DNA of 64,000 nt from Candidatus Uhrbacteria bacterium (lineage in GTDB: Bacteria > Patescibacteriota > Patescibacteriia > UBA9934). Each line of letters starts with the position of its first letter. Position 1 is the first letter of the stretch. A model generated the notes under the pieces. The model did not search any database and was not told where the DNA came from. It saw only the letters and a list, made by a program, of their open reading frames with translations. The stretch covers positions 23,569-87,568 of the forward strand of contig CAWGHH010000002.1 of NCBI GenBank assembly GCA_963822405.1. The letters run 5' to 3'. A program made the translations under genes and the position numbers. Shown piece by piece: positions 1 through 64,000 of the stretch.

Positions 1-604
1 CTGCAAAATCTGCAAAAAACTGGAGTTCGAGGTGCCTGAAATGGCACAAATATCTAAGGCGGGAGTATACACCACAAAGCCGAAAAGGTCAAATAAAATG
101 AACGACGCGCAGGCCTCTGGTTAGGCTTGCGCGTCGAGACGAATGGAACGGTGTTCGGATTTCCCTTTGGGGTTTATGTCCCAGTCAAGCCCCTAAGGCT
201 CACCAATATTCTGAAGGGGGTTTTAGAAGGATTGCCCCCGCGACGGACTCCATCTCACAAGCGTTCAGCCAACGTTGTGACCATCGGAACTAACTCACCC
301 GGTGTGTCCTTTCACCCGCGAGGAACGATCCGTTCCTAATGGAATGAGTTGCTGCCCCTGGCTCGGTCAGTGGACCGGGTTCAGGGTGGCTGCTGGTAGG
401 GCATCGATTGGTTGTGGGGCATATGGCGGGGGAGTGCCTGCCTACCCATCCTTACTTGAAATGGCTTGGATGCATTCTGCCTCCGTCGTATCGTGGCATT
501 ATGATAGCAGAAATTTACAAAAAAGTCAACAAAAACTGCCCCGGCTGTCTATTCCGACTGCGGTCGGTGAGAAGCGCGGGGCGTTTAGCGGGTGTTGTCC
601 GACC

Positions 605-1042
605 TTAGGATTCGTAACGTTTTTGATCGTACGGGTCTGGCGTACGGCGACCATCGATCATCTCAATGATCTCGTAGGTGTATGTGACATGTTGCTGACA
701 GATGCAGGAACATTGAGGGGTTTCCTTTGTCGGCATATCCACACCCTTCTCGCGGAGTTCGTCCAACGTCGGGGGATACTCTTGCGTCCCCGACCAGATA
801 TTGTTGAGACCGTGTCTTTTTTTTGGTCCGTCGGTGGTTGGTATTTCTTGCTTTTCGGTGTCAGGAACCCAGCGATGGACGTAGAGTCGAAACTCGCGCA
901 TATGGCCTCCATGTCTAGGCGAAGACGTTCTCATGAAAGTCGCTTTCTGTAAAGGCAAAGTACCCTCTTTACTCTTAGGCCAGTTAGCTCTAAACTCTGA
1001 ACACTTATGTTCAAAGCGGTCGAGGCGCCCTTGTCGGGACAT
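605..1042 (-). CDS. doubtful hypothetical protein (145 aa, hydrophilic, C-terminal Cys cluster)
   Basis: Six-frame ORF only; no recognisable motif. It lies in the ORF-poor, hairpin-rich 1-kb leader and would overlap the metK start by 36 nt. Confidence 0.2.
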   Translation of the reverse strand: MSRQGRLDRFEHKCSEFRANWPKSKEGTLPLQKATFMRTSSPRHGGHMREFRLYVHRWVPDTEKQEIPTTDGPKKRHGLNNIWSGTQEYPPTLDELREKGVDMPTKETPQCSCICQQHVTYTYEIIEMIDGRRTPDPYDQKRYES

Positions 1043-2068
1043 CCTGATAAAATCTGCGATATTTTGGTCGAATCTATTGTCGACGAATATTTGCGTCGAG
1101 ATCCGTTGTCCAGACTCGACATCCAGGCGCTTGGCAGTAATGGCATGGTGATGATGGGCGGAATGGCAGATTCAAAGGCAGATTTTGATGTGGCGGAGGT
1201 TGCCAGAAGAGCCTACGAGGCCATTGGCTACAAAGATAGTTTGGAATTTTTTGTAAACCTGGAGAAGCCGTCGGTGAACGGCCCCGCCCCGTCAACGTAC
1301 GGACTTGGCGACGCCAAGTCCCTACAACGGGGCGGGGGAGCTCAGGGCACGGCTATTATTTACGGCTACGCTACTAAAGAGACGCGCGAACTTCTTCCTC
1401 TTCCGGTGGTTCTCGTCCATGCGCTGGCTCGACGGATCGACGATTTGCGACAAGGCGAACCGCGGTTTGCTTGGTTGAAGCCTGACGGAAAAATTCAGTT
1501 AGTCATGGACGGAAAAAATATTGAACACGTAACCGTTATTGCCGAGCATGACGTGAACATGGACGTGTCACAGGTACAGGCGTTGTTGCTTGAGCACGCA
1601 GTTGCGCCGGTTCTTGGAAATGTTGACGGTGTAAAATTATTTATCAATCCAAGTGGTCCGTTTACAAATGGTGGTTTCACTTTGAACGCCGGTGTTTCCG
1701 GTCGAAAAGCCTTAGCCGATTCTTACGGCGGACTCCTCCCACACGGTGGTGTTGCGCTTGCCGGTAAGGATCCGCTGAAGCCCGCCCGCGCCGGTACATA
1801 CATGTCGCGTTATGCTGCGCGCGAGTTAGTGAAAGAAGGTTTGGCGAGCAACGTCCTTGTTCATGCAGTTTACGCTGTTGGTCTCGCTGATCCCGTTTTA
1901 CTTTCTGCTCGCGCTGGTGACGGAACCGATTTATCGAGCATCGTCAAAGAGCGTTTCGACTTCCGCCCCGAAGCAATCGTTGAGCGTTTTAATCTGCGCC
2001 GACCTTTTTACGCATCGTGCGCCACGTACGGAATGTTCGGCCGCGATGGAGTGCCGTGGGAGGAGTAA
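1007..2068 (+). CDS. metK: S-adenosylmethionine synthetase
   Basis: N-terminal GHPDKICD motif and C-terminal ATYGMFGR; 353 aa, typical MetK length and architecture. Confidence 0.92.
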   Translation: MFKAVEAPLSGHPDKICDILVESIVDEYLRRDPLSRLDIQALGSNGMVMMGGMADSKADFDVAEVARRAYEAIGYKDSLEFFVNLEKPSVNGPAPSTYGLGDAKSLQRGGGAQGTAIIYGYATKETRELLPLPVVLVHALARRIDDLRQGEPRFAWLKPDGKIQLVMDGKNIEHVTVIAEHDVNMDVSQVQALLLEHAVAPVLGNVDGVKLFINPSGPFTNGGFTLNAGVSGRKALADSYGGLLPHGGVALAGKDPLKPARAGTYMSRYAARELVKEGLASNVLVHAVYAVGLADPVLLSARAGDGTDLSSIVKERFDFRPEAIVERFNLRRPFYASCATYGMFGRDGVPWEE

Positions 2069-2134
2069 TGCATTGGTCCCCGAGCGTAGGCGAGGGGTCT
2101 AGAGATAAGGTATTTGGTGGAGTAAGATTGTGAT

Positions 2135-2875
2135 ATGGAAAAACTATTTATTAAAAACCGAAAAGGACAGAAGATCAGTGTTATCGTCGAACAACCCGAG
2201 AATCCTGTTGGACTAGCTTTTGTAATGCACGGTCTTGGAGGATTTAAAGAGCAGCTACACATTGAAGTGATGGCCAAATCATTTGTTGATGCCGGATACA
2301 CAACGGTACGTTTCGACGCAACGAACGCGTTTGGGGAGAGCGATGGTGATTATGCCGACGCAACGGTGACAAATTATTTTGCGGATCTTGAAGATGCGAT
2401 CTCGTGGGCGAAGAATCAGAAATGGTATCGGGAACCATTTGTTTTAGCTGGGCATAGTCTTGGTGGTCTCTGCACAATGTTATTCACTGAACAACATCCA
2501 GAACTCGTAAAGGCACTTGCGCCTATTGCGACCGTTCTTTCTGGCGAGATGCACGCGAATACTTCGCAGTCGCTTGAACGAATGCCGGAATGGAAGCGTA
2601 CCGGCTGGTTGATAACAGAAAGTCATTCAAAGCCAGGAATAATGAAGAAATTAAAGTATGGTTTTATCAAAGATATTTTGCGGTTCGACGCGATGAAGGA
2701 TTTGCGGGAAGTGACCGTTCCTGTTTTGATTATTGCGGGTGAAAACGATGAATCGACCCCACTCGATCAACAGAAATTTCTATTTGACCAGCTAGTTGGA
2801 TCAAAAGAATTCCATGTTATTAAGAAGGCACCGCACACTATCCGTGATAGCGAGCAGTTGAAAGAACTAGGTTGA
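2135..2875 (+). CDS. alpha/beta-hydrolase fold serine hydrolase
   Basis: GHSLGG nucleophile-elbow motif; HG oxyanion region (FVMHGLGG); 246 aa. Confidence 0.8.
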   Translation: MEKLFIKNRKGQKISVIVEQPENPVGLAFVMHGLGGFKEQLHIEVMAKSFVDAGYTTVRFDATNAFGESDGDYADATVTNYFADLEDAISWAKNQKWYREPFVLAGHSLGGLCTMLFTEQHPELVKALAPIATVLSGEMHANTSQSLERMPEWKRTGWLITESHSKPGIMKKLKYGFIKDILRFDAMKDLREVTVPVLIIAGENDESTPLDQQKFLFDQLVGSKEFHVIKKAPHTIRDSEQLKELG

Positions 2876-2948
2876 CTATTCGATGTTTGGATTGAGTCAC
2901 TTTCTAGATAACCAATTTTTGAAAAGTGATGTGTTATCATACGAACAT

Positions 2949-3776
2949 ATGACGAACAATCACATTGCATTGTTTAAGGGCAAACAGATTCGAAAAATAG
3001 AACTCAACGGTGAGTGGTGGTTTTCGGTGGTGGATGTAATCGAGGCGCTCACTGATAGCGCTCAGCCGAGTGTTTATTGGAGCGTCATGAAGTCTCGCAT
3101 GAATAGTGAAGACGGAATTCAACTCTTTACAATTTGTAAACAGTTGAAATTGGAGGCCCCGGACGGGAAGATGCGCGAAACAGATTGTGCTGACACGGAA
3201 GGAATGTTTCGTATCATTCAATCGGTTCCATCCCCCAAGGCTGAGCCATTTAAGCGCTGGCTTGCAAAAGTTGGTTTCGAGCGCGTGCAGGAAATCGAGA
3301 ATCCCGAACTCGCTTCGAAACGAACTCGAATGCTTTACAAACTAAAGGGCTATCCAGATTCCTGGATTGAAAAGCGCATGCGGGGAATTGTTATTCGCGA
3401 GGAACTGACTGACGAATGGCAGAAACGAGGCGCAGAAGAAGGTGGGGATTACGAAATCCTAACAGCTGAAATTTCAAAGGCTACTTTTGGAGTGACGCCG
3501 ACTGAGTACAAGAAACTCAAAGGCTTGAAGCGTGAGAATTTGCGCGACCACATGGACGACTTTGAGCTGATTTTTAATATGCTTGGCGAGCGGTCTACAA
3601 CAGAAATCCATCGCAATGAAAATTCGAAAGGCGTAAAGAAATTAAAGGCTGACGCAAAAGCCGGTGGCGCTATTGCCGGGGGAGCGAGGAAACAACTCGA
3701 GAAGAAACTCGGAAGATCAATCGTGACGAAGAAAAACTTTTTGAAACCAGGGAAGAAAAAGAAATTGATCAAATAG
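2949..3776 (+). CDS. DNA-damage-inducible protein D-like (Bro-N domain) with Lys-rich C-terminal tail
   Basis: N-terminus (IALFKGKQIRKIE..WWFSVVDVIEAL) and the central region align by eye with recalled E. coli DinD. The ATG at 2949 is chosen over the upstream ORF start at 2883 because it matches the DinD N-terminus. Confidence 0.65.
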   Translation: MTNNHIALFKGKQIRKIELNGEWWFSVVDVIEALTDSAQPSVYWSVMKSRMNSEDGIQLFTICKQLKLEAPDGKMRETDCADTEGMFRIIQSVPSPKAEPFKRWLAKVGFERVQEIENPELASKRTRMLYKLKGYPDSWIEKRMRGIVIREELTDEWQKRGAEEGGDYEILTAEISKATFGVTPTEYKKLKGLKRENLRDHMDDFELIFNMLGERSTTEIHRNENSKGVKKLKADAKAGGAIAGGARKQLEKKLGRSIVTKKNFLKPGKKKKLIK

Positions 3777-3784
3777 CACCACCT

Positions 3785-4213
3785 CTAGATCCCTCCTGAC
3801 GTCGGGATCGAATGCATGCCGAGGATCCCGTCAATAAGAGTTGAATTGTATTTCAGATAAAGGAAAATGAGCGCGATCTGCAGAAGAACGAGTAGTGCAA
3901 AGACGAACTGAAAACTCGTCTTTTTTGTTTTGTGCCTAAATAGTTGCATGCCGGCTATGGCGCCAATGGAGCCGCCGAGAAATGCGGAGAGCCAGAGAAT
4001 GCGTTCGGGGATGCGTTGGCTGTTTGAACCGGCTAATAATTTGTCGAGTCCGTACAAAAGAAATGCACCAACGTTGAGGCCGATGAAAAGTGAGAGTAGC
4101 CACGGCAGATGAAAAAATGAACCGATCAGAACACTCGACGCGAAGACAAAAAATCCCCAGGGGATAAGTGCGCGAGAATACGGTGATTTAAATCTCAAAT
4201 TGCGTGGACGCAT
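3785..4213 (-). CDS. DUF1294-family small membrane protein
   Basis: Four hydrophobic segments; RIPERILWLSAFLGGSIGAIAGMQLFRHKTKK matches the recalled DUF1294 signature. Confidence 0.65.
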   Translation of the reverse strand: MRPRNLRFKSPYSRALIPWGFFVFASSVLIGSFFHLPWLLSLFIGLNVGAFLLYGLDKLLAGSNSQRIPERILWLSAFLGGSIGAIAGMQLFRHKTKKTSFQFVFALLVLLQIALIFLYLKYNSTLIDGILGMHSIPTSGGI

Positions 4214-4240
4214 ATGTTATACTTGTGCGGTAATAATACT

Positions 4241-4522
4241 ATGTCTAACAAGGAGGATATGTCTACCCCAATTTCACAGGATAAACCAAAGCGTCCAGCT
4301 ATGAAAAAATCAAAAGTGATGTCTACTGCTTCTTCCTCGCCACGGGCTGGAAACGTGTGCCACAGCTGTAATCTTTTGCCAGTTGGTAGCATTGATTTGA
4401 CGGCTCTTATGCTTGTGCTAGTGTTCTCTCTGTCCGCAGTATTGTTCACCACGGTTTACGCGCTTAACGTGTCTCACGCAAAAGTAAATCAACTCCAGGG
4501 CCAGCTCACTTACCAAAAATAA
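4241..4522 (+). CDS. hypothetical small membrane-anchored protein
   Basis: ORF with C-terminal TM segment. An AAGGAGG sits at 4250-4256, so the alternative start at 4259 is also possible. No homology recognised. Confidence 0.4.
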
Positions 4523-4527
4523 ATTCT

Positions 4528-5196
4528 ATGCGTCTTGCGCCCGTTGCTCTTGTTGTTCTTCTCTTGACTACAGTTGGCGCTGGTTGTACGAATCAGGCTC
4601 CAGCTGAGTCAGTTTCTCCTTCCACAGCCGTGAAAGGAGTAAGTGATCCTGCGGAGTCTTTTTCGAACCAACCAACAACCACACCTATGGCCACCTATAC
4701 CTACCAGGGACAGCTTCCAGAGAGTGAGATTACCAATAAAGTTGTGCGCATTACTACTGAGAAGGGTGATATTGTAATTGCGCTCTATCCAGACACTGCG
4801 CCACTAACGGTTTCAAACTTTGTTTCTTTGGCTGGCAAAGGTTTTTATGACGGTACTATTTTTCATCGCATCATTAAAGACTTCATGATCCAGGGTGGTG
4901 ATCCAACGGGCACAGGCATGGGTGGTCCAGGATATCAGTTTAAGGATGAGCTGAAGGATAAGCACACTTATGTTCGAGGCACAGTGGCCATGGCTAACTC
5001 GGGTCCGGATACAAACGGTAGCCAGTTCTTCATTATGCACGCTGACGTTCCATTGCCACACGCTTACTCTATTTTTGGAGAAGTTATTTCCGGGATGGAC
5101 GTAGTTGACGCTCTCGCTTCTACCACCGTAGACGGCAGTGATCGTCCACTCAAGGAACAGAAGATGACTAAGGTGACAGTTGAGGACGCAAAATGA
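4528..5196 (+). CDS. ppiB: cyclophilin-type peptidyl-prolyl cis-trans isomerase, lipoprotein
   Basis: [15 protein letters not shown]...[14 protein letters not shown] cyclophilin core. N-terminal signal peptide with lipobox VGAGC. Confidence 0.88.
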
Positions 5197-6602
5197 AATC
5201 AATAACGCAAAAACATTTCTACCAGTATCTCAAGTGTCCGTCATGGATCGCTCATGACGCTAAGGAAGCCAGACTTGAGAACAAGCTAAAAGACCGTCTG
5301 CAGCAGGACGGTCTTTTGTCGTCACATGAAAAGGAATTATTGAAGGGTCGCGACGTAATTGACGTCGGGGTCGACCCATGCGTCGACCCTGGCCACGGCG
5401 ACGTCGAAGAATTATTCGCGCGTACGCTTGAAGAAATGAAAAAAGGGACGCCTACTATTTATGGGGGAGTTCTGGTTCATGGTCGATTTGTGGCCGAACC
5501 GGATTTGCTTGAACGCGTGGAAGGGAAGTCAAAGCTTGGCAAATATTATTACGTAGCTTGTGACATAAAGCGATCAAGTAGGCTCAAAGAAGAATACAGA
5601 CTACAGGGCTGTTTTTACGCCGAACTTTTGAATTTGATTCAGGGCACTCGACCACTCCAAGGCTACATCATGCATCCTAATAAGGAGGTCGAGGCTTACT
5701 TGCTTGAGGAGACTGCGGTGAAATACCGGCTTACGCTTGATGCCATTGAGCGAATAATGGACGGGGAAGAGGAGCCTCATTTTTTGACCAGCGATTGTAA
5801 ACAGTCGCCATGGTTTTCTATTTGTAAGCAAGGCGCTATTGAATGTGACTCGCTGTCTAGACTGAATAGAATTTGGCGCAGTGAAGTTAGAATATTTGAA
5901 GAAGCTGGATTTAAAACTGTCACAGATTTTGCTAGACAAAATCCTGACCTAATTGCCGCGCGTACTTCTGGAATCACTAGGGACAGAATAGACTTTTTAC
6001 ATCTGCAGGCGCGAGCATTACTCGAAAACAGATTTCTCAAAGTCGGCTCGGTTGATCTGCCCGAGAGCGATCTCATTCTTGTGGTCGATATCGAAAGCGA
6101 TCCGTTGCGCGACGTTCACTATTTGTTTGGCGTACTCGAAAAAGGTGACGGCATAGATGTCTATCATTCTTTCTTAGCGAAAGACCCGAAAGACGAGCGC
6201 CGAGCTTGGGAAGACTTCATTGCTTTCATGAAGAATTATCCTGGCGTGCCAATTTATCATTACGGTTGGAGCGAGCAAGCTACATTTAAGGAGCTTGGCG
6301 AAAAATATGCCACGCCAATTGAAACGCTTGTCATGCTTGAAGAGCAGGGTGTTGATCTATTAATTCGGTTACGCGAAGCAGTTGTCTTTCCGTTGTCTTT
6401 CTATTCGCTCAAAGACATTGCGCAGTTTCTAGGTTTCAAATGGAGACATGCAGATGCCTCTGGTCTTAACTCCGTTCTCTGGTTTAACGAGTGGCTGACA
6501 AAGAAGGACGAGTCTGCACTTAAAGACATCATCGAGTACAATGAAGACGACGTCCGTGCGACTCTCGTTTTGATCGAATGGGCACAAAAAAACCTGAAGT
6601 AG
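5193..6602 (+). CDS. RecB-like nuclease, TM0106 family (RNase H-like C-terminal domain)
   Basis: 469 aa; C-terminal [11 protein letters not shown]...[17 protein letters not shown] exonuclease-like motifs. Carries one in-frame family-A palindromic repeat, translated as [10 protein letters not shown]. Confidence 0.55.
5367..5390. repeat. palindromic repeat family A, copy A1 (GGGGTCGAC-CCATGC-GTCGACCC), in-frame inside the nuclease CDS
   Basis: Perfect 8-9 bp inverted arms around a 6-nt spacer; same unit as 6603, 27827 and 28487. Confidence 0.85.
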
Positions 6603-6624
6603 TGGTCGACCCATGCGTCGACCA
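6603..6624. repeat. palindromic repeat family A, copy A2 (TGGTCGAC-CCATGC-GTCGACCA), intergenic
   Basis: Begins 1 nt after the nuclease stop codon and 9 nt before the next start; the hairpin could also act as a terminator. Confidence 0.85.
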
Positions 6625-6632
6625 AATCTCTT

Positions 6633-7442
6633 ATGCGAACACGCCCTCTCACTTGGAAATCTTTCTGGCCTCTTTTCCTAATTTTGATCATCGCTGGCGT
6701 CCTCAAGATCAAGACGCATTTTTCGCAACCAGTCGTGCCAACGGCTACTGTGCCGGCGGTGACGCATGAAGAAATTGTCGAGGTGCCAACCACCCCGACC
6801 GAAAGCGCGGGAGTGCCCGCGCCTGCAACCTCCCCCCAGCCCCCTCCTTCTGAAGGAGGGGGAGTAGGCGAGCATCCTGCCGAGTTCAACCTCGCCGTTC
6901 CGTTTTCATCACAGGCGCCGTTCATGAAATGGGACGCGTATCATGAGGAGTCATGTGAGGAGGCGTCGATTTTGATGACGCTCGAGTTTTATAAAGGCGC
7001 GAAGTCTGTTGATCCACAATTTGCCGACGACGAATATTTGAAAATAACAACGCTTGAAGATTCACTTGGTTATGGCTTGAGCATGACTGCCGAACAGACA
7101 GTCGACATCATTCAAAAGTACTCCGACTACTCGGCGCGCGTGATTGAGAATCCAACCGTCGATCAACTCAAAGAACTTCTAGTTAAGGGCGAGCCGATCA
7201 TCATTCCCGCCGCTGGTCGCAAGCTCGGCAATCCGTTCTTCACTGGTATTGGTCCGCTCTATCACATGCTCGTTATTCGTGGCTACACAAAAGACGGCAA
7301 GTTCATCACAAACGACCCCGGCACCCGCCACGGCGAAAACTACACCTACGACGCCTCCGTCCTCATGAACGCCATCGGCGACTGGAACAACGGCGACCCC
7401 GAACACGGCGCAAAACGCGTTGTGATTATTGAGTCAAAATAG
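6633..7442 (+). CDS. peptidase C39-like domain protein, membrane-anchored with Pro/Thr-rich linker
   Basis: N-terminal TM segment; C-terminal domain resembles the recalled C39-like/YvpB family. The linker carries the family-B palindrome, translated as SPQPPPSEGGGVGEHP. Confidence 0.5.
   Translation: MRTRPLTWKSFWPLFLILIIAGVLKIKTHFSQPVVPTATVPAVTHEEIVEVPTTPTESAGVPAPATSPQPPPSEGGGVGEHPAEFNLAVPFSSQAPFMKWDAYHEESCEEASILMTLEFYKGAKSVDPQFADDEYLKITTLEDSLGYGLSMTAEQTVDIIQKYSDYSARVIENPTVDQLKELLVKGEPIIIPAAGRKLGNPFFTGIGPLYHMLVIRGYTKDGKFITNDPGTRHGENYTYDASVLMNAIGDWNNGDPEHGAKRVVIIESK
6841..6861. repeat. palindromic repeat family B, copy B4 (CCCCTCCTTC-T-GAAGGAGGGG), in-frame in the peptidase linker
   Basis: 21-bp perfect palindrome; extended similarity to copy B5 covers 6832-6873. 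Confidence 0.8.
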
Positions 7443-7497
7443 ATTTGAAATAGGCTATACTTACCGCTGAACCTAGCCAAAAAAGGCGTGTTTGAGG

Positions 7498-7526
7498 TTG
7501 ACAAAAGGCTGTTTTTCTGCTAAGAT
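7498..7526 (+). promoter_or_regulatory. sigma-70-like promoter TTGACA-N17-TAAGAT
   Basis: TTGACA at 7498-7503 and TAAGAT at 7521-7526 with a 17-nt spacer, 9 nt upstream of the GT4 ATG. Almost the same hexamers recur at 53546-53574. Confidence 0.35.
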
Positions 7527-7534
7527 TGGCGGTT

Positions 7535-8695
7535 ATGAAAATCGCAATGATAGGACAAAAAGGAGTACCGAATATCTTTGGCGGGGTTGAAACCCACGTC
7601 ACGGAATTAGCTACTCGACTAGTAAGACTTGATAATGACGTAATTGCTTACGCACGTTTTTGGTACACGCCACGCGGTACAAAGATGTTTAATGGCATCC
7701 GCGTTGTTCGTTTGCCAAGCATAAAGACCAAGATGTTGGATGCTATTTCGCATACCTTTCTTTCAACCATGCACGCATGTTTATTTGTGCGCCCTGACGT
7801 TTATCACTTCCACGGCGTAGGCCAGGCGTTACTTGCTTGGATCCCACGCGTCCTCGCGCCTCGTGCTCGAGTTGTTGTGACATTCCACGCCATTGACCGC
7901 TTCCACGATAAGTGGAATCCATTTGCGCGTTTAATGTTGCATTTGGGCGAGTATTGCGCAGTTACTTTCCCGCACGAGACCATTACGGTGTCGAAAGTCC
8001 TTCGCGACTATGTGAAGAAGGAATACGGTGTTCGCGCTACATATATTCCTAACGGAATTTCCCCTCGTCGCGCTTCTGCTGATCCAATTCTACTTAAGCC
8101 TTTTGGCCTTGAGCCGTTTGGTTACATTGCGGTCGTATCACGCCTTGTTCGCCACAAGGGTCAGCACACGCTGATTTCAGCTTGGCAGAAAGCGCGTGAA
8201 CTCCGCCCAGAACTATTTATGGATTTGAAGCTCGCCATTGTTGGCGACTCCGCCTTTACGGATGCGTACGTTCGCGAACTTAAGAAGATGGCTAAGGGTG
8301 ATGACTCGATTGTCTTCACTGGTTATCAACGTGGTGAAACTCTTGAATCCATTTTTATGGGCGCTCGATTCATTGTTCACCCATCTATTAGTGAAGGTTT
8401 GTCGATTGCCATCCTTGAGGCTATGAGCTACGGCAAGGCGGTTATTGCTGCGAGCATTCCTGAGAATATGGAAGCCCTCGGCGATCACGGTATCCCGTTT
8501 AAGCCGGGTAGGGTTAACGAGCTTGCTGATAAAATAGTCGAGCTAACAGAAGACCCAATGAAGGCCGCTGGTATAGGCCATGTAGCCAGACACTACGTAG
8601 AGGACACATTTAACTGGGATGCGATTTCGAAGAAGACACTTCACGTGTACGAGGAATACGCGAACCAGGCACAACCGGTTCTCGCGACTCGATAA
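7535..8695 (+). CDS. glycosyltransferase family 4
   Basis: N-terminal GT4 fold (MKIAMIGQKGVPNIFGGVETHV) and C-terminal EGLSIAILEAMSYGKAVIA motif. ATG 7535 is preferred over the TTG at 7526. Confidence 0.82.
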   Translation: MKIAMIGQKGVPNIFGGVETHVTELATRLVRLDNDVIAYARFWYTPRGTKMFNGIRVVRLPSIKTKMLDAISHTFLSTMHACLFVRPDVYHFHGVGQALLAWIPRVLAPRARVVVTFHAIDRFHDKWNPFARLMLHLGEYCAVTFPHETITVSKVLRDYVKKEYGVRATYIPNGISPRRASADPILLKPFGLEPFGYIAVVSRLVRHKGQHTLISAWQKARELRPELFMDLKLAIVGDSAFTDAYVRELKKMAKGDDSIVFTGYQRGETLESIFMGARFIVHPSISEGLSIAILEAMSYGKAVIAASIPENMEALGDHGIPFKPGRVNELADKIVELTEDPMKAAGIGHVARHYVEDTFNWDAISKKTLHVYEEYANQAQPVLATR

Positions 8696-8696
8696 A

Positions 8697-8740
8697 GAAA
8701 AACTCCCCAACGCCGTAAAGCGATGGGGAGTTTTTTTGGT
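8697..8740 (+). terminator. rho-independent terminator
   Basis: CTCCCCA...TGGGGAG stem followed by T7. Confidence 0.6.
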
Positions 8741-8755
8741 TCTTGGATATTCTTT

Positions 8756-8781
8756 CCCCTTCCAGGGGGATAGAGGGGGTC
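8756..8781. repeat. palindromic repeat family B, copy B1 (CCCCTTCCAGGGGGATAGAGGGGGTC), intergenic
   Basis: Near-identical 27-mer to copy B3 at 51457-51483; contains a CCCCCT/AGGGGG hairpin. Confidence 0.8.
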
Positions 8782-8782
8782 A

Positions 8783-9058
8783 TTACTCACTTTCTAACGC
8801 TTTCGGGTTGGGGGAGTAGAGGCGGTTTTTGATTTTCCAGCGGTCTACATATTGGCCAAGGCCGGACTTGTTCATCTTATTTTTGACCGTTGTAGTTTCC
8901 TGACTCCACTTGAGTAAGGACTCGAATGTAATTTTATACCTACCTTGAACGACTATATACGTTACAGCCCCGTCGGATACTGCGCGACGGATTGTCCGCG
9001 GGCTGACGCCGAATAACTTAGAGGCTTCTGAGACGGAGAGTCTAATGAGAGTTTGCAT
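8783..9058 (-). CDS. helix-turn-helix DNA-binding protein (excisionase/MerR-like HTH_17)
   Basis: LSVSEASKLFGVSPRTIRRAV HTH motif; 91 aa; divergent from the ECF sigma gene. Confidence 0.6.
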   Translation of the reverse strand: MQTLIRLSVSEASKLFGVSPRTIRRAVSDGAVTYIVVQGRYKITFESLLKWSQETTTVKNKMNKSGLGQYVDRWKIKNRLYSPNPKALESE

Positions 9059-9064
9059 AATGTT

Positions 9065-9106
9065 ACACTAGCGTGGACAAACAGATTTACTTGTCCATAC
9101 TAGTGT
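9065..9106. promoter_or_regulatory. large imperfect palindrome (ACACTAGcGTGGACAA-N10-TTGTCCAtaCTAGTGT), putative operator
   Basis: 16-bp inverted arms lying 7 nt upstream of the HTH gene start, in the divergent promoter region shared with the ECF sigma gene. Confidence 0.4.
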
Positions 9107-9231
9107 AGACAAACGTAAAGTGCTGGTCAAGAGGTATGGCTAATATTTCTTGCGCATAGGAACCTTATCCTGTTACATTAGCCCCTTATAAGAGTGCTTG
9201 TAATGATTTCCTTTCCCAAACGACTTCATCC

Positions 9232-9771
9232 ATGTCAGCCTATCGTCAAAAATTTCTTGCCTTCCGCGTGTACCGGTTTAAGGACACGGACGCGTACGGG
9301 CAGTTGTATGACATCCATGCTGACCGCATACGTCGGTTTTTAATCTTCAAAGTTCCTCGCAAAGAGGACGCTGAAGAAATTACCAGTGAGGTATTTTTAC
9401 GAGGTTGGGAGTACATGACTTCAAGCTCAGTGGATAACGTTGGCGCCTTGCTCTTCCGCATAGCCAGAAACATTACGGCTGACTTCTACCGCAGGAATGT
9501 GCCAGTCGACAATGTCGAGGATTCAATCCTTGAACAGATCCCTGCCGGTACGGTACTCGCCGAAGAAGTGGCTCAGAAGATAGAGAGTGATGATCTCATT
9601 GAGAAGCTGAAACTTCTTAAAGAAGATTATAGAGAAATCCTAGTCATGCGGTATTTGAACGAGATGAGCATAGGCGAGATTGCGGATACGCTTGAGCAGA
9701 CGCCAAATAACGTGAGGGTCACTCTACATAGAGCGAAGAAAGCTCTCCAGGAGATAGTCGTTAGTCGCTAG
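9232..9771 (+). CDS. ECF-type RNA polymerase sigma factor (sigma-70 regions 2 and 4)
   Basis: Region 2 (FLRGWEY...RIARNITADFYRR) and region 4 HTH (EMSIGEIADTLEQTPNNVRVTLHRAKKAL). Confidence 0.88.
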   Translation: MSAYRQKFLAFRVYRFKDTDAYGQLYDIHADRIRRFLIFKVPRKEDAEEITSEVFLRGWEYMTSSSVDNVGALLFRIARNITADFYRRNVPVDNVEDSILEQIPAGTVLAEEVAQKIESDDLIEKLKLLKEDYREILVMRYLNEMSIGEIADTLEQTPNNVRVTLHRAKKALQEIVVSR

Positions 9772-9802
9772 TCATTAGTCTATAGTCAAAGAACCTGATC
9801 CT

Positions 9803-10933
9803 GTGTCCAACTTATTTTCACAATTAAAGAGTTTGAAAAATAACCCCCAAGCTGGGGCTCTTTCTCTATCTGAGCATGAGACGGCTAAGGCTCGTCTCCT
9901 TTCCCGCGTGAGTGCAGACCTGCCAGCAGGCAATGAATCCAAGTCTTATGTTTCCTGGTATGTCAGTTCTTTCATTTCTAAGCCAGTGACCGTTGGCGTA
10001 GCGGTAGTGACAATTTTTACGGGAAGTTTGTCTACGGTAAGCGCTGCGTCTTCCAGTATTCCTGGCGATACCTTATATACGGTGAAGCGCATTACAGAAC
10101 AGGCACAGCTAAAACTGGCCTCACTAGACCGTCGAGCGATCCTTCACACGGAGTTCGCAGAACGCCGGTTGCGGGAGGCAGTCGAACTGCGGTCAGCTGA
10201 CACGGTTGACTCAGCTCATCAGACACTCGCTAAAACAGCCATGGTTGAGTATGCCTCAGAATTATTGCAAGCCTCGGCTGATCTGAAAAACTTGAAGAAC
10301 AATGTTGGTTCCTCGGCAGCTCTCGCAGTTGTCACAGATGTCCAGAACAAGATTGATTCAATGAAGGCGGTGATTGAGGAAACGGCTTCCACTAACTCTA
10401 CTTCAGCTGCTGGCACAGAAACTGTTGACGCCAAGCAAGCAGTAAAAGAAACCCAGGAGGTTGCTACCACGGTTGCGGTAGACGTACATGAGCAAGAAGC
10501 CACTGATAAATCTAGCCAAGAATTAAAGGCGATGTTTACAAAAGAACTTGGTTCTATAGAAGCCAGGCAGACCTTTGACGAACATAGACTGCAAACTATT
10601 GAAAAGAACGTGATCGGAAATGAGATGTTTGAGGGCGTGGCGGGAATTCCAGACAGTGATGATCTAAAAAGACTGAACTACGTTATTAAGCAAACCAAGC
10701 TCCAGATTCCAGAAGCCATGAATGGCTTTGCCGCTGGGGGATACAGAACAGCCTTCGCCACACTTCAAGGAGTAGACCAAGAACTGCTGACACTTGAAGC
10801 AAAGATTGCTGAGGTAGAAATCCTGATCATGCAAACTAGAGACGCTTCTGAGAAAGCGGGGTTAGAAACCCCGCCTTCCGAAACGCCGACATCCGATCTG
10901 GAAACCCCGCCTTCTGCGGCGCCAATGCCATAG
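9803..10933 (+). CDS. putative anti-sigma factor-like membrane protein (DUF5667-like, coiled-coil)
   Basis: Immediately downstream of the ECF sigma; one TM segment (VTVGVAVVTIFTG), then a long coiled-coil region. The C-terminal ETPPSETPTSDLETPPS tail is encoded by a GC palindrome. Confidence 0.5.
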   Translation: MSNLFSQLKSLKNNPQAGALSLSEHETAKARLLSRVSADLPAGNESKSYVSWYVSSFISKPVTVGVAVVTIFTGSLSTVSAASSSIPGDTLYTVKRITEQAQLKLASLDRRAILHTEFAERRLREAVELRSADTVDSAHQTLAKTAMVEYASELLQASADLKNLKNNVGSSAALAVVTDVQNKIDSMKAVIEETASTNSTSAAGTETVDAKQAVKETQEVATTVAVDVHEQEATDKSSQELKAMFTKELGSIEARQTFDEHRLQTIEKNVIGNEMFEGVAGIPDSDDLKRLNYVIKQTKLQIPEAMNGFAAGGYRTAFATLQGVDQELLTLEAKIAEVEILIMQTRDASEKAGLETPPSETPTSDLETPPSAAPMP

Positions 10934-11100
10934 ATACAAATCTCACGTATTTCCTTCACGAGCGATCTCAAACGAGGTCGCTCGGAAAGGGACTGCGTTT
11001 AACGCATCCCGGGTAAGCATGCTCAAAGGTCGGGGCCGCAGGCCCATGCAAACCTCTATCTCTTTACCCCTTAAAAGGGGAAAATGGTTCTTGCAATTTT

Positions 11101-13059
11101 ATGCAACATGTTCTAGAAACTGGAAAGCGCGCAATCTCCGCAGCAGTAGCTGCCGCGACGATCGCTTTCTCAATCGGTGCTGGTGTTCTAATGACCCCAA
11201 GCACTTCTCACGCTGCAGCTGCCGGTGACCGCTTCCGAAGCGTTTCACTTTCTACTGTCTATTACTACGGTTACGACGGCATGCGTTACACGTACCCAAA
11301 CCTAAGCACTTATAAGAGCTGGCACATGACAGCTTCTGGCGCAGCTGATTTCAGCGGCGTTAGCACAGTTTCAGATAGCACGATCTCGGATATCACCTTG
11401 GGTGGTAACGTCGTCATGCGTGGCGGTTCCTACTGGATCAAGGTCACTTCTGACCCTAAGGTCTACGCGGTCGCCCGCAACGGTAACATTCACTGGATTG
11501 AATCAGAAGCTGTCGCCACCTCATTCGCTGGCTCCGACTGGAACCAGAGAATCGTTGACGTAGCCGATGTTTTCTTCACAGATTACACGGTTGGCTCCTC
11601 ACTCATGAGTGCCACTGCGTATGACGGTGTGATGTTCTCAGACGCTGGTAGCACATACCTCGCATGGGGTGGTGCAAAGCGTTTGGTATCCGCTGCAGGT
11701 ATGTCTGCTAACGGTCTCCAGTCCATGTTCGTCATGGATGGATCCGGTGTTGTAAGCAGCGCATTGTCTGCTGGTTCTGATTTGACTGTTAAGGACAGCG
11801 AAGTCTCTGACGACGCTCAGACTGTAGTTGGTTCATCGGTAGTTACTGGCGCCCTCACGGTGTCCGCAGCTTCCTCTATGCCAGCTGGTGCCTCCCTTCC
11901 AGGTGGCGCTAACTCAGTCCAGGTCTACTCCTTCAACGTGAAGGCAGGTAGCGAAGCTGCTACGTTCAGTGGTGTAACTCTCTCCATGATTGGAGCTGGT
12001 TCCACTAACAACATCAGCAACGCCTACTTGTACGAAGGTGCCACACGTTTGACGGAATCACGCACTGTGAACTCCTCAACACGTCAGGTTTCCTTCAACA
12101 ACTTGAACCGCGCTATTGCTGCAAACGCAATGCACACCTACACGGTGCGCGTAACCGTTTCTACGTCCCAGACGGCAGCTGATACGTTTGGCTTCAAGAT
12201 CGGAGCTTCTGCTGACGTAGTGTCCGCAGGATCCGTAGGCGGTTCCTTCCCAATCTCGGGAAACATCTTTACCCTCACCGGTACTGATGCTGGAACTCTC
12301 TTGATCACAAAGACCGGAACAATCGCTGACCCAACGGTTGGCGCACAGGACGCAGAAATTGGTCAGTTCAAGGCAGCCGCAAACGGCTCCGAGGCTGCAG
12401 ACATTTCCGCAATCACTCTTAAGATTGACAATGCTTCAGACCACGCAGACTTCCGTCTCTGGGATGGCAACGTTGAACTTTCTAAGGGTGTTAACTCCTC
12501 CGGTGACTGGGTAGTCTTTGATCTTTCCGCACATCCTTTCCACATCAACGAAGGTGGTAATAACATCTTCTCAGTGACTGCGGATATTGGCGGACAGTCA
12601 CTTGACACAGTTAAGGTTTACGTTGACAACGCAGTTGACGTTGTCGCTATCGGTGGTGACTACGGATTTGGCCTGACAATTGACATCAGCACCGGTTCTA
12701 CCGGTTACGATGGTACTTCTTGTACGGCTTCCACCGGTGAATGTTCCTTCAGCACGGTTAAGGGTGGCAAGCTCACGCTTGTACTCAACGGCCCAGCTGC
12801 TGGCGACATCCAGGTAGATTCTCAGGATCAGACTCTCTTGAAGTTCGCTGTGACCGCTACTCAGTACGTCAACATCAAGGACCTTGATATCAACGTCTAC
12901 GGTGATGACGACGCAGATGCAGACGCATTTGACGGAACTGAAGCTGACACAGATGTAAGCACGGACGGTTTGATCGGTGCTACTTCCGCTAACATCACGG
13001 ACATCAAGATCATTAACGCTGACACTGGCGCTGTGATCATGGGTCCTGATGGAGCTTGA
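11101..13059 (+). CDS. large secreted Ser/Thr/Gly/Ala-rich surface (S-layer/adhesin-like) protein, N-terminal part
   Basis: Signal peptide (AISAAVAAATIAFSIGAGVLMTPSTSHAAAAG); 652 aa of low-complexity beta-rich sequence. Ends at a TGA that overlaps the next ORF by 11 nt in the +1 frame. Confidence 0.6.
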   Translation: MQHVLETGKRAISAAVAAATIAFSIGAGVLMTPSTSHAAAAGDRFRSVSLSTVYYYGYDGMRYTYPNLSTYKSWHMTASGAADFSGVSTVSDSTISDITLGGNVVMRGGSYWIKVTSDPKVYAVARNGNIHWIESEAVATSFAGSDWNQRIVDVADVFFTDYTVGSSLMSATAYDGVMFSDAGSTYLAWGGAKRLVSAAGMSANGLQSMFVMDGSGVVSSALSAGSDLTVKDSEVSDDAQTVVGSSVVTGALTVSAASSMPAGASLPGGANSVQVYSFNVKAGSEAATFSGVTLSMIGAGSTNNISNAYLYEGATRLTESRTVNSSTRQVSFNNLNRAIAANAMHTYTVRVTVSTSQTAADTFGFKIGASADVVSAGSVGGSFPISGNIFTLTGTDAGTLLITKTGTIADPTVGAQDAEIGQFKAAANGSEAADISAITLKIDNASDHADFRLWDGNVELSKGVNSSGDWVVFDLSAHPFHINEGGNNIFSVTADIGGQSLDTVKVYVDNAVDVVAIGGDYGFGLTIDISTGSTGYDGTSCTASTGECSFSTVKGGKLTLVLNGPAAGDIQVDSQDQTLLKFAVTATQYVNIKDLDINVYGDDDADADAFDGTEADTDVSTDGLIGATSANITDIKIINADTGAVIMGPDGA

Positions 13060-15214
13060 CTCTGCAGTAGACGGTGGAAATGACGCCGTGCAGACCATTG
13101 ACTTCACTGATGACTTCTCCATGAACGCAGGTGAAACTTTGAACCTTGCGGTTACGGCAGACATTGCTAGCGGTGCAGCCTCTGGCACAGCCTTTGGTGC
13201 AAAGTTCGTTCGCTCAGGTCTAGTAACAGAAGATGGCAACGGTGATGCACTCGCAACATCTGACATCATCCCTGGTACTGACATCACTGGTTACAACCAG
13301 GTTGCTCGTGCTGCTTCCTTGGCCTTTGCCTTGGCTAGCACACCTTCTAGCACTACTACTGTTGACGGTACACAGAACGTTTCTGTGGTCGGCTTCACAG
13401 TAACTGCTGGCTTGGCTTCTCCAGTTACTGTTACTGATTTGACTCTCTCTGCATACGGTGAAGACACAGCAGTGGGCGGTACTTACACCATTGGTGGTGG
13501 AGCTCCGGACACCAACGCAGACGTTAACGATTACGTTGACTCCTGCTCACTCTATGACGGTGCTACACGCGTAGCTGGTCCAGAGGCTCCAGCAACTAAC
13601 GGTCAGACGATCCGCTTCAACTCTATGAGCTGGACGATTGCTGCCGGTGGTGTAAAGAACCTCACAGTACAATGTAACTTTGCCAACACTTCTACGGCTG
13701 GCAATGCTTACTTCTCCTTTGACATCGCAACCGTACTTACGGACGTTGTTGCAGAAGATTCTTCTAGCAACGCGATTGACGTAACGGGTGACGCAGCTAA
13801 CGGTGGTGTGACTCCTACTCGCACTGTAACGTTGGCCGACTCCGGCACACTTGCAGTAACGGTAGCTTCTGGTACTCCTAGCGCTGACTTTATCCTCACG
13901 GGTACAAACAACGCAGAGGTAGCAGAATATCGTTTCACAGCTACTAACGAATCCTTCAACGTCACCACGCTCGAATTCAAGGAATTTGCAGCTCAGAATG
14001 ACGGAATTGGTGCTGATTCTTCCGCATACGCTAACAACATCTCTCTCGTGACCCTCTCTTACCCTAAGGCCGACGGCACAATGGGTACGGCTACTGCGTC
14101 TATGTCAGCAAACGCTGCAACGTTTACTGGTCTAACCATGTACGTACCGGTAGGAACTCCGAAGGATGTAAAGGTATACGTGAACACCCCAGCTTCTGAT
14201 CGTAACTCTGGTGGCTCCGCTACCAGCAACGAGAAGATTCGCATGACGTTCTCTAACGGTGACGGATCTGGCACTGAATCATTCAAGGCGACTGGAGCAG
14301 GCTCCGGTTACACACTTGATGAATCAACCAAGTCTGATATCACTACTGGTGTACCGGCTTTCGTAGTCCGCGAAACCAAGCCAGTGATCACTCTCAGCGC
14401 TTCCTCACCTTCCGGTAGTGTCGTCGCTGGTCGCATCGAAGCTCTCCGCTTTAACGTAGCGGCTTCTGCTAACCAGGATGTAGTATTGAACACACTTACG
14501 TTCAAGATGACATCAACAGACAACGCAGGCACTCCAACTCTCTGGAACGGTTGTGACACTAACGGTGTATCTCAGACACTTACGTCAGACTTCGATTTCT
14601 ACGATCTGAAGGACGCAAGTACGACTCTTGATACAGCAGATACCGATTGGACCTTCTTGAAGGCCACCGGTGCAGTTTGCGACACAGCAGCTGCTTCACT
14701 CGGTTTCGTAAAGATCACTCTTCCAGTCGCCTCGATTGTTACTAAGGGTACGAGCCACTCGTATGCCTTGTACTTCGATGCAACCGGTGCAAGCTCAAGC
14801 AGCGATGATTCGCTTCGCTTCGACCTTCCTACGGATCCGATCGCGAATACGTATTTGGTTGATCAGGCATATGTTGTTGCTGTCACTGCAGTCAACACTG
14901 ATTTCACGGCTGCAGCCGCAGGAGGATATACGCTTGGTGACGTTATTTGTGTGGACGCAGACGCTAGTGGCGTTTGTGACGCAGCGGAAGAAAAGGTATT
15001 GGTCGTGGTAGACGGTGGAACTGCTCTTACAGTAGTTCGCGGGTACCTCGGATCTACACCAGCAGCTGATGCGGCTGGAAACTTCCTACGTATGCCAGGT
15101 TCTCTTCTATGGCAGGATGACGGTTCTTCAACCGTTGCCCTTCCTTTGCAGGAATACTGGAGCTCGTCACTTGTTGACAACCTACCGGTCACCGGCGGAA
15201 CATTGGTCTTCTAA
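13049..15214 (+). CDS. large Ser/Thr/Gly/Ala-rich surface protein, C-terminal part (probably continuous with 11101..13059 across a frameshift)
   Basis: Same composition and repeat style as the upstream ORF; no signal peptide of its own; the frame switches at 13049-13059. Confidence 0.6.
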   Translation: MELDSAVDGGNDAVQTIDFTDDFSMNAGETLNLAVTADIASGAASGTAFGAKFVRSGLVTEDGNGDALATSDIIPGTDITGYNQVARAASLAFALASTPSSTTTVDGTQNVSVVGFTVTAGLASPVTVTDLTLSAYGEDTAVGGTYTIGGGAPDTNADVNDYVDSCSLYDGATRVAGPEAPATNGQTIRFNSMSWTIAAGGVKNLTVQCNFANTSTAGNAYFSFDIATVLTDVVAEDSSSNAIDVTGDAANGGVTPTRTVTLADSGTLAVTVASGTPSADFILTGTNNAEVAEYRFTATNESFNVTTLEFKEFAAQNDGIGADSSAYANNISLVTLSYPKADGTMGTATASMSANAATFTGLTMYVPVGTPKDVKVYVNTPASDRNSGGSATSNEKIRMTFSNGDGSGTESFKATGAGSGYTLDESTKSDITTGVPAFVVRETKPVITLSASSPSGSVVAGRIEALRFNVAASANQDVVLNTLTFKMTSTDNAGTPTLWNGCDTNGVSQTLTSDFDFYDLKDASTTLDTADTDWTFLKATGAVCDTAAASLGFVKITLPVASIVTKGTSHSYALYFDATGASSSSDDSLRFDLPTDPIANTYLVDQAYVVAVTAVNTDFTAAAAGGYTLGDVICVDADASGVCDAAEEKVLVVVDGGTALTVVRGYLGSTPAADAAGNFLRMPGSLLWQDDGSSTVALPLQEYWSSSLVDNLPVTGGTLVF

Positions 15215-15256
15215 GACTAGTGTGACGTCCTAAGCCAAAGGGTTTAAGACAATCAA

Positions 15257-15296
15257 AATCCCCCAAGGCCGAAAGGCTGAGGGGGATTTTGGTTTG
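15257..15296 (+). terminator. rho-independent terminator
   Basis: ATCCCCC...GGGGGAT stem followed by TTTTGGTTT. Confidence 0.6.
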
Positions 15297-15310
15297 GGTG
15301 ATAAATATGC

Positions 15311-15355
15311 TATAATCAACAATATGCGATGGAAGTAAGAGTTTTCCATACTTCC
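15311..15355 (+). promoter_or_regulatory. TATAAT -10 box plus inverted repeat GGAAGTA-N11-TACTTCC upstream of abiEi
   Basis: Perfect TATAAT at 15311-15316. The 7-bp inverted repeat at 15331-15355 lies between the -10 box and the AbiEi start, as expected for an autoregulatory operator. Confidence 0.35.
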
Positions 15356-15371
15356 GTCCACTATTATTGAT

Positions 15372-15944
15372 ATGGACAGCCTTTTGAGCAAAATCTATCA
15401 GTCACAAAAAACGATCCTTACTAGTAAGGATTTGGCTTTGATTTGGCGAGAAACTGATCAAAATAATTTAAAAACGAAAATTTCATACTACGTAAAGCAA
15501 GGGTCGTTACTCCGTTTATCTAGGGGAATTTTCGCGAAAGATAGTAACTATTCTCCCAGGGAGCTGGCCACGAGTGTATATACTCCGTCGTACATAAGTT
15601 TTGAAACAGCGCTTCGTGACGCTGGCATGATTTTTCAACATCACGATACTATTTTTGTGGCTGGGCCATGGTCTAAGACGGTGCGCATTGACAAGACGTC
15701 TATTGTATTTCGGAAACTTAAAGAGAGCGTATTGTATAACCAGGAAGGGATAGAAAGAAACGAAACATATAGTATTGCTTCACCAGAGCGTGCATTTTTA
15801 GATATGATTTATCTTTTTCCAGAATATCACTTTGATAATCTTCGAGTATTAAATTGGGAGAAGTGCTTCGAATTAGTAAGAATATACAGCAATGCACAGC
15901 TGGAGAAGCGGTTAAGAAAGTATCAAAACATTTATGCTAAATAG
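15372..15944 (+). CDS. AbiEi-like antitoxin/transcriptional regulator (type IV TA)
   Basis: 190 aa; overlaps the following AbiEii-like gene by 11 nt. N-terminal wHTH-like region plus a C-terminal domain of AbiEi size. The assignment rests mainly on synteny. Confidence 0.55.
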   Translation: MDSLLSKIYQSQKTILTSKDLALIWRETDQNNLKTKISYYVKQGSLLRLSRGIFAKDSNYSPRELATSVYTPSYISFETALRDAGMIFQHHDTIFVAGPWSKTVRIDKTSIVFRKLKESVLYNQEGIERNETYSIASPERAFLDMIYLFPEYHFDNLRVLNWEKCFELVRIYSNAQLEKRLRKYQNIYAK

Positions 15945-16644
15945 AGAAAAGCACCAACTGATCATGGGGCGTATTTTGCGTGATATTTACGCTGACGCTT
16001 CGATTGCTTCATTGTTGGGTTTCAAGGGAGGCACCTGCGCGTATTTTTTTTATGACCTTCCAAGGTTTTCGGTAGATTTGGACTTTGATTATTTAGGAGG
16101 GGATGACACGGATAAGCAGTTAGTATTTGAGAAGTTGGGTAAGATCCTGGAGCAATACGGTCAGCTTAAGGATAGTTGTATCAAACTTAAAACAATATTC
16201 TTCCTTCTGTCTTATGGTGACAGTGATCACAATGTAAAAATTGAAGTAAGTACAAGGATGAACATTCCTAATTTTGGTGATCATTTTGAACTGAAAGAAT
16301 ATCTTGGTATTTCTATGCTAGTTAGTAAGCAACCATATCTTTTTGCGAGTAAGCTTGCGGCACTTACAACGCGAAGTGAGATGGCCACACGTGATATTTT
16401 TGATATCTGGTACTTTGCGAAGAGTAACTGGGATATTGATAGCGAGGTGCTCATTTTGAGGGTCGGAAAGAGTGTGAAAGACCATCTATTGGCATGCATT
16501 ACTGTTATCGAAGGAGTTAAGGACAATCAAATCCTCTATGGGTTAGGGGAGCTTGTCGACGAAAAAGGGAAGACATGGATCAAGAATCATTTACGAGATG
16601 AGGCAGTTTTTATGCTGAAAAATTATTCTTCTGTGTTGAGATGA
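15934..16644 (+). CDS. AbiEii/AbiGii-family nucleotidyltransferase toxin (DUF1814)
   Basis: LGFKGGTCAYFFYDLPRFSVDLDFD nucleotidyltransferase motif (GG..., D.D); 236 aa. Confidence 0.78.
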   Translation: MLNREKHQLIMGRILRDIYADASIASLLGFKGGTCAYFFYDLPRFSVDLDFDYLGGDDTDKQLVFEKLGKILEQYGQLKDSCIKLKTIFFLLSYGDSDHNVKIEVSTRMNIPNFGDHFELKEYLGISMLVSKQPYLFASKLAALTTRSEMATRDIFDIWYFAKSNWDIDSEVLILRVGKSVKDHLLACITVIEGVKDNQILYGLGELVDEKGKTWIKNHLRDEAVFMLKNYSSVLR

Positions 16645-16648
16645 GCAT

Positions 16649-16840
16649 ATGCAACAAGAGCAAGAGAGTAGTGATGCGAAGAAGATATATATTAGATGCA
16701 CTCATTGCGGAGATGAAATATTTTGGAATACTCACAAAAGCCTGACGTACTGTCAGTGCGAGCAAATTTCTGTTGATGGTTGTGAATACTACGTACGAAT
16801 CAACGGTAACAAGGGTGATTATGAGCATGTACAGCGTTGA
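16649..16840 (+). CDS. small zinc-ribbon protein (63 aa; CxxC...CxC...C)
   Basis: CTHCGDE and CQCEQISVDGC cysteine pairs. Starts 4 nt after the abiEii stop, so it is probably co-transcribed. Confidence 0.45.
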   Translation: MQQEQESSDAKKIYIRCTHCGDEIFWNTHKSLTYCQCEQISVDGCEYYVRINGNKGDYEHVQR

Positions 16841-16857
16841 CAATCAACGATAAATTA

Positions 16858-16903
16858 TTGACATTTCTGCATATTTCAGCTATTTTAGTGAAGTTAACTT
16901 CAC
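16858..16903 (+). promoter_or_regulatory. promoter TTGACA-N17-TATTTT followed by palindrome GTGAAGTTAACTTCAC
   Basis: -35 at 16858-16863 and -10 at 16881-16886; a 16-bp perfect palindrome at 16888-16903 lies just upstream of the GTG start of the MopE-like gene. Confidence 0.35.
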
Positions 16904-16916
16904 TCTGGGAGATACC

Positions 16917-19397
16917 GTGAAAAACAGCATTCTATTGTTCGTGTTCCTGACCGCGTGCATTTTCCCCCATGAACCATTGGTGGATGCGGATGGGGACGGT
17001 TATTGGGATTTTGAGGACTGTAATGACTCGGATGCGTCGATTAACCCCGGCGCGGAAGACATTATGTGCGAGGAGGTTGATCGCAACTGTGACGAGAACG
17101 TGGCGTACCCGCGCAATAGCACGTTCACGGACGCTGATGGTGATGGATTCGGTGACCCCGAAGCCTACATCGATCCATGTGCTGCCGTTCAGGGGGTCGA
17201 CAACCGCGACGATTGCAACGACGCGGATCCGGAGATTCATCCCGAACTTGAAGATCCGGCCGACGGAGTCGACAACGACTGCGACGGTGAGGTTGACGAG
17301 GACGCAGTGGTCGACGAAGACCTGGACGACGACGGTTACGGTGTGGACGACTGTGACGACACGAACGCGGGCATCAATCCCGATGCGGAGGAAATCTGCG
17401 ACGGGGTCGACAACGACTGTAACGGTTTGGTTGACGATGACGATACCGGTGTGGCCAGTCAGGCCACTTGGTACGTTGACGTTGACCATGACGGTTACGG
17501 GACGAGCGTGTCAGTCCTGGCTTGTGAAGAGCTGTCTGGCTACTCGGCCGACAACGGGGATTGCAATGACGAGAATTCGGACATTCACCCCGGGGCTGAT
17601 GAGTGGGACTGCTTGGATGTCACGGACTACAACTGTGACGGTCAAACGGGTTACACCGACGCTGACCTGGACTGCAGTCCTGCCTGTGAGGACTGTAACG
17701 ACCAGGACAAGAATTCCTATCCCGGCGCGTCAGAGGTTTGTGATAACGCCGACAACGATTGCAACAACATCGTGGACGATCCTGGCACGGTCACTGGCCA
17801 GAGTCCGTTCTACGCAGACCTTGATCATGACAGCTACGGAGACTTGAACTCTTTTGTGCTGGCTTGTTCTGTGCCAAACGGGTACACGGGCGACTCGACC
17901 GACTGCGATGACGGGAAAACACTCGTGCATCCAGGCGGCGTAGAGGTGTGTGACTCGAACAGCGTAGACGAAGACTGTGACGGAACAGCGAACGACGCTG
18001 ATAGTTCCGTGACCGGTAAATCTACGTTCAATAAAGATGTGGACGGTGATGGGTACGGCGGAGTGCTGACCATCGCCGCGTGCGTTGCGCCTCCGGGTTA
18101 TGTTGCCTTGATTGGCGACTGTGATGACTCGAGCGTTGCGTATCACCCGGGTGCACCCGAAGCTAGTTGTACAGATTCGCATGATTACAACTGTGACGGC
18201 GTAACTGGATATGTTGATCAAGACGGAGACGGCTCTCCGGCTTGCGAAGACTGCAACGACAACAACCCCAGCATTCATACCGGCGCCACAGAATTGTGCA
18301 ACGGTGTGGATGATAACTGTAACGGAACCGTAGACGGTTCAACTGAGGCCACGAATACAAATACTTACTACTTGGACGCAGATGGTGACACGTTCGGGAA
18401 ACTGAGTGCGACCACTAAGGCTTGTTCGTTACCGTCTGGCTACTCGTCGAATTCAACGGACTGTGATGACTCGAAAGTTGGGGTTAATCCCTCAGCGGTC
18501 GAAGTCTGCAACAGTATCGACGACAACTGTAACGGCCTGGCGGACGACGCCGACCCTGGCGTAACTGGTCGCGCTACGTACTATCGTGATGCGGACGGGG
18601 ACACTTTCGGGAGTTCGTCGACTACCAAGCTTGGTTGCGTTCAGCCTCCCGGTTACGTAGTCAGTTCGACTGACTGCAACGACGTCGTCAGCGCAATCAA
18701 TCCGAGCGCAGTTGAAATCTGCGACGTGAAAGACAACGACTGCGACGGCTTCGTTGATGACCAAGACCCGTCCATCACCGGCCAGACCAAGTGGTACGTG
18801 GATACGGATGGTGACGGTTACGGGAATCCGAACTCGTCGAAGCTCGTCTGTTCGCAACCGGCTAACTACGTCGTCAGCTCGACGGACTGCGATGACGCAA
18901 AGTCGGCCGTCAATCCGAGCGCGGTTGAGATCTGCGACGGGATAGACAACAACTGCGTTGGCGGCATTGACGACGGTCTAGCTACCAGTATTTGGTACGC
19001 CGACGTAGATGGTGACGGTTATCGGAATGTGAGTTCGTCGGTCACGGCGTGCGCTCGGCCTGCGGGCTATGTAGCGTCAACCGCCGGAGCGGATTGCGAT
19101 GACACAAACTCGCACGCTCAGACTACGGTTGGACCGGAGGTTTGCGACGGCTTCGACAATAACTGCGATGGTAATATCGACGAAACGTTCGGGACGCAGC
19201 CTTGGTACCCGGATACGGACGGCGATATGTACGGCCTGTTGTCGGGCATGGTTCGTAGCTGTTACCAGCTGCCTGGCTACGTTGACAACAAGTACGACTG
19301 CGACGACACGCGCAGTTATGTCCATCCGTCAGCGCAGGAGCTGTGCAACGGGATTGATGACAACTGCAACGTAACCGTTGACGAGAACTGCATTTGA
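16917..19397 (+). CDS. lipoprotein with about 17 tandem MopE-like Cys/Asp-rich putative metal-binding repeats
   Basis: GTG start; lipobox LTAC. The unit ...DCDDxxxxxxPGAxExCDGxDNDCDGxxDD and WYxDxDGDGYG recurs about every 70 aa. About 12% Asp and 8% Cys. Confidence 0.7.
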   Translation: MKNSILLFVFLTACIFPHEPLVDADGDGYWDFEDCNDSDASINPGAEDIMCEEVDRNCDENVAYPRNSTFTDADGDGFGDPEAYIDPCAAVQGVDNRDDCNDADPEIHPELEDPADGVDNDCDGEVDEDAVVDEDLDDDGYGVDDCDDTNAGINPDAEEICDGVDNDCNGLVDDDDTGVASQATWYVDVDHDGYGTSVSVLACEELSGYSADNGDCNDENSDIHPGADEWDCLDVTDYNCDGQTGYTDADLDCSPACEDCNDQDKNSYPGASEVCDNADNDCNNIVDDPGTVTGQSPFYADLDHDSYGDLNSFVLACSVPNGYTGDSTDCDDGKTLVHPGGVEVCDSNSVDEDCDGTANDADSSVTGKSTFNKDVDGDGYGGVLTIAACVAPPGYVALIGDCDDSSVAYHPGAPEASCTDSHDYNCDGVTGYVDQDGDGSPACEDCNDNNPSIHTGATELCNGVDDNCNGTVDGSTEATNTNTYYLDADGDTFGKLSATTKACSLPSGYSSNSTDCDDSKVGVNPSAVEVCNSIDDNCNGLADDADPGVTGRATYYRDADGDTFGSSSTTKLGCVQPPGYVVSSTDCNDVVSAINPSAVEICDVKDNDCDGFVDDQDPSITGQTKWYVDTDGDGYGNPNSSKLVCSQPANYVVSSTDCDDAKSAVNPSAVEICDGIDNNCVGGIDDGLATSIWYADVDGDGYRNVSSSVTACARPAGYVASTAGADCDDTNSHAQTTVGPEVCDGFDNNCDGNIDETFGTQPWYPDTDGDMYGLLSGMVRSCYQLPGYVDNKYDCDDTRSYVHPSAQELCNGIDDNCNVTVDENCI

Positions 19398-19494
19398 CCT
19401 ACAGCCCCGCGTTTCATCCGCCCTTGCGCACAAGGGAGCTAGGATGGGACGTGGGGTTGCTCTTTTTCTCAGGTTTTTCTATACTTTCACCTAT

Positions 19495-20193
19495 ATGACC
19501 TTGTCTAGAACGCGTTTGATTATTGGCCTTGTAGCTGTAGTTGTTCTACTTTCTCTTGGTTACGGCGTTTTTCTGCTTTTTGGTCCTTCGGCTAAGTATA
19601 GAGGCTTAACTACACATATCCAGGTAGACATGGATGACTCTACGCGTGCATATGTCCAGAATCAGTTGAATACTGCTAAGGCATCACTCGCCGCCGCTAA
19701 AGCAAAAGGCGGGGAAATTGATTTGAACATGTATGACGCGGTTGCTAGCCAGGCATTTATTCTTGGTGATTTGGTCACCGCTCGTGAAGCGCTTGAAGCT
19801 GAGCTGAAGGGCAACCCAATAAACTACGGCGCCACAAATTCCTACGGCAACGTTCTGGAAAAAATGGGGGATTATGCTGGCGCTCGTCAGGCGTTTGAAA
19901 AATCCATTGAGCTTAGTGCCGGCCAAGGTCCAGAGAGTTTCTATATTAATTTGATCGAGCTTCTTGAGACTCGTTTCCCGGATGAAAAGGACACAGTCAA
20001 GACGATCCTTGAGGGTTACGTAGCCAAGCGCGGACAGACCGCTTGGTCCATGGTAAAGCTTGGCCGATGGTATGAGGCCGCTGGGGATTGTCAGCGTGCT
20101 ATTGATCATTTCTCGGTTGCCAAAACCCTGTCGCCAACTAACCAGAGCATTACGGACGAACTTCAAGCCTTGAAAGTGTCGTGCGTGAAGTAG
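19495..20193 (+). CDS. membrane-anchored tetratricopeptide-repeat protein
   Basis: N-terminal TM segment (LIIGLVAVVVLLSLGYGVFLLF), then TPR-like helical repeats (AYVQNQLNTAKA..., GDYAGARQAFEKSIEL). The ATG at 19495 is preferred over the upstream ORF start at 19378. Confidence 0.6.
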   Translation: MTLSRTRLIIGLVAVVVLLSLGYGVFLLFGPSAKYRGLTTHIQVDMDDSTRAYVQNQLNTAKASLAAAKAKGGEIDLNMYDAVASQAFILGDLVTAREALEAELKGNPINYGATNSYGNVLEKMGDYAGARQAFEKSIELSAGQGPESFYINLIELLETRFPDEKDTVKTILEGYVAKRGQTAWSMVKLGRWYEAAGDCQRAIDHFSVAKTLSPTNQSITDELQALKVSCVK

Positions 20194-20215
20194 GGTTCAG
20201 GTATACTGCTCTCAT

Positions 20216-22291
20216 ATGCGCTTTCCAGTGAAATTTCTCGCTGGCGCCGCTATGGGAGCGGTTTTTATTTCGCAAACATTTCCCTATGCGTTCGCCAGGA
20301 CTCCGAATGATCCTTTTTTTGTTAATCAATGGTATTTGCGGATGATTGGCATGGAAACCGCTTGGGATACGGCCACTGGCGATAGCTCGATGATTGTTGC
20401 TGTGCTTGATACAGGTGTAGACCTTGATCATCCTGATCTGGCCGGGAATCTTTGGAAAAATTCGAAAGAAATTCCAGGCAATAACATTGATGATGACAGG
20501 AACGGATATATTGATGACGTAGAGGGTTGGGATTTTGTCGACCATGACAACAACCCAGTCCCAAATGGAACTGTGGCAGACCCAAACTCTTCGTCGCTGG
20601 CGCTGTCTCACGGCACACTCATTGCTGGCATTATTGGCGCGGTTGCAGATAATAGCCTTGGTTACGCTGGCATAGATTGGCAGGTGAAAATTATGCCTCT
20701 TCGTATTTTGAATGAAGAAGGCGGTGGGGGAGAGGAAGGGGCAATAAACGCAATTCATTACGCGGTAAAAAACGGTGCCAAAGTTATTAATCTAAGTTTC
20801 GTTGGCAACGATTCGGCGCCAGCCTTGAGGCAAGCTGTGGCCGATGCGTATCACGCCGGTGTTGTGGTTGTAGCCGCGCTTGGAAATGACGCAAAAGATG
20901 TGAACTTGTCACCAGTTTATCCGGCTTGTTTTCGCTCAGCTACAGAAGATTGGGTGATCGGCGTTTCAGCTACTGATGAAAATGACGCGGAGACTGAATT
21001 CACAAACTTCGGCAACACATGTGCTGACTTGAGCGCGCCTGGAACAAATATTGAAGGACTAACTTTGAGTAACGGCAATGACGGTTTGACTAGCAATCAA
21101 ATTTCTTGGGACGGCACTTCAGCGGCCAGTCCAATGGTAGCTGGCGCAGCGGCCCTGATTCTTTCGGCCTTCCCAACGCTGTCAGTTGATCAGGTTCGAA
21201 CCGCGTTAAAACTATCGGTCGATCCAATTAAAGAAACCGTATCCGGCAAGGGCGCACTTGGCGTTGGCAGATTGAATGTTGGGCGAGCTTTGACTGTGGC
21301 TCAGGCAATTGCCGGCACGGTTCCGGTTATCCCAATAGTCGGCACGCCAACTCAGACTAAGCCTTCAACTGGTACAGTCGGCCTCACTGGTGACGCGTCA
21401 TATTCGTTTATTGCGCTTGGTGCACCGGCCGGCGAGGTACCGAATATTCGAGTGTTTAAGGCTGACGGTACGCCTTACGCTGAATTCTATGCTTTTGCGC
21501 CTACATTTCTTGGTGGCGTTCGGGTTACACTCGCCGATTTAGACGGTGATGGTACGCCGGAAGTTATTGCCTCAGCCGGGAAGGGCGGTGGTCCGCAGAT
21601 TCGAGTGTTTACTGCTACCGGTGCGCTTATCCGCTCATTCTTCGCTTTTGATGAGAAGTCGCGGCAGGGGGTTTCGGTGGCGCTTGGTGACGTAGACGGA
21701 GATTACAGTGACGATATCATTGCAGTAGTTGGCGCGGGGGTGAGTAACGACGCGGTTGTTTTTGGGCAAGACGGAAAGGAGAAGCTCCGGTTTCCGGTGT
21801 CCGGTTTCGTGCCCGGCACACCATTAACAGCCACCGTGGCTGACGTTGATGATGACTTTGATAAAGAAATAGTTTTTGCTGGTTTATCTGGTTCGCCACG
21901 CGTTGCGGTTTATGACAATAACGGCAAGCCACTTGTAGACTTCTTGGCTTACTCGTCAGATATGACCAGCGGTTTGTCACTCGCTGCCGGTGACTTTGAT
22001 GGTGATTCGCGAGACGAGATTGTGACTGCGCCTCACGCGCCAAATTCCGCAAACATCCGCATCTTTAATAAAATCGGGGCGCTTTGGGGACAATTCTCGG
22101 TGACCGATCAGACAACGTCGGGCACGGTCATTTCTGTTTCAGATATGGATGTGGACGGAAATCCCGATATTATCGTTGCGCCTCAGGCTGGTGCTGGCGA
22201 AGTTAGAATTTTTACCCCGCACGGTAGTATTATGGGGACACTTGGTTCTAAGCTTGTTGGATCAAAGGGAACTAATTTGGGCGCGTGGTAA
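20216..22291 (+). CDS. S8 family subtilisin-like serine peptidase with C-terminal FG-GAP/VCBS-like repeats
   Basis: Catalytic triad motifs VAVLDTGVD, HGTLIAGIIGA and GTSAASPMVAGAAALI. C-terminal DLDGDGTPEVI/DVDGDYSDDII/DFDGDSRDEIV repeats. Confidence 0.88.
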   Translation: MRFPVKFLAGAAMGAVFISQTFPYAFARTPNDPFFVNQWYLRMIGMETAWDTATGDSSMIVAVLDTGVDLDHPDLAGNLWKNSKEIPGNNIDDDRNGYIDDVEGWDFVDHDNNPVPNGTVADPNSSSLALSHGTLIAGIIGAVADNSLGYAGIDWQVKIMPLRILNEEGGGGEEGAINAIHYAVKNGAKVINLSFVGNDSAPALRQAVADAYHAGVVVVAALGNDAKDVNLSPVYPACFRSATEDWVIGVSATDENDAETEFTNFGNTCADLSAPGTNIEGLTLSNGNDGLTSNQISWDGTSAASPMVAGAAALILSAFPTLSVDQVRTALKLSVDPIKETVSGKGALGVGRLNVGRALTVAQAIAGTVPVIPIVGTPTQTKPSTGTVGLTGDASYSFIALGAPAGEVPNIRVFKADGTPYAEFYAFAPTFLGGVRVTLADLDGDGTPEVIASAGKGGGPQIRVFTATGALIRSFFAFDEKSRQGVSVALGDVDGDYSDDIIAVVGAGVSNDAVVFGQDGKEKLRFPVSGFVPGTPLTATVADVDDDFDKEIVFAGLSGSPRVAVYDNNGKPLVDFLAYSSDMTSGLSLAAGDFDGDSRDEIVTAPHAPNSANIRIFNKIGALWGQFSVTDQTTSGTVISVSDMDVDGNPDIIVAPQAGAGEVRIFTPHGSIMGTLGSKLVGSKGTNLGAW

Positions 22292-22300
22292 TTAAATAAT

Positions 22301-23317
22301 ATGAACAAGAAAAATATCTTGGTTACGGGTGGAGCCGGGTTTATTGGTTCATTTTTGTGCGACGCTTTGTTGAAGGAAGGTAATCACGTTATTTGCGTGG
22401 ATAATTTCTCTACCGGCCATGTTAGAAACATCGAATCATTACTTCGCAACCCAGATTTTCAGTTTTTGAAACTCGACATCTCTGTACCGTTTGATCTCGA
22501 ATCATTTCTAGAACTTGAACCGTTCAAGGTGAAGTTCCTGGGCATCCAGGAAATTTATCATCTTGCTTTGCCAACGGCCGTTAAGGGTTTTGAAAAATAT
22601 CGCATGGCTGCGTTACTCGCTAACTCCGTTGGCACGAAGAACGTTCTTGATCTGGCGGTGAAGTACAAGTCACGCGCTCTCCTCACCTCGTCAGCTACAG
22701 TTTACGGTGCTCGAGATGCGAGTATTACTTCTGGCATTGTCGAAACAGAAATGGGCGTTGTTGACCACCTTAATCCTCGCGCCTGTTTTAATGAGGGTAA
22801 GAAATTTGCTGAGACCATGTTCCAGACATATGCGGACGTGTATGACCTTGACTGTAAAATTGCCCGTATCTTCCGGACATATGGTCCGCGTATGCCTCTG
22901 TTCCAGGGTCATCAAATTCCTGATTTCATTTTGAATGTTCTGGAGGGCGTGCCGATTTCTATTATGGGCGACGAACATTCCACGACTACGTTGGCTTATG
23001 TCACGGATGTGGTAGATGGACTGACTCGTTTGATGCGCGCCGAGAAAGGAATTGGTCCAGTTAACCTTGGTAGTGACGTCGAAGTGAAGATTTCGGACGT
23101 CGCTAAGCAGATTATGGCGATTGCGGAGGGTGATGTAGCAATTGCTTATGAACCACAGGCTGCCCATATGGTGACTCTTGGTTTGCCAGCTCTCAACAAG
23201 GCCAGGGAGAAGCTCGGTTGGATTCCGCTTGTTCGGACAGAAGATGGTCTAAAGAAGGCCGTTGATTACGTTCGCGCTAATAAACTGCTTTTGACGAATG
23301 GCGGAAATGGCGGTTAG
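22301..23317 (+). CDS. NAD-dependent epimerase/dehydratase (UDP-glucuronate decarboxylase/UXS-like SDR)
   Basis: N-terminal GGAGFIGSFLCDALL Rossmann motif; extended SDR family; 338 aa. Confidence 0.8.
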   Translation: MNKKNILVTGGAGFIGSFLCDALLKEGNHVICVDNFSTGHVRNIESLLRNPDFQFLKLDISVPFDLESFLELEPFKVKFLGIQEIYHLALPTAVKGFEKYRMAALLANSVGTKNVLDLAVKYKSRALLTSSATVYGARDASITSGIVETEMGVVDHLNPRACFNEGKKFAETMFQTYADVYDLDCKIARIFRTYGPRMPLFQGHQIPDFILNVLEGVPISIMGDEHSTTTLAYVTDVVDGLTRLMRAEKGIGPVNLGSDVEVKISDVAKQIMAIAEGDVAIAYEPQAAHMVTLGLPALNKAREKLGWIPLVRTEDGLKKAVDYVRANKLLLTNGGNGG

Positions 23318-23327
23318 ATAGCGCTAT

Positions 23328-24005
23328 ATGCGCACCGTTGCGGTAATAGCTGGATATAACGAAGAGGCCCGGATTGCGGAAGCAATTAGGGACGCTTTGG
23401 TGTATGTGCCTTTAGTGGTTGTGGTCGACGATGGCAGTCGAGACAGAACCGGCGAAGTAGCCCTTAGTGCTGGGGCACACGTGCTCACTCACATTTTGAA
23501 CCGCGGACAAGGCGCGTCACTGCAGACTGGCATGGACTACGCCTTGCGAGTGTTAGAGGCTGATGTCATTGTTCACTTCGACGCTGATGGTCAAATGCGG
23601 GGGAGTGAGATTCCGATGATGGTCGAGCCGATTCTAACGGGCGAGGCTGACGTAGTGCTCGGTTCTAGGTTTCTTGGCCGTGAGGCGGAGAATATGCCTA
23701 CTATGCGTCGAGTGATGATTCGGTTGGGTGTTCTATTCACTCGCGGTCTTTCCGGAATTAAAGTGACGGACACGCATAACGGGTTTCGGGTGTTGTCGAG
23801 AAACGCCGCGTTAAAAATCCGCATCTCCCTTGATCGCATGGCGCACGCTTCAGAGATTCTCGACATTATCGTGAATAAGCGGTTGAAGTATGTCGAGCGT
23901 CCCGTGACCATTCGCTACAGTGAAGAGACTTTGAAGAAAGGGCAGTCAACGCTTAAGGCAATGGCTACAGCTAAAGATATTTTGAAAAAGAAACTTGTTG
24001 GCTAA
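23328..24005 (+). CDS. glycosyltransferase family 2 (polyprenol-phosphate sugar transferase-like)
   Basis: VVVDDGSRDRT and DADGQ motifs; 225 aa. Confidence 0.82.
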   Translation: MRTVAVIAGYNEEARIAEAIRDALVYVPLVVVVDDGSRDRTGEVALSAGAHVLTHILNRGQGASLQTGMDYALRVLEADVIVHFDADGQMRGSEIPMMVEPILTGEADVVLGSRFLGREAENMPTMRRVMIRLGVLFTRGLSGIKVTDTHNGFRVLSRNAALKIRISLDRMAHASEILDIIVNKRLKYVERPVTIRYSEETLKKGQSTLKAMATAKDILKKKLVG

Positions 24006-24339
24006 TATGATATTTCAAATTGCACTCGTAGTATTTGCAGCCTTCGCCATTTATAAAACTTGGATTCAATATTCAAAAAAAGAAGCGTCCAAATATTGGG
24101 CGATTGCTTTTTCGTGTTTGTGGCTGATAGTGATTGCCGTGGCCCTCGTTCCAAATTTGGCCAACGTGCTCGCGAACCTTGTCGGCATTGGTCGCGGTGC
24201 GGACGTGATTGTTTACTCGGCGATTGTAATTCTGACGTATACGGTTTATCGACTAATGTTGAAGCAACAGAAGTTGTCTGCGGAGATGACGGAACTTGTT
24301 CGCGCGGTAGCCATTGAGAAAGCCAAGAAAGCCAGTTGA
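23995..24339 (+). CDS. DUF2304-family small membrane protein
   Basis: Two TM segments plus a C-terminal amphipathic helix; its position directly after a GT2 gene is the usual context for DUF2304. Confidence 0.55.
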   Translation: MLANMIFQIALVVFAAFAIYKTWIQYSKKEASKYWAIAFSCLWLIVIAVALVPNLANVLANLVGIGRGADVIVYSAIVILTYTVYRLMLKQQKLSAEMTELVRAVAIEKAKKAS

Positions 24340-24351
24340 TCCTCCCCCCGA

Positions 24352-24374
24352 CCCCCTCCACTTCGTGGAGGGGG
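24352..24374. repeat. palindromic repeat family B, copy B5 (CCCCCTCCAC-TTC-GTGGAGGGGG), intergenic
   Basis: 10-bp perfect arms; the flanks 24341-24382 resemble copy B4. Lies between the DUF2304 stop and the GT4 ATG at 24392. Confidence 0.8.
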
Positions 24375-24391
24375 AGGAGCTCACCAATTCT

Positions 24392-25504
24392 ATGAAAATA
24401 GCTATTGTTACCCCTGTTTTCCCTCCTTATAAGGGTGGTATTGGGCATGTGGCCGAGGCACAGGCTAATTCTTTGAAGGCACTAGGACATGAGGTGGTTG
24501 TGTTTGCGCCGTCGACCATGAAGCCATGGTTTTCTTACGGTAATGCCTCCATAACTCCACAACTTCTTTCTAAACTTTATAACTTTGATCTCATTCACGT
24601 TCACTACCCGTGCTACGGAACGGACGTCTTCGCGGCACTCGCCTCGATCGTGCATAAAACGCCCCTTGTGCTCACGTATCACATGAAAGCGGTGACGAAT
24701 GATTGGCGCAATATAATTTTTACTTTACACCGTTGGTTCATTGAGCCGATAATTTTCAAGATCGCTAAAATAGTGTTTGTCAGTACGTTCGAATATGCCG
24801 AGGCTTCCGGTATTCAGCATCCTCATCTTGTCGAAATGCCCTTCGGCGTAGACGGCGCGCGCTTCGCACCCGGTCCGGGTGGCGCGACCTTCCCCCTTCC
24901 AGGGGGCTCGCCCGTAGGGCGGTCTACGCCCGAGGGACCAGAGGGGGTCGCAGGGGCGCGCCTCCTCTTCGTGGGTGGTCTCGACCGCGCACACGACTTC
25001 AAAGGCGTCGACGTTCTTCTCCGAGCCTTTGCCACGCTTCCAGCTTCGGCGAGTTTACTTATTGCCGGCGACGGTGATCTTCGACTATTCTACGAGAGTC
25101 TCGCGCGCGATCTTAAAATTGCGGATCGGGTACAATTTCTTGGTCGAGTTTCTGACGAGGACTTGCCGAACGTATATCGCTCAGCTGATGTTCATGTATT
25201 GCCGAGTATCAATGGTGGCGAGGCTTTTGGTTTAGTTACACTTGAAGCCGCTGCCTCGGGTTTGCCGTCAGTAGTTAGCGACTTGCCTGGGGTTAGAACG
25301 CTCGTCGTAAAGGGTCAGACTGGATACTTGGCCAAGCCTGGAGATATTGATGACTTAGCTTATCAACTGCAAAAACTAGTAGATCACCCAGAAGACGCCA
25401 TAATTATGGGGGCAGCGGCTAGAGTTAGGGTCATGGAAAGTTACGACAGCGGGGCTATTGCGCGCTCATTACTCCAGGCGTATAACGGGATTCTGAAGGT
25501 ATGA
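24392..25504 (+). CDS. glycosyltransferase family 4 with an in-frame palindromic-repeat insertion in the interdomain linker
   Basis: MKIAIVTPVFPPYKGGIG N-terminal GT4 motif and C-terminal E..E region (GEAFGLVTLEAAASGLP). The insert FPLPGGSPVGRSTPEGPEGVAGAR corresponds to repeat B2. ATG 24392 is preferred over the upstream ORF start at 24314. Confidence 0.78.
   Translation: MKIAIVTPVFPPYKGGIGHVAEAQANSLKALGHEVVVFAPSTMKPWFSYGNASITPQLLSKLYNFDLIHVHYPCYGTDVFAALASIVHKTPLVLTYHMKAVTNDWRNIIFTLHRWFIEPIIFKIAKIVFVSTFEYAEASGIQHPHLVEMPFGVDGARFAPGPGGATFPLPGGSPVGRSTPEGPEGVAGARLLFVGGLDRAHDFKGVDVLLRAFATLPASASLLIAGDGDLRLFYESLARDLKIADRVQFLGRVSDEDLPNVYRSADVHVLPSINGGEAFGLVTLEAAASGLPSVVSDLPGVRTLVVKGQTGYLAKPGDIDDLAYQLQKLVDHPEDAIIMGAAARVRVMESYDSGAIARSLLQAYNGILKV
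24892..24950. repeat. palindromic repeat family B, composite copy B2 (CCCCCTTCCAGGGGG...GCCCGTAGGGC...GAGGGGGTCG), inside the GT4 CDS
   Basis: Shares the CCCCCTTCCAGGGGG and AGAGGGGGTCG ends with B1/B3, with an extra internal hairpin. Confidence 0.75.
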
Positions 25505-26730
25505 AGATAGGAATCATTACAAACCTATATCCTCCGCATGCTCGTGGGGGAGCGGAAACGGTCATTGTCCGAACAGTGCAAGAACTCCTTGCCCGCGGAC
25601 ATGACGTATTTGTGATTACCGGACAGCCCCGAAGCGAGGGAAAAGGGATACTACTTGATCGTTCTACGGTTGAGCGAATTTACAGATTCTTTCCGCGTAA
25701 CATTTATTTTACTTTGAACGACTACAAGTATCCGTGGTTCATCAGACTTTTTTGGCACATCATTGATGGTTTCTCTGGACATGGCGCGGAGGTTGTTCGA
25801 ACGATCCTCGTTAATGAACAACCAGACGTTGTCATTACGCATAACCTGAAGGGTCTAGGTCTGACTATTCCGCGAGCGATTCGTCAGATGAAGGTGCCAC
25901 ATGTGCACGTCATTCATGATTTGCAGTTGATCGTTCCGTCTGGTCTTGTCATGTTCGGCAAGGAGCAGACGCCGTGGTTTATTGAGCCGATTTACAAAAT
26001 TTATCAGTTAGTTTGTCGAGCCAGGTTTAAGAACCCTGACGTAGTTATTTCTCCTTCTCATTACCTTGAGCGAATGTATCGTCAGGTGCATTTCTTTACG
26101 GGTACAAATATTGAAGTCCTCTCAAACCCAGCGCCAACGTATAACATTTCGCCTAAGAAGGGCCGTTCGGTTGGTCCGTTAAAATTGCTGTTTGTTGGCC
26201 AGCTTTCTCAGCATAAAGGTACAGCGTTTTTGGTCGAGGCCATCTCTACGTTGCCGGTGGATACTCGCCTAATGATTGCTGGTGACGGAGTACTTCGTCG
26301 ATGGACTGAGAAACGGGCAAGCGAGAATGAGCGCATTACTTACTTGGGTTACATGCCACCAGAAGAGTTGATTAATGTGTTCGGTGTGGTTGACGCGCTA
26401 GTGGTACCGAGCTTGTGCTACGAGAATTCGCCAACTGTTATTTACGAAGGACTACAGGCTGGTTTGCCAATTTTGGCTTCTAGGATTGGGGGAGTAGGCG
26501 AGCTGGTAGAAGAAGGTAAAAATGGTTTCTTGTTTATTCCTGGTGATAAGGGTGATTTTTTACGGGCTTTGACCACACTTGATAAACAGAAGGACGAGTT
26601 TGCCCAGCGAAGAGAAGAAATAAGCAAAACAGTGGCCGAGTATTCACTCCCAAAATACGCTGAACACCTTGAACGACTTTGCGCAGAAGCCATCAAGCAC
26701 CGGAAGGAGAGGATGATTGTGGGGAAGTAG
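25501..26730 (+). CDS. glycosyltransferase family 4
   Basis: MKIGIITNLYPPHARGGAETV N-terminus; C-terminal ENSPTVIYEGLQAGLPILASRIGG motif; 4-nt overlap with the previous GT4. Confidence 0.82.
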   Translation: MKIGIITNLYPPHARGGAETVIVRTVQELLARGHDVFVITGQPRSEGKGILLDRSTVERIYRFFPRNIYFTLNDYKYPWFIRLFWHIIDGFSGHGAEVVRTILVNEQPDVVITHNLKGLGLTIPRAIRQMKVPHVHVIHDLQLIVPSGLVMFGKEQTPWFIEPIYKIYQLVCRARFKNPDVVISPSHYLERMYRQVHFFTGTNIEVLSNPAPTYNISPKKGRSVGPLKLLFVGQLSQHKGTAFLVEAISTLPVDTRLMIAGDGVLRRWTEKRASENERITYLGYMPPEELINVFGVVDALVVPSLCYENSPTVIYEGLQAGLPILASRIGGVGELVEEGKNGFLFIPGDKGDFLRALTTLDKQKDEFAQRREEISKTVAEYSLPKYAEHLERLCAEAIKHRKERMIVGK

Positions 26731-28695
26731 TTACTCAAACACCATCACTGTCACCTCGTGGTCGCCGAAGATCCAGGATGTGTCCGTGATGGTTTTTGAT
26801 TGTTCGATGACACGTTTGGAATCCCACCAATAATCGTCCATGACAAAGAAGACGAGCTGTGCGCCGGTGAGTGTGCGAGCTTGATCAACGGTTTCTTTGG
26901 TTGGTGCTTTGGCCATGTCGAGATAAAGCTGATAAAGGGGGCCACCGGTCGGGATAGGATAGAAATAGATATCGTCGTGATAATATTTTTTGAAACCGAG
27001 TTTTGCAATTGCGGCAGATGATGTTGCTTGGTTTGCAAGGACAACGTAATCGCGTCCCGCCGCATATTTATCAATGGCCGCCACCGCGTCAAAGTCAGCT
27101 TGCGTCACATTGAACCCCGCGGACGATGCATACGCGTCATACCGCGGGTACGCGCCATACACGGTCGACACGAACACGACGCCGATGACGACAATGGCAA
27201 ACGCGCCCCGCGCGTTGTAAGGGCCGACTTCTATGTCGGCCCCTCTCTCGATCGCATGTGGAATGTATGGCGTCAGGAACAACACCGTCAGGGTCAGCAT
27301 TCTGGCCGCAAAATCCGTCCGTTCATACGAAATCAAAAACGGGAAATCAAAGAACAACCCGAGGATAAGGAAATTCGAAAACGCAATCCCCGCACAAATC
27401 AACGGGACGAATTGTCGTAGGGGCCGACTTCTATGTCGGCCCTCTTGGAGCATCCGCCACGCCCCCACAATCCCCAAAACAACGGTCACGATAAATATAT
27501 TCCCGATGATCAGATACGCCGTATCACCCCACGCATTAAAATGCGTTCCGACAAATGCGGTTAACGGCAGAGCGGTCAGGTCGTGGATGGTCGGCAGGTG
27601 CAATCCAATCGGCATGTGCGCCTTCATGGATTGCACGATAAATGCCGCCGGCAATGCAACGGCCGATGCGATTGCGACGATGATCGTCGCGGCTGTAAGG
27701 GTCGACTTCGATGTCGACCCTCTCTCCGCCACGTACATCATCCCCACGAAAAACACCGCCGGCAACCCCGCAATCGGATGTGCACATAGCGCCGCGAGTG
27801 CGAAAATACCCGTGATCATCGTGGTAGGGGTCGACCCATGCGTCGACCCATCCGGATCCGCGCGTGTCGTGCCCAACAACACCGCCATCGCCGTAAACAC
27901 AAACGCCAACGCTTGTGGGGTGGTCTGCACGAACGCGGCGATAGGCAGAACCAACAACATCGCCGCCGTAAGGGTCGACTTCGATGTCGACCCTTGATTG
28001 GTCCGCATGAGCACCGCCGCCGGAATCAACGTCGCCGCCAAAAGTGGCACGAGGTACACGTCCACGAGCATTAGTGGCAGGTGGAGCACCTTCAGCGCGA
28101 ACAATTCGATCACATATTCGCCAATGTAGTAGAGGGGTTTCGGGGTGATCGTTCCAAAGTCGGCAATATGTTGGATGGTTGCGCGATGCAAGAATGGATC
28201 GAACCCATACCCAAGCGGATATACCGTCGCTACAAATGACAACGCCGAGAACAGGGTCATGACAATCACGCCGAAGGCCATCGCGGTTGTAAGGGTCGAC
28301 TTCAATGTCGACCCTCTCTTCATCATCACCGCCGCACACACCGTTGGTATGAACAGCCACACCAGGTTGGCCGGCGAAATCACCAACCACGGCGAGCGTA
28401 CCGATTCGAGAATCGGATGAGTGAGGATAGCGTGCCACCACGCGCCGAGGGACGCGACTGCAATTACCGCGAGGAAAACCGCTGTAGGGGTCGACCCCCG
28501 CGTCGACCCTCGTTGAACTGTGACCAAGGGAAAGGATTTTGATAGCAAGAAAATCGCCCCGATCGCCATAGCTGCGCAGACAATCAGTCCGACAGTTGTC
28601 ACATTCATGACATAATAGAGAAAAGTAGCCAGAATGCTATAAATAGCTAAACCGGCGCCAGACCAAATGATTCCTTGAAGAAAGCGATTAAACAT
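26731..28695 (-). CDS. polytopic integral membrane protein (GT-C-like?) carrying seven in-frame family-A palindromic repeat insertions
   Basis: 654 aa with more than 12 hydrophobic segments. The peptides [55 protein letters not shown] and RGADIEVGP map exactly onto repeats A9 to A3. Confidence 0.6.
   Translation of the reverse strand: MFNRFLQGIIWSGAGLAIYSILATFLYYVMNVTTVGLIVCAAMAIGAIFLLSKSFPLVTVQRGSTRGSTPTAVFLAVIAVASLGAWWHAILTHPILESVRSPWLVISPANLVWLFIPTVCAAVMMKRGSTLKSTLTTAMAFGVIVMTLFSALSFVATVYPLGYGFDPFLHRATIQHIADFGTITPKPLYYIGEYVIELFALKVLHLPLMLVDVYLVPLLAATLIPAAVLMRTNQGSTSKSTLTAAMLLVLPIAAFVQTTPQALAFVFTAMAVLLGTTRADPDGSTHGSTPTTMITGIFALAALCAHPIAGLPAVFFVGMMYVAERGSTSKSTLTAATIIVAIASAVALPAAFIVQSMKAHMPIGLHLPTIHDLTALPLTAFVGTHFNAWGDTAYLIIGNIFIVTVVLGIVGAWRMLQEGRHRSRPLRQFVPLICAGIAFSNFLILGLFFDFPFLISYERTDFAARMLTLTVLFLTPYIPHAIERGADIEVGPYNARGAFAIVVIGVVFVSTVYGAYPRYDAYASSAGFNVTQADFDAVAAIDKYAAGRDYVVLANQATSSAAIAKLGFKKYYHDDIYFYPIPTGGPLYQLYLDMAKAPTKETVDQARTLTGAQLVFFVMDDYWWDSKRVIEQSKTITDTSWIFGDHEVTVMVFE
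27221..27243. repeat. palindromic repeat family A, copy A3 (GGGCCGAC-TTCTAT-GTCGGCCC)
   Basis: GCCGAC variant of the unit; preceded by GTAA; read in-frame as GADIEVGP on the minus strand. Confidence 0.85.
27421..27442. repeat. palindromic repeat family A, copy A4 (GGGCCGAC-TTCTAT-GTCGGCCC)
   Basis: Identical core to A3 but read in a different codon phase (GRHRSRP); preceded by GTAG. Confidence 0.85.
27699..27720. repeat. palindromic repeat family A, copy A5 (GGGTCGAC-TTCGAT-GTCGACCC)
   Basis: Preceded by GTAA; translated as RGSTSKSTL. Confidence 0.85.
27827..27849. repeat. palindromic repeat family A, copy A6 (GGGGTCGAC-CCATGC-GTCGACCC)
   Basis: Identical to copy A1 at 5367; preceded by GTAG; translated as DGSTHGSTP. 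Confidence 0.85.
27972..27993. repeat. palindromic repeat family A, copy A7 (GGGTCGAC-TTCGAT-GTCGACCC)
   Basis: Identical to A5; preceded by GTAA; translated as QGSTSKSTL. Confidence 0.85.
28293..28314. repeat. palindromic repeat family A, copy A8 (GGGTCGAC-TTCAAT-GTCGACCC)
   Basis: Preceded by GTAA; translated as RGSTLKSTL. Confidence 0.85.
28487..28509. repeat. palindromic repeat family A, copy A9 (GGGGTCGAC-CCCCGC-GTCGACCC)
   Basis: Preceded by GTAG; translated as RGSTRGSTP. Confidence 0.85.
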
Positions 28696-28714
28696 GTAAA
28701 ATGATGGTACTTGT

Positions 28715-29302
28715 ATGGAAGAAACAGCGCAAACTACCGTGCCGAAGCTTTATTTACATGACAAACTCATGAAAGTGCTAGTTTTGCCTTTTGTGCCAGC
28801 ATTTGTGAGGCCAAACCATGTAACAGCCTTCCGCCTTCTTTTTACGCCGGTCATTTTTTATTTGTTCATGATCGAAAACTTTAACCTGGCGGTTCCGGCG
28901 TTTATTGTGGCGGCGTTTTCAGACGCGCTCGATGGTTCGCTGGCCAGGGTCAGGAATCAGATTACGCCTTGGGGAATATTTTTTGACCCTTTGGCTGACA
29001 AGCTGCTGATTGGCGGCACCGCACTTTTGGTTGCGATTAAATATTACCACCCAATAATAATTATCGGTGCTTTGGTTTTGGACGTTATGCCCTCAATTTT
29101 GTGGGCTAGTAACAAGCGAGGCGGAATGATCATGATGGCCAACTGGTGGGGAAAAACAAAAATGATCCTCCAGGTGGTAAGTATGACAGCGTTGTTGATC
29201 GGAATAATGACGAATACTCCGGATCTAATAATTTTTGGTCAGGTGACGCTTGGGATTTCGCTCATCTTTGCCTTTATTGCGGTCATTACGTATTCCTTGT
29301 AG
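28715..29302 (+). CDS. CDP-alcohol phosphatidyltransferase family protein
   Basis: DALDGSLAR...GIFFDPLADK signature (D-x2-DG-x2-AR...G-x3-D-x3-D); multiple TM segments. Confidence 0.78.
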   Translation: MEETAQTTVPKLYLHDKLMKVLVLPFVPAFVRPNHVTAFRLLFTPVIFYLFMIENFNLAVPAFIVAAFSDALDGSLARVRNQITPWGIFFDPLADKLLIGGTALLVAIKYYHPIIIIGALVLDVMPSILWASNKRGGMIMMANWWGKTKMILQVVSMTALLIGIMTNTPDLIIFGQVTLGISLIFAFIAVITYSL

Positions 29303-29305
29303 GAT

Positions 29306-30964
29306 GTGGCCGTTATGCGGGGATTTTTCAAAGACTTTATTCGCAGCGTTATTGTCATCGCTTTCTTTGTTTCGACGCTCTGTTTGAGCGCGTACGGCGA
29401 GCGTGTTTTTGTTTCGCCGGATGAGAATTCGGCATTTTTCTTTGCTAAACAATTTGCAAATGTTGGTTCACTTTCGGTTCACGAAAGCCTTAACACGACA
29501 GTCGGAGGAATTATTCATCCGCGTAGTACGGCGGTTTTGGGTGAAGTCATTCTCCCTGGTAGTTTTATTGGCTTACCAATTTTGGCCGGGCTATTTATTA
29601 TTCCATTCGGCGATGCTGGTGGTTTATTGCTGACGCCAGTTCTAGCATTATTTGGTATTTTGGCCTTTCGAACATCAATAAAGAAAGTGTTCGAGGATGA
29701 GGCTTTGGCGGATCTTTCGGCGCTGTTGCTCATGGCGCATCCGGCATATTTGTATTTTTCTGGTCGAGTCATGATGCATAACATTGCCTTTGTCGACTTT
29801 CTTATCTTCGCAGTATATTTTGCGGTCACTCGTCCATTCGGTACGAAATCATTATTCACAAGAGAGTTTCGTCGGTTAGAGTTTATTCTTTCCGGCATTA
29901 TGGTTGGCACGGCGCTTTTTCTGCGGATCAGTGAGGCTCTCTGGGTTCTACCGATTGCTTTTGGTCTATTTATATATTTCCGAAACAATCTTGGTTGGCG
30001 AAACATTGTTTCATTTTTCTTTGGTTTGGGTTTAATGTTAACGGTGATCGCTGGGGTCAATTCGTGGGTTTATGGTTCTCCATTTGCTACCGGATATACT
30101 CTTCCAACTGTTTCTGTTACCACTTCTTCTCTTAACCCGTCACCCGTCACTTATCGCCTGCCTCTCTTTGGTTTTCACCCTCGAGCAATTCTACGTAACG
30201 TCTGGGATTACGGCGTAACTCTTTATCCGTGGATGACGGTTCTCTCTATCCTTGGTTTTTGCCTTTTAGCGTTTAGGCGATTCGAAAAGAATAAAGCCTG
30301 GAAAGCCTTGACGATTATTTCTATTTTTACGTCTGTTATTTTATTTTCGTTGTACGGTAGTTGGAATTTTTTCGACAACCCAAACGCGGCTCTCGTAACA
30401 ATCGGTAATTCGCACGTTCGCTATTGGCTCCCGGTATTTATTTTATCGATTCCATTTACGTCATATCTAGTTGTGAGCCTGTGGCGCTTGGTGAAGGAGT
30501 TTGGCGACGCCAAACCCTTACACCGATTATTGCGCGCATCCGTCCGCGCCCTCCTCATTCTCGCTTTTCTCGCTGGACTTGTGGCGAATGTCCGGTTAGT
30601 TTTTTACGGTCACGATGGGATTCTGGCCTCTCGCGCCGCAATGAGTTCGTTTGTCAGTAAACGTACCCGTCTGCTCATGATTACTGAGCCGGAATCGGTT
30701 ATTGTGGTTGATCGGGCTGATAAATATCTCTTTCCTTATCGTCGAGTAATTGCGCCGCTCCGTGACGAGAGAACTTATTCTGCACTGCCAGAGCTTGTTA
30801 AAGATGTGCCAACATATTACTTTGGTATTACATTCCCACAGTCAGACCTCGACTATTTGAACGGCGAGAAACTGAAAGCGCTTGGTCTTAAAATTGATCT
30901 TGTAGAAACAATAAACGAAGAATCGCTTTATAAATTCTCACATGCGCAAACAACTATTCGTTAA
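29306..30964 (+). CDS. polytopic membrane protein, putative GT-C-fold glycosyltransferase (GT39/ArnT-like)
   Basis: 552 aa with more than 10 TM segments in the N-terminal two thirds and a soluble C-terminal domain. The family is not recognised with confidence. Confidence 0.45.
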   Translation: MAVMRGFFKDFIRSVIVIAFFVSTLCLSAYGERVFVSPDENSAFFFAKQFANVGSLSVHESLNTTVGGIIHPRSTAVLGEVILPGSFIGLPILAGLFIIPFGDAGGLLLTPVLALFGILAFRTSIKKVFEDEALADLSALLLMAHPAYLYFSGRVMMHNIAFVDFLIFAVYFAVTRPFGTKSLFTREFRRLEFILSGIMVGTALFLRISEALWVLPIAFGLFIYFRNNLGWRNIVSFFFGLGLMLTVIAGVNSWVYGSPFATGYTLPTVSVTTSSLNPSPVTYRLPLFGFHPRAILRNVWDYGVTLYPWMTVLSILGFCLLAFRRFEKNKAWKALTIISIFTSVILFSLYGSWNFFDNPNAALVTIGNSHVRYWLPVFILSIPFTSYLVVSLWRLVKEFGDAKPLHRLLRASVRALLILAFLAGLVANVRLVFYGHDGILASRAAMSSFVSKRTRLLMITEPESVIVVDRADKYLFPYRRVIAPLRDERTYSALPELVKDVPTYYFGITFPQSDLDYLNGEKLKALGLKIDLVETINEESLYKFSHAQTTIR

Positions 30965-32387
30965 GGGCGTGATTGTAGCTGTTCCGATACTTCTCTTCTT
31001 TGGTCTTCTGTATAACTACTTGGGTCTTTCCGGTGAAAAAATAGTTCATTACACAGTTGGCGACTCTTCGCCCTTTGTTCAGAGCCTTTTGCCGAGCGAT
31101 CGGGTGAGTAAAGTTGAAAATGGTTCCGTGAAACTACTTGAAGAGCCGGTCTATTTTTCCGTTTTTGCGCCGCCTGGAAATTGGCAGACAGCAGACGTTA
31201 AGATTGATTTTCAAACAGGCGATCAAGCTATTTTAGAGCTTGGGGTATTGAGAGATCTATTCGCCCAAGCATTTGATTTTAAGCCATTAGCAAATACTGT
31301 AGTTGAGCACTTAGAAGCGAATGGTTGGGTGGGGAGACCGCTGGCACAGTTAGGCGAGAACGTTAATGTGTTTATTCGTAAGGAGTTTGTCGGCGCGCCA
31401 CCTTCGTCAATTAAGGATGCGCAAATCGGTATTTATAAAGCATCTCTGCCGTGGTCGCCTCCACCGGGCGCTACTGCTTCAAAAAAAGATAAGACCTATT
31501 CATTGATGTTACGCGGTCCGCACGAGCTTTTTACGGCTATTGGCGATAAAGAACCGTTGCGAATCTCAATACTCTTGGATGATCTGAATGAGGCGGTTGG
31601 TTCTGACGAGGGAGCAATTAGAATCTATTCGCAAAAAGGAGGCATGGTTTCAGAAACAGTATTTGCTGATGACGGGAATACGACTGCGGATGGATCATTG
31701 AGTCCTTCAAGAACAGTTGTCGTCGCGCCAGACGGTTTGCCTGCCGGTACGTACAGAATCGTTCTTTCCGGTACGTCAGACATTGTTTTTGATGAATTTG
31801 TTACCAAACAAAACTATCTAGTTGTTAAGAACTCAATGACGATTAAGCCACATACTGGCGCAATTGCCTTGAACACGAACGCAAAAAAGATAACGGTAGA
31901 GCCGTTAGCTGTTGGCGCCCTCGGCACTACGGTGTTTGGTCAGACCAAAATGGCGCTTGAGAAAGTTAATGAAAAAGTCAGCGGAGTTTCTATTGATCGT
32001 GATGTCTCATCACTCATCCTTCCGGGAGGCGGCGTGAAGATCACGGGCGAGGGATTCTTTGCGCTGGCTAACGCCGCATTCTTCATTCCGGAGCCGGCCG
32101 GATTCTCAAACTTTCTAGCCGCGCCAGATCGTTTCAGAGCAATTGTCGCTTTCTTCCCGCCACAGATGCGAGACGGCCATTGGCGCACTGCTACTACGAA
32201 GTACGAATTATCAACGCTCGCTAAAGAACGTGGAGCGTATAAGTTTGTTATTTCGGCGCCGCTCGTGCATGAGACTGATGGGGGAGTTGAAATTCATTCT
32301 ATTGACGTAACATTCAAGAAACCACAAACAACATTCCGGTCGCTGTTTTCATCGCTTAAGTCTTTTGCTCGTGATCTCATTTGGTAA
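30942..32387 (+). CDS. hypothetical membrane-anchored extracytoplasmic protein
   Basis: N-terminal TM segment (VIVAVPILLFFGLLYNYLGL), then 450 aa with no recognised domain; overlaps the upstream GT-C-like gene by 23 nt. Confidence 0.5.
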   Translation: MRKQLFVKGVIVAVPILLFFGLLYNYLGLSGEKIVHYTVGDSSPFVQSLLPSDRVSKVENGSVKLLEEPVYFSVFAPPGNWQTADVKIDFQTGDQAILELGVLRDLFAQAFDFKPLANTVVEHLEANGWVGRPLAQLGENVNVFIRKEFVGAPPSSIKDAQIGIYKASLPWSPPPGATASKKDKTYSLMLRGPHELFTAIGDKEPLRISILLDDLNEAVGSDEGAIRIYSQKGGMVSETVFADDGNTTADGSLSPSRTVVVAPDGLPAGTYRIVLSGTSDIVFDEFVTKQNYLVVKNSMTIKPHTGAIALNTNAKKITVEPLAVGALGTTVFGQTKMALEKVNEKVSGVSIDRDVSSLILPGGGVKITGEGFFALANAAFFIPEPAGFSNFLAAPDRFRAIVAFFPPQMRDGHWRTATTKYELSTLAKERGAYKFVISAPLVHETDGGVEIHSIDVTFKKPQTTFRSLFSSLKSFARDLIW

Positions 32388-32562
32388 TATGAAAGAATAT
32401 TTTTATTTCGCGTTCAAAGTTTCTTTCATCGCTACAATTGTTTTGGGTATTATCGAGTGGCGAGCGCCGGGATTTGTAAGTTACGCATTCCCGTTTCCAG
32501 TTTTAATTTTCTTCACGGCTTTCTTCTATTATTTTTCGACTAATAATTTCAAATTACCACCT

Positions 32563-32964
32563 ATGCCATGTATCTTTTGTAAGATTGTTTCCGGCGAAAT
32601 CCCAGCTTTGAAAATTCACGAGAATGAAAAGGTTTTAGCTTTTCTAGATATAAATCCAGTCAGCAAAGGTCACACACTGTTAATTCCAAAGACGCATGCT
32701 CAGGATCTCGCGGCTGGTTCCGTCGACGACGCAACTGAGCTCATGAAAGTGGTTCACGACCTCGCGCCGAAGATTACGAAGGCTCTCGGTGCCTCCGGAT
32801 ACAACCTCGGCATGAACCATGGAATAGACGCCGGCCAAGAGGTTCTCCACACGCACATTCATATCATGCCTCGCTACAACGGGGATGCGAGAAGTTTTGT
32901 TAAGACGCATCCGGTGAAGGAAGAGCTCGAGGTTGTCGCACAGGAGATAAGAGCGAAGATGTAA
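32563..32964 (+). CDS. HIT-family (histidine triad) hydrolase
   Basis: CIFCKIVSGEIP N-terminus and HTHIHIMPR histidine triad. ATG 32563 chosen; the upstream in-frame 66-aa hydrophobic extension from 32365 is probably spurious. Confidence 0.8.
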   Translation: MPCIFCKIVSGEIPALKIHENEKVLAFLDINPVSKGHTLLIPKTHAQDLAAGSVDDATELMKVVHDLAPKITKALGASGYNLGMNHGIDAGQEVLHTHIHIMPRYNGDARSFVKTHPVKEELEVVAQEIRAKM

Positions 32965-32969
32965 TTTTT

Positions 32970-33284
32970 ATGGAGGTAATTGTTTATTACACCGACACGC
33001 AAGAGTTTATAGCAGATCTTGATGATGTGCCGACTGCCAAGGTGATCAGTCTCATTCGTGCTCTTCGGGTCTGCGGAAGTGACATGAGCATGCCACAGAG
33101 CAGAAGTCTTGGCGGAGGTCTCTTTGAATTGCGGGCAAGAGGCAAGAAGGAAGTCCGACTTTTTTATTGTTTCCATCGTGATTCCGCGATTATTCTTCAT
33201 GGGATTATTAAGAAAACCTCAAAGATTCCCAGGAATGAAATCGAGATCGCAAAATCACGTATGGGAAAAATTGCTGGATTATAG
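32970..33284 (+). CDS. type II toxin, RelE/HigB-like (phage Gp49-like family)
   Basis: 104 aa; LFELR...RLFYCF...AIILHGIIKKTSKIPRNEIEIAKSR matches the recalled Gp49/HigB-like toxins paired with XRE antitoxins. Confidence 0.6.
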   Translation: MEVIVYYTDTQEFIADLDDVPTAKVISLIRALRVCGSDMSMPQSRSLGGGLFELRARGKKEVRLFYCFHRDSAIILHGIIKKTSKIPRNEIEIAKSRMGKIAGL

Positions 33285-33307
33285 CGTATAAGCTATAATC
33301 ACAATAT

Positions 33308-33631
33308 ATGAAAAAGAACGAAATAAAAATGGTTAATTTTAGAGTTATTGAGCGGGAACTCATGAAACGTCCGGGAGTACGTAAGGCGGTTGAGGATCTC
33401 AAGCATGATCCTGAATTTGCACTGCTTGATCGTATTATCGAAAAACGGAAGGAAGAAGGTCTCACACAAGCGAAACTTGCAAAGAAGATGAAGACTACGC
33501 AATCTGCAGTGGCCAGATTTGAAGCTGGCGACACAAATCCTACATTAGACTTTTTAAAGAAGCTCGCCGACGCACTTGGAACCGACATGAAGATTACGTT
33601 TAAGGATCGAGTCGTTTCGAAAGCGCGATAG
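33308..33631 (+). CDS. XRE-family HTH antitoxin (HigA-like)
   Basis: LTQAKLAKKMKTTQSAVARFEAG HTH_XRE motif; 107 aa; immediately downstream of the toxin. Confidence 0.7.
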   Translation: MKKNEIKMVNFRVIERELMKRPGVRKAVEDLKHDPEFALLDRIIEKRKEEGLTQAKLAKKMKTTQSAVARFEAGDTNPTLDFLKKLADALGTDMKITFKDRVVSKAR

Positions 33632-33633
33632 AT

Positions 33634-34080
33634 ATGCCCAAAGACCGATTCAAAAGCATTGTTGCGGTGTACATGATTCTTGAGCGTGACGGAAAGATTT
33701 TTTTAATGCGCAGAGCGAATACGGGATACATGGATGGCATGTACGGGTTGCCGGCGGGGCATCATGATGGAGCGGAAGGCCTGCGCGAGGCCACGGCACG
33801 GGAGGCAAGAGAAGAAATCGGTGTGACAATAAAACCAGAAGACTGCGAGTTTGCATTTCTGTTGCATCGGCCGTTTGCGAACGACGGAGACCGCGTCGAT
33901 GCATATTTCAAGATCAAATCTTGGGAGGGCGAGCCGCAGAATCTGGAGCCAGAAAAGTGCGATGAGATGGGCTGGTTTGCGTATGACGCACTGCCGGAAA
34001 ATCTCATTTCTAAACTCCAAATCGTGCTCGAGGGGATAAAAAATGGCGAACGTTACGCAGAAGTTGACGATAGGGTCTAA
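33634..34080 (+). CDS. NUDIX hydrolase
   Basis: Nudix box GLPAGHHDGAEGLREATAREAREEIGV. Confidence 0.8.
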   Translation: MPKDRFKSIVAVYMILERDGKIFLMRRANTGYMDGMYGLPAGHHDGAEGLREATAREAREEIGVTIKPEDCEFAFLLHRPFANDGDRVDAYFKIKSWEGEPQNLEPEKCDEMGWFAYDALPENLISKLQIVLEGIKNGERYAEVDDRV

Positions 34081-34101
34081 CGTGGTAACGTTGAAGGTGC
34101 T

Positions 34102-35121
34102 ATGAAGCTTTTAATAACTGGAGGTGCTGGGTTTATTGGATCGAACTTTGTTCGTCATGTTTTGCGCGAACGCAGGTTTATCCAAGTATTGAATTTTGAT
34201 TTGCTGACTTACGCGGGCAACCAGGAGAACTTAGCAGATTTGTCTGGTGACCCTCGGTATCGTTTTGTGCAGGGTGACATTGCAAACCCAGGACTTGTAG
34301 ATAAAGTTTTTGAGGATTTTAAGCCGGACGCCATTATTAACTTCGCTGCAGAAACGCACGTTGATAGATCCATTCACGGGGGAGCGGCCGATTTTGTGCG
34401 GACAAATGTGATGGGCGTGCAGGTATTACTTGAGGCCGTGAAGAAACATAAGACAACTGCCTACGTCCAGATTTCTACAGACGAAGTTTACGGCGCACTC
34501 GATCTTGACTCTGGCTTACCAAAAGTCGAGACTGATACGTTCGAACCAAACTCGCCATACTCCGCAAGTAAAGCGGGAGGCGATTTGCTGTGTCGCGCCT
34601 ATCATCAGACTTACGGCGTGCCGGTGATTGTTACTCATGCCGCGAATAATTACGGGCCATATCATTTCCCCGAAAAAATTATTCCGTTTTTTATTACTCG
34701 CGCGCTGAAGGACGAAAAATTGCCACTGTACGGCGATGGAAAAAATGTTCGCGATTGGTTGCACGTTGAGGACCATTGTTCGGCGATACTTGCGGTACTC
34801 GAACGCGGTGTGTTCGGCGGGGTTTATAATATCGGCGCGGACAATGAGTGGGCGAATATTGATCTGGCGAAAATGATCTTGAAGATTCTCGGCAAGCCAG
34901 AGGATCTACTCGCTTATGTTGCGGATCGACCAGCTCATGACCGTCGTTATTCATTGTCGAGCGAAAAGATTCGTCGAGAACTAGGTTGGAAGCCGAAGTA
35001 TGGTCGAGATTCATTTGAACAGGGAATGAGGGAAACTGTCGAGTGGTTTTTGGCGCACCAGGAATGGGTTGAACAGGCTATGGCTCGATCAAAAGGCGTT
35101 AACGAACATATCACACTATGA
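34102..35121 (+). CDS. rfbB: dTDP-glucose 4,6-dehydratase
   Basis: GGAGFIGSNFVRHVL, YSASKAGGDLL catalytic YxxxK motif, and C-terminal RFBB-like region. Confidence 0.9.
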   Translation: MKLLITGGAGFIGSNFVRHVLRERRFIQVLNFDLLTYAGNQENLADLSGDPRYRFVQGDIANPGLVDKVFEDFKPDAIINFAAETHVDRSIHGGAADFVRTNVMGVQVLLEAVKKHKTTAYVQISTDEVYGALDLDSGLPKVETDTFEPNSPYSASKAGGDLLCRAYHQTYGVPVIVTHAANNYGPYHFPEKIIPFFITRALKDEKLPLYGDGKNVRDWLHVEDHCSAILAVLERGVFGGVYNIGADNEWANIDLAKMILKILGKPEDLLAYVADRPAHDRRYSLSSEKIRRELGWKPKYGRDSFEQGMRETVEWFLAHQEWVEQAMARSKGVNEHITL

Positions 35122-35981
35122 GGATTTTAATTTTCGGCCACGGGTTTCTTGGCCAGCGCGCACTGGGTGCGTGGGGTGATGACGCGATCTTGTCTGAGCG
35201 GCGTATTTCTACGCGTGAAGACGCGCTTGCGGAGATTAAAAAATACCAGCCCGATGCCGTCTTGAATGCCATTGGCATCACGGGGAAACCGAACGTCGAT
35301 TGGTGCGACATTACTGATAATCGAGTTGCGACGATGCGTGGCAACGTGATCATCCCGCTTGAAATTGCGGACGCTTGTCAGGAAGCCGGCGTGTATCTTT
35401 TGCACATGGGTTCTGGTTGTATCTACTACGGAGATTCTCCGCATCCAGACAAAGCATGGCGCGAAAATGACCACGGAAATCCTGAGCCGGTGTATTCGCG
35501 TTCAAAGCTCGCGGCGGATTTAATGTTGTCGACGCTCCCGAATGTTGGTATTGGTCGTGTCCGCATGCCGATTGATCATATTCCAGGGTCTAGAAACCTT
35601 ATCGACAAACTTGCGAAGTATCCCAAGATTATCGACGTTGAAAATTCCGTCACCGTTATCGACGACATGTTGAATGTGTTTCACCAACTCATGGAGAAAA
35701 AAGCTCCAGGTATTTTTCACGTTACGAATCCAGGAACAATGAAGCACCGCGACTTGATGGCGTTGTATGTCGAACTCGTAAACCCCGCACATACAAACGA
35801 ATGGATCACCGCCGAAGACCTCGTCGCCCAAGGACTCGCCACGAAATTGCGTTCCAATAATTTCCTCGCCTCAGAACGCCTCGGCGAGTTTGGCATTTTA
35901 ATGCGTCCGATCTCGATTGCGTTGCGTGACACGATGGAAAAATATGCCGCTAATGTTAAGGCTGCTCGAGCCACTTTTTAA
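35118..35981 (+). CDS. rfbD: dTDP-4-dehydrorhamnose reductase
   Basis: MRILIFGHGFLGQ N-terminus, YSRSKLAAD YxxxK motif; 4-nt overlap with rfbB. Confidence 0.8.
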   Translation: MRILIFGHGFLGQRALGAWGDDAILSERRISTREDALAEIKKYQPDAVLNAIGITGKPNVDWCDITDNRVATMRGNVIIPLEIADACQEAGVYLLHMGSGCIYYGDSPHPDKAWRENDHGNPEPVYSRSKLAADLMLSTLPNVGIGRVRMPIDHIPGSRNLIDKLAKYPKIIDVENSVTVIDDMLNVFHQLMEKKAPGIFHVTNPGTMKHRDLMALYVELVNPAHTNEWITAEDLVAQGLATKLRSNNFLASERLGEFGILMRPISIALRDTMEKYAANVKAARATF

Positions 35982-36060
35982 TTTCATTGTTTCACTGTTG
36001 CGAAAGTATCAAGCAAAAACGGGATTATTACCGATCAATTATTGGCATGCGATTATTAAA

Positions 36061-36453
36061 ATGACTCCGGTTGCGGCAATAGAGCTCATCGTATTGCGTG
36101 GCGCGGGAGCTGATCAGGAGATTCTTTTGCTTCGCAGGTCGTCAACGGATCCCATTTGGCCAAATCAGCTTCATTTTCCAGGCACGGTCATTAGGAATGG
36201 CGATTCGCTCGAAAAAGCACTTGATCGTGACGCGAAAGAAATCGGACTCGATCAATTCTCTTGCCCTCCTCAATTTTTTGGATTTGATATTTGTCCAAGT
36301 GAACGAAACTATGTTGTTTCGCTTTGTTATGTCTTGGAGGCAGGCGATTTTACCCCAATAATTGGTGAATTCCATAGCTTGAACGCGCTGCCAAGCGATA
36401 TGATGCAGTATCAGATCGGCCAACTCACGCGACTGGGGATTTTGACCAAATAG
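36061..36453 (+). CDS. NUDIX-like hydrolase (degenerate Nudix box)
   Basis: LLLRRSSTDPIWPNQLHFPGTVIRNGDSLEKALDRDAKEIGL resembles a Nudix fold, with G in place of the first catalytic E. ATG 36061 is chosen to avoid overlap with rfbD. Confidence 0.4.
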   Translation: MTPVAAIELIVLRGAGADQEILLLRRSSTDPIWPNQLHFPGTVIRNGDSLEKALDRDAKEIGLDQFSCPPQFFGFDICPSERNYVVSLCYVLEAGDFTPIIGEFHSLNALPSDMMQYQIGQLTRLGILTK

Positions 36454-36481
36454 CTACTTCTTTGCTAATGTACCCCGTGAT

Positions 36482-37561
36482 ATGAAAGCACTTTTGACAG
36501 CTGGGGGACTGGCCACGAGATTGCGTCCAATCACTTGGACTTTGAATAAGCATTTGATTCCACTCGCTAATAAGCCGATGCTTGGGTATGCGATCGAAAA
36601 GTTAGTCGACGCGGGGATTACGGAGATTGGGATCAATGTAAATATTGGAGATACGGAAATTGCCGGGGCTTTTGGTGATGGGTCAAAGTTTGGTGCGAAG
36701 ATTTCGTACTTGGAACAGCCAGGAGGACCGCTTGGTATTGCGCACGCGGTGAATGCGCAACAGGCATTTTTGGGAGACGAGCCATTTATTTTTTTCTTGG
36801 GCGATAACATTGTTCTCGGAAGTTTGAAACGCTTTGTCGATAAATTCGAGTCTGAGAAATTAAACTGTTTGCTCGCGCTTTCTCGCGTGAAGAATCCGAA
36901 TCGTTTCGGTGTTCCTGTTTTTGATGAAGCCGGAAGGATTACGAGTGTAGAGGAGAAGCCAGCGAACCCAAAGAGTCAGTACGCAGTGACGGGTATTTAT
37001 GTGTACGACAAAAGTTTCTTTGAAGCGTTCAAGCACATCGCGCCTTCTGCTCGCGGTGAGTACGAAATTTCTGATATTCACACGTGGCTTTTGCAGAACA
37101 ACTATAACGTTGGTCATGAAGAAATTACGGGTTGGTGGAAGGACACGGGGAATCCAGAAGACTTGCTGGAAGGCAACGCACTTTTCTTGAATGAGCTACC
37201 CGTTGAAAAAGTGGTCATGCAAGGTGAGGTGATGGACGGTGCAATTATCCAGGGCAAAGTGAGCGTGGGTGCCGGTACAAAAATTGGTCCGAAAGTTTTG
37301 ATTCGTGGACCAGTGGTTATTGGTGAAGGCTGCATTATCAACGAGGCGTACATTGGTCCTTATACCTCTATCGGGAATGCCGTTACACTCGACGGCACAG
37401 AGATTGAACATTCTATTGTCTTCGACGGTGCTGCTATTCGTTGCGGCAAGAGAATTGTCGACAGTCTGATCGGGAAGAATGCGGTTGTGACACGTGTCGA
37501 GGAATCTCTGCCACACGGGCACAAGCTAGTAGTCGGCGATCACGCGAGAGTTGAACTCTAG
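36482..37561 (+). CDS. rmlA: glucose-1-phosphate thymidylyltransferase, long form with C-terminal left-handed beta-helix
   Basis: MKALLTAGGLATRLRPITWTLNKHLIPLANKPML nucleotidyltransferase motif; hexapeptide repeats in the C-terminal 120 aa; 359 aa. Confidence 0.8.
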   Translation: MKALLTAGGLATRLRPITWTLNKHLIPLANKPMLGYAIEKLVDAGITEIGINVNIGDTEIAGAFGDGSKFGAKISYLEQPGGPLGIAHAVNAQQAFLGDEPFIFFLGDNIVLGSLKRFVDKFESEKLNCLLALSRVKNPNRFGVPVFDEAGRITSVEEKPANPKSQYAVTGIYVYDKSFFEAFKHIAPSARGEYEISDIHTWLLQNNYNVGHEEITGWWKDTGNPEDLLEGNALFLNELPVEKVVMQGEVMDGAIIQGKVSVGAGTKIGPKVLIRGPVVIGEGCIINEAYIGPYTSIGNAVTLDGTEIEHSIVFDGAAIRCGKRIVDSLIGKNAVVTRVEESLPHGHKLVVGDHARVEL

Positions 37562-37576
37562 TATATAAAAGCAATC

Positions 37577-37612
37577 GCCCGCCAGAGGATCTCCTCCGGC
37601 GGGCCGTTTTTG
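37577..37612. terminator. bidirectional rho-independent terminator between convergent rmlA and the GNAT gene
   Basis: CCCGCC-AGAGGATCTCCTCC-GGCGGG stem followed by TTTTTG; the complement strand also ends in a T-run. Confidence 0.6.
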
Positions 37613-37621
37613 TTATCTGAC

Positions 37622-38053
37622 TCAGAGTTTGAGCCGGTACGTGTTCGTGTCCCTTTGTTCGAAGCCCAGCGATTGATAGAGCTTGTTCGCCGCTACGCGT
37701 GATGGGCGACTCGTGAGATGGAGGTGAGTCATGTGAAGACTCGTGGCGTCGTTCATGAGTGCTTTCATGATTGCCTTGCTAACGCCCTGTCCGCGATAGG
37801 ATTCTGTTACAACGACCCCTTCTACGTGTCCCTCGGTTCCATCGAGCGTATACGCAGGAACAAGCGTTGCCATGCCGATGATGAGCGTGTCATCAATGGC
37901 GAGCCAGAGCCGACTGAACCTTACGGCGTTACAGAGGCCGTTGAAGTCTATGTCTTTCGTCCTTTCGGAAAGCTCTTTGCGGAGAGCATTGATCATCGCC
38001 ACTTCTTCGACGATCCGATTGAACTCATTTAGACGAACAATCGTGAAGTTCAT
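37622..38053 (-). CDS. GNAT-family N-acetyltransferase
   Basis: VVVTESYRGQGVSKAIMKAL acetyl-CoA binding motif (Q/RxxGxG/A); 143 aa. Confidence 0.8.
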   Translation of the reverse strand: MNFTIVRLNEFNRIVEEVAMINALRKELSERTKDIDFNGLCNAVRFSRLWLAIDDTLIIGMATLVPAYTLDGTEGHVEGVVVTESYRGQGVSKAIMKALMNDATSLHMTHLHLTSRPSRVAANKLYQSLGFEQRDTNTYRLKL

Positions 38054-38486
38054 GAAAACACCTCCTGGAGGAGGGTATCAATTCCCTGATTCTTTTAAAA
38101 GGGGGAGGCATCTTGTGCGTTTATAATAGTTGTCGGGAGAGATATTGTTCTGTTGGGGGCACTCGAGTTTGGTGTACCGCAAGTGTACACCTGACGGACG
38201 GTTTGCAGAGAATTAAATCAGTAACTTGAGGTTACCAGACACGCCAGTATCGTAGTATTTCGATCTCATCGAGGAGATCCGCGGCGTTTAACACAGCTCA
38301 ATGTTTTCAGGCAGATGTTTGTGCTCGATAACGAAGAAGGTACCCCGTTGAGAAATCCAAAATTCCCATATCCAGACCTGACCCCATCTTACGTTATTTG
38401 GATGTCATCTCTAATAAAAGGTCACTTCCAATAGCCCACCTCTAGGCCCTTCGCCTACGCTCAGGGACTAATGCAGTTATCCGTCA

Positions 38487-39581
38487 CTACCACCGCACAA
38501 TGAATTTCACTATCTTGAAATAGAATTCCATGATCGGGTTTGCGAATCTTGTCACCAGAGGGTTCTCCATAGAAGATTCTTGAAACAGAATCGAGCCGAC
38601 ACAACTCGCCAATATAGTTTTGTCCGAAATCTGACGCATGGCCTGCGTTTGTTTCCGTTTGCCGAGCCAGAGTTTCCACGTAGAAGGTTTGATCCAATAC
38701 TTGAGAACCTTTACGCGTTCGCTGACCCAGCCACCTTTAAGCGCAAAGACCCAGAGGCCTAGCTCGAGCGGAATCAGAATTGGTAGGATAAGAAGCAACG
38801 TCGGCCACTTATAGAACATGAGTAGCACAGCGTAACGGTTCCGTTCCATCCAGTAGAACTTAGTGATTGATTTGGAGAATTCGTATTTGTGATAAAAGAT
38901 GGAATCGCGTACACAAACCACACGGTATTTATTGATTTTGAGTCGCAAAGACCATTCTAAATCTTCGTGATACATGAAGAAATTTTCATCCCATGCGCCG
39001 AGCGCTTGAACGACACTCGAACGTACCATGAACGCCGCGCCACTTGCGTAGGGAACGTCGTAAACAGCCGGAAGGTTTAGGTCGGTCAGCTTTTTTTGAT
39101 AATCGTTGCAGTATCCGAAACCTAGATAGTGGAAAGCGTTACCGGAAGTATTCACGAGCTCCTTGTTATTAAATAGAAGAATCATGGATTGAGCGATCCC
39201 AATAGTTGAATCGGCTTCCATGGCTTCGACTAGCTTCAAGATACAATCTTTGCCTAGGGCTGCGTCATTATTGTGAAAGAAGACGTAATCAAAGCCTTTA
39301 TCAAGCGCCCAGGCGACGCCGGCGTTGTTGCCAATACCAAAACCGCCATTTTCTGGTTGCGGTAAGTAGGTGACATGTGGAATTTCTTTGCCGGAGAGGG
39401 GGAGGATGTGTTCTTCCACGTACTTATTCGACAATCCATGAACTGGATGTGGATTATCCACGATCACAAATTCGACTAACTCTTTTGGGTAGTTAAGTGT
39501 TTTGAGTGCATCGACTACGTCTGGAAAATATGGCTCAGAATGAAATGAAAGATAAATAACCGCTACTTTTTTATTCGGCAT
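38487..39581 (-). CDS. glycosyltransferase family 2
   Basis: VIYLSFHSEPYFPDVVDAL...VIVDNPHP N-terminal GT-A fold, DAAL/DxD region; 364 aa with a C-terminal membrane-associated extension. Confidence 0.75.
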   Translation of the reverse strand: MPNKKVAVIYLSFHSEPYFPDVVDALKTLNYPKELVEFVIVDNPHPVHGLSNKYVEEHILPLSGKEIPHVTYLPQPENGGFGIGNNAGVAWALDKGFDYVFFHNNDAALGKDCILKLVEAMEADSTIGIAQSMILLFNNKELVNTSGNAFHYLGFGYCNDYQKKLTDLNLPAVYDVPYASGAAFMVRSSVVQALGAWDENFFMYHEDLEWSLRLKINKYRVVCVRDSIFYHKYEFSKSITKFYWMERNRYAVLLMFYKWPTLLLILPILIPLELGLWVFALKGGWVSERVKVLKYWIKPSTWKLWLGKRKQTQAMRQISDKTILASCVGSILFQESSMENPLVTRFANPIMEFYFKIVKFIVRW

Positions 39582-40410
39582 AATTTCTGTGTTTGAAAGA
39601 CCACTTAGCTAAATATCTAAACCAGCTGGCACCGTGGATCCGAGCGAGTTTGTTTTTGAGAATAGCCGAAATAATTCCCGGCACTTTAGCGCTTTCACGT
39701 TCATGTACGTGAGTGATCTCAATGTCATGGACGTAATATACTTTCCAACCACGTTCCCACATTGTTCGGCACCAATCGCAGTCTTCAAGGTACATGAAAT
39801 AGCGTTCGTCAAACCAGCCGACTTCTTGAATAGCTTCGCCCCTAACAAGCAAGGCCGCACCAAGCACCCAGTCTACAGGCCGAGTGCTCGCATGATCAAA
39901 ATCAGCCATTTGCAGCCGGCTTACAAGGCGTTTCACGAGCGGTAATTTCTCGTCCAACTTTGCTTGCTTGAACGGTTTGACTAGAATAGACGGCAGATCA
40001 AACCTGTAGCACGAACTCTGTAGCCGGCCATCAGGGTAGACAAGCTTTGGTCCGCAGATGCCAACTAAAGGGTTTGCGTCCATGAAAGCTACCAACCGAT
40101 CCATTACCTTTGTTCCGCCGTTCATGTCAGTATCGCGGTTTAAAGCAAAATAATATCGGGCTGGGTAAGTCTTGAAACCGATTGTATTACCTGTGCCAAA
40201 ACCTACATTACCTCCAGCATCAATATATTTCACGCTCGGGAGTGCAGAGCTGAGAGCCTCACGGATTCCGTCTACGTTCGCTGAGTTATCAACTACCACG
40301 ATCTCGACTGACAACGCCGAGCCGCTTAAGTCCGAAATAACCGCCGCAGCTGCGCGGAGGATATCTGCCTTCATCTTATAATTTACAAATACTACCGTAA
40401 CGTCCGTCAT
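39571..40410 (-). CDS. glycosyltransferase family 2
   Basis: VVFVNYKMKADIL...VVVDNSAN, DTDM and YLEDCDWC motifs typical of rhamnosyl/galactofuranosyl GT2 enzymes; 11-nt overlap with the downstream GT2. Confidence 0.8.
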   Translation of the reverse strand: MTDVTVVFVNYKMKADILRAAAAVISDLSGSALSVEIVVVDNSANVDGIREALSSALPSVKYIDAGGNVGFGTGNTIGFKTYPARYYFALNRDTDMNGGTKVMDRLVAFMDANPLVGICGPKLVYPDGRLQSSCYRFDLPSILVKPFKQAKLDEKLPLVKRLVSRLQMADFDHASTRPVDWVLGAALLVRGEAIQEVGWFDERYFMYLEDCDWCRTMWERGWKVYYVHDIEITHVHERESAKVPGIISAILKNKLARIHGASWFRYLAKWSFKHRNYAE

Positions 40411-40427
40411 ACGTCGTTCACTGAACC

Positions 40428-41615
40428 TTACTGTACTAACCTTCTCCTTTCAAGGGTTGGGGTTCCATCAATATTCATGATGATATAGAGGTTCTTTGCG
40501 CCCTTATCTAGCCACATATCAGTTACCGGGGCTTTAGAATCAAGAAGAATTGTGGAAACTCGGCCATTGAAGGCATCTTTATCAATGGCATTGATATGCG
40601 TCGATGTGCCCACTAGCACCGCTGATCCACTTGGGTGCCAGGCTAGGTTAGTGATCAAATCACTTTGTCTGGTGAAGAAAGTTTTTTCGCCAGTGGTTGC
40701 GTCATAGCTACTCACTTCAATGCCATCTGACCAGGCTAGAAAATGAAGATCAGGTAACCAGCTAATTATTGAGGCTGACGAGTCTAGCGTCACCACATTG
40801 TTTCCAGAGAGGGATAGCACGGTGAGCATTTTGCGTTCATCTTTTAAAACGGCAAACTCATCATCAAAGGCGACTACGTTGTACGTTCCGTCTGGTAGCA
40901 GGGCGAGTGTTTTGCTGTTATCACGAACTGGATGTACTTCGATATTTTTTCCGTTGTTAACGAGCACTATTGGAGCATTTTCGTCATTCGCCGAAAAGAC
41001 ACTAGCACTAACTTTTTCTCCGCTGACTGTAAAACCCTCAAACGGTAATCCGTTTTGCCATAAGACAAAAAGATTTTTACTTTCATTATAGGTGGCGGTA
41101 TACGGCGTGGAAGATATTGGCAGGGTACCGAGTTTTTTTGAAAAATGAGTTAGATCGTCATATAAGGTTATTGTCGAGCCATCAAGTTCAGGGGTAACGG
41201 CGAACAGATAGCGACCGTTGATTGATCGAGCGAAGACTGATCCGACCCCAAAACTAGTGAGTTTTTCTGGCGTAGTGTCGGCGTAAAGAATGGCGGACAC
41301 ATATGTTGTTCGACCTGCGCTCACTGGAACTGTTTGTTCCCAGGAAATATAGCCGGCGCGTTCAAAACGAACCCGGGTGTCATGGGGGAGTACGTTCTGG
41401 ATAACTGTTGGTGTCTTGGCTGATTCTTTTTTACCGTCAATTAATACTGTTGCTCCTCTTGGGCTGGTGCTACTAGCTACGGCACCGGTTTCAAGGACGC
41501 GGTAATTGTTTAAACTAAGGCGGTAGCCGGCCGTGTAGAGAACTACAAGTGGCGCAGACACTAGGAAAGCGCCAGCGAAGAAGAAAAAGAGAATTTGGCG
41601 TGTTGTTTTACGCAT
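40428..41615 (-). CDS. hypothetical membrane-anchored extracytoplasmic protein (beta-propeller-like?)
   Basis: N-terminal TM segment (ILFFFFAGAFLVSAPLVVLYTAGY), then 360 aa of beta-rich sequence; no confident family. Confidence 0.5.
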   Translation of the reverse strand: MRKTTRQILFFFFAGAFLVSAPLVVLYTAGYRLSLNNYRVLETGAVASSTSPRGATVLIDGKKESAKTPTVIQNVLPHDTRVRFERAGYISWEQTVPVSAGRTTYVSAILYADTTPEKLTSFGVGSVFARSINGRYLFAVTPELDGSTITLYDDLTHFSKKLGTLPISSTPYTATYNESKNLFVLWQNGLPFEGFTVSGEKVSASVFSANDENAPIVLVNNGKNIEVHPVRDNSKTLALLPDGTYNVVAFDDEFAVLKDERKMLTVLSLSGNNVVTLDSSASIISWLPDLHFLAWSDGIEVSSYDATTGEKTFFTRQSDLITNLAWHPSGSAVLVGTSTHINAIDKDAFNGRVSTILLDSKAPVTDMWLDKGAKNLYIIMNIDGTPTLERRRLVQ

Positions 41616-41644
41616 ACCAGTATGGTAGCATGTCTTAGAAATCT

Positions 41645-42871
41645 ATGAGAATCGCACCCTCTTCTTTACCCCGTTCCTTTAAGGCATTTATCCTCCTTAC
41701 TGGTACGGCAGCTGTGTTTTCAGGTGGATTTATTGCTGGTCGAGTGCCAACGGTTAATGGCGCAGTGCCAACTGTTGATAGTGTAGCTAACATGGGAACT
41801 CTGCCGCCCTTCGCCATGAAGGACGTAGACTTTAACATGTTTTGGGACGTTTGGAAGCTGGCCAAATCTCAGTACGTAGACCAGCCAGTATCTGACAAGG
41901 AACTATTCTACGGCGCACTTGATGGCATGGTATTTGGTCTAAAAGACCGGTACTCCACCTTCTTTGATCCAGAGAAGGCTCAAGCCTTTAATGACGAGCT
42001 TGATGGCACGTTCTTTGGCATCGGCGCGCAGATAGGGTTAGACAAAGACGGTCTAATCACGGTTATTGCGCCTCTTCCGGGGACGCCAGCTGATAAAGCC
42101 GGTATCATGGCCGAAGATCATATTTTGGCCATTGACGCGGTTGACACAGCCGGCATGACAGTGGACGAAGCTGTCTCGAAAATTAGAGGAGAAAAGGGGA
42201 CGCCAGTAAAACTGACTATTCTGTCCAAGGGTTCAAAGACTCCAAAGCCAGTTGAGATTGTTCGTGATGAGATTTCTGTAAAGAGTGTAACTTGGAAGAT
42301 GCGTGATGACGGAATCGCCGTGGTTTCTATTACCATCTTCAATGAAGACACTTCTAAACTTTTCGGCGATGCGGTGACGGACATCATGACAAAGAATCCA
42401 AAGGGGTTGATTGTTGACTTGAGAAATAATCCAGGTGGACTTTTAGACGCCGCTATTAATTTATCTGGTTATTGGATGGATGGTAAGACGGCAGTTATGG
42501 AGGAGGTGCGTGGCAAGAGAACTGAGAGCGTAGCTCACGGCAATAACGCTCTTTCTAAAGTACCTACTATGGTGCTGGTGAATGGTGGCTCAGCTTCAGC
42601 TTCAGAAATTCTCTCTGGCGCGCTTCAGGATTATCACTTCGCAACTTTGATCGGTGAGAAAACTTTTGGTAAAGGTTCTGTTCAGGAGTACCATGATCTG
42701 CCAGATGGTAGTGCGGTTAAAATTACAGTTGCTAGATGGTTGACTCCGCTTGGGAGATCAATTGATAAAGAGGGCATCACCCCGGATGATGTGGTGCCGT
42801 ACACTATAGAAGATTTACATGCCGATAGAGACCCCCAGCTTCAAAAGGCGGTCAGTCTCCTCAAGAAATAA
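41645..42871 (+). CDS. ctpA: carboxyl-terminal processing protease (S41 family) with PDZ domain
   Basis: PDZ region (GIGAQIGLDKDGLITVIAPLPGTPADKAG) and S41 catalytic region (VLVNGGSASASEILSGALQD...GEKTFGKGSVQ). Confidence 0.88.
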   Translation: MRIAPSSLPRSFKAFILLTGTAAVFSGGFIAGRVPTVNGAVPTVDSVANMGTLPPFAMKDVDFNMFWDVWKLAKSQYVDQPVSDKELFYGALDGMVFGLKDRYSTFFDPEKAQAFNDELDGTFFGIGAQIGLDKDGLITVIAPLPGTPADKAGIMAEDHILAIDAVDTAGMTVDEAVSKIRGEKGTPVKLTILSKGSKTPKPVEIVRDEISVKSVTWKMRDDGIAVVSITIFNEDTSKLFGDAVTDIMTKNPKGLIVDLRNNPGGLLDAAINLSGYWMDGKTAVMEEVRGKRTESVAHGNNALSKVPTMVLVNGGSASASEILSGALQDYHFATLIGEKTFGKGSVQEYHDLPDGSAVKITVARWLTPLGRSIDKEGITPDDVVPYTIEDLHADRDPQLQKAVSLLKK

Positions 42872-43376
42872 GCCCGGAGGAGGCAAACACCGTACCGAAG
42901 TCTCAGCCGGAGGCTTAGTTTTTAAGCGTACCAAAGACGGTGTATTTTTTGCCATGGTTGTAGATTCTTATGGCAAGTGGGCGTTTCCTAAGGGCCACGT
43001 TAAGCTCGACGAAAGATACCGAGAAGCGGCTGTGCGAGAGATCCGCGAAGAGATGGGGCTTACTAGGCTACGAACAATTGCCAGACTCGACACCATAGAC
43101 ATTTGGTTCCGCGACCGGTTTGTGCACAAAGGCTCGCTCATCCATAAATACATTCATTATTTTCTATTCGAGGCTCCACCGGACGCCGGCCTCACTAAGC
43201 CCGCGCCGAAGGACGAGGGCGAGACAATTAAGGATGTAGCCTGGGTTCCGGCGGAAGAGTTGCTCAAACGCTCGAGCTACAAAGATATGCTTGGTATAAT
43301 CAAGAAGGCTCTACGCCTATGCTCGTCACCCTCTTGGAAAACGTCGCGTCACTTGGCTCCGAAGGCCAAGCTGTAG
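42819..43376 (+). CDS. NUDIX hydrolase
   Basis: Nudix box KGHVKLDERYREAAVREIREEMGL. Start uncertain (42819 overlaps ctpA by 53 nt); the 3' end overlaps rplI by 58 nt. Confidence 0.7.
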   Translation: MPIETPSFKRRSVSSRNKPGGGKHRTEVSAGGLVFKRTKDGVFFAMVVDSYGKWAFPKGHVKLDERYREAAVREIREEMGLTRLRTIARLDTIDIWFRDRFVHKGSLIHKYIHYFLFEAPPDAGLTKPAPKDEGETIKDVAWVPAEELLKRSSYKDMLGIIKKALRLCSSPSWKTSRHLAPKAKL

Positions 43377-43738
43377 AAGTGCCGGAAGGCTACGCTACGC
43401 ATTTTTTATTTCCGCAACATCTAGCCGTCGAGGGGGGAGAAAAAGAACCAAAGGAGATAAAGAACCAAGAACCAACCAAGGTTGAACTTGAAGAAGAAAA
43501 ATTAGCAGCAGAAATCGATGGCGTAGAAGTTGTCATCCCGGCGAAATCGGTCAAGGGGAAACCAGAGACTGCAGTAACCGCAACAGAAATCAGAAAAGGA
43601 TTAAAAGAACTTGGCTATACTGTGCCTAAGGATGCTATTAAAACTTTACAACTTTACAACTTTACTACTGTGGAGGTCCCTGTGGAGTTCTCCTCTGGCT
43701 TTGAAGCACAAATAAAGGTTACTGTAGAGCCGGCCTGA
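43319..43738 (+). CDS. rplI: 50S ribosomal protein L9
   Basis: N-terminus MLVTLLENVASLGSEGQAVEVPEGYATHFLFPQ aligns with E. coli L9 [33 protein letters not shown]; 139 aa. Confidence 0.88.
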   Translation: MLVTLLENVASLGSEGQAVEVPEGYATHFLFPQHLAVEGGEKEPKEIKNQEPTKVELEEEKLAAEIDGVEVVIPAKSVKGKPETAVTATEIRKGLKELGYTVPKDAIKTLQLYNFTTVEVPVEFSSGFEAQIKVTVEPA

Positions 43739-43756
43739 TGGGCCGGTTCTTCTTTT

Positions 43757-45376
43757 ATGCAACATTCTTATCTGTTTATCGTTGGTGGCGTCATGAGTGG
43801 CGTTGGTAAGGGGACATCGAGCGCGGCATTGGCGCTCACGCTCAAGGCAAAAGGCTACAAAGCGACCATGATGAAGATTGATCCGTACGTGAACGTTGAC
43901 GCTGGCACAATGAACCCGCTTGAACACGGTGAAGTGTTCGTGACTACGGATGGCGATGAGACTGACCAGGATATTGGAACCTATGAACGCTTTTTGAACG
44001 AGGATATTACTCGACTAAATTACATGACGACTGGGCGCGTTTATCAGACGGTCATTGCTCGCGAGCGAAATCTTGAGTACGGGGGAAAATGCGTAGAAGT
44101 CGTCCCGCACGTACCGGAAGAAATCATTCGTCGAATCAAGACTGCCGCCGAGCACGCCGAAGCTGACATTACGATTATTGAAGTTGGCGGAACAGTGGGG
44201 GAGTACCAGAACATTTTGTTCTTGGAAGCCGCTCGCATGTTGCAGGGGGAGCTTGGTCGAGACCGAGTTCAGTTTGTGCTTGTTAGTTATTTGCCGGTGC
44301 CGAAGTCTATTGGCGAGATGAAAACTAAGCCGACGCAATACGCGGTGCGTGAGCTAAATGGTGTAGGCATTTTGCCGAATTACATCGTCGGTCGTTCTGA
44401 GTATCCGATCGATAAGCCACGAAAAGAAAAGATTGCTATGTTCTGCGCGGTTTCGGCAGAGAACATTATTTCGGCCCCAGATGTTTCGAGTATCTACGAC
44501 ATTCCAGATATGTTCGAGGGTCAGGAATTTGCCAGCAAAGTGCTAAAGGGTTTTGGCCTTGTTCAAAAGCAAAACGACCTTGAAGCTTGGAATGATTTTA
44601 CGGCCAAGATTCGTTCGGCGCAGAAGGAGGTCCGAGTCGGAGTGGTCGGCAAATACTTTTCAACGGGAGATTTTGTGCTATCCGACGTGTATCTTTCGGT
44701 GCTTGAATCGATTAAGCACGCTGGCGCTGCACTTGGGGTGAAGCCGGTTATTGAGTGGTTGAATGCCGAGTTATATGAAACTAATCCTGAGAAGCTAGTT
44801 GATCTTAAAGACTTGCATGCAATTGTTATTCCCGGCGGGTTTGGTTCGCGTGGTATCGAGGGAAAAATTAAGGTTATCGAGTACGTCCGCGTGAATAACA
44901 TTCCGTACCTCGGTTTGTGTTACGGTATGCAATTGGCGGTTGTCGAGTATGCCAGAAACGTCCTTGGCTGGACTGACGCGAATACTACGGAGATCGATAA
45001 ACTGACGGCTCATCCAGTGATTGATTTCATGGCGGGACAGAATGAAAACGTCGAGAAGGGTAATTACGGTGGTACGCTCCGTCTTGGTTCGTACGATTGC
45101 GTTCTCGCGCCGGGTACGAAGTCTGCGGTAGCGTACGGGCGTCCAACAATTTCAGAACGTCACCGTCATCGCTATGAGTTCAACAATACCTTTCGCGCCG
45201 AACTTGAGGCGGCTGGCTTAATCATTGCCGGTACTTCGCCCGACGGATCACTTGTAGAAATGATCGAGCACAAGAATCACCCTTTCTTTGTTGGCGTGCA
45301 GTTCCATCCTGAATTCCAAAGTCGGCCATTAGCCCCACATCCGCTCTTCGTTGCGCTCCTGAGCGGGCGGGAATAA
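43757..45376 (+). CDS. pyrG: CTP synthase
   Basis: N-terminal GGVMSGVGKGTSSAAL P-loop region and C-terminal glutamine amidotransferase (GLCYGMQLAVVE, HPEF); 539 aa. Confidence 0.95.
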   Translation: MQHSYLFIVGGVMSGVGKGTSSAALALTLKAKGYKATMMKIDPYVNVDAGTMNPLEHGEVFVTTDGDETDQDIGTYERFLNEDITRLNYMTTGRVYQTVIARERNLEYGGKCVEVVPHVPEEIIRRIKTAAEHAEADITIIEVGGTVGEYQNILFLEAARMLQGELGRDRVQFVLVSYLPVPKSIGEMKTKPTQYAVRELNGVGILPNYIVGRSEYPIDKPRKEKIAMFCAVSAENIISAPDVSSIYDIPDMFEGQEFASKVLKGFGLVQKQNDLEAWNDFTAKIRSAQKEVRVGVVGKYFSTGDFVLSDVYLSVLESIKHAGAALGVKPVIEWLNAELYETNPEKLVDLKDLHAIVIPGGFGSRGIEGKIKVIEYVRVNNIPYLGLCYGMQLAVVEYARNVLGWTDANTTEIDKLTAHPVIDFMAGQNENVEKGNYGGTLRLGSYDCVLAPGTKSAVAYGRPTISERHRHRYEFNNTFRAELEAAGLIIAGTSPDGSLVEMIEHKNHPFFVGVQFHPEFQSRPLAPHPLFVALLSGRE

Positions 45377-45446
45377 TATTATTGCTCTTCGGCTGTCGTC
45401 GGATTACCGACTAAGCAGCCTCATCGCAACAATATTATTCCCGCCC
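45365..45446. repeat. 21-bp inverted repeats (GGGCGGGAATAATATTATTGC / GCAACAATATTATTCCCGCCC) flanking a 40-bp hairpin-containing spacer
   Basis: Arms at 45365-45385 and 45426-45446, 20/21 complementary. The first arm overlaps the pyrG stop codon; an inner TCGG-ATTA-CCGA hairpin lies between the arms. Confidence 0.7.
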
Positions 45447-45450
45447 TTAA

Positions 45451-45485
45451 GAAGACCGCCCTATGCGGTCTTTGTGCTTTTTTGA
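45451..45485. terminator. rho-independent terminator between convergent pyrG and the membrane-protein gene
   Basis: AGACCGC-CCTAT-GCGGTCT stem followed by TTGTGCTTTTTTG. Confidence 0.6.
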
Positions 45486-46942
45486 GCAATGAGAACTCGA
45501 CCGATCCCGAGCGTGAGCCAGAAGAAGATGCAGAAGAAGTTTGTTTCAAGATAGGGCTGGAAGAGGAAGACAAAACCCTGGAAGAGAAGTAGGCCAAGAA
45601 TGATGAAGTCTAGCTGACCAAGTGAGGTGTGTTTTCTGGCCTCGACAAAAAGTTTATAGACAATTGTGAAGATGTACCCCAGGAGTAGCCCGGCACCAAC
45701 TATGCCAGTTTGGATAAGGAGAGCGAGCCAGGAGTTATGCATGTTGCGAATTTCCACCACGGCGTGATAGTCGCCCATTTGGATAGGGACACTCGCGCCA
45801 AAGCCAACGCCAATAATAGGGGAGACGGCAAACTTTTTCAGGGCTTCTTTCCAGACCACAATTCGCCAAGCAAAGCTGGAGTCTTCAGCGTTACCAAGCG
45901 AAGTGACTCGTTCGCCGACATGTACAAAATTGCTGTTGACTCCGCCGGTGTGGGGGAGCGAGAGAAATGCGGTTAGGACAATGCCGACGAGCACGGCTGG
46001 TACTGCGGCTTTGAGTACGAAAGCAGCTAACGCTTTACCGTAATAGATCGGGGCACTCGCTAGAGCTACGCTAAACGCAAGCAGCAAGCCAAGCCACAGA
46101 TGTCGCATGAGCGAGCTTATGATGCCCGCGGTTAAGAATGTCACCCAGGCGCCACAGGCCAGTTGGACGTTTGTCGAGGCTTTTTTGAACCAGATCGGGA
46201 GTGACAACAGAGTTATTAAAAGCGCGAGAGAGAAGTAAAAAGTATGCGGGAAGGCTAAAAGTCTAACGCCTTCTGTTGAGAGCGGGGTGTACTCGGTCCA
46301 CAAGCCTTGACCACGGATCAAGGCGAGAATGAAGAATGCGCCAGCCGTAGCTACACCAGACAAAAATAGTTTTCCAAAGCCAATTACGTCATCTGTACTA
46401 CGCAGAAGACCAAGAACAGCAAAGGTAAGTGACCCGTAAAATACGTAATTTTTAACTGCGCTAAAGGCGACGGCGGCGTCTGTATGTCCTGGGGCTAGAA
46501 TGGAGCCGGCGAAGAGAACGATTACCCACAGAAAAAATAGACCAAGCAGCGCGTCCTCTTTTTTCCAGGCGAAAAGTTTTTTGCCCTGTTGTAGATACTT
46601 CACGCCAAGAGCCAAAAATATAGCGACGACAATGAAGTCTATTGGGTAGAGTTTGATTAGATGTGTGCCCCAGGTGATTGGTTCAAGAGTGAAGAAGCGT
46701 TCAAAGAGTACCGTGGTGATGACGGCCGCGGTTAGGCCCGCGCGGGGTGCGAAATACGTAGCTACAGCACATAGCGGAACAGTTAGGATAAGACTAATGA
46801 GCGAGAAGCCGGCTACAGCTGTGAGCGCGGCATTTACTCCAAGAAGGCTAAGTATGAATATTAGTGCAGTGCTTTCAAAGCGGGGATGTTTAAAAAAACT
46901 CTCCATAAACTGATTGGTTATTTCCCTACAATGGTAACACAA
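45461..46942 (-). CDS. O-antigen ligase/polymerase-like polytopic membrane protein (Wzy/WaaL family)
   Basis: 493 aa, 10-12 TM segments with a larger periplasmic loop; the family call is from architecture only. Confidence 0.5.
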   Translation of the reverse strand: MCYHCREITNQFMESFFKHPRFESTALIFILSLLGVNAALTAVAGFSLISLILTVPLCAVATYFAPRAGLTAAVITTVLFERFFTLEPITWGTHLIKLYPIDFIVVAIFLALGVKYLQQGKKLFAWKKEDALLGLFFLWVIVLFAGSILAPGHTDAAVAFSAVKNYVFYGSLTFAVLGLLRSTDDVIGFGKLFLSGVATAGAFFILALIRGQGLWTEYTPLSTEGVRLLAFPHTFYFSLALLITLLSLPIWFKKASTNVQLACGAWVTFLTAGIISSLMRHLWLGLLLAFSVALASAPIYYGKALAAFVLKAAVPAVLVGIVLTAFLSLPHTGGVNSNFVHVGERVTSLGNAEDSSFAWRIVVWKEALKKFAVSPIIGVGFGASVPIQMGDYHAVVEIRNMHNSWLALLIQTGIVGAGLLLGYIFTIVYKLFVEARKHTSLGQLDFIILGLLLFQGFVFLFQPYLETNFFCIFFWLTLGIGRVLIAQKSTKTA

Positions 46943-46972
46943 AAACGAGCCGTTTAAGGCTCGTTTTGCTTT
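46943..46972. terminator. rho-independent terminator downstream of rpmA (minus strand)
   Basis: ACGAGCC-GTTTAA-GGCTCGT hairpin flanked by T/A runs on both strands. Confidence 0.55.
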
Positions 46973-46977
46973 ATCGT

Positions 46978-47250
46978 TTAGACGATGGACACGTAAGTGC
47001 GGAGTTTAAGCGCGCCGACGAAGTTCTCAGACTTCTTCTTCATGAACTTTACAACTCCGTCCTTCATGGCGTAGATAGTGAAGTCTGTTCCAACTTTCAC
47101 GTTCTTTCCAGGATGAACTTTAGTGCCGCGCTGGCGGATGATGATTTCACCAGTTTTCACTTTGGTGCCATCAGAGCGCTTGACGCCCAAGCGTTTAGCT
47201 TGCGAATCTCGGCCGTTTCTTGTAGAACCTTGGGCAAGTTTATGTGCCAT
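46978..47250 (-). CDS. rpmA: 50S ribosomal protein L27
   Basis: [25 protein letters not shown]...[13 protein letters not shown] closely matches L27. The start is set at the MAHK codon (47250) rather than the upstream ORF Met. Confidence 0.92.
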
Positions 47251-47329
47251 ATATAGTAAATACGAATGGCAGAAGAGTACGTGAATGTGTAACATTAGTC
47301 AAGGATTAGAGGTGTATAATGAAAATGTT

Positions 47330-47557
47330 ATGCGGGAAGAGGTAGAAAAAGCATTAAGAAGGGTGTCAGAAGCCTTGAAAATCCACGCCGGAGGCATTGA
47401 GCTGGTAGACTGTGACGAGGTGCTTGGGGTGGTGAAAGTGCGTTTTACGGGCATGTGCGCTTCCTGTATGCTTCAGGCCGTCACGCTTAAGGACGGAGTG
47501 GCCGTTATGCTTTACGAATCAGTCCCTCAGATTAAAGAAGTTATTCAGGTTCCCTAG
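47330..47557 (+). CDS. NifU-like (Nfu-type) Fe-S cluster scaffold domain protein
   Basis: IHAGGIELVDCDEVLGVVKVRFTGMCASCMLQAVTLKDGVAVML matches the NifU C-terminal domain CxxC pattern. Confidence 0.7.
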   Translation: MREEVEKALRRVSEALKIHAGGIELVDCDEVLGVVKVRFTGMCASCMLQAVTLKDGVAVMLYESVPQIKEVIQVP

Positions 47558-47602
47558 CACATGCGCTCATTATTTTATCTGCATGAAGGGGGAGGCGAAC
47601 GG

Positions 47603-47953
47603 ATGCGAAGCGTCGGTTTTTTTCGTTTCGTGCCGATTGTTTCTGGATTGCTCATTGTGTCGGAAATCGCCCTCATCTCTTGGCGCATTGTGCCCATGAT
47701 CTACGGACAGACCGCTGTTCCTCTGCATTATAATGTTCACATTGGTGTGGATACGGTTGGGGACTGGTGGAGAATTTACACTGTTCCGGTAGTTGCTCTC
47801 TTGGTACTTTTAGTGAACTTTGGGCTGGCTAGGTTTTTCTTCAGGCGAGAACGCGCTCTTTCTTACATGGCTTTTGGTGCTACTTTGCTACTTGAAGGTG
47901 TTTTGTTTATAGCTACCATCTTTATCATCCTCTTGAATATCTCGTATGGTTGA
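47603..47953 (+). CDS. hypothetical small membrane protein
   Basis: Three hydrophobic segments; no homology recognised. Overlaps the mraY start by 8 nt, suggesting translational coupling. Confidence 0.4.
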   Translation: MRSVGFFRFVPIVSGLLIVSEIALISWRIVPMIYGQTAVPLHYNVHIGVDTVGDWWRIYTVPVVALLVLLVNFGLARFFFRRERALSYMAFGATLLLEGVLFIATIFIILLNISYG

Positions 47954-49001
47954 TCCCTTTGCGCTCGGTAAAATTCTCCTACTCTCTACACTCGCTTTTC
48001 TAGTTGCGATTGCTTGGACTCCGGCTCTCACGCACTTTTTGTATAAATATAAGTTAGGCAAAAGTATTCGGAGCGCAGTTAAGGCGCCAATGTTCGCCGA
48101 GCTTCACAAGAAGAAGGCCGGCGTCCCAACCATGGGTGGCATTCTCATGTGGGGAACGGCTCTATTCATTGCCGTATTTTTTGCTATTTTGGCTTGGCTA
48201 TTTCCGACTAGTGGTATTGCGTCATTGAACTTTTTGACTCGTTCGCAGACTTGGTTGCCTCTGGCTGTGCTTGTGGCTGCAGGGCTAGTTGGTATCGTCG
48301 ACGATCTCTTTAATATTCTGAAGATCGGTCCAGATGGTGGCGGCATCCGTTTTCGTGAGCGCATAGTCCTTTACGCGATCATTGCCGGGATTGGTGCTTG
48401 GTGGTTCTTCTTCAAGCTTGGTTTTGATTCTCTTCATATCCCGTTTTTTGGAGACGTGGCAATGGGGGTTTGGTACATTCCGCTTTTCATCTTAGTTATC
48501 GTCGCTACATCATTCTCTGTGAACCAGACCGATGGGCTGGATGGACTGGCTGGCGGAACTCTGGCTTCGGCTTTTGCGGCCTATGCCATCATTGCGTTGC
48601 TTGAGGGTAAGGTCGAGCTGGCCGCTCTATGCGCTGTAATCGTTGGAGCTACGCTGGCGTTTCTCTGGTTCAACATTTACCCAGCGCGCTTCATCATGGG
48701 GGACACCGGCGCTATGAGTCTTGGGGTCACGCTTGGGGTGGTGGCTATGTTGACTAATACGGTGGCTCTTCTGCCTATTATTGGCATTGTTTTTGTGGGC
48801 GAGTCACTGACAACAATCATTCAAATTACTTCGAAAAAACTTTTTTACAAGAAAGTGTTTCTTATTGCGCCTATTCACCATCACTTTGAAGCTAAGGGTT
48901 GGCCAGAACCAAAAGTGGTTATGCGTTTTTGGGTGATCTCTTGGATTGGGGCTGGTATCGGTTTAATCCTGGCTCTTCTTGATCCGAGCTTCTTTTCTTA
49001 A
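47946..49001 (+). CDS. mraY: phospho-N-acetylmuramoyl-pentapeptide transferase
   Basis: NQTDGLDGLAGG and HHHFE motifs; 10 TM segments; 351 aa. Confidence 0.92.
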   Translation: MVDPFALGKILLLSTLAFLVAIAWTPALTHFLYKYKLGKSIRSAVKAPMFAELHKKKAGVPTMGGILMWGTALFIAVFFAILAWLFPTSGIASLNFLTRSQTWLPLAVLVAAGLVGIVDDLFNILKIGPDGGGIRFRERIVLYAIIAGIGAWWFFFKLGFDSLHIPFFGDVAMGVWYIPLFILVIVATSFSVNQTDGLDGLAGGTLASAFAAYAIIALLEGKVELAALCAVIVGATLAFLWFNIYPARFIMGDTGAMSLGVTLGVVAMLTNTVALLPIIGIVFVGESLTTIIQITSKKLFYKKVFLIAPIHHHFEAKGWPEPKVVMRFWVISWIGAGIGLILALLDPSFFS

Positions 49002-49022
49002 GTATGTCGGAACCGAACGCTG

Positions 49023-50096
49023 TTGGTCCTGCTCTCCGGTATAGTCCTTTTTGGACTAGCTATGTTGGCGTCAGCTTCCTGGCCACTTGGTTTTGATAAA
49101 TTTCATGACGGATATTATTTTGTAAAACATCAAGTTATTTTTGGTCTTATTCCTGGGGTGATCGGCGCAATTGTTGCCTCAAGGATTCCATATTCATTTT
49201 ACCGAGAATACGCTTGGGCCATGTTACTTATCTCTATCGGGCTTCTCGTTCTAGTCTTTGTCCCAGGTTTGAGTGCAGACTTCGGCTCTTCGAAGAGTTG
49301 GATCACGCTCGGCAGTTTTTCTGTTCAGCCGTCAGAAATTGTTAAGCTGACTTTTCTTATTTACTTGGCCGCGTGGATGGAAAAGCGTTCAAAGGATGAT
49401 CTGCATAGCGTTAATACCGGCTTGATTCCATTCATGACAATTCTTGGGGTAATTATGGGACTGTTGATTTTAGAGCCCGACACTGGCTCAATGGCGATAA
49501 TCGTCGCTATGTCATTGGCGGTATATTTTGTGGCTGGTGCGCCACTTCGTTACTTCTTTTTGTTTGGCGGGCTGGGAGCTGGAATTTTCTGGTTACTCAT
49601 AAAAATTTCGCCTTATCGAGCCGCTCGGTTTACTACTTTTCTTCATCCAGAACTTGATCCTCAGGGTATCGGTTACCACATTAACCAGGCTCTCCTCGCA
49701 ATTGGTTCTGGTGGTATTTTTGGTCGAGGGTATGGCCACTCCGTACAAAAGTTTCAGTATCTACCGGAGGTTGAAGGGGACAGTATATTTGCGGTGGCTG
49801 GCGAGGAACTTGGTTTTATTCTTACGGCCGCCTTCCTTCTAATGTATGTATCCTTTCTTTGGCGAGGTCTGACAATTGCTGACCGAGCACCAGACGCCTT
49901 TGGCCGATATTTAGCCGTTGGTATTATTTCTTGGTTCGGCATCCAGGCCTTTGTTAACATCGGCGCCATGGTTGGCGTTCTACCAATTACTGGTGTTCCT
50001 TTGCCATTTGTCAGCTACGGCGGAACTTCTCTGGCCGTCTGTCTAACAGCAGCGGGTATACTATTGAATATATCGAAGGAGATGAAAGAAACCTAA
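49023..50096 (+). CDS. ftsW: SEDS-family peptidoglycan glycosyltransferase FtsW/RodA
   Basis: GSGGIFGRGYGHSVQKFQYLPEVEGDSIFAVAGEELGF matches the SEDS signature; 357 aa; polytopic. Confidence 0.88.
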   Translation: MVLLSGIVLFGLAMLASASWPLGFDKFHDGYYFVKHQVIFGLIPGVIGAIVASRIPYSFYREYAWAMLLISIGLLVLVFVPGLSADFGSSKSWITLGSFSVQPSEIVKLTFLIYLAAWMEKRSKDDLHSVNTGLIPFMTILGVIMGLLILEPDTGSMAIIVAMSLAVYFVAGAPLRYFFLFGGLGAGIFWLLIKISPYRAARFTTFLHPELDPQGIGYHINQALLAIGSGGIFGRGYGHSVQKFQYLPEVEGDSIFAVAGEELGFILTAAFLLMYVSFLWRGLTIADRAPDAFGRYLAVGIISWFGIQAFVNIGAMVGVLPITGVPLPFVSYGGTSLAVCLTAAGILLNISKEMKET

Positions 50097-50150
50097 ATAC
50101 CGGCATGAGGAGATAGAGGGCTCCTCTCTCCTCTAGTCGACGGTGGCATT

Positions 50151-51230
50151 ATGAAAACAGTTTTATTCACAGGCGGTGGCACTCTTGGTCCGGTTACGCC
50201 TCTTTTATCAGCGGCGCGTCTTTTGCGTGAAATAAATCCGGACGTGAAAATTGTTTGGATCGGTACACCGGACGGGCCGGAACGTGAGCTTGTTGAACGG
50301 GACAGCTATGAGTTTCGCTCGCTCAAGGCACCGAAGCTAGATCGAACTCGACCGTGGACTTTGCCGTTAGTTCTTCCGCAATTTATTATCAGTTGTTTTC
50401 AGGCGTACGCTATGTTGCAGGACATTGATCCGTTTACGGTTGTTAGCGCGGGTGCGTACGTGAGCGTGCCGGTGGCCTTCATGGCGAAGACGCTTGGTAT
50501 CCCGGTAGTTATTGAACAGCTCGATGTTGTTCCTGGGATTGCGAATAAATTAATGGCGCGGGTAGCGAAAAAGATTTTTGTTACTTGGCCAGAAAATCTT
50601 TCAGCGTTTCCAAAAGGGAAGACAGAAGTGGCCGGTGGTTCTGTTCGCAAATCTATGTTGCGCGGCGAAGCACACTTGGCGCGCGAACGGTTCGGTCTTA
50701 GACGAACATTGCCGACCATACTCGTGATCGGCGGGGGTACAGGTGCGGCGAGCATGAACGAAATATTTTTGACGATCGGTCCTGAGCTTGTAAAATTCGC
50801 CAATGTGATCCATCTAACCGGCAAGGGCAAGATGTTGCCGGGGCTTGAGCAGATCGGTGACGGATACAAGGCCGTTGAATTTTTGGGCGAGTCACTTGCG
50901 GATGCCTACGCCCTTGCTGACGTCGTCGTTGCTCGCGCTGGGATGGGAACCATCATGGAGGTGGCCGCGCTTAAGAAGCCAACGATTCTCATTCCTATTC
51001 CGGGTACGCACCAAGAAGCAAATGCTAAAGCTGTGGAATCTCGTGGCGCGGCACTTTCGCTATTCGGCGACGCAACTCCGCAAAATCTTTTGCAGGCTAT
51101 TAAGAAACTTATTCAAGACGATCTTAAGCGAGCCGAACTTTCTGAGGCAGTAGGGAAGCTCTTCCTATTTAATCTCGACGAAATGTTGGTATCAGCGGTA
51201 GAGTATCCTCATGACCTGGGAAATGCCTGA
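50151..51230 (+). CDS. murG: undecaprenyldiphospho-muramoylpentapeptide beta-N-acetylglucosaminyltransferase
   Basis: MKTVLFTGGGTLGPVTPLL N-terminal G-loop and C-terminal GGGTGAASMNE motif (GT28); 359 aa. Confidence 0.9.
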   Translation: MKTVLFTGGGTLGPVTPLLSAARLLREINPDVKIVWIGTPDGPERELVERDSYEFRSLKAPKLDRTRPWTLPLVLPQFIISCFQAYAMLQDIDPFTVVSAGAYVSVPVAFMAKTLGIPVVIEQLDVVPGIANKLMARVAKKIFVTWPENLSAFPKGKTEVAGGSVRKSMLRGEAHLARERFGLRRTLPTILVIGGGTGAASMNEIFLTIGPELVKFANVIHLTGKGKMLPGLEQIGDGYKAVEFLGESLADAYALADVVVARAGMGTIMEVAALKKPTILIPIPGTHQEANAKAVESRGAALSLFGDATPQNLLQAIKKLIQDDLKRAELSEAVGKLFLFNLDEMLVSAVEYPHDLGNA

Positions 51231-51969
51231 TAGAAACTGGGTTAAGTTACTCGCGCCATCTGTCTTTTTTGGTCTTATTGCCGTTGTGCTTCTTTTGAAA
51301 TTTATTACGAGCGACGGAATACCAACGGTAGCCTCCTATCAATCATCCTGTGCAGAGCAAAATGGCGAATGGCTATTTAATAGCGCCAAGCCTACCTGCG
51401 TTTTCCCGGGCGGTCGCCTCGTCGTCTTCGACGATCGTCAGGACGGTTCGCTCCTTCCCCCTTCCAGGGGGATAGAGGGGGTCGTAAGCGCGTCAGCGCC
51501 CTCCGGCAGGGTGGCCACCTCCGACGACGCTTCTGTGCCGTCGACCGACCCCGCTCCCGAATGTGGCTACGGCCAGGTTGGTTCATTCGCCGATTATCCC
51601 GCAACGGACACATATCGAGGTCGCCCCCACAAGCCCGACTTCTCGACTTTTCCCGACGCCGCAAAGTATCGAACTGCAATTATGAAAGACGTCACACGTG
51701 GGGTGAACTTCGCTGGAGTGTATGTGATTTCTACTTGGGGTCGAGCACAGACTTTTAACGAAACAAAAACTATCGGATTCGCGATCGTTGATGCCCGAGA
51801 CGGTCGAATTATTGATTACAGTGAGCGATCCGATTATGTAAGTTGGTCGGGCGCAGTTTTGTCAGTTGATTATCAAAAAGACAGCCGGTTCTTTCGAGTG
51901 CATTCGTCTACTGGCCCCTTCGCTGAAATCATTTCGAACGGCAACGAGGTTCAATGCGGTCGCTATTAA
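51211..51969 (+). CDS. hypothetical membrane-anchored protein with an in-frame family-B repeat
   Basis: N-terminal TM segment (VFFGLIAVVLLLKFI); the LLPPSRGIEGVV segment is encoded by repeat B3; no domain recognised. Confidence 0.5.
   Translation: MTWEMPDRNWVKLLAPSVFFGLIAVVLLLKFITSDGIPTVASYQSSCAEQNGEWLFNSAKPTCVFPGGRLVVFDDRQDGSLLPPSRGIEGVVSASAPSGRVATSDDASVPSTDPAPECGYGQVGSFADYPATDTYRGRPHKPDFSTFPDAAKYRTAIMKDVTRGVNFAGVYVISTWGRAQTFNETKTIGFAIVDARDGRIIDYSERSDYVSWSGAVLSVDYQKDSRFFRVHSSTGPFAEIISNGNEVQCGRY
51457..51483. repeat. palindromic repeat family B, copy B3 (CCCCCTTCCAGGGGGATAGAGGGGGTC), inside a CDS
   Basis: 27-mer nearly identical to copy B1 at 8756. Confidence 0.8.
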
Positions 51970-52020
51970 TAAGAAAACCCCGACCGGAGAGCGGTCGAGG
52001 TCTTGAGCGAGTGTGACTCG

Positions 52021-52560
52021 CTAGTCTGCTGATGGACGTGGGAACGTGCGGTCTTGTTTGTTTTTCCGCACAAGCCAGCTTGTTCCTGTCTTGTCGAACA
52101 CATGGATCAGAATAAGGAGCCATTCCATGAGAAACCGTTTCAACCCTACGTGATAACGGAGCGGAATGATCTCAACCGCCACACCATGCGCTCGGTGGAA
52201 CGTGATCCAGAACCGCAGGGCATGTTGCCATTGGGAGATCACGGTGATGGTCCCGGTTCGCTTGCCCCAAAGTGCATCCATCACTCCGGAGATATTCTCG
52301 TAAGTATCTCGAGAACGGGTCTCGGCAATGATCAGATGTTCCTTTACTCCGCATCGTACCAGCCACTCTTTCATGAGCGTGCCCGATGGGCGGGTTTGGA
52401 TCTCCGGTGGCATATACACACCGCCCGAGACAATAATCATCTCGAACTGTCCTCTTTTCCACATGGCCAGTCCCGCGTTCAGACGCCTTTCCGTCTCCGT
52501 GCCATCGAGCTGATCGACCGGCGCCACCTCACAACTCGGAATTAGCAAGTATCGCATCAT
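52021..52560 (-). CDS. DUF218 (ElyC/SanA/YdcF-family) protein
   Basis: MIIVSGGVYMPPE...SRDTYENI core; 179 aa. Coding sequence is visibly GC-richer than the flanks. Confidence 0.65.
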   Translation of the reverse strand: MMRYLLIPSCEVAPVDQLDGTETERRLNAGLAMWKRGQFEMIIVSGGVYMPPEIQTRPSGTLMKEWLVRCGVKEHLIIAETRSRDTYENISGVMDALWGKRTGTITVISQWQHALRFWITFHRAHGVAVEIIPLRYHVGLKRFLMEWLLILIHVFDKTGTSWLVRKNKQDRTFPRPSAD

Positions 52561-52674
52561 CGGTCACCTCCAAAGTAACGGGGAATAGTAATAGATAAAT
52601 GTAGATTATGCAAAAACCCCGCCAGCCAAAGCCGTTGGGGCCTTGGTCAGCGAGGCTGACGAACGAGTCACTGA

Positions 52675-53307
52675 TTACTTGATGAGACCGGATGCCACGA
52701 GCGATTCGAGGGTGTAGACCTGCTTGCGGAGCGGTACTCCCCGTGCGAAACCGCCCTTGAAGTTGTTCCATTGCCCGAGTCCCCAGAGGAATCCGAACAT
52801 GTAGAACTCACTTCGGACTCCTGGCGTGAACGAGCTCGGCGGGAGATTCTCGCGCCGGTGAACGCGACCTGTTCTCTGATCGTCAATGATGACGTTCTTG
52901 CCCGAGGCTCTGACCCCGTCTGCGAAATCGGCAATGCAGTAGCACCGTTCCGGGAGCCTGCCGGTTGCCAGCTCTATCTCCCGCTGCGGATCAATGTACT
53001 CCACGCTGACGAGCCTTTGCCCTTCGTGGGTGGACACCATGACCGCCCTTTCGTAACCAGCCTTTCCGCGCCGCTTGATGGTAACTTGTTTGCTCATGAC
53101 GTGCTCCGATCTTGGGTTTTGCCCGCTACCGTTTCCAGCCGCGAGCAGTTTTGCCTCCGTACCCAGGACATCAGGCCTTCGCAGAGAAAAGCCTGTCATG
53201 AGAAGAACAATAATCTGTGTGATCATGTTCTTGAAATGTGGTCGAAATCCTTCGCATTGAAAGGAGGATCGACCAAGGATATTGGCATAAAAGTTGGGTT
53301 TTGTCAA
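52675..53307 (-). CDS. hypothetical protein (orphan; start possibly at internal MSKQ codon at about 53097)
   Basis: ORF in the GC-richer islet; the N-terminal 70 aa may be a signal/TM segment or spurious; no motif recognised. Confidence 0.4.
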   Translation of the reverse strand: MTKPNFYANILGRSSFQCEGFRPHFKNMITQIIVLLMTGFSLRRPDVLGTEAKLLAAGNGSGQNPRSEHVMSKQVTIKRRGKAGYERAVMVSTHEGQRLVSVEYIDPQREIELATGRLPERCYCIADFADGVRASGKNVIIDDQRTGRVHRRENLPPSSFTPGVRSEFYMFGFLWGLGQWNNFKGGFARGVPLRKQVYTLESLVASGLIK

Positions 53308-53427
53308 TGTATTTATGGATATTTATAAGCTATTTAGGGTTGCAAGTTATTTATTTTTTGTGTAAGCTACTCGCCGTTAGTGCTGAAGCCGAATTTTGGG
53401 AAGTCCGTAAAATGGGCATTCCAGTAC

Positions 53428-53500
53428 GCGCTGGTAGCTCAGCTGGTAGAGCACAGGCCTTTTAAGCCTATGGTCATGGGTTCGAATCCCATCCGGCGCA
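53428..53500 (+). tRNA. tRNA-Lys (anticodon UUU)
   Basis: Cloverleaf checked by hand: acceptor GCGCTGG/CCGGCGC, D-arm GCTC-AGCTGGTA-GAGC, anticodon loop CTTTTAA, T-arm ATGGG-TTCGAAT-CCCAT. CCA is encoded at 53501-53503. Confidence 0.92.
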
Positions 53501-53506
53501 CCAGAG

Positions 53507-53535
53507 AATCCCCTTAGAACAGGGGATTTTTTGTT
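53507..53535 (+). terminator. rho-independent terminator after tRNA-Lys
   Basis: AATCCCC-TTAGAACA-GGGGATT stem followed by TTTTTTGTTT. Confidence 0.6.
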
Positions 53536-53545
53536 TACCAAATCA

Positions 53546-53595
53546 TTGACAAAAAGCATAAAAAGTGCTAAGATTACAGGTGATCTGGAGATCAC
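53546..53595 (+). promoter_or_regulatory. promoter TTGACA-N17-TAAGAT followed by operator-like palindrome GTGATC-TGGA-GATCAC
   Basis: -35 at 53546-53551 and -10 at 53569-53574; a 16-bp palindrome at 53580-53595 lies between the -10 box and the GGAGG RBS at 53597-53601. Confidence 0.4.
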
Positions 53596-53605
53596 TGGAG
53601 GTGAC

Positions 53606-54553
53606 ATGCTGACCAAGGCGGACTTTGTTTTCCTGCTTAATGCGCTGGATGTCGCCGATGTTCTCGGGACTCCCCGGCGCCTGCCATTTCTTCTTGTGCC
53701 CCTCATGCTGGAGTGGTTCGTGGACGACCCTTTGGAGGCCATTGCGCGCCTGGCCGAGTCCGGCTGTGCACGGATGGTTTCTACGGAGGTGGTCGTCATC
53801 TACCCCGACCAGATCCTGAAGAACTCGAAGGATCTCCTGTCGGCTTCTGCGGGGCAGGTGTCTGGCAACATTGTAGAGCTCGCGTATCTTCGCTGGTCAC
53901 TGCGTAGCCATGAAGGAGTGACCAAGCTTGCCCAAGAAGAACTGATTCGGGCTTGGTATGTTGGCCGGTCTCCCCGGGCTCCGTCTACGCCGGAAACGGT
54001 TCAGAACCGTTCGCGGGTCGAGCTTCAGAGGCAGTTCCAGGAGCGCCAGAATCAAGATTCGCTTGGCCATTTGATGGATCAGGACGAATACTTACCCGCT
54101 TGTACGCCAATGCGTGGGGCGTGCGAGCTGATCGAGTTTCCGGGGTCAGTTTCTGGGGAGCCTGCTCAGTCGTCGCGGTACGTGTACCGTACGCCTCAGT
54201 GGCTGCACTACCAGATTCTCCGCGATCATCGGTACGTGGAGGAGGTGAACATTGAACTCTACGGCGAATGTCCTCTCTATGAGGGCACGTCTTACGCAAC
54301 GTTCAACCACCACCACGATCACAAGATCAATGAGCGTGCTCAGCGCCAAGCCTGGAAGGAGCGGGGCGAGTTCGTCTCAAGTGACGAAGGGCGGTACGGC
54401 CCAGGTTGCCGCTGGCGAGTGGCTGATCGGATGCTGGGCATAATCGAAAACATCGCCCCATCCATCACGCGCGCCCAGGCTGAGGACTTCATTGCTACAG
54501 GTCGCGGCTCCGCCACTCGGGTGCGTCGGCGCGCGCATTCGTTCATGAGATAG
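53606..54553 (+). CDS. hypothetical protein (orphan, 315 aa, His-rich motif NHHHDH)
   Basis: ATG 53606 with GGAGG RBS is preferred over the ORF-track start at 53531, which runs through the promoter. GC-rich; no recognisable domain. Confidence 0.5.
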   Translation: MLTKADFVFLLNALDVADVLGTPRRLPFLLVPLMLEWFVDDPLEAIARLAESGCARMVSTEVVVIYPDQILKNSKDLLSASAGQVSGNIVELAYLRWSLRSHEGVTKLAQEELIRAWYVGRSPRAPSTPETVQNRSRVELQRQFQERQNQDSLGHLMDQDEYLPACTPMRGACELIEFPGSVSGEPAQSSRYVYRTPQWLHYQILRDHRYVEEVNIELYGECPLYEGTSYATFNHHHDHKINERAQRQAWKERGEFVSSDEGRYGPGCRWRVADRMLGIIENIAPSITRAQAEDFIATGRGSATRVRRRAHSFMR

Positions 54554-54673
54554 TTTCTCGCTGATCCCTGGGTCGTGTCGTCCATTGGACACATGACTCG
54601 GGGATTTTCGTTTTGCCACAAACAAAAAACCACGTTTTTCAACGCGGTCGCCCTCAGCGGAGGGGCTTAGTTG

Positions 54674-55018
54674 CTAGCAGAAGTACGTGATGTTAATTTC
54701 CCCCATCGTGTTCGTGGCTTCGAAATTGCCGTTTTGGAGAAGATACTCGTGGAAGGCCGAGATGACGCCAGTAACTGGATCGGGTGTGAGCTCTACGAGC
54801 GCAAAGTCAAGGATGCAGTCGTCCTGATTTGCGCATGCCTCACACTCTGCCTGATGTTTTTCGTATAACTCTTTTCTGTGCCGGACGAATTCCGCGTTAA
54901 GAGATTCGACGCTTATACAGAATACTCGCCTAGTTTTCGGGTTATAGGCTGCGTGCCCCCTGAGGAATGCAATGATTAGATCGCGGACCTTGACCCGTAC
55001 GTGCTGAGCATGAGACAT
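54674..55018 (-). CDS. hypothetical small Cys-containing protein (114 aa)
   Basis: ORF convergent with the upstream orphan gene; a GC hairpin (CCCTC-AGCG-GAGGG at 54651-54664) lies between the two; Cys pattern C..CEAC..C. Confidence 0.4.
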   Translation of the reverse strand: MSHAQHVRVKVRDLIIAFLRGHAAYNPKTRRVFCISVESLNAEFVRHRKELYEKHQAECEACANQDDCILDFALVELTPDPVTGVISAFHEYLLQNGNFEATNTMGEINITYFC

Positions 55019-55096
55019 GGAACCTCCCGATAGCCAGCTTAAGACAAAATCTCTTCTAGGACAATATAGCTAATTATTGGTGGTAATATAGGGGAT

Positions 55097-57613
55097 ATGC
55101 TGGATGTACGTCCTTGGCATCATTTGAGTACCGCGGAGGTGATGACTTCGCTTGGTTCGGGGCGTGAGGGGTTAACAGAGGTTGAGGCGAAGAAGCGGTT
55201 GGCTGGGTTGCCTAAGTTGGCCAGACCGCGGGCTACTCGCTCGACTAAAATTTTGTTACGCCAATTTACTAGTCCGTTCATGTTGATTTTGGCGGTGGCC
55301 GTTGGCTTAAGTGCGGTGACGAGCGAGTGGCAAGATGTGTCTTTGATAGTCGCGATCGTTCTATTTAATGTTGGCCTTGGGTTCTTTCAAGAGTACAAAG
55401 CTGACCGAGCACTGTTTGCGCTCGCCCAGCTATTACCACGAACTGCGAGTGTACGTAGGGACGGAGTGATGAAAACTATTTCTGCGGACGAGGTTGTTCC
55501 AGGGGACGTGATGTACTTAACTTCCGGGGATCGAATAGTAGCTGACGCCCGAGTCATTTCTTCGACTAATTGTTTGACTAACGAATCTGCTTTGACGGGG
55601 GAGTCAGAACCAGTTGAAAAATTAAGTCATCACGTAGCGCTAGACGTTTCAACGCCCGAACAGCATTCTATGGTTTTTGCGGGAACAATAGTTGTCGGTG
55701 GAAAAGCGCAGGTGATGGTGGTGGGGGTAGGCGAGCAAACGGCGCTTGGCAAGATTTCGATTTTGGTTTCAGACGTTAGCGAAACAGAAACGCCTTTGAC
55801 TATAGAGCTAAAACGTTTCTCACGAAGAGTAGCTGTCTTAATTGCGCTGGTTGCTGTTGGCGTATTTTTTCTTGGCGTAGTGCGTGCCGAGCCGACCATT
55901 TCGATGCTCACTTTGTCAGCTGCCCTTGCTGTGGCTGCTGTGCCCGAGGGACTGACGGTGGCTTTGACGGTAATTTTTGTCGCTGCCATGAGGCGGATGG
56001 CTAGGCGTGGTGCCTTGACGCGGCGAATGGTGGCGGCTGAGACGCTCGGCGCGGTAACGGTTATGTGCATGGACAAGACGGGAACGCTGACCACGGGGGA
56101 GATGAAAGTAGAAATGTTCGACGGCGATAGTGAAGCAACATCGATCTTTGCGGCTCTCCTTGCGGTAAACGATGGCCATGCAACGCCTCTAGAAAAGGCG
56201 GGGAGAGAATTCCTCGACACTCGAGCACCATCAGTCCCGACACCTGTAGTGACGCATGAGTTGCCATTTGATTCTCGTCATAAATTTTCAGCCGTTGTCG
56301 CGCAGATGAATGGTGATGAAACACTATGCGTCATGGGTGCGCCCGATATTCTTTTCCAATTACTTGGCATATATCCAGACGCACTTGAGAAACTGAAAGC
56401 AACTCACCGTGAGTTAATGAGCCAGGGACTCAGAGTTTTGTTAATCGCTAAGTGCGATTGGACAGATGAAAAACTTACGGCGAAGTCTGTAAATAATCTC
56501 GTGCCAGTAAGTTTTGTTGGTTTGCGAGATCCTTTGCGAGTAGAAGCAAAGCACGTAGTCATGAATGCCTTACTCGCCGGCGTGCGTTCTGTGATGGTGA
56601 CGGGTGATCATGAAGACACAGCGCGCGGAATTGCTGTGTCGCTTGGTTTATCCGTGCACGCCGGGGCGGTAATTTCGCACAATGAACTGGTTACACTCGA
56701 CGACCAGCAACTAGCAAAACGAATTAATGCAGTTCGAGTTTTTGCGCGAGTATTACCGGAAGACAAAGTGCGAATTGTGCAGGCTTTTCAGCGAGCGGGA
56801 CACATTGTAGCCATGACTGGGGATGGGGTGAATGACGCGCCGGCACTTAAGGCCGCAGATATTGGCGTGGCCATGGGTAGCGGAACAGACGTTGCAAAAG
56901 AAGCGGCGGATATGGTCTTGCTCGACGATAATATTGCTACTTTGCTTGCCGCTATTCGGGAGGGCCGCGTACTTTATGACAATGTGCGCAAAGTCGTCGC
57001 TTACCTGATGACGTTTAGTTTGAGCGAGGTGGCGGTGATTGTATTCGCTTTGGTGGCAAATATTCCGGTCCCGTTTCTGCCGATCCATCTTTTGTTTATA
57101 AACATCGTGACTGACGGTTTTCCAGCCATGGCTTTAGCTTTTGAGTCTGGCGAGCCAGGAATCATGCGAGCTGGGGCGCGCCGGAAAGATGAAGCAGTTA
57201 TTAATTCGAACTTGTTGTGGCTCATGACGGCGATTGGTGCGGTTTCTGTCTTGTCCCTCGCGATTCTGCAAGGATTTTTGTTTAAGGCTGGAGTATCAAT
57301 TGAGGCCACTCGAACTGTTCTCTTTTTGTCCTTGTGTTTAGACGGCGTGATGGCTGTGTTTGTGATCCGTCATCTACGTGGTCATGCCTTTATGCGGGGG
57401 AGCGAGCGGAACAGAGCGTTTGTTCCGGCTGTGCTTGCGAGCATTGTTTCGATTATTCTAGTTTTGGGTGTTCCAAACCTTCGTGAGGCCTTTGGATTCT
57501 CAATTTTACCGGGTATTGGATTCGCTACACTGTGCCTTCTTCTTCTCATTAAGTTTGGTCTCTTCGAAGGTCTTAAACACCTAGTCATTCCTGAATCAAG
57601 AGGCATCATGTAG
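55097..57613 (+). CDS. cation-transporting P-type ATPase (P2/P3-type, Ca2+/Mg2+-like)
   Basis: CMDKTGTLT phosphorylation motif, TGES actuator motif (LTGESEPV), MTGDGVNDAPALK hinge motif; 838 aa; 10 TM segments. Confidence 0.9.
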   Translation: MLDVRPWHHLSTAEVMTSLGSGREGLTEVEAKKRLAGLPKLARPRATRSTKILLRQFTSPFMLILAVAVGLSAVTSEWQDVSLIVAIVLFNVGLGFFQEYKADRALFALAQLLPRTASVRRDGVMKTISADEVVPGDVMYLTSGDRIVADARVISSTNCLTNESALTGESEPVEKLSHHVALDVSTPEQHSMVFAGTIVVGGKAQVMVVGVGEQTALGKISILVSDVSETETPLTIELKRFSRRVAVLIALVAVGVFFLGVVRAEPTISMLTLSAALAVAAVPEGLTVALTVIFVAAMRRMARRGALTRRMVAAETLGAVTVMCMDKTGTLTTGEMKVEMFDGDSEATSIFAALLAVNDGHATPLEKAGREFLDTRAPSVPTPVVTHELPFDSRHKFSAVVAQMNGDETLCVMGAPDILFQLLGIYPDALEKLKATHRELMSQGLRVLLIAKCDWTDEKLTAKSVNNLVPVSFVGLRDPLRVEAKHVVMNALLAGVRSVMVTGDHEDTARGIAVSLGLSVHAGAVISHNELVTLDDQQLAKRINAVRVFARVLPEDKVRIVQAFQRAGHIVAMTGDGVNDAPALKAADIGVAMGSGTDVAKEAADMVLLDDNIATLLAAIREGRVLYDNVRKVVAYLMTFSLSEVAVIVFALVANIPVPFLPIHLLFINIVTDGFPAMALAFESGEPGIMRAGARRKDEAVINSNLLWLMTAIGAVSVLSLAILQGFLFKAGVSIEATRTVLFLSLCLDGVMAVFVIRHLRGHAFMRGSERNRAFVPAVLASIVSIILVLGVPNLREAFGFSILPGIGFATLCLLLLIKFGLFEGLKHLVIPESRGIM

Positions 57614-57625
57614 AATGTCCGCATT

Positions 57626-59083
57626 ATGGACCTCAGCAAAATCGCCAGTTTTAAGGATGCCATTGTTACCGTCATGGGACTTGGTCGGTATAAGCAGGGA
57701 AGCGGACTCGGCACTGCCAAGTGGCTCATGCGTCACGAGGCGCAAACGGTCATCACTGATTTGAAAGACGAGAAAGAACTGAAGGAATCAGTTGACCTTG
57801 TCATGGAATGGTTTAATAAATACAAGGAAATGTATCCAGACAGAACTATTTATCAGCCATTATTTATTTTGGGCGAGCATAGAAAGGAGGATTTTACCGG
57901 TGTTGATTGTGTCGTGCAGAACCCCGGCGTGCCAAGCGAGAGCGAGTTTGTACAGCAAGCAAAGGCTGAGAATATTCACATTGAGTCAGATGTCAGTTTG
58001 TTCTTCCGTTATTACCCGCATGAGATCATCGCTGTTACTGGAACAAAGGGTAAGACGACGACTACTCTCATGCTTGGCGAAATGGTGAAGACGCTTGACC
58101 CGGCCACGATCATTGCCGGTAACGTGAAGGTTTCGCCACTCGAATTCCTTGATGACCTACTTGTGAAAGACATGAAGACGCCGGTAGTGCTCGAACTCTC
58201 CTCGTGGCTCCTTGAAAGTTTGCCTGGCGCGTTTGCCGAGATGAAGAAGGGTCCAGAGATTGCGGTGTTAACAAACGTCTTCCCAGATCACTTGAACCGT
58301 TATGCTTCTTTCGAGGACTACCAGAAGTCCAAGGAAATCATTTTCGAGTACCAAACTCCAGAACAGTACACGGTCTTGAACCGTGACCACGACCTCGTCA
58401 AAGCCATGGCTTCACAAGTTAAGGGCAAGCTTTATTGGTTCTCGAAGACCGATGATGGTACTTCTAATGGCTGTTTCTTAAAGGGCGAGGCCGTTGTTTT
58501 CCGAAAAGATGGCGTCGAAACGATCATCTGTTCTTACAAGGATGTCGCACTTCAGGGCGAGCATAACCTTGAAAATGTTTTGTCGGCTGCGTGTGCCGCC
58601 ATGCTTCGAGGAGTCAGCGTCGAAGGTGTCGCGAAAGTGCTTAAGGAGTTCAAAGGCGTGCCTGACCGCCAAGAGTTGGTTCGAGAGGTAGACGAAATCA
58701 TGTACATCAATGACACAGCTGCGACTGCGCCAACTGCTGTCGTCGCCGCACTTAAGGTTTACGGCAAAGACAAGAAAGCTATTCTCATTGCCGGCGGTGT
58801 CGACAAAAAATTGCCATACGAAGAAATGATCGCGGAAGCCGTTAAGGGCTGCAAGGCCGTCATTCTGTTCCCCGGCGACGCATCCGACATTATCGAAAAA
58901 GGTTTACTTGGCAAGGTCGCCATCGAACACGCCGCTAACATGAAAGAAGCGGTCCAGAAATCTCGTAAACTTGCGGAAACCGGCGATATTGTCTTACTTT
59001 CTCCTGGAGCTGCCAGCTTCAACATCTTTAAAAATGAATTTGACCGCGGTGAGCAGTTCAGAGAAGAAGTGAGAAATTTGTAG
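57626..59083 (+). CDS. murD: UDP-N-acetylmuramoylalanine--D-glutamate ligase
   Basis: N-terminal Rossmann-like VTVMGLGRYKQGSGLGTAKWL, GVDCVVQNPGVP, P-loop IIAVTGTKGKTTTT; 485 aa. Confidence 0.85.
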   Translation: MDLSKIASFKDAIVTVMGLGRYKQGSGLGTAKWLMRHEAQTVITDLKDEKELKESVDLVMEWFNKYKEMYPDRTIYQPLFILGEHRKEDFTGVDCVVQNPGVPSESEFVQQAKAENIHIESDVSLFFRYYPHEIIAVTGTKGKTTTTLMLGEMVKTLDPATIIAGNVKVSPLEFLDDLLVKDMKTPVVLELSSWLLESLPGAFAEMKKGPEIAVLTNVFPDHLNRYASFEDYQKSKEIIFEYQTPEQYTVLNRDHDLVKAMASQVKGKLYWFSKTDDGTSNGCFLKGEAVVFRKDGVETIICSYKDVALQGEHNLENVLSAACAAMLRGVSVEGVAKVLKEFKGVPDRQELVREVDEIMYINDTAATAPTAVVAALKVYGKDKKAILIAGGVDKKLPYEEMIAEAVKGCKAVILFPGDASDIIEKGLLGKVAIEHAANMKEAVQKSRKLAETGDIVLLSPGAASFNIFKNEFDRGEQFREEVRNL

Positions 59084-59084
59084 G

Positions 59085-59327
59085 TTGGACGAGGTTTTGG
59101 TGGGCGTGGTAATGTGTAAATATATGACGTCAAAAGCCATGCAGGCAGTGATTGAGAATATTTCCGAGCGGCTCGGGATTCTTGAGCGTAAAATTGGTAC
59201 GCCGCAAAAAAAGTTAAGTCCTGAAGATCGTCAAAGAATTCATGACGAGACTTTTGGTTCGATCGATAAAAAGCGAGCGAAAGCGATGATAACTTTTCTG
59301 AATAAATCGCGGAATTCTGGGAGATAA
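59085..59327 (+). CDS. putative antitoxin partner of the downstream PIN protein (small hypothetical)
   Basis: 80-aa ORF (TTG at 59085; alternative ATGs at 59112 and 59124) ending 2 nt before the PIN gene; no known antitoxin fold recognised. Confidence 0.4.
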   Translation: MDEVLVGVVMCKYMTSKAMQAVIENISERLGILERKIGTPQKKLSPEDRQRIHDETFGSIDKKRAKAMITFLNKSRNSGR

Positions 59328-59329
59328 GT

Positions 59330-59695
59330 ATGGCACTTGCCGTATTGGATTCGAATGCTCTAATTTACCATGTGGGTGGATTGCAGACGATTCCCGATTT
59401 GCTCACGAGCACCTATGCAGTTTCCTCGGTTATTGTTTTTGAGTTATTGCGCTTTCCTGGGATGTCAAAACAGGAAGAGTCATCTTTAATCAAGGCTATT
59501 GATTATTGTGAGATTGTAGGTGTTACTGAGGCGATTGCTTTTCGAGCGGCTTTTTTGAGTCGGATACGTCCACGTGGTAAAGCTATGGATATATTTATCG
59601 CGGCAACTGCCCTGGAATTAGACATTCCTTTGATTACGGGTAACATTAAAGACTTTAAGAATATTCCCGGTCTTCAGGTTAAGAGTGAATTTTGA
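59330..59695 (+). CDS. vapC: PIN-domain ribonuclease toxin (VapC-like)
   Basis: VLDSNALIY (Asp1), FELL (Glu), DIFIAATALELDIPLITGNIKDF (Asp3/Asp4 region); 121 aa. Confidence 0.8.
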   Translation: MALAVLDSNALIYHVGGLQTIPDLLTSTYAVSSVIVFELLRFPGMSKQEESSLIKAIDYCEIVGVTEAIAFRAAFLSRIRPRGKAMDIFIAATALELDIPLITGNIKDFKNIPGLQVKSEF

Positions 59696-60993
59696 TTATG
59701 TTGCACCAGCTTAAAAAACTTGTTCCTCGTCCGGTACTTCAGATCTATCACTTCGCCCTCGCAAAAACGGCTGAGGCTGTTTATCGGCATCCGTCGGAGA
59801 AGCTCGTCGTCATCGGCGTCACGGGGACAAACGGCAAGTCATCAACGGTTAATTTCATCGCACAGATTTTGAATAACCTCGGCGAAACTGTTGGTTATAC
59901 GTCGACTGCCGGTTTTTCGATCGCGGGGAAGGAAGTCGAGAATAAGATGAAGATGACCATGCCGGGGAGATTCTATTTGCAGAAGATCATGAGCGAGATG
60001 GTGAAGGAGAAATGCGCGTACGCTGTTATTGAAACGTCTAGTCAAGGACTCGACCAGTTCCGCCACCTCGGTATCAATTATGACGTCGCTGTTTTTACAA
60101 ACCTCACACCGGAACATATTGAAGCGCACGGAGGATTCGAAAATTACAAGAAGGCAAAAGGGAAGTTGTTCGAGCATCTGACAAATCGTCGAAAGAAACA
60201 CTTTGAAGGACATGAAGTGCCGAAGACAATTATCGTGAATGGTGACGACGAACACTCGGCGTACTTTGCATCTTTTCCGGCCGATAAACATGTGTCATTT
60301 AGTTTTACGGAAAAGGTGATTCGGGCGGGTGACGTGATTCACCCTGTCGACAAGCTACCATTACGCGCCGAGTTCGAGCAGAAGAATGCGCTGGCTGCTA
60401 TTGCCACGGTTGAGGCTCTAGGTTTCCCATTGAAGCGTGTGCTCGACGCAGCTGAGTTGCTCCGACCACTCGCTGGCCGTTTCGAAAAGATCGAGCAAGG
60501 TCAGCCTTTTGCGGTTATTGTCGACTACGCGTATGAACCTTATGCGCTCCAGGCACTATATGATGCTGTGAGTGGGCCGACATCGAAGTCGGCCCTTACC
60601 TCGAGGATCATCGGTGTACACGGTTCGGCGGGGGGAGGGCGTGATATTGCGCGTCGTCCTATCATCGGCAAACTCGCCGGTGAACACGAGGCTGTAGTGA
60701 TTGTGACGAATGAGGATCCGTACGATGAGGATCCGCGAGAGATCATTGAGGCCGTTGCGTCGGGCGCTCGCGAAGCGGGGAAGATTGAGGGAAAAGATTT
60801 GTTCTTGGTCGACGACCGCAGAGAAGCCATTGAGAAAGCGTTCGAGCTCGCCAAACCGGGTGATACTGTTTTATTAACAGGCAAAGGTTCGGAACCGGTG
60901 ATGGCTGTGGCTGGCGGAAAGAAAATTGCCTGGGATGATAGAATTGCTGCGCGAGAAATCTTAGCTCAGATGGGGTATCATAAAGCCGTATGA
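59692..60993 (+). CDS. murE: Mur ligase, MurE-like (UDP-MurNAc-L-Ala-D-Glu:diamino acid ligase)
   Basis: P-loop VIGVTGTNGKSST and the IETSSQGL motif (MurE-type E.SSHGL); 433 aa with a short N-terminal domain; 4-nt overlap with the PIN gene. Confidence 0.72.
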   Translation: MIMLHQLKKLVPRPVLQIYHFALAKTAEAVYRHPSEKLVVIGVTGTNGKSSTVNFIAQILNNLGETVGYTSTAGFSIAGKEVENKMKMTMPGRFYLQKIMSEMVKEKCAYAVIETSSQGLDQFRHLGINYDVAVFTNLTPEHIEAHGGFENYKKAKGKLFEHLTNRRKKHFEGHEVPKTIIVNGDDEHSAYFASFPADKHVSFSFTEKVIRAGDVIHPVDKLPLRAEFEQKNALAAIATVEALGFPLKRVLDAAELLRPLAGRFEKIEQGQPFAVIVDYAYEPYALQALYDAVSGPTSKSALTSRIIGVHGSAGGGRDIARRPIIGKLAGEHEAVVIVTNEDPYDEDPREIIEAVASGAREAGKIEGKDLFLVDDRREAIEKAFELAKPGDTVLLTGKGSEPVMAVAGGKKIAWDDRIAAREILAQMGYHKAV

Positions 60994-61406
60994 CGAAGGG
61001 CGAGGGCGGTGGCAAAAAAAGTATTTTTCTACTAGCGACCATGGTTGTGGCTGGTGTTTTCGTTTTTGGCTTTGGCCGAGAGTACTTGCGCGAGCGAGAA
61101 ATTGCGATGCAAATTTCTTCATTGCAGGCTGAAAATGATCGGCTCGACGGGAAGAAGCTGGAGTTTTTGGATTTGATCGACAAGCTATCTAGCCAGTACT
61201 ATTTAGAAGGACAGGCTCGAACAAAAGAGGGGCTAGCGAAGCCGGGTGAGACACTTTTGGTTGTCGATGCCGGTCAGTCTGCAACTACGGTCACGTCTGG
61301 CAAGGTTCTTGGCGCAACAGACATGGCAGAGGACATTAGTAATCCAACCCGTTGGTTTTACTATTTTTTTGACCGCACCAAGTTTGATTCCATGAGTAAG
61401 CTATGA
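60990..61406 (+). CDS. septum formation initiator-like protein (FtsB/DivIC family)
   Basis: Single N-terminal TM segment (IFLLATMVVAGVFVFGFG), then a coiled coil (LQAENDRLDGKKLEFLDLIDKL); 138 aa; located in the cell-wall/division cluster. Confidence 0.5.
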   Translation: MTKGEGGGKKSIFLLATMVVAGVFVFGFGREYLREREIAMQISSLQAENDRLDGKKLEFLDLIDKLSSQYYLEGQARTKEGLAKPGETLLVVDAGQSATTVTSGKVLGATDMAEDISNPTRWFYYFFDRTKFDSMSKL

Positions 61407-62146
61407 GGACGCTGGTTAGTCTGCTTTTAGCCGCGTATCTCGGGCTGCACTTTATTGTTTTTGTGTTTCACCCGTTGTCGGGTGTTTTTCTTTCTTTGTC
61501 GCATGTTGTGCTTCCGGCGGCTATCGTCGACGGCCGTCCGGTTTGGTATCCGCGCGTTGCGACCTTCGCCAAAATTGCTCGCGCCGAAGAACCGACTATG
61601 AAGAAGCGTGATGTTGTCGAGCTCGGACTTCAGGAGGCGGTGTATGAAGCTCGTGTACGAAACATATTGCGACAAACTCATGCTCCGTTTGACCAAAAGA
61701 ACCGAGAAGATCCAGTTGCCGGTGTCGTCGAACTCTCCCGCGCTGCAAACGCCGCCGTTTTCGCTTCGGTCGATCTTCAATCGGATGTGAAGCTACGACT
61801 CGACGGTTTACGTTCGCGTATCGTTAACGACGGTCTGCCATTTGGTGACGCCGCGATGCGCTACTCGGAACATCCTTCAGCGAAATTCAACGGAGATCTT
61901 GGTCTGTTGGATAGCCAAACTGTCCCGGGGTGGATGAAAAAAGTTTTCGAATTATCTGTCCTCGAGGTCTCTCAACCGATAAATGGTCTGGATTCATATT
62001 GGCTATTTCTCATTCGTTCAGAAGCCGGCAAAGACGCTGAACATATGGGAGGAAGAGTAAGTGGTATCGCCTTCCGCAAAAAAGAGCTTCCTGCCATCAT
62101 CGCCAAATCTGCCAAGAACGATAGGCCGTGGGTGTTTGTGTGGTAA
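61403..62146 (+). CDS. membrane-anchored parvulin-type (PpiC) peptidyl-prolyl isomerase
   Basis: C-terminal FGDAAMRYSEHPSAKFNGDLGLLDSQTVPGWMKKVFELSVLEVSQPINGLDSYWLFLI resembles the PpiC rotamase domain; N-terminal TM segment. Confidence 0.55.
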   Translation: MRTLVSLLLAAYLGLHFIVFVFHPLSGVFLSLSHVVLPAAIVDGRPVWYPRVATFAKIARAEEPTMKKRDVVELGLQEAVYEARVRNILRQTHAPFDQKNREDPVAGVVELSRAANAAVFASVDLQSDVKLRLDGLRSRIVNDGLPFGDAAMRYSEHPSAKFNGDLGLLDSQTVPGWMKKVFELSVLEVSQPINGLDSYWLFLIRSEAGKDAEHMGGRVSGIAFRKKELPAIIAKSAKNDRPWVFVW

Positions 62147-62183
62147 AAAGAAAAACCATCCGGTTAGGGATGATTTTTCCTGG

Positions 62184-62256
62184 AGCCGATTCCGGGAATC
62201 GAACCCGGGACCTCTACTTTACGAAAGTATTGCTCTACCAGCTGAGCTAAATCGGC
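62184..62256 (-). tRNA. tRNA-Thr (anticodon CGU)
   Basis: Hand-folded from the reverse complement: acceptor GCCGATT/AATCGGC, D-arm GCTC-AGCTGGTA-GAGC, anticodon loop TTCGTAA, T-arm CCGGG-TTCGATT-CCCGG. CCA encoded (62181-62183 on the plus strand). Confidence 0.9.
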
Positions 62257-62262
62257 CTATGG

Positions 62263-62334
62263 AGCAGGAGACGGGATTCGAACCCGCGACCCTTTGCTTG
62301 GGAAGCAAATATTCTACCACTGAACTACTCCTGC
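62263..62334 (-). tRNA. tRNA-Gly (anticodon CCC)
   Basis: Acceptor GCAGGAG/CTCCTGC, anticodon stem TTTGC/GCAAA, loop TTCCCAA, T-arm GCGGG-TTCGAAT-CCCGT. CCA encoded (62260-62262). Confidence 0.9.
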
Positions 62335-62450
62335 ACTGTCGTCGATCGGGTGAAAAGATAACATGATCACCTGATCTTTCGCAAGTTTCGCTACACAGCT
62401 AAAGGATGCTAATCTATACATGGAGATTTCTATTAGTACGTTGTCCTCAT

Positions 62451-62930
62451 ATGGTTATGAACTGCCTTGTTTGCTCAGAAATCGAAAAAATCAAAGCCGA
62501 CATCTGCCCAGACCTTATCGCTGAACTCGAAACAGGTTATGCCGTACTTGGTTGGCACCAATTTTACAAGGGCTATACTATTTTCTTTTGTAAGGAGCAC
62601 AAAACAGAGTTGCATGAACTCGACCATGATTTTAAGATTAAGTTTTTAGAAGAAATGAGTCAGGCAGCTGAAGCAGTTTTCAAGGCATTTGGTCCGCAGA
62701 AGATGAATTACGAACTTCTCGGCAACAGCGAATCACACATGCACTGGCACTTGTTTCCAAGACACGCGGACGACCCACGACCGCTCAACCCGGTGTGGGT
62801 GATCGACGAATCCGTGCGTCGGGCTGACTCGGTCAAACCATCTCCGGAACAACTCGCCGAATATAAGCAAAGAATTTTTGCGGAACTAGAGAAAATTGCT
62901 TCAATCGAAAAAGGCCCATCAAGATGTTGA
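62451..62930 (+). CDS. HIT-like hydrolase with N-terminal CxxC
   Basis: NCLVCSEI CxxC and HMHWHLFPRH histidine-triad-like motif. ATG 62451 is preferred; the ORF-track ATG at 62406 is also possible. Confidence 0.55.
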   Translation: MVMNCLVCSEIEKIKADICPDLIAELETGYAVLGWHQFYKGYTIFFCKEHKTELHELDHDFKIKFLEEMSQAAEAVFKAFGPQKMNYELLGNSESHMHWHLFPRHADDPRPLNPVWVIDESVRRADSVKPSPEQLAEYKQRIFAELEKIASIEKGPSRC

Positions 62931-62945
62931 AGGTGGTGTTTCTTT

Positions 62946-64000
62946 TTATATCGTGCCATTGTTTAGGACGAGCTCGGTATCAATCCCTATACTTTTGAGA
63001 AAATATTCGTCATGCGAAACAATAAGCAAAGCGCCTTGGTATTCGCGCAGTGCGTTTTCAATGATTTCTCGGGACGGGATGTCTAAGTGGTTAGTTGGTT
63101 CGTCGAGGATCAAGAGTTGAGATTCTTGCTGCAACAGTATGGCGAGTTGTAGTCGAACGCGTTCACCGTAACTGATATTACGAATTTTCTTGGAGATAAT
63201 ATCGCCCGTAAAAAGAAACGCGCCGAGGGTTGCTCTCGCTCGTGATTCAGTGAATGGTCGTTGCACCTTGCTGACAAACGACTCCATTACGGTTGAATAT
63301 GGATTTAACGTTTCAAGCTGTTGGGCGAAGTATCCAATTCGGACATTCTCGCCTATCTCTACTGTTCCATGATCGGGGGAGAGTTCTCCAGTAATAATGC
63401 GAAGGAGCGTTGATTTACCCGAACCGTTTTCACCGACCAATCGAAAATGGGTTTTTCCGCGTAGCTCAAACGTTACATTCTGCAGTACTGGATGATCGTC
63501 GAAGTGTTTAGATACGTCCGACAATCTCAGTATGAGCTTGCCGGTGTGCACCGCGCCCGCAAAGTTGGCACTAACCATATCTTTTCCCAGCTGGGGCTTG
63601 GCGATTTCCTGGTTTAGGATTTCGCGTTCGAGTCTATGTTCCATTTGCTTCAGTTGTCGGCCCTTGGCGGGACTTGGATGGGCTGTGGCCTCTTGGCGTT
63701 TGAGCGCCATCCACTGTAACATGTCCTTTTTCTTTCGTTGTTGAAGATAGTAATCATCGGTTCGTCTATCGAACTCCAGCGCCTTTTCTTGCTTGAATGC
63801 ATCGTAATTTCCCTGGTAGAGGCTGGTGTGATGATTGGCGGGGTCAATTTCGAGGATTTCTGTTGCGCACACGTTGAGAAATGTTCGGTCGTGAGAAATA
63901 ACAAGAATAATCCCGGAATAGGTCAGGATATTTTCGGTGAGCCATTGACGAGTCACTGTATCGAGATGATTCGTAGGTTCATCGAGGAGTAGCGTGCTTG
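62946..64000 (-). CDS. ABC-F family ATPase (translation-factor-type, EttA/Uup-like), 5' end beyond window
   Basis: Second ABC domain (LSGGERVRLQLAILL, LILDEPTNHLD, LIVSHDEYFL), inter-domain linker, and the end of the first domain (LVISHDRTFL). The reading frame runs open to the window edge. Confidence 0.85.
   Translation of the reverse strand, partial: STLLLDEPTNHLDTVTRQWLTENILTYSGIILVISHDRTFLNVCATEILEIDPANHHTSLYQGNYDAFKQEKALEFDRRTDDYYLQQRKKKDMLQWMALKRQEATAHPSPAKGRQLKQMEHRLEREILNQEIAKPQLGKDMVSANFAGAVHTGKLILRLSDVSKHFDDHPVLQNVTFELRGKTHFRLVGENGSGKSTLLRIITGELSPDHGTVEIGENVRIGYFAQQLETLNPYSTVMESFVSKVQRPFTESRARATLGAFLFTGDIISKKIRNISYGERVRLQLAILLQQESQLLILDEPTNHLDIPSREIIENALREYQGALLIVSHDEYFLKSIGIDTELVLNNGTI

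Follow-up and report, generated by a model that had tools for sequence, protein, structure and literature searches.

Organization of the murG-murD interval

Few gene arrangements of bacteria are as conserved as the division and cell-wall cluster. In the 64,000-nucleotide stretch of DNA analysed here (the window), its mraY-ftsW-murG and murD-murE parts are separated by 6,395 nt, from the end of murG at 51230 to the start of murD at 57626, which raises the question of what kind of DNA interrupts the cluster and how it came to lie there. An initial annotation had given the same boundaries (a gap of about 6.4 kb) and had described the content as unrelated genes, possibly a horizontally acquired cassette. 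The DUF218 gene, the tRNA-Lys(UUU), the small Cys protein and the P-type ATPase that it named are all found in the sequence, with the following features (L numbers denote related genomes):

51211-51969, + strand: ORF252, with homologues at the same place in L004, L002 and L015
52021-52560, - strand: DUF218 gene (Pfam PF02698, E = 5.5e-18)
52675-53097, - strand: ORF140, with homologues in L004, L002 and L015
53098-53307, - strand: ORF140 promoter and leader, from alignments of 3 and 4 loci
53340-53368, + strand: candidate tRNA-Lys promoter, TTGCAA-17-TAAGCT, read from the sequence
53428-53503, + strand: tRNA-Lys(UUU), detected by ARAGORN and Rfam (73 bits)
53511-53540, + strand: tRNA-Lys intrinsic terminator and left direct-repeat copy (terminator scan, repeat search, alignment)
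53546-53574, + strand: predicted sigma-70-like promoter of ORF315 (10 of 12 positions)
53580-53595, + strand: 7-2-7 palindrome, between the -10 element and the ribosome-binding site of ORF315
53606-54553, + strand: ORF315 (AlphaFold2 model; HMMER family)
54600-54618, + strand: right direct-repeat copy, GGGGATTTTCGTTTTGCCA (repeat search, alignment)
54628-54649, - strand: ORF114 intrinsic terminator (terminator scan), with an orthologous hairpin in L002 and L015
54674-55018, - strand: ORF114, with homologues in L002 and L015
55097-57613, + strand: type II P-type cation ATPase (Pfam, NCBIfam)

On balance, the evidence leans towards reading this region as a small flexible genomic islet of one Patescibacteria lineage, anchored on a vertically inherited tRNA-Lys(UUU) inside the mraY-ftsW-murG...murD-murE cluster, whose content is exchanged without a site-specific integrase and in which ORF315 encodes a predicted DNA-binding protein, possibly an autoregulator. 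The islet is of an ordinary variable type, with no recognisable integrated element or defence system.

A conserved scaffold with a variable slot beside tRNA-Lys

We compared the interval with five relatives whose MraY, FtsW, MurG and MurD proteins are 83-96% identical. The order murG, ORF252, ORF140, tRNA-Lys(UUU), P-type ATPase, murD was kept wherever a contig covered it. ORF252, ORF140 and tRNA-Lys were in place in all four relatives with covering contigs, and in the fifth the ATPase gene and tRNA-Lys likewise. This scaffold of ORF252, ORF140, tRNA-Lys and the ATPase gene speaks against reading the whole 6.4 kb as a foreign cassette. The tRNA gene is the conserved anchor of the islet: L002, L004 and L015 have it in this position, L018 has part of it, and the stretch with its candidate promoter is kept in L004.

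The slot directly after the tRNA-Lys terminator had five different contents across the five relatives. Between this terminator and the ATPase gene, L004 carries no gene, L002 one ORF114-like gene, L015 an ORF114-like gene between genes of 94 and 93 aa, L018 a possible unnamed ORF and a gene of the 94-aa family, and the window ORF315 and ORF114. In L004, the closest relative, the stretch 53537-55073 (ORF315 and ORF114) is missing, and the tRNA terminator joins the ATPase promoter directly. The side upstream of the tRNA is also variable: DUF218 may be present, missing (as in L004) or relocated, and this side carries a 147-aa gene in L015 and, in L002, a copy of the ORF315 C domain 163 aa long. 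The units around the tRNA (DUF218, ORF315, ORF114 and, in relatives, the genes of 93, 94, 147 and 163 aa) are single genes, each with its own promoter and intrinsic terminator, that are gained, lost and switch sides. The variable gene content beside a tRNA claimed initially is therefore real, and the proposed horizontally acquired cassette stands insofar as the ORF315/ORF114 stretch is absent in L004; it fails for the scaffold genes, which are in place. With five genomes and no tree, this difference may reflect a gain here or a loss in L004.

Judged from these alignments, the locus has what defines a flexible islet, namely one site between conserved core genes whose content differs in close relatives. 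The islet genes are 34-74% identical between relatives, against 83-96% for MraY, FtsW, MurG and MurD, and their dN/dS values (ORF315 C domain, 0.10-0.26; ORF140, 0.25-0.72) compare with 0.02-0.07 for mraY, ftsW and murG; by these measures they are real but fast-evolving.

Boundaries of the units and the search for an integrative element

The ORF315 cassette (53541-54599, 1.06 kb, with ORF315 as its only gene) lies inside the tRNA-Lys terminator, between two copies of its tail. These copies form an imperfect 19-nt direct repeat (15 of 19 positions identical) that flanks the ORF315 unit, the left one being GGGGATTTTTTGTTTACCA at 53522-53540. The right copy has its orthologue in the tail of the tRNA-Lys terminator in L002, L015 and L018, and the sequence beyond it stays collinear with the L002 tail. 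In relatives as well, unit borders fall at terminator or promoter sequences that are repeated: L015 contains three copies of a 45-nt terminator and two of a 45-nt ORF140 promoter, and boundary repeats of 28 and 27 nt were found in L002 and L006. The units may be exchanged by recombination at such short terminator/promoter repeats or at the conserved flanks (tRNA-Lys, ATPase gene), and a site-specific integrase would have no part in it. A point against this preferred explanation is that intrinsic terminators look alike, and the 19 nt in question are T-rich terminator sequence. With short GC stems and T runs after them, the hairpins at the unit borders look like ordinary intrinsic terminators; for this reason, and because there is no IntI gene, integron-like attC sites were set aside.

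The alternative that fared best is that a tRNA-targeting integrative element once inserted here and has since decayed, its integrase and most of its cargo having disappeared, so that ORF315 and perhaps ORF114 are what remains. Like such elements, the ORF315/ORF114 stretch lies directly 3' of a tRNA gene, is present or absent between relatives (absent in L004) and has atypical GC-rich composition; moreover, it has a 19-nt flanking repeat, and P0014, a full-length ORF315 homologue, is also encoded downstream (about 300 nt) of a tRNA, in this case tRNA-Arg. However, the repeat copies the terminator tail and not the tRNA: the 25-nt 3' end of tRNA-Lys occurred once in the 64 kb, even with 3 mismatches allowed, and no repeat of it was among the repeat families listed in a 20-kb repeat search, so that the att-site check suggested initially was negative. 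No recombinase was found when every ORF of at least 100 aa between 47.9 and 62.1 kb was accounted for, nor an integrase domain in the murG-murD ORFs (Pfam, NCBIfam, PHROGs) or in the slots of L002, L004, L015 and L018; likewise, neither a recombinase nor an excisionase was present in any of the five slot versions, and the region and the corresponding slots of the relatives were free of transposase, integron-integrase and phage genes. The islet showed no phage, plasmid, viral, IMG/VR or PHROG similarity, and three scans of viral contigs gave no match. Further points against an element are the small size of 1-1.5 kb, the family members P0021, P0016 and P0019, which do not adjoin tRNAs, and the GC3 excess of the conserved ORF140, described below. 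We consider a remnant element unlikely.

Base composition of the islet genes

The 61 ORFs of the window have a mean GC content of 48.3% (sd 3.9). ORF140 (58.4% GC, 71.6% GC3) and ORF315 (59.0% GC, 67.7% GC3) are its two GC-richest genes (z = 2.6-3.2), so the excess noticed initially in the ORFs flanking tRNA-Lys is genuine. As a sign of recent transfer it did not hold up: GC3 of the conserved ORF140 is 0.72 here and 0.69-0.87 in relatives, with synonymous sites saturated between these genomes. Since the conserved gene is equally GC3-rich in every relative, composition cannot date a transfer. The excess of the islet genes also weighs against our preferred reading, as simple vertical inheritance leaves it without explanation.

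ORF315, a predicted DNA-binding protein

ORF315 is preceded by the ribosome-binding site GGAGGTGA. AlphaFold2, based on an alignment of only 8 sequences, predicted two confident domains (N domain, residues 1-70; C domain, residues 198-314) with some 120 disordered residues between them as a linker; their topology is H-E-H-H-E-E or H-H-H-E-E, and block-mean pLDDT values are mostly 84-97. The best PDB and viral fold hits obtained with Foldseek were all winged-helix proteins (MarR, BusR, the putative transcriptional regulator 3l09, MukE, ScpB and Cdc6), weak ones (best E = 0.02-0.045), with no match at E <= 1e-3. Neither ORF315 nor its 7 homologues matched any Pfam or NCBIfam family, HTH families included, at E up to 1, and ORF315 had no match among PDB sequences. 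The structure prediction recommended initially thus yielded two winged-helix-like domains and no significant fold or family match. Because of these two predicted domains we read ORF315 as a DNA-binding protein, in which the C-domain helix QRQxWKxRG would be the DNA-reading helix; R247 and Q248, in the predicted third helix, are invariant in the family. An HNH-like or zinc-binding C domain was rejected, as the stretches that hinted at it, HHH and CxGC, vary within the family.

The family is very small. An exhaustive HMMER search of 1.84 billion representatives found 8 further clusters, of which 7 are credible; P0018, a 2,613-aa repeat protein, was discounted since 11 of its stretches match residues 56-134, in the poorly modelled linker, at about 35 bits each, and its score is inflated by repetition. 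The C domain also occurs alone, as proteins of 103-163 aa. A scan of metagenome contigs with the C-domain alignment gave no match, the collection evidently being without these samples. In a word-indexed protein search ORF315 and ORF140 matched only themselves, although homologues exist in L002 and L004; because real homologues were missed in this way, we did not take orphan status as evidence.

The promoter sequence TTGACA-17-TAAGAT claimed for this gene is indeed present, with a TG before the -10 element; promoter-like sites are not in excess in the region (3 found, 2.7 expected from shuffles). The operator palindrome claimed downstream of it is likewise perfect, better written as 7-2-7 (GTGATCT GG AGATCAC), but its size is common and only its position is suggestive: perfect 7+7 palindromes with spacers of 0-4 nt number 42 in the window against about 19 in shuffles. 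No second full site occurs in the window, the sequence is not retained ahead of ORF315 homologues, and family members share no upstream operator motif. The palindrome could be an operator or, equally possibly, a stem-loop at the mRNA 5' end, for which folding was unremarkable (z-score 0.17). From the model and this layout, ORF315 is most likely a transcription factor that would bind the palindrome over its own transcription start and thereby limit its own synthesis. Such an arrangement resembles the self-repressing winged-helix factors of the MarR, PadR and GntR families in the predicted H-E-H-H-E-E topology, in the best fold hits (MarR-family, BusR and 3l09, none significant) and in a dedicated promoter whose predicted start is covered by a palindrome. 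ORF315 differs from them in having no Pfam/NCBIfam HTH match, in its two domains separated by the long disordered linker and in the free-standing occurrence of its C domain.

A second alternative is that ORF315 and the short relatives that consist of the C domain only sit in the cell-wall/division cluster because they regulate it, in a lineage-specific way. Family members recur near mur genes: in the window, in the same cluster of L002, beside DUF218 in L016 and, for P0017, 40 nt ahead of a Mur ligase gene encoded on the same strand. The first three cannot be counted as independent observations, however, because the islet is probably shared by descent. P0014 (followed by four small orphan ORFs, between rnc and proS), P0016, P0019 and P0021 lie in unrelated gene contexts; L004, L015 and L018 keep the cluster without the gene, and the absence of a common upstream DNA motif also speaks against it. 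We regard such a dedicated role as improbable.

ORF140 and its conserved leader

The ORF annotated at 52675-53307 is a real gene, but its start is most likely the ATG at 53097, which gives a protein of 140 aa: all homologues (54% identity in L004, 56% in L002 and 41% in L015) begin with M-x-K-Q/H at this position, and the stretch upstream is conserved as DNA, with different reading frames in relatives. From these alignments ORF140 appears to be a conserved, fast-evolving, GC3-rich small protein. Its AlphaFold2 model had a pLDDT of 68, and there was no significant fold or family match. An RNase-H-like fold was rejected (hits at E = 0.4-1, probability mostly < 0.4, no conserved acidic residues in the first strand), and a scan of genome contigs with ORF140 gave one spurious 21-residue match, in Caballeronia.

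The promoter of ORF140 (TTGACA at 53307-53302, 17 nt, CAATAT at 53284-53279) is followed by a leader of about 175 nt with two nearly invariant blocks, which comprise a 5' hairpin and CCUGGGUACGGAGGC...GCUCGC-GGCCGGAAACGGUA-GCGAGC...AACCCAAG. There is one compensatory pair (U-A, U-G, C-G), and the L002 leader carries a 27-nt hairpin insertion. In an Rfam search of 51900-55150 at E up to 1 the tRNA alone was matched, and the leader DNA pattern found no match in the metagenome contigs, again a collection evidently without these samples. It would be highly speculative to propose that the tRNA-Lys terminator is an integrase-free insertion and exchange hotspot for promoter-gene-terminator mini-cassettes, with ORF315-type proteins guiding their own cassette to terminator/promoter junctions, and that, separately, the ORF140 leader represents a cis-regulatory RNA of a new class that occurs in Patescibacteria only.

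Defence genes are often located in variable islets beside tRNA genes. An anti-phage defence or toxin-antitoxin-like module, to which this setting, the fast evolution of the islet genes and a small ORF with a PIN-domain gene between murD and murE of the same cluster might point, is very improbable, given that ORF252, DUF218, ORF140, ORF315 and ORF114 matched none of the PADLOC-DB families at E up to 0.1, that no enzymatic domain is predicted, and that the units are single genes, independent of each other in relatives, and form no fixed multi-gene system.

Relation to flexible genomic islands

Additive flexible genomic islands beside tRNA genes have been described in Methylophilaceae and Alteromonas, where they range from 330 bp to 42 kb with 1-63 CDS, 79-80% of them unknown (PMC10872708). 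The islet resembles these in its fixed site by a tRNA gene, its conserved core flanks, a content that differs in close relatives, a size that may be as small as one gene, and the predominance of genes of unknown function. Unlike them, it repeats the terminator tail and not the tRNA 3' end, has no mobile-element gene, and is located within a cell-wall/division gene cluster. One Patescibacteria lineage tolerates two hypervariable slots in this cluster, at tRNA-Lys and between murD and murE. The accessory genes are few and likely important for host-dependent life, because the genomes of these organisms are tiny. The islet yields three small protein families without known relatives, one of them predicted to bind DNA, as well as a strongly conserved non-coding leader. 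Current ideas are left unchanged; being GC-rich and lying next to a tRNA is not in itself a sign of recent integration.

Remaining genes of the interval

The DUF218 gene is an accessory cassette: L002 (67% identity) carries it across ORF140 from its position here, L016 also has it, and L004 and L015 lack it. In other bacteria, proteins of this family have a connection with the cell envelope (ElyC/SanA), so the gene is not obviously misplaced in a mur cluster. ORF114, divergent from the ATPase gene, has conserved C59, C62 and C68 and the motif PDPxTGV..HEYLLxNGxF, and no family match; with homologues adjoining the ATPase gene in L002 (34%) and L015 (44%) and none in L004 and L018, it can be classed as semi-conserved. 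The ATPase gene, whose product is 72-91% identical in L004, L002 and L015 and which is present in L018, belongs to the conserved scaffold and closes the variable slot on the right. ORF252, a gene absent from the initial annotation, shares 20 nt with the end of murG and encodes a hydrophobic segment at its N-terminus. No Pfam, NCBIfam or PDB match was obtained for it; its homologues at the same place are 74% (L004), 61% (L002) and 49% (L015) identical, and it is a conserved lineage-specific gene of the inherited scaffold, outside the variable part.

A variable gene slot at tRNA-Lys(UUU) within the mur cluster

The window comes from a metagenome-assembled genome of the Patescibacteria (CPR). Between murG and murD of its cell-wall gene cluster lie four genes without a match to a known family, which are named here by the length of their products in amino acids:

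47946-49001, plus strand, mraY
49023-50096, plus, ftsW
50151-51230, plus, murG
51211-51969, plus, ORF252
52021-52560, minus, DUF218 gene (PF02698)
52675-53097, minus, ORF140
53428-53503, plus, tRNA-Lys(UUU)
53606-54553, plus, ORF315
54674-55018, minus, ORF114
55097-57613, plus, P-type cation ATPase gene
57626-59083, plus, murD
59085-59695, plus, small ORF and PIN gene
59692-60993, plus, murE
60990-61406, plus, divIC-like gene

The order mraY-ftsW-murG ... murD-murE-divIC (47946-61406) was kept in all relatives examined, and is unlike the classical order murE-murF-mraY-murD-ftsW-murG.

Four contigs of relatives (L002, L004, L015 and L018) were retrieved by exact-sequence look-up of members of the MurD cluster and of one ORF140 homologue, and a short fifth contig, L016, was found in addition. 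MraY, FtsW, MurG and MurD of the relatives are 83-96% identical to the window proteins, and synonymous sites are saturated (dS >1.2). As listed below, tRNA-Lys(UUU) was located between murG and the ATPase gene in every contig covering the region, and an ORF252 homologue abutting murG as well as an ORF140 homologue were found in all relatives' contigs reaching far enough; the remaining gene content of this interval varied.

Gene order from murG to the ATPase gene, in window orientation; (-) denotes the minus strand
Window: murG, ORF252, DUF218 (-), ORF140 (-), tRNA, ORF315, ORF114 (-), ATPase
L004: murG, ORF236, ORF141 (-), tRNA, ATPase
L002: murG, ORF230, 163-aa C-domain protein (-), ORF140 (-), DUF218 (-), tRNA, ORF114-like (-), ATPase
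L015: murG, ORF240, ORF141 (-), 147 aa (-), tRNA, 94 aa, ORF114-like, 93 aa, ATPase
L018 (contig begins inside the tRNA): tRNA, possible unnamed ORF, 94-aa-family gene (-), ATPase

No two of the five genomes thus share the contents of the slot right after the tRNA terminator. The same cluster is variable at a second place, the murD-murE gap (window 59085-59695; L002 11458-11503; L018 4732-7314), which carries a small ORF and a PIN-domain gene (VapBC-like) in the window and in L004, is empty in L002, and is occupied by an 860-aa orphan in L018. The region is best described, with high confidence, as a small flexible genomic islet whose anchor is a conserved tRNA gene. Additive islands next to tRNA-Lys, of 330 bp to 42 kb and with about 80% of genes unknown, are a known kind (PMC10872708); unlike them, the window islet has neither tRNA-end repeats nor a mobile-element gene, and it is placed inside a cell-wall and division cluster.

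The initial annotation had proposed a horizontally acquired cassette, possibly a remnant integrative element or an uncharacterised, perhaps defence-related module, and repeat, family, phage, plasmid and IMG/VR searches revealed the signature of neither. The window contains no second copy of the tRNA-Lys 3' end such as would mark an att site, and nothing comparable was among the repeat families listed in a 20-kb search. Searches of Pfam, PHROGs, NCBIfam, PADLOC and PDB sequences gave no credible match for ORF252, ORF140, ORF315 or ORF114. Nothing similar to ORF315, ORF140 or ORF114 was present in 50,697 phage records, nor to their families in IMG/VR contigs, nor to ORF315 in 72,556 plasmid records. 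ORF252 and murG overlap by 20 nt, and the ORF252 product has a hydrophobic N-terminal segment and conserved cysteines. Homologues (49-74% identity) are present in every relative covering that stretch. The gene may belong to the division/cell-wall operon as a lineage-specific component.

Composition of ORF140 and ORF315

That the orphan ORFs flanking the tRNA are GC-richer was borne out, ORF315 (59.0% GC, 67.7% GC3) and ORF140 (58.4% GC, 71.6% GC3) being the two GC-richest among the 61 window ORFs (mean 48.3%, sd 3.9). The recent acquisition read from this composition does not hold for ORF140, which is GC3-rich yet kept in position in all four relatives covering it, in each of which its GC3 is 0.69-0.87 vs 0.49-0.62 in flanking genes. 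Its protein evolves fast (dN/dS 0.25-0.72, 41-56% identity). Because one old transfer would be ameliorated by now, and the GC3 excess persists despite genome-wide saturation of synonymous sites, the bias must be maintained, or the gene repeatedly replaced. For acquisition of ORF315, its absence from L004 is a stronger argument than its composition.

A conserved leader upstream of ORF140

The ORF annotated to the left of the tRNA exists, but its start is most likely 53097 and not 53307. The leader of ORF140 (53098 to about 53272, minus strand) is conserved above any nearby coding sequence. The promoter and the leader, the latter about 175 nt long, correspond to the following segments:

Window 53098-53307, minus strand
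L004 7016-7240
L002 5969-6215
L015 5433-5641

Across these genomes, whose synonymous sites are saturated, two non-coding blocks remain almost unchanged: a 5' hairpin and, towards the 3' side, a block of about 75 nt. The second block reads CCUGGGUACGGAGGC..GCUCGC-GGCCGGAAACGGUA-GCGAGC..AACCCAAG; its GC stem contains one compensatory pair (variants U-A, U-G and C-G), and in L002 the block carries a 27-nt hairpin insertion. No consistent reading frame was found among the relatives, nor any Rfam match. The leader is put forward as a candidate for a new cis-regulatory RNA.

Boundaries of the ORF315 unit

Compared with L004, window positions 53537-55073 form a clean insertion, with the T-tract of the tRNA terminator on one side and the ATPase promoter on the other. 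Collinearity with L002, L015 and L018 picks up again at 54597, where from TCGGGGATTTTCGTTTTGCC the window parallels the L002 tRNA terminator tail and then enters the ORF114 terminator. The ORF315 unit (53541-54599) therefore sits between two terminator-tail copies, identical at 15 of 19 positions:

53522-53540, left copy, GGGGATTTTTTGTTTACCA
54600-54618, right copy, GGGGATTTTCGTTTTGCCA

Similar boundary repeats were also found in other contigs. L015 has a 45-nt terminator three times between its small genes, and 45 nt covering the ORF140 promoter and the start of its leader (4844-4888 and 5433-5477) are duplicated ahead of an unrelated 147-aa gene. This gene, placed between ORF141 and tRNA-Lys, appears to have been inserted along with, or via, the duplicated promoter module. 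In L002, 28-nt terminators surround the ORF163-ORF140 block, and L006, a contig bearing an ORF315 homologue, has 27-nt promoter repeats. From the boundary repeats in the window and relatives we infer that single promoter-gene-terminator units would be shuffled by recombination at short repeats or through conserved flanks, although T-rich terminators are alike in any case.

ORF315 founds a small family of predicted double winged-helix proteins

When 1.84 billion representatives were searched exhaustively with HMMER, ORF315 matched only eight other protein clusters. One of them, P0018, was set aside as a probable repeat artefact: in this 2,613-aa repeat protein, 11 repeats match ORF315 residues 56-134 (wing and linker), each at about 30% identity and 35 bits, and the match is likely inflated by repetition. 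Among the seven left, P0014 (333 aa) and P0021 (270 aa) are full-length relatives sharing both ends, P0016 (553 aa) carries the C domain on a longer protein, and P0015, P0017, P0019 and P0020 (103-162 aa) consist of the C domain alone, as does the separately found 163-aa protein of L002. The C domain comprises about 110 residues (consensus QILRDHxFVEEVN ... LLExTSxxVF ... QRQxWKxRG ... SSDEGRYCxGCxWRV ... PSITRxQAE) and is under purifying selection (dN/dS 0.10-0.26).

An AlphaFold2 model (8 sequences, mean pLDDT 72) has two confident domains, residues 1-70 (H-E-H-H-E-E) and residues 198-314 (long helix, H-H-E-E, short helix, long helix); the stretch between them, residues 81-191, is mostly disordered. 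No Foldseek match against PDB or BFVD was significant, and the top weak ones were all to winged-helix proteins, namely the MarR family, BusR, a putative transcriptional regulator (3l09), MukE, ScpB and the Cdc6 winged-helix domain. If the C domain is a winged helix, the helix carrying invariant R247 and Q248 would be the DNA-reading one. Judging from the model, and with moderate confidence as to DNA binding, ORF315 is most probably a double winged-helix protein that binds DNA. No named family includes it, and as modelled it founds a very small one of predicted double winged-helix proteins.

The promoter assigned to ORF315, TTGACA-17-TAAGAT (53546-53574, plus strand), is present, but promoter-like matches are locally no commoner than in shuffles. 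The palindrome described over its start region is likewise present at 53580-53595, with the arrangement 7-2-7 (GTGATCT GG AGATCAC) in place of 6-4-6; perfect palindromes of such size are common, 42 being present in the window vs about 19 in shuffles. We hypothesize that this palindrome is a putative operator of ORF315; the site is unique in the window, but it is not conserved upstream of ORF315 homologues, and it could equally be a stem-loop at the mRNA 5' end. Autoregulation by ORF315 is put forward as putative, with low to moderate confidence.

Members of the family occur in diverse contexts:

P0014: L006 1687-4870, about 300 nt downstream of tRNA-Arg(TCG) in the rnc-proS interval, then four small orphan genes
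P0015: adjoins a DUF218 gene
P0016: in an orphan cluster beside trmD
P0017: 40 nt upstream of a Mur ligase
P0019: in a row of small same-strand ORFs
P0021: between a cobA-like gene and a large gene

In most cases GC and GC3 of the family gene exceed those of its housekeeping neighbours, which fits a gene pool moving between genomes; no vehicle for such movement was found. The L006 segment appears to be a further orphan islet beside a tRNA gene, in another genome.

Other atypical genes in the window

Positions 15372-16644 carry two low-GC genes that overlap (37.9% and 39.4%, z about -2.5). The second encodes an AbiEii-type nucleotidyltransferase toxin (Pfam E = 2.3e-17), and the pair is probably an acquired AbiEi/AbiEii toxin-antitoxin pair. 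It is directly followed by a GC-rich 826-aa gene (16917-19397, 55.9% GC) in which Pfam recognises 13 putative metal-binding repeats of the MopE type (E = 2.2e-104).

Follow-up and report, generated by a model that had tools for sequence, protein, structure and literature searches.

What is a gene for a PIN-domain protein, preceded by a small open reading frame, doing between murD and murE, in the middle of an essential cell-wall operon? Among toxin-antitoxin families, that of the PIN/VapC modules has the most members, and Patescibacteria have tiny genomes in which accessory DNA finds little space. The locus described here lies in a stretch of 64,000 nucleotides, referred to below as the window, from a Candidatus Uhrbacteria bacterium. 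Our literature searches found no toxin-antitoxin module described at the sequence level in Patescibacteria, and the locus is one of few for which such a description can be offered. Three matters have to be settled to answer the question, namely where the genes begin and end, to which families their products belong, and how the pair is distributed among related genomes.

Gene order, start codons, and expression signals

All the features discussed here are on the forward strand. On the left side, murD (57626–59083), encoding UDP-N-acetylmuramoyl-L-alanine--D-glutamate ligase, matches TIGR01087 (E 1e-107) as well as the Pfam families Mur_ligase_M and Mur_ligase_C, and on the right side murE (59698–60993) matches TIGR01085 (E 2.9e-95), so that the position assigned to the pair by the first-pass annotation is borne out. 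The inserted cassette, as delimited by comparison with the uninterrupted murD-murE of two relatives, L007 and L008, covers positions 59084–59697 (about 610 bp) and consists of a promoter, the gene of a putative antitoxin of 67 residues (59124–59327), and that of a VapC-type PIN protein of 121 residues, the putative toxin (59330–59695). The GC content of the cassette is about 42%, versus 48–52% in the flanks.

The same annotation had described a small protein of 80 residues and a chain of genes overlapping by 4 nt, and neither description holds. The murD stop codon at 59083 is followed by a 40-nt spacer that leads to the ATG of the small gene at 59124; its stop at 59327 is separated by 2 nt from the PIN ATG (59330), and the PIN stop at 59695 by another 2 nt from the murE ATG (59698). 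Read from ATG 59124 the small protein has 67 residues, and its homologues begin with MTTKA. Two longer versions were dropped: the one of 80 residues that starts at TTG 59085, on the basis of the homologue starts and of the DNA alignment, and the one of 71 residues that starts at ATG 59112, a codon not kept in relatives (ACTG in L002 and L010). Regarding murE, the apparent overlap arose because longest-ORF calling picked TTG 59692, a start that was discarded since the MurE of every relative begins with MLHQ or MLHH; the MLHQLKK of the relatives corresponds to ATG 59698 here. An Rfam search returned two tRNAs and nothing else.

Ahead of the small gene there is an extended -10 element, TGGTAATGT (pattern TGnTAnnnT, 59107–59115), which ends 8 nt before the ATG. 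The same element recurs at the same distance (9 nt in L004) in L009, L002, L006, L010, L004, L093, L094, and L097, and in L096 the arrangement TTGACC-17-TATATT ends 8 nt before the family start codon. A weak candidate for the -35 element, the hexamer TTGGAC (59085–59090), is located 18–19 nt upstream of the -10, and a hexamer of this kind (TAGACG or TTGGAC) is conserved in L002, L006, and L010. The mRNA is predicted to start at about 59122 with a leader of 0–2 nt, and would be near-leaderless. As predicted, this arrangement resembles that of the leaderless toxin-antitoxin transcripts of Mycobacterium tuberculosis, where a -10 (TAnnnT) is placed immediately upstream of the antitoxin start codon, even though that organism belongs to another phylum and many other gene starts here have such a geometry too. 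Indeed, it occurs at 12 of 33 host gene starts versus 7.3% of all ATGs, so the promoter is typical of the host and not specific to the cassette. A -10-like hexamer, TAGAAT, is also present 9 nt upstream of the murD ATG.

The generic sigma-70 and terminator scan, which gave no more sites than it did in shuffled controls, did not call the -35-like hexamer and placed no terminator-like site anywhere from the murD start to the 3' portion of murE, the nearest sites on the forward strand being at 57342 and 60846. The PIN ATG is preceded at 5 nt by a GGGAGA motif. Upstream of murE, neither a Shine-Dalgarno-like nor a -10-like element was found, and because its ATG is so close to the PIN stop, murE is probably translated in coupling with the PIN gene.

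The PIN protein and its small partner

The PIN protein scores 39.2 bits against PF01850 (cut-off 23.6; E 1.2e-9), with residues 5–113 aligned to positions 2–118 of the 120 in the profile, and the profile of its subfamily aligns over the full length with solved VapC toxins, namely 7by2_B (7e-18), 3zvk_A (1e-13), 6nkl, 5k8j, and 3tnd, which are its closest solved relatives. Its earlier description as a canonical PIN protein is confirmed on these grounds, and the FELL and DIFIAATA motifs are where they were said to be; the first catalytic aspartate is D7, not Asp5. All four acidic residues, D7, E38, D87, and D108, align and are conserved, with the last three invariant in the subfamily alignment and D7 found in all full-length members. 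Unlike the tRNA(fMet)-specific VapC toxins, the protein remains far below the cut-offs of the corresponding NCBIfam equivalogs (31.4 vs 140 bits for NF047863 and 14.6 vs 143 bits for NF010285), so that no RNA target can be assigned to it. From gene order, family membership, and the decay pattern described in the next section, we infer that it is a putative toxin of the VapC type.

The protein encoded upstream is the only new part of the cassette, and would represent a new antitoxin family without a recognizable DNA-binding domain. That its reading frame is more than a chance one is indicated by purifying selection (dN/dS 0.17–0.27 versus the closest homologues) and by the homologues present in 11 distinct loci. 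The family is rare, with about 20 representatives among 1.84 billion proteins. P0022, which came first in the exhaustive search, was set aside because its match is an artefact of perfect tandem repeats and does not reflect relatedness.

The small protein is built from an N-terminal heptad, coiled-coil-like helix (residues 3–24, with heptad positions 6, 10, 13, 17, 20, and 24), followed by a variable linker and then by a conserved C-terminal motif, I39-x3-T43-F-G45-x-I-S/D-K-K-R51-A-x2-M-L-x2-I59-x3-R63-x2-W66 (TFGxISKKRAxxxLxxIxxxRxxW). According to the column statistics, G45 and R63 are invariant in the family; position 66 is a tryptophan in 15 of 23 members and a glycine in the window allele. 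The AF2 models, which are of moderate confidence only (pLDDT 69.6 and 81.2; pTM 0.28–0.37), are all-helical, with three helices and no compact fold, as would be expected if the protein folds upon binding a partner, and they display no HTH, RHH, or AbrB element.

Searches of Pfam, NCBIfam, and PADLOC gave no family match for this protein, and the PDB gave no match either. When 25 family members were compared with Pfam at E up to 1, no AbrB/SpoVT, RHH/CopG/MetJ, Phd/YefM, or HTH-Xre match appeared; the search of PDB sequences with the family profile retrieved designed or GCN4-type coiled coils only, and Foldseek with the model returned nothing at E below 5. The remark that the partner does not look like AbrB, RHH, or Phd is thus upheld and extends to HTH, and the suggestion of a possible new antitoxin type gains support from these searches together with the constant pairing with the PIN gene.

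Type II VapBC systems were used for comparison, among them the VapBC of Shigella flexneri, VapBC2 of Rickettsia felis, VapBC1 of Caulobacter crescentus, and FitAB of Neisseria gonorrhoeae. The window cassette shares with these modules a putative toxin that is homologous to PIN/VapC proteins, measures about 120–130 residues, and has a site of four acidic residues; in addition, the antitoxin gene comes first and the genes are tightly spaced, and the antitoxin is small, with a conserved C-terminal part that includes an invariant arginine. VapB and FitA also have such arginines, and those conserved at the C-terminus of VapB reach into the active site of VapC, on which a leucine-zipper-like helix of VapB packs as well (PMC5389673). 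The solved VapB and FitA antitoxins have an N-terminal DNA-binding domain, either AbrB/SpoVT or ribbon-helix-helix, and those studied autoregulate, VapBC complexes being described as binding their own operators (PMC4803016). In contrast, the window antitoxin starts with the heptad helix and has no recognized AbrB, ribbon-helix-helix, Phd/YefM, or HTH domain; moreover, its R63 is predicted to be in a helix, whereas the active-site arginines of solved VapB proteins are in an extended tail.

Another parallel, in working mode and not in homology, is aRelB of the aRelBE pair of Pyrococcus horikoshii, which lacks a hydrophobic core and is wrapped around its toxin, although that toxin is RelE and not a PIN protein. 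Like the window protein, aRelB is a small antitoxin for which no DNA-binding fold is recognized, and leucine-zipper dimerization has been proposed for it (PMC4803016). It was not among the matches of the PDB profile search at E up to 10.

As for PF02697 (VAPB_antitox), residues 32–64 of two of the 25 family members, P0018 and P0019, align to positions 35–67 of the 69 in this profile, that is, its C-terminal half, with 15–16 bits (best 15.8; cut-off 27.9) and E 0.025–0.046. The family consensus does not match PF02697, and the N-terminal halves of the two are not alignable. Membership of PF02697 is unsupported, given the scores below threshold, the two members concerned, and the blank consensus; the C-terminal module may be distantly homologous to it.

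Insertion at the murD-murE junction, pairing, and decay

The gene-order comparison suggested by the first-pass annotation gave a clear picture. In L007 and L008, murD is followed by a 44-bp spacer, whose place the cassette takes in the window, and then by murE, and murD and murE are adjacent in 12 GTDB species; the cassette was found in none of 80 GTDB relatives. With close relatives in which murD directly precedes murE, the pair reads as an insertion. The MurD of the window is 95% identical both to that of L007, which lacks the insertion, and to that of L009, which has it. In addition, the cassette proteins are only 48–54% identical between genomes whose MurD is 95.7% identical, versus 86–96% for the flanks. 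The aligner paired the 44-nt spacer of L007 with the cassette promoter, as if it were a remnant left by a precise deletion; the pairing was judged spurious, as this spacer contains GGAGGA and no TGnTAnnnT.

The junction is not reserved for this cassette, as other cargo is found there in 7 of the 19 relatives that have murD upstream. L019 carries a HEPN gene (NTase_sub_bind, 1.7e-33) paired with an MNT gene, and L018 a gene with a Fic domain; elsewhere the cargo comprises genes that are not defence-like (methyltransferases, DUF218, a small membrane protein and, from calls made by eye, a SET-domain-like and a Nudix-like ORF). The earlier statement that toxin-antitoxin modules within essential biosynthetic operons are uncommon is weakened accordingly in the case of this lineage: the operon is indeed interrupted by such a pair, but at a junction that recurrently holds accessory genes and in a genome whose cell-wall gene cluster is already fragmented. 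Judged by gene order, the cassette is accessory DNA inserted where related genomes carry other cargo. Between the window and L006, nucleotide identity peaks at 0.89 over the 3' half of the antitoxin gene, compared with about 0.78 in the flanks, and a check for recombination tracts gave a dS of 0.33 for the antitoxin versus 2.2 for murE, in a segment too short to tell transfer from sequence constraint.

Across genomes, all 11 distinct loci examined, which are spread over at least five unrelated genomic contexts, have a gene of the same PIN subfamily immediately after the small one, so the two genes are indeed conserved together elsewhere; with about 20 family representatives in existence, the numbers behind this co-occurrence are small. 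Four related genomes (the window, L009, L002, and L006) share the murD-murE position. The cassette neighbours mreB, GT4, and TrmB genes in L004, rpsG and fusA ... APH in L094, and a reverse-transcriptase gene in L010; such a gene abuts the cassette in L011 too, and L093, L096, and L097 are further distant members in unrelated contexts.

Two loci combine an intact small gene with a broken PIN gene, which is interrupted in L006 by a TGA in frame where the alignment has the Arg82 codon and in L097 by a frameshift. Loss of the toxin with retention of its partner is the pattern expected of toxin-antitoxin modules. A metagenome scan with the antitoxin alignment added no contig to those already in the set, and relatives of the cassette were absent from the plasmid, phage, and IMG/VR collections searched, which provide no direct evidence of a mobile vector.

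Proposed mechanism and competing explanations

In our judgment, the segment 59084–59697 is likely, with good though not complete confidence, to be a self-contained accessory toxin-antitoxin module of type II, with a VapC toxin. This reading is supported by the conserved pair, the antitoxin-first order, the 2-nt spacing, the patchy presence, the lower GC, and the divergence above that of the flanks, and the toxin-type cargo of the junction in L019 and L018 counts in its favor as well. The downstream gene would encode a VapC-type, Mg2+-dependent endoribonuclease, and the all-helical protein of 67 residues would be its cognate antitoxin, neutralizing it by direct binding. The N-terminal helix of three heptads would provide a coiled-coil contact, used either for antitoxin dimerization or for packing on PIN helices, and the conserved C-terminal helix-loop-helix would cover the groove of the PIN active site, where the invariant Arg63, along with the conserved basic residue at 51, would neutralize the acidic pocket in the manner of the C-terminal arginines of VapB and FitA. 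The glycine at position 66 of the window allele, where most of the family has tryptophan, and the moderate confidence of the models count against this picture. If it is right, antitoxins gain one more architecture, a PIN partner that consists of no more than a coiled-coil helix and a motif for binding at the C-terminus.

Transcription would proceed both from the extended -10 promoter of the cassette, yielding the near-leaderless mRNA, and by read-through from murD, with no terminator before murE. As for its origin, the cassette would have been gained, probably by homologous recombination in the conserved flanks, at a murD-murE junction where accessory genes land in this lineage of Patescibacteria, which is Uhrbacteria-like. 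Since no DNA-binding domain is recognizable, the antitoxin would probably act without autoregulation, which raises the question of how a module of this kind is regulated. Even so, a short coiled coil that is flanked by basic residues may bind DNA, as proposed for aRelB (PMC4803016).

This last point leads to a different view of the small protein, as an autoregulating leucine-zipper dimer that binds DNA through its basic residues (K4, R16, and K49-R51) at an operator overlapping the -35 and -10, so that the cassette would amount to an ordinary VapBC module under conditional repression, its DNA-binding domain alone being unusual. In favor of this, conservation extends to the heptad helix, leucine-zipper DNA recognition has been proposed for the archaeal aRelB, whose DNA-binding domain is otherwise unclear (PMC4803016), and the 40-nt spacer consists of promoter throughout, which leaves a repressor no other place to bind. 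However, the helix begins at residue 3 and leaves no basic region N-terminal to the zipper, reading of the promoter regions by eye revealed no conserved inverted repeat, and no DNA-binding family was matched, all of which render this view unlikely. At the opposite end, a more ambitious synthesis would see here a new class of PIN antitoxins in which a coiled-coil helix takes the place of the autoregulating DNA-binding domain, with expression left to the host operon and to a minimal promoter of the leaderless type, with translation of the downstream essential gene tied to that of the toxin gene, and with housekeeping junctions serving as landing pads. All these elements together make for a quite doubtful proposition. 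Were it true, the operon itself would shield the cassette from being deleted or silenced, besides classical post-segregational killing, as the cassette ends 1–2 nt ahead of where an essential gene starts (murE in the window and a different one in L094) and would thereby force dependence; and conserved junctions of housekeeping genes would be recombination landing pads in the very compact genomes of Patescibacteria.

The same module could also serve its host as an anti-phage abortive-infection system, and not be a purely selfish addiction element: the murD-murE junction would then be a miniature defence islet, and infection would free the PIN RNase and stop translation. HEPN-MNT and Fic genes, found at this junction in relatives, are of types frequent in defence islands, the reverse transcriptases of L010 and L011 abut the cassette, and the much faster divergence of toxin and antitoxin than of their flanks is expected in a conflict with invaders. 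Against this, neither cassette protein matches any PADLOC defence model, searches of the phage, plasmid, and IMG/VR collections gave no relatives, and much of the junction cargo is not defence-like, for which reasons a role in defence seems rather improbable, while keeping appreciable weight. Considerably harder to maintain is the idea of a housekeeping RNase with its adaptor or chaperone, which would process or regulate the murD-murE transcript and thereby tune cell-wall synthesis. The tight embedding of the pair in the operon and its shared position in four related genomes would suit such a role, but neither the closest relatives nor any GTDB representative with murD next to murE has the pair, its family also resides in unrelated contexts, its PIN gene is inactivated at two loci, and other genomes have unrelated cargo at this junction; this distribution largely refutes the idea, to which we attach very little probability.

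For the toxin-antitoxin module that we favor, the genomes with the insertion, without it, with divergent cassettes, and with a decayed PIN gene form a natural comparison set, which shows how accessory genes enter, and decay within, a housekeeping operon.

Gene layout around the putative toxin-antitoxin cassette

The contig comes from a Patescibacteria metagenome-assembled genome, and its nearest GTDB relatives carry the labels Candidatus Uhrbacteria or "Patescibacteria group". Four genes follow one another in a single orientation on the forward strand: murD (57626–59083; TIGR01087, E 1e-107), a small ORF for a putative antitoxin of 67 aa (59124–59327), a PIN-domain ORF of 121 aa (59330–59695; PF01850, score 39.2 bits, cut-off 23.6), and murE (59698–60993; TIGR01085, E 2.9e-95). 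The first-pass annotation had placed a small ORF and then a PIN gene between murD and murE, which these assignments bear out, and had described a chain of 4-nt overlaps, which they do not: none of these genes overlap by 4 nt, and the spacings are 40, 2, and 2 nt. It had also given the small ORF 80 aa; since homologues begin with MTTKA and the upstream ATG at 59112 is not conserved in the DNA alignment (ACTG in two relatives, L002 and L010), the longer form was rejected and the gene shortened to 67 aa.

The start of murE was set in the same manner at the ATG at 59698, because the MurE proteins of all relatives begin with MLHQ or MLHH, which rules out the TTG at 59692. The protein is short (431 aa), its TIGR01085 alignment begins only at profile position 67, and the Pfam N-terminal Mur ligase domain is absent from it. 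The start is common to the window and all relatives (L007, L009, and L012–L091), so the short MurE is a trait of the lineage rather than an effect of the insertion. Downstream of murE lie divIC/ftsB (60990–61406) and a gene for a PpiC-type isomerase (61403–62146).

The cell-wall cluster of this genome is already fragmented. The genes mraY (47946–49001), ftsW (49023–50096), and murG (50151–51230) are followed by a 252-aa unknown gene, a minus-strand DUF218 gene, tRNA-Lys (53428–53503), two unknown genes, and a P-type cation ATPase gene (55097–57613, 838 aa), which directly precedes murD.

Accessory genes at the murD–murE junction

In two relatives, L007 (a Patescibacteria contig of 897 kb, with a MurD 95.3% identical to the window's) and L008, only a 44-bp spacer separates murD from murE, with no trace of the cassette between the two genes, so that the gene-order comparison proposed at the outset shows the pair to be an insertion. 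The first-pass annotation had further regarded toxin-antitoxin modules inside essential biosynthetic operons as uncommon; the insertion stands, but the location is less remarkable than proposed, because the junction repeatedly carries accessory genes in this lineage. In 19 of the GTDB relatives fetched, murD lies upstream of murE: directly next to it in 12 (gaps of 0–193 bp), and separated from it by 0.4–3.3 kb of unrelated cargo in the other 7. In L019 (CAZBFG010000045.1; MurE 85% identical), the cargo at 174–1678 consists of a 247-aa ORF of unknown type and a HEPN/nucleotidyltransferase (MNT-type) pair (Pfam NTase_sub_bind, 1.7e-33, and NTP_transf_2, 7e-10), i.e., a different type of toxin-antitoxin system at the same junction. 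A Pfam scan of L018 (195–3445) gave a Fic-domain gene, DUF218, a methyltransferase, and a 164-aa ORF without assignment. The cargo of five further relatives (L022, L023, L024, L032, and L041) includes, by eye, SET-domain-, methyltransferase-, and Nudix-like ORFs, along with a 76-aa membrane protein and unknowns.

When the window is compared with L009, a relative that also carries the cassette, the flanking proteins are 95.7% (MurD), 90.7% (ATPase), and 86.1% (MurE) identical, whereas the PIN and small proteins share only 47.9% and 54%; the cassette therefore diverges far faster than its flanks, and its relationships are discordant with theirs. Its GC content is about 42%, against 48–52% in the surroundings. 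Searches for an integrase, for repeats, and for relatives in mobile elements gave nothing, and the cassette would most simply have been exchanged by homologous recombination between the conserved mur genes on either side.

As a separate observation, the region's best-conserved DNA in comparison with L006 and L010 is the 3' half of the small gene and its junction with the PIN gene (59174–59353), with an identity of 0.89 versus about 0.78 in murE; for the same genome pair, dS is 0.33 in the small gene, 1.9 in the PIN gene, and 2.2 in murE. Such conservation could reflect either recent exchange of the segment or constraint at the nucleotide level.

The small protein and its PIN partner

In every distinct locus recovered, namely the window (=L001), L002 (=L003), L004, L005, L006, L009, L010 (=L011), L093, L094 (=L095), L096, and L097, the gene directly after the small one encodes a PIN protein of one and the same subfamily (subfamily HMM, E 1e-33 to 1e-59), and the two ORFs are thus kept together, as the reading of the first-pass annotation requires. 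The cassette lies between murD and murE in the window, L009, and L002, and before murE with a different upstream gene in L006. Elsewhere, its neighbors are mreB, a glycosyltransferase, and TrmB (L004), rpsG and fusA upstream with a phosphotransferase downstream (L094), or an upstream reverse-transcriptase gene (L010). The latter is represented by its C-terminal part (RVT_1, 1.3e-10) on short metagenome contigs (L010:3–554 and L011:2–508), where it adjoins the cassette and overlaps its promoter. Two loci combine an intact small gene with a disrupted PIN gene: in L006 (729–1094), an in-frame TGA replaces the codon that aligns with Arg82 in the window, and L097 (about 490–1100) has a frameshift after approximately residue 40. 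A toxin-antitoxin pair is expected to decay in this way, the toxin being lost and the antitoxin kept. These PIN pseudogenes, the patchy distribution of the cassette, and its presence in unrelated contexts contradict the view that the pair is a housekeeping RNase serving the mur operon.

The profile of the PIN subfamily aligns end to end with solved VapC toxins (7by2_B, 7e-18; 3zvk_A from Rickettsia felis, 1e-13), with further matches to 6nkl, 5k8j, and 3tnd from Shigella. Of the acidic residues, E38, D87, and D108 do not vary across the subfamily alignment, while the first catalytic aspartate, which is D7 rather than the Asp5 named earlier, occurs in every full-length member. The protein scores far under the cut-offs of the NCBIfam equivalogs for tRNA(fMet)-specific VapC. 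It is a candidate VapC-type toxin and an ordinary new member of that family.

The small protein represents a rare family that none of the libraries searched contains. Word-seeded searches of 5.8 billion proteins returned nine relatives, and HMMER, run exhaustively over 1.84 billion cluster representatives, gave 21 matches at E ≤1e-3, one of which is a tandem-repeat artefact. No family member matches Pfam, NCBIfam, or PADLOC, in agreement with the earlier suggestion of a new antitoxin type. The C-terminal half of PF02697 (VAPB_antitox) gave a sub-threshold match to two members (E 0.025–0.046), which was not seen again with the family consensus. Among PDB sequences, the family profile found only designed and GCN4-type coiled coils, the profile of the C-terminal part alone found no match, and neither did Foldseek against the PDB. 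Compared with the closest homologues, dN/dS is 0.17–0.27, and the small ORF is a genuine, conserved gene.

Family members are 67–91 aa long and share one layout. The N-terminal helix has aliphatic positions 6, 10, 13, 17, 20, and 24 in an a/d pattern of about three heptads, occupied by I/L/M/V/F in at least 95% of members except at position 24 (78%). A linker of variable length leads to the C-terminal motif I39-(W/L)-x2-T-(F/Y)-G45-x-I-(S/D)-K-K-R51-A-x2-M-L-x2-I59-x3-R63-x2-W66, in which G45 and R63 are invariant. The AlphaFold2 model (25 sequences) has three helices (3–24, 33–42, and 49–66) with fair local confidence (pLDDT 81) but does not predict a compact fold (pTM 0.37). At position 66, where 15 of 23 members, the closest relatives included, have Trp, the window allele encodes Gly (codon 59319–59321). 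A divergent branch of 83–85 aa in L005 (P0020 and P0021) keeps the C-terminal FGxLS...R..W motif and has a different N-terminus, beta-rich by eye, which suggests that the C-terminal module can join different N-terminal modules; its gene is preceded by a Shine-Dalgarno motif, GGAG, and by eye its neighborhood looks proteobacterial in type (PilY1-like).

With coordinates corrected, the interpretation of the first-pass annotation is supported, and the locus is most likely a VapC-type type II toxin-antitoxin module, whose new part would be the antitoxin family, the toxin being of an already-known type. In such a module, a short coiled-coil helix would replace the usual DNA-binding domain of the antitoxin, and the conserved C-terminal helices would neutralize the RNase, the acidic pocket being engaged by R63 and possibly also by the basic residue 51. 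There is precedent for this in VapB, where a leucine-zipper-like helix packs on VapC and conserved C-terminal arginines enter the VapC active sites (PMC5389673). The nearest functional analogue is archaeal aRelB, a small antitoxin with proposed leucine-zipper dimerization and no recognized DNA-binding fold (PMC4803016), although it has no sequence similarity to the small protein. Less probably, the latter may be an antitoxin that binds DNA by means of its zipper. A role of the cassette in defence (abortive infection) would fit the types of neighboring cargo, but no defence model supports it. As for other systems nearby, L004, whose cassette copy is 52% identical, has a second pair at 6455–6890 (two overlapping ORFs of 70 and 83 aa, the latter with a weak PIN_3 match) and L097 has a HicB-like antitoxin gene, which point to neighborhoods rich in toxin-antitoxin genes.

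Expression signals

An extended -10 element of the form TGnTAnnnT (TGGTAATGT; 59107–59115, + strand) ends exactly 8 nt upstream of the ATG of the small gene in the window, L009, L002, L006, L010, L093, L094, and L097; in L004 the distance is 9 nt. In L096, TTGACC-17-TATATT ends 8 nt upstream of the family's usual start codon. The final three bases of the spacer are YAT in most loci, so that transcription would canonically begin 2 nt upstream of the ATG and yield a near-leaderless mRNA. The cassette is not alone in this geometry. At the gene starts of the window, a Shine-Dalgarno motif is almost never present, and TAnnnT occurs 5–10 nt upstream of 12 out of 33 versus 7.3% of all ATGs, with TAGAAT at 9 nt in murD and TGGTAATAT at 7 nt in the P-type ATPase gene as examples, which suggests that leaderless or near-leaderless transcription is widespread in this Patescibacteria genome.

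No terminator-like site was found from the start of murD to the 3' part of murE, the nearest on the + strand being at 57342 and 60846; apparent terminator hairpins follow the PIN gene, by eye, in L004 and L093. The ATG of the next gene comes 1–2 nt after the PIN stop both in the mur context and in the independent context of L094. The murE gene of the window lacks the spacer with GGAGGA seen in L007, and with this loss its translation probably depends on reinitiation after the PIN gene. In L006, a residual 36-codon ORF ends 1 nt before the murE ATG.
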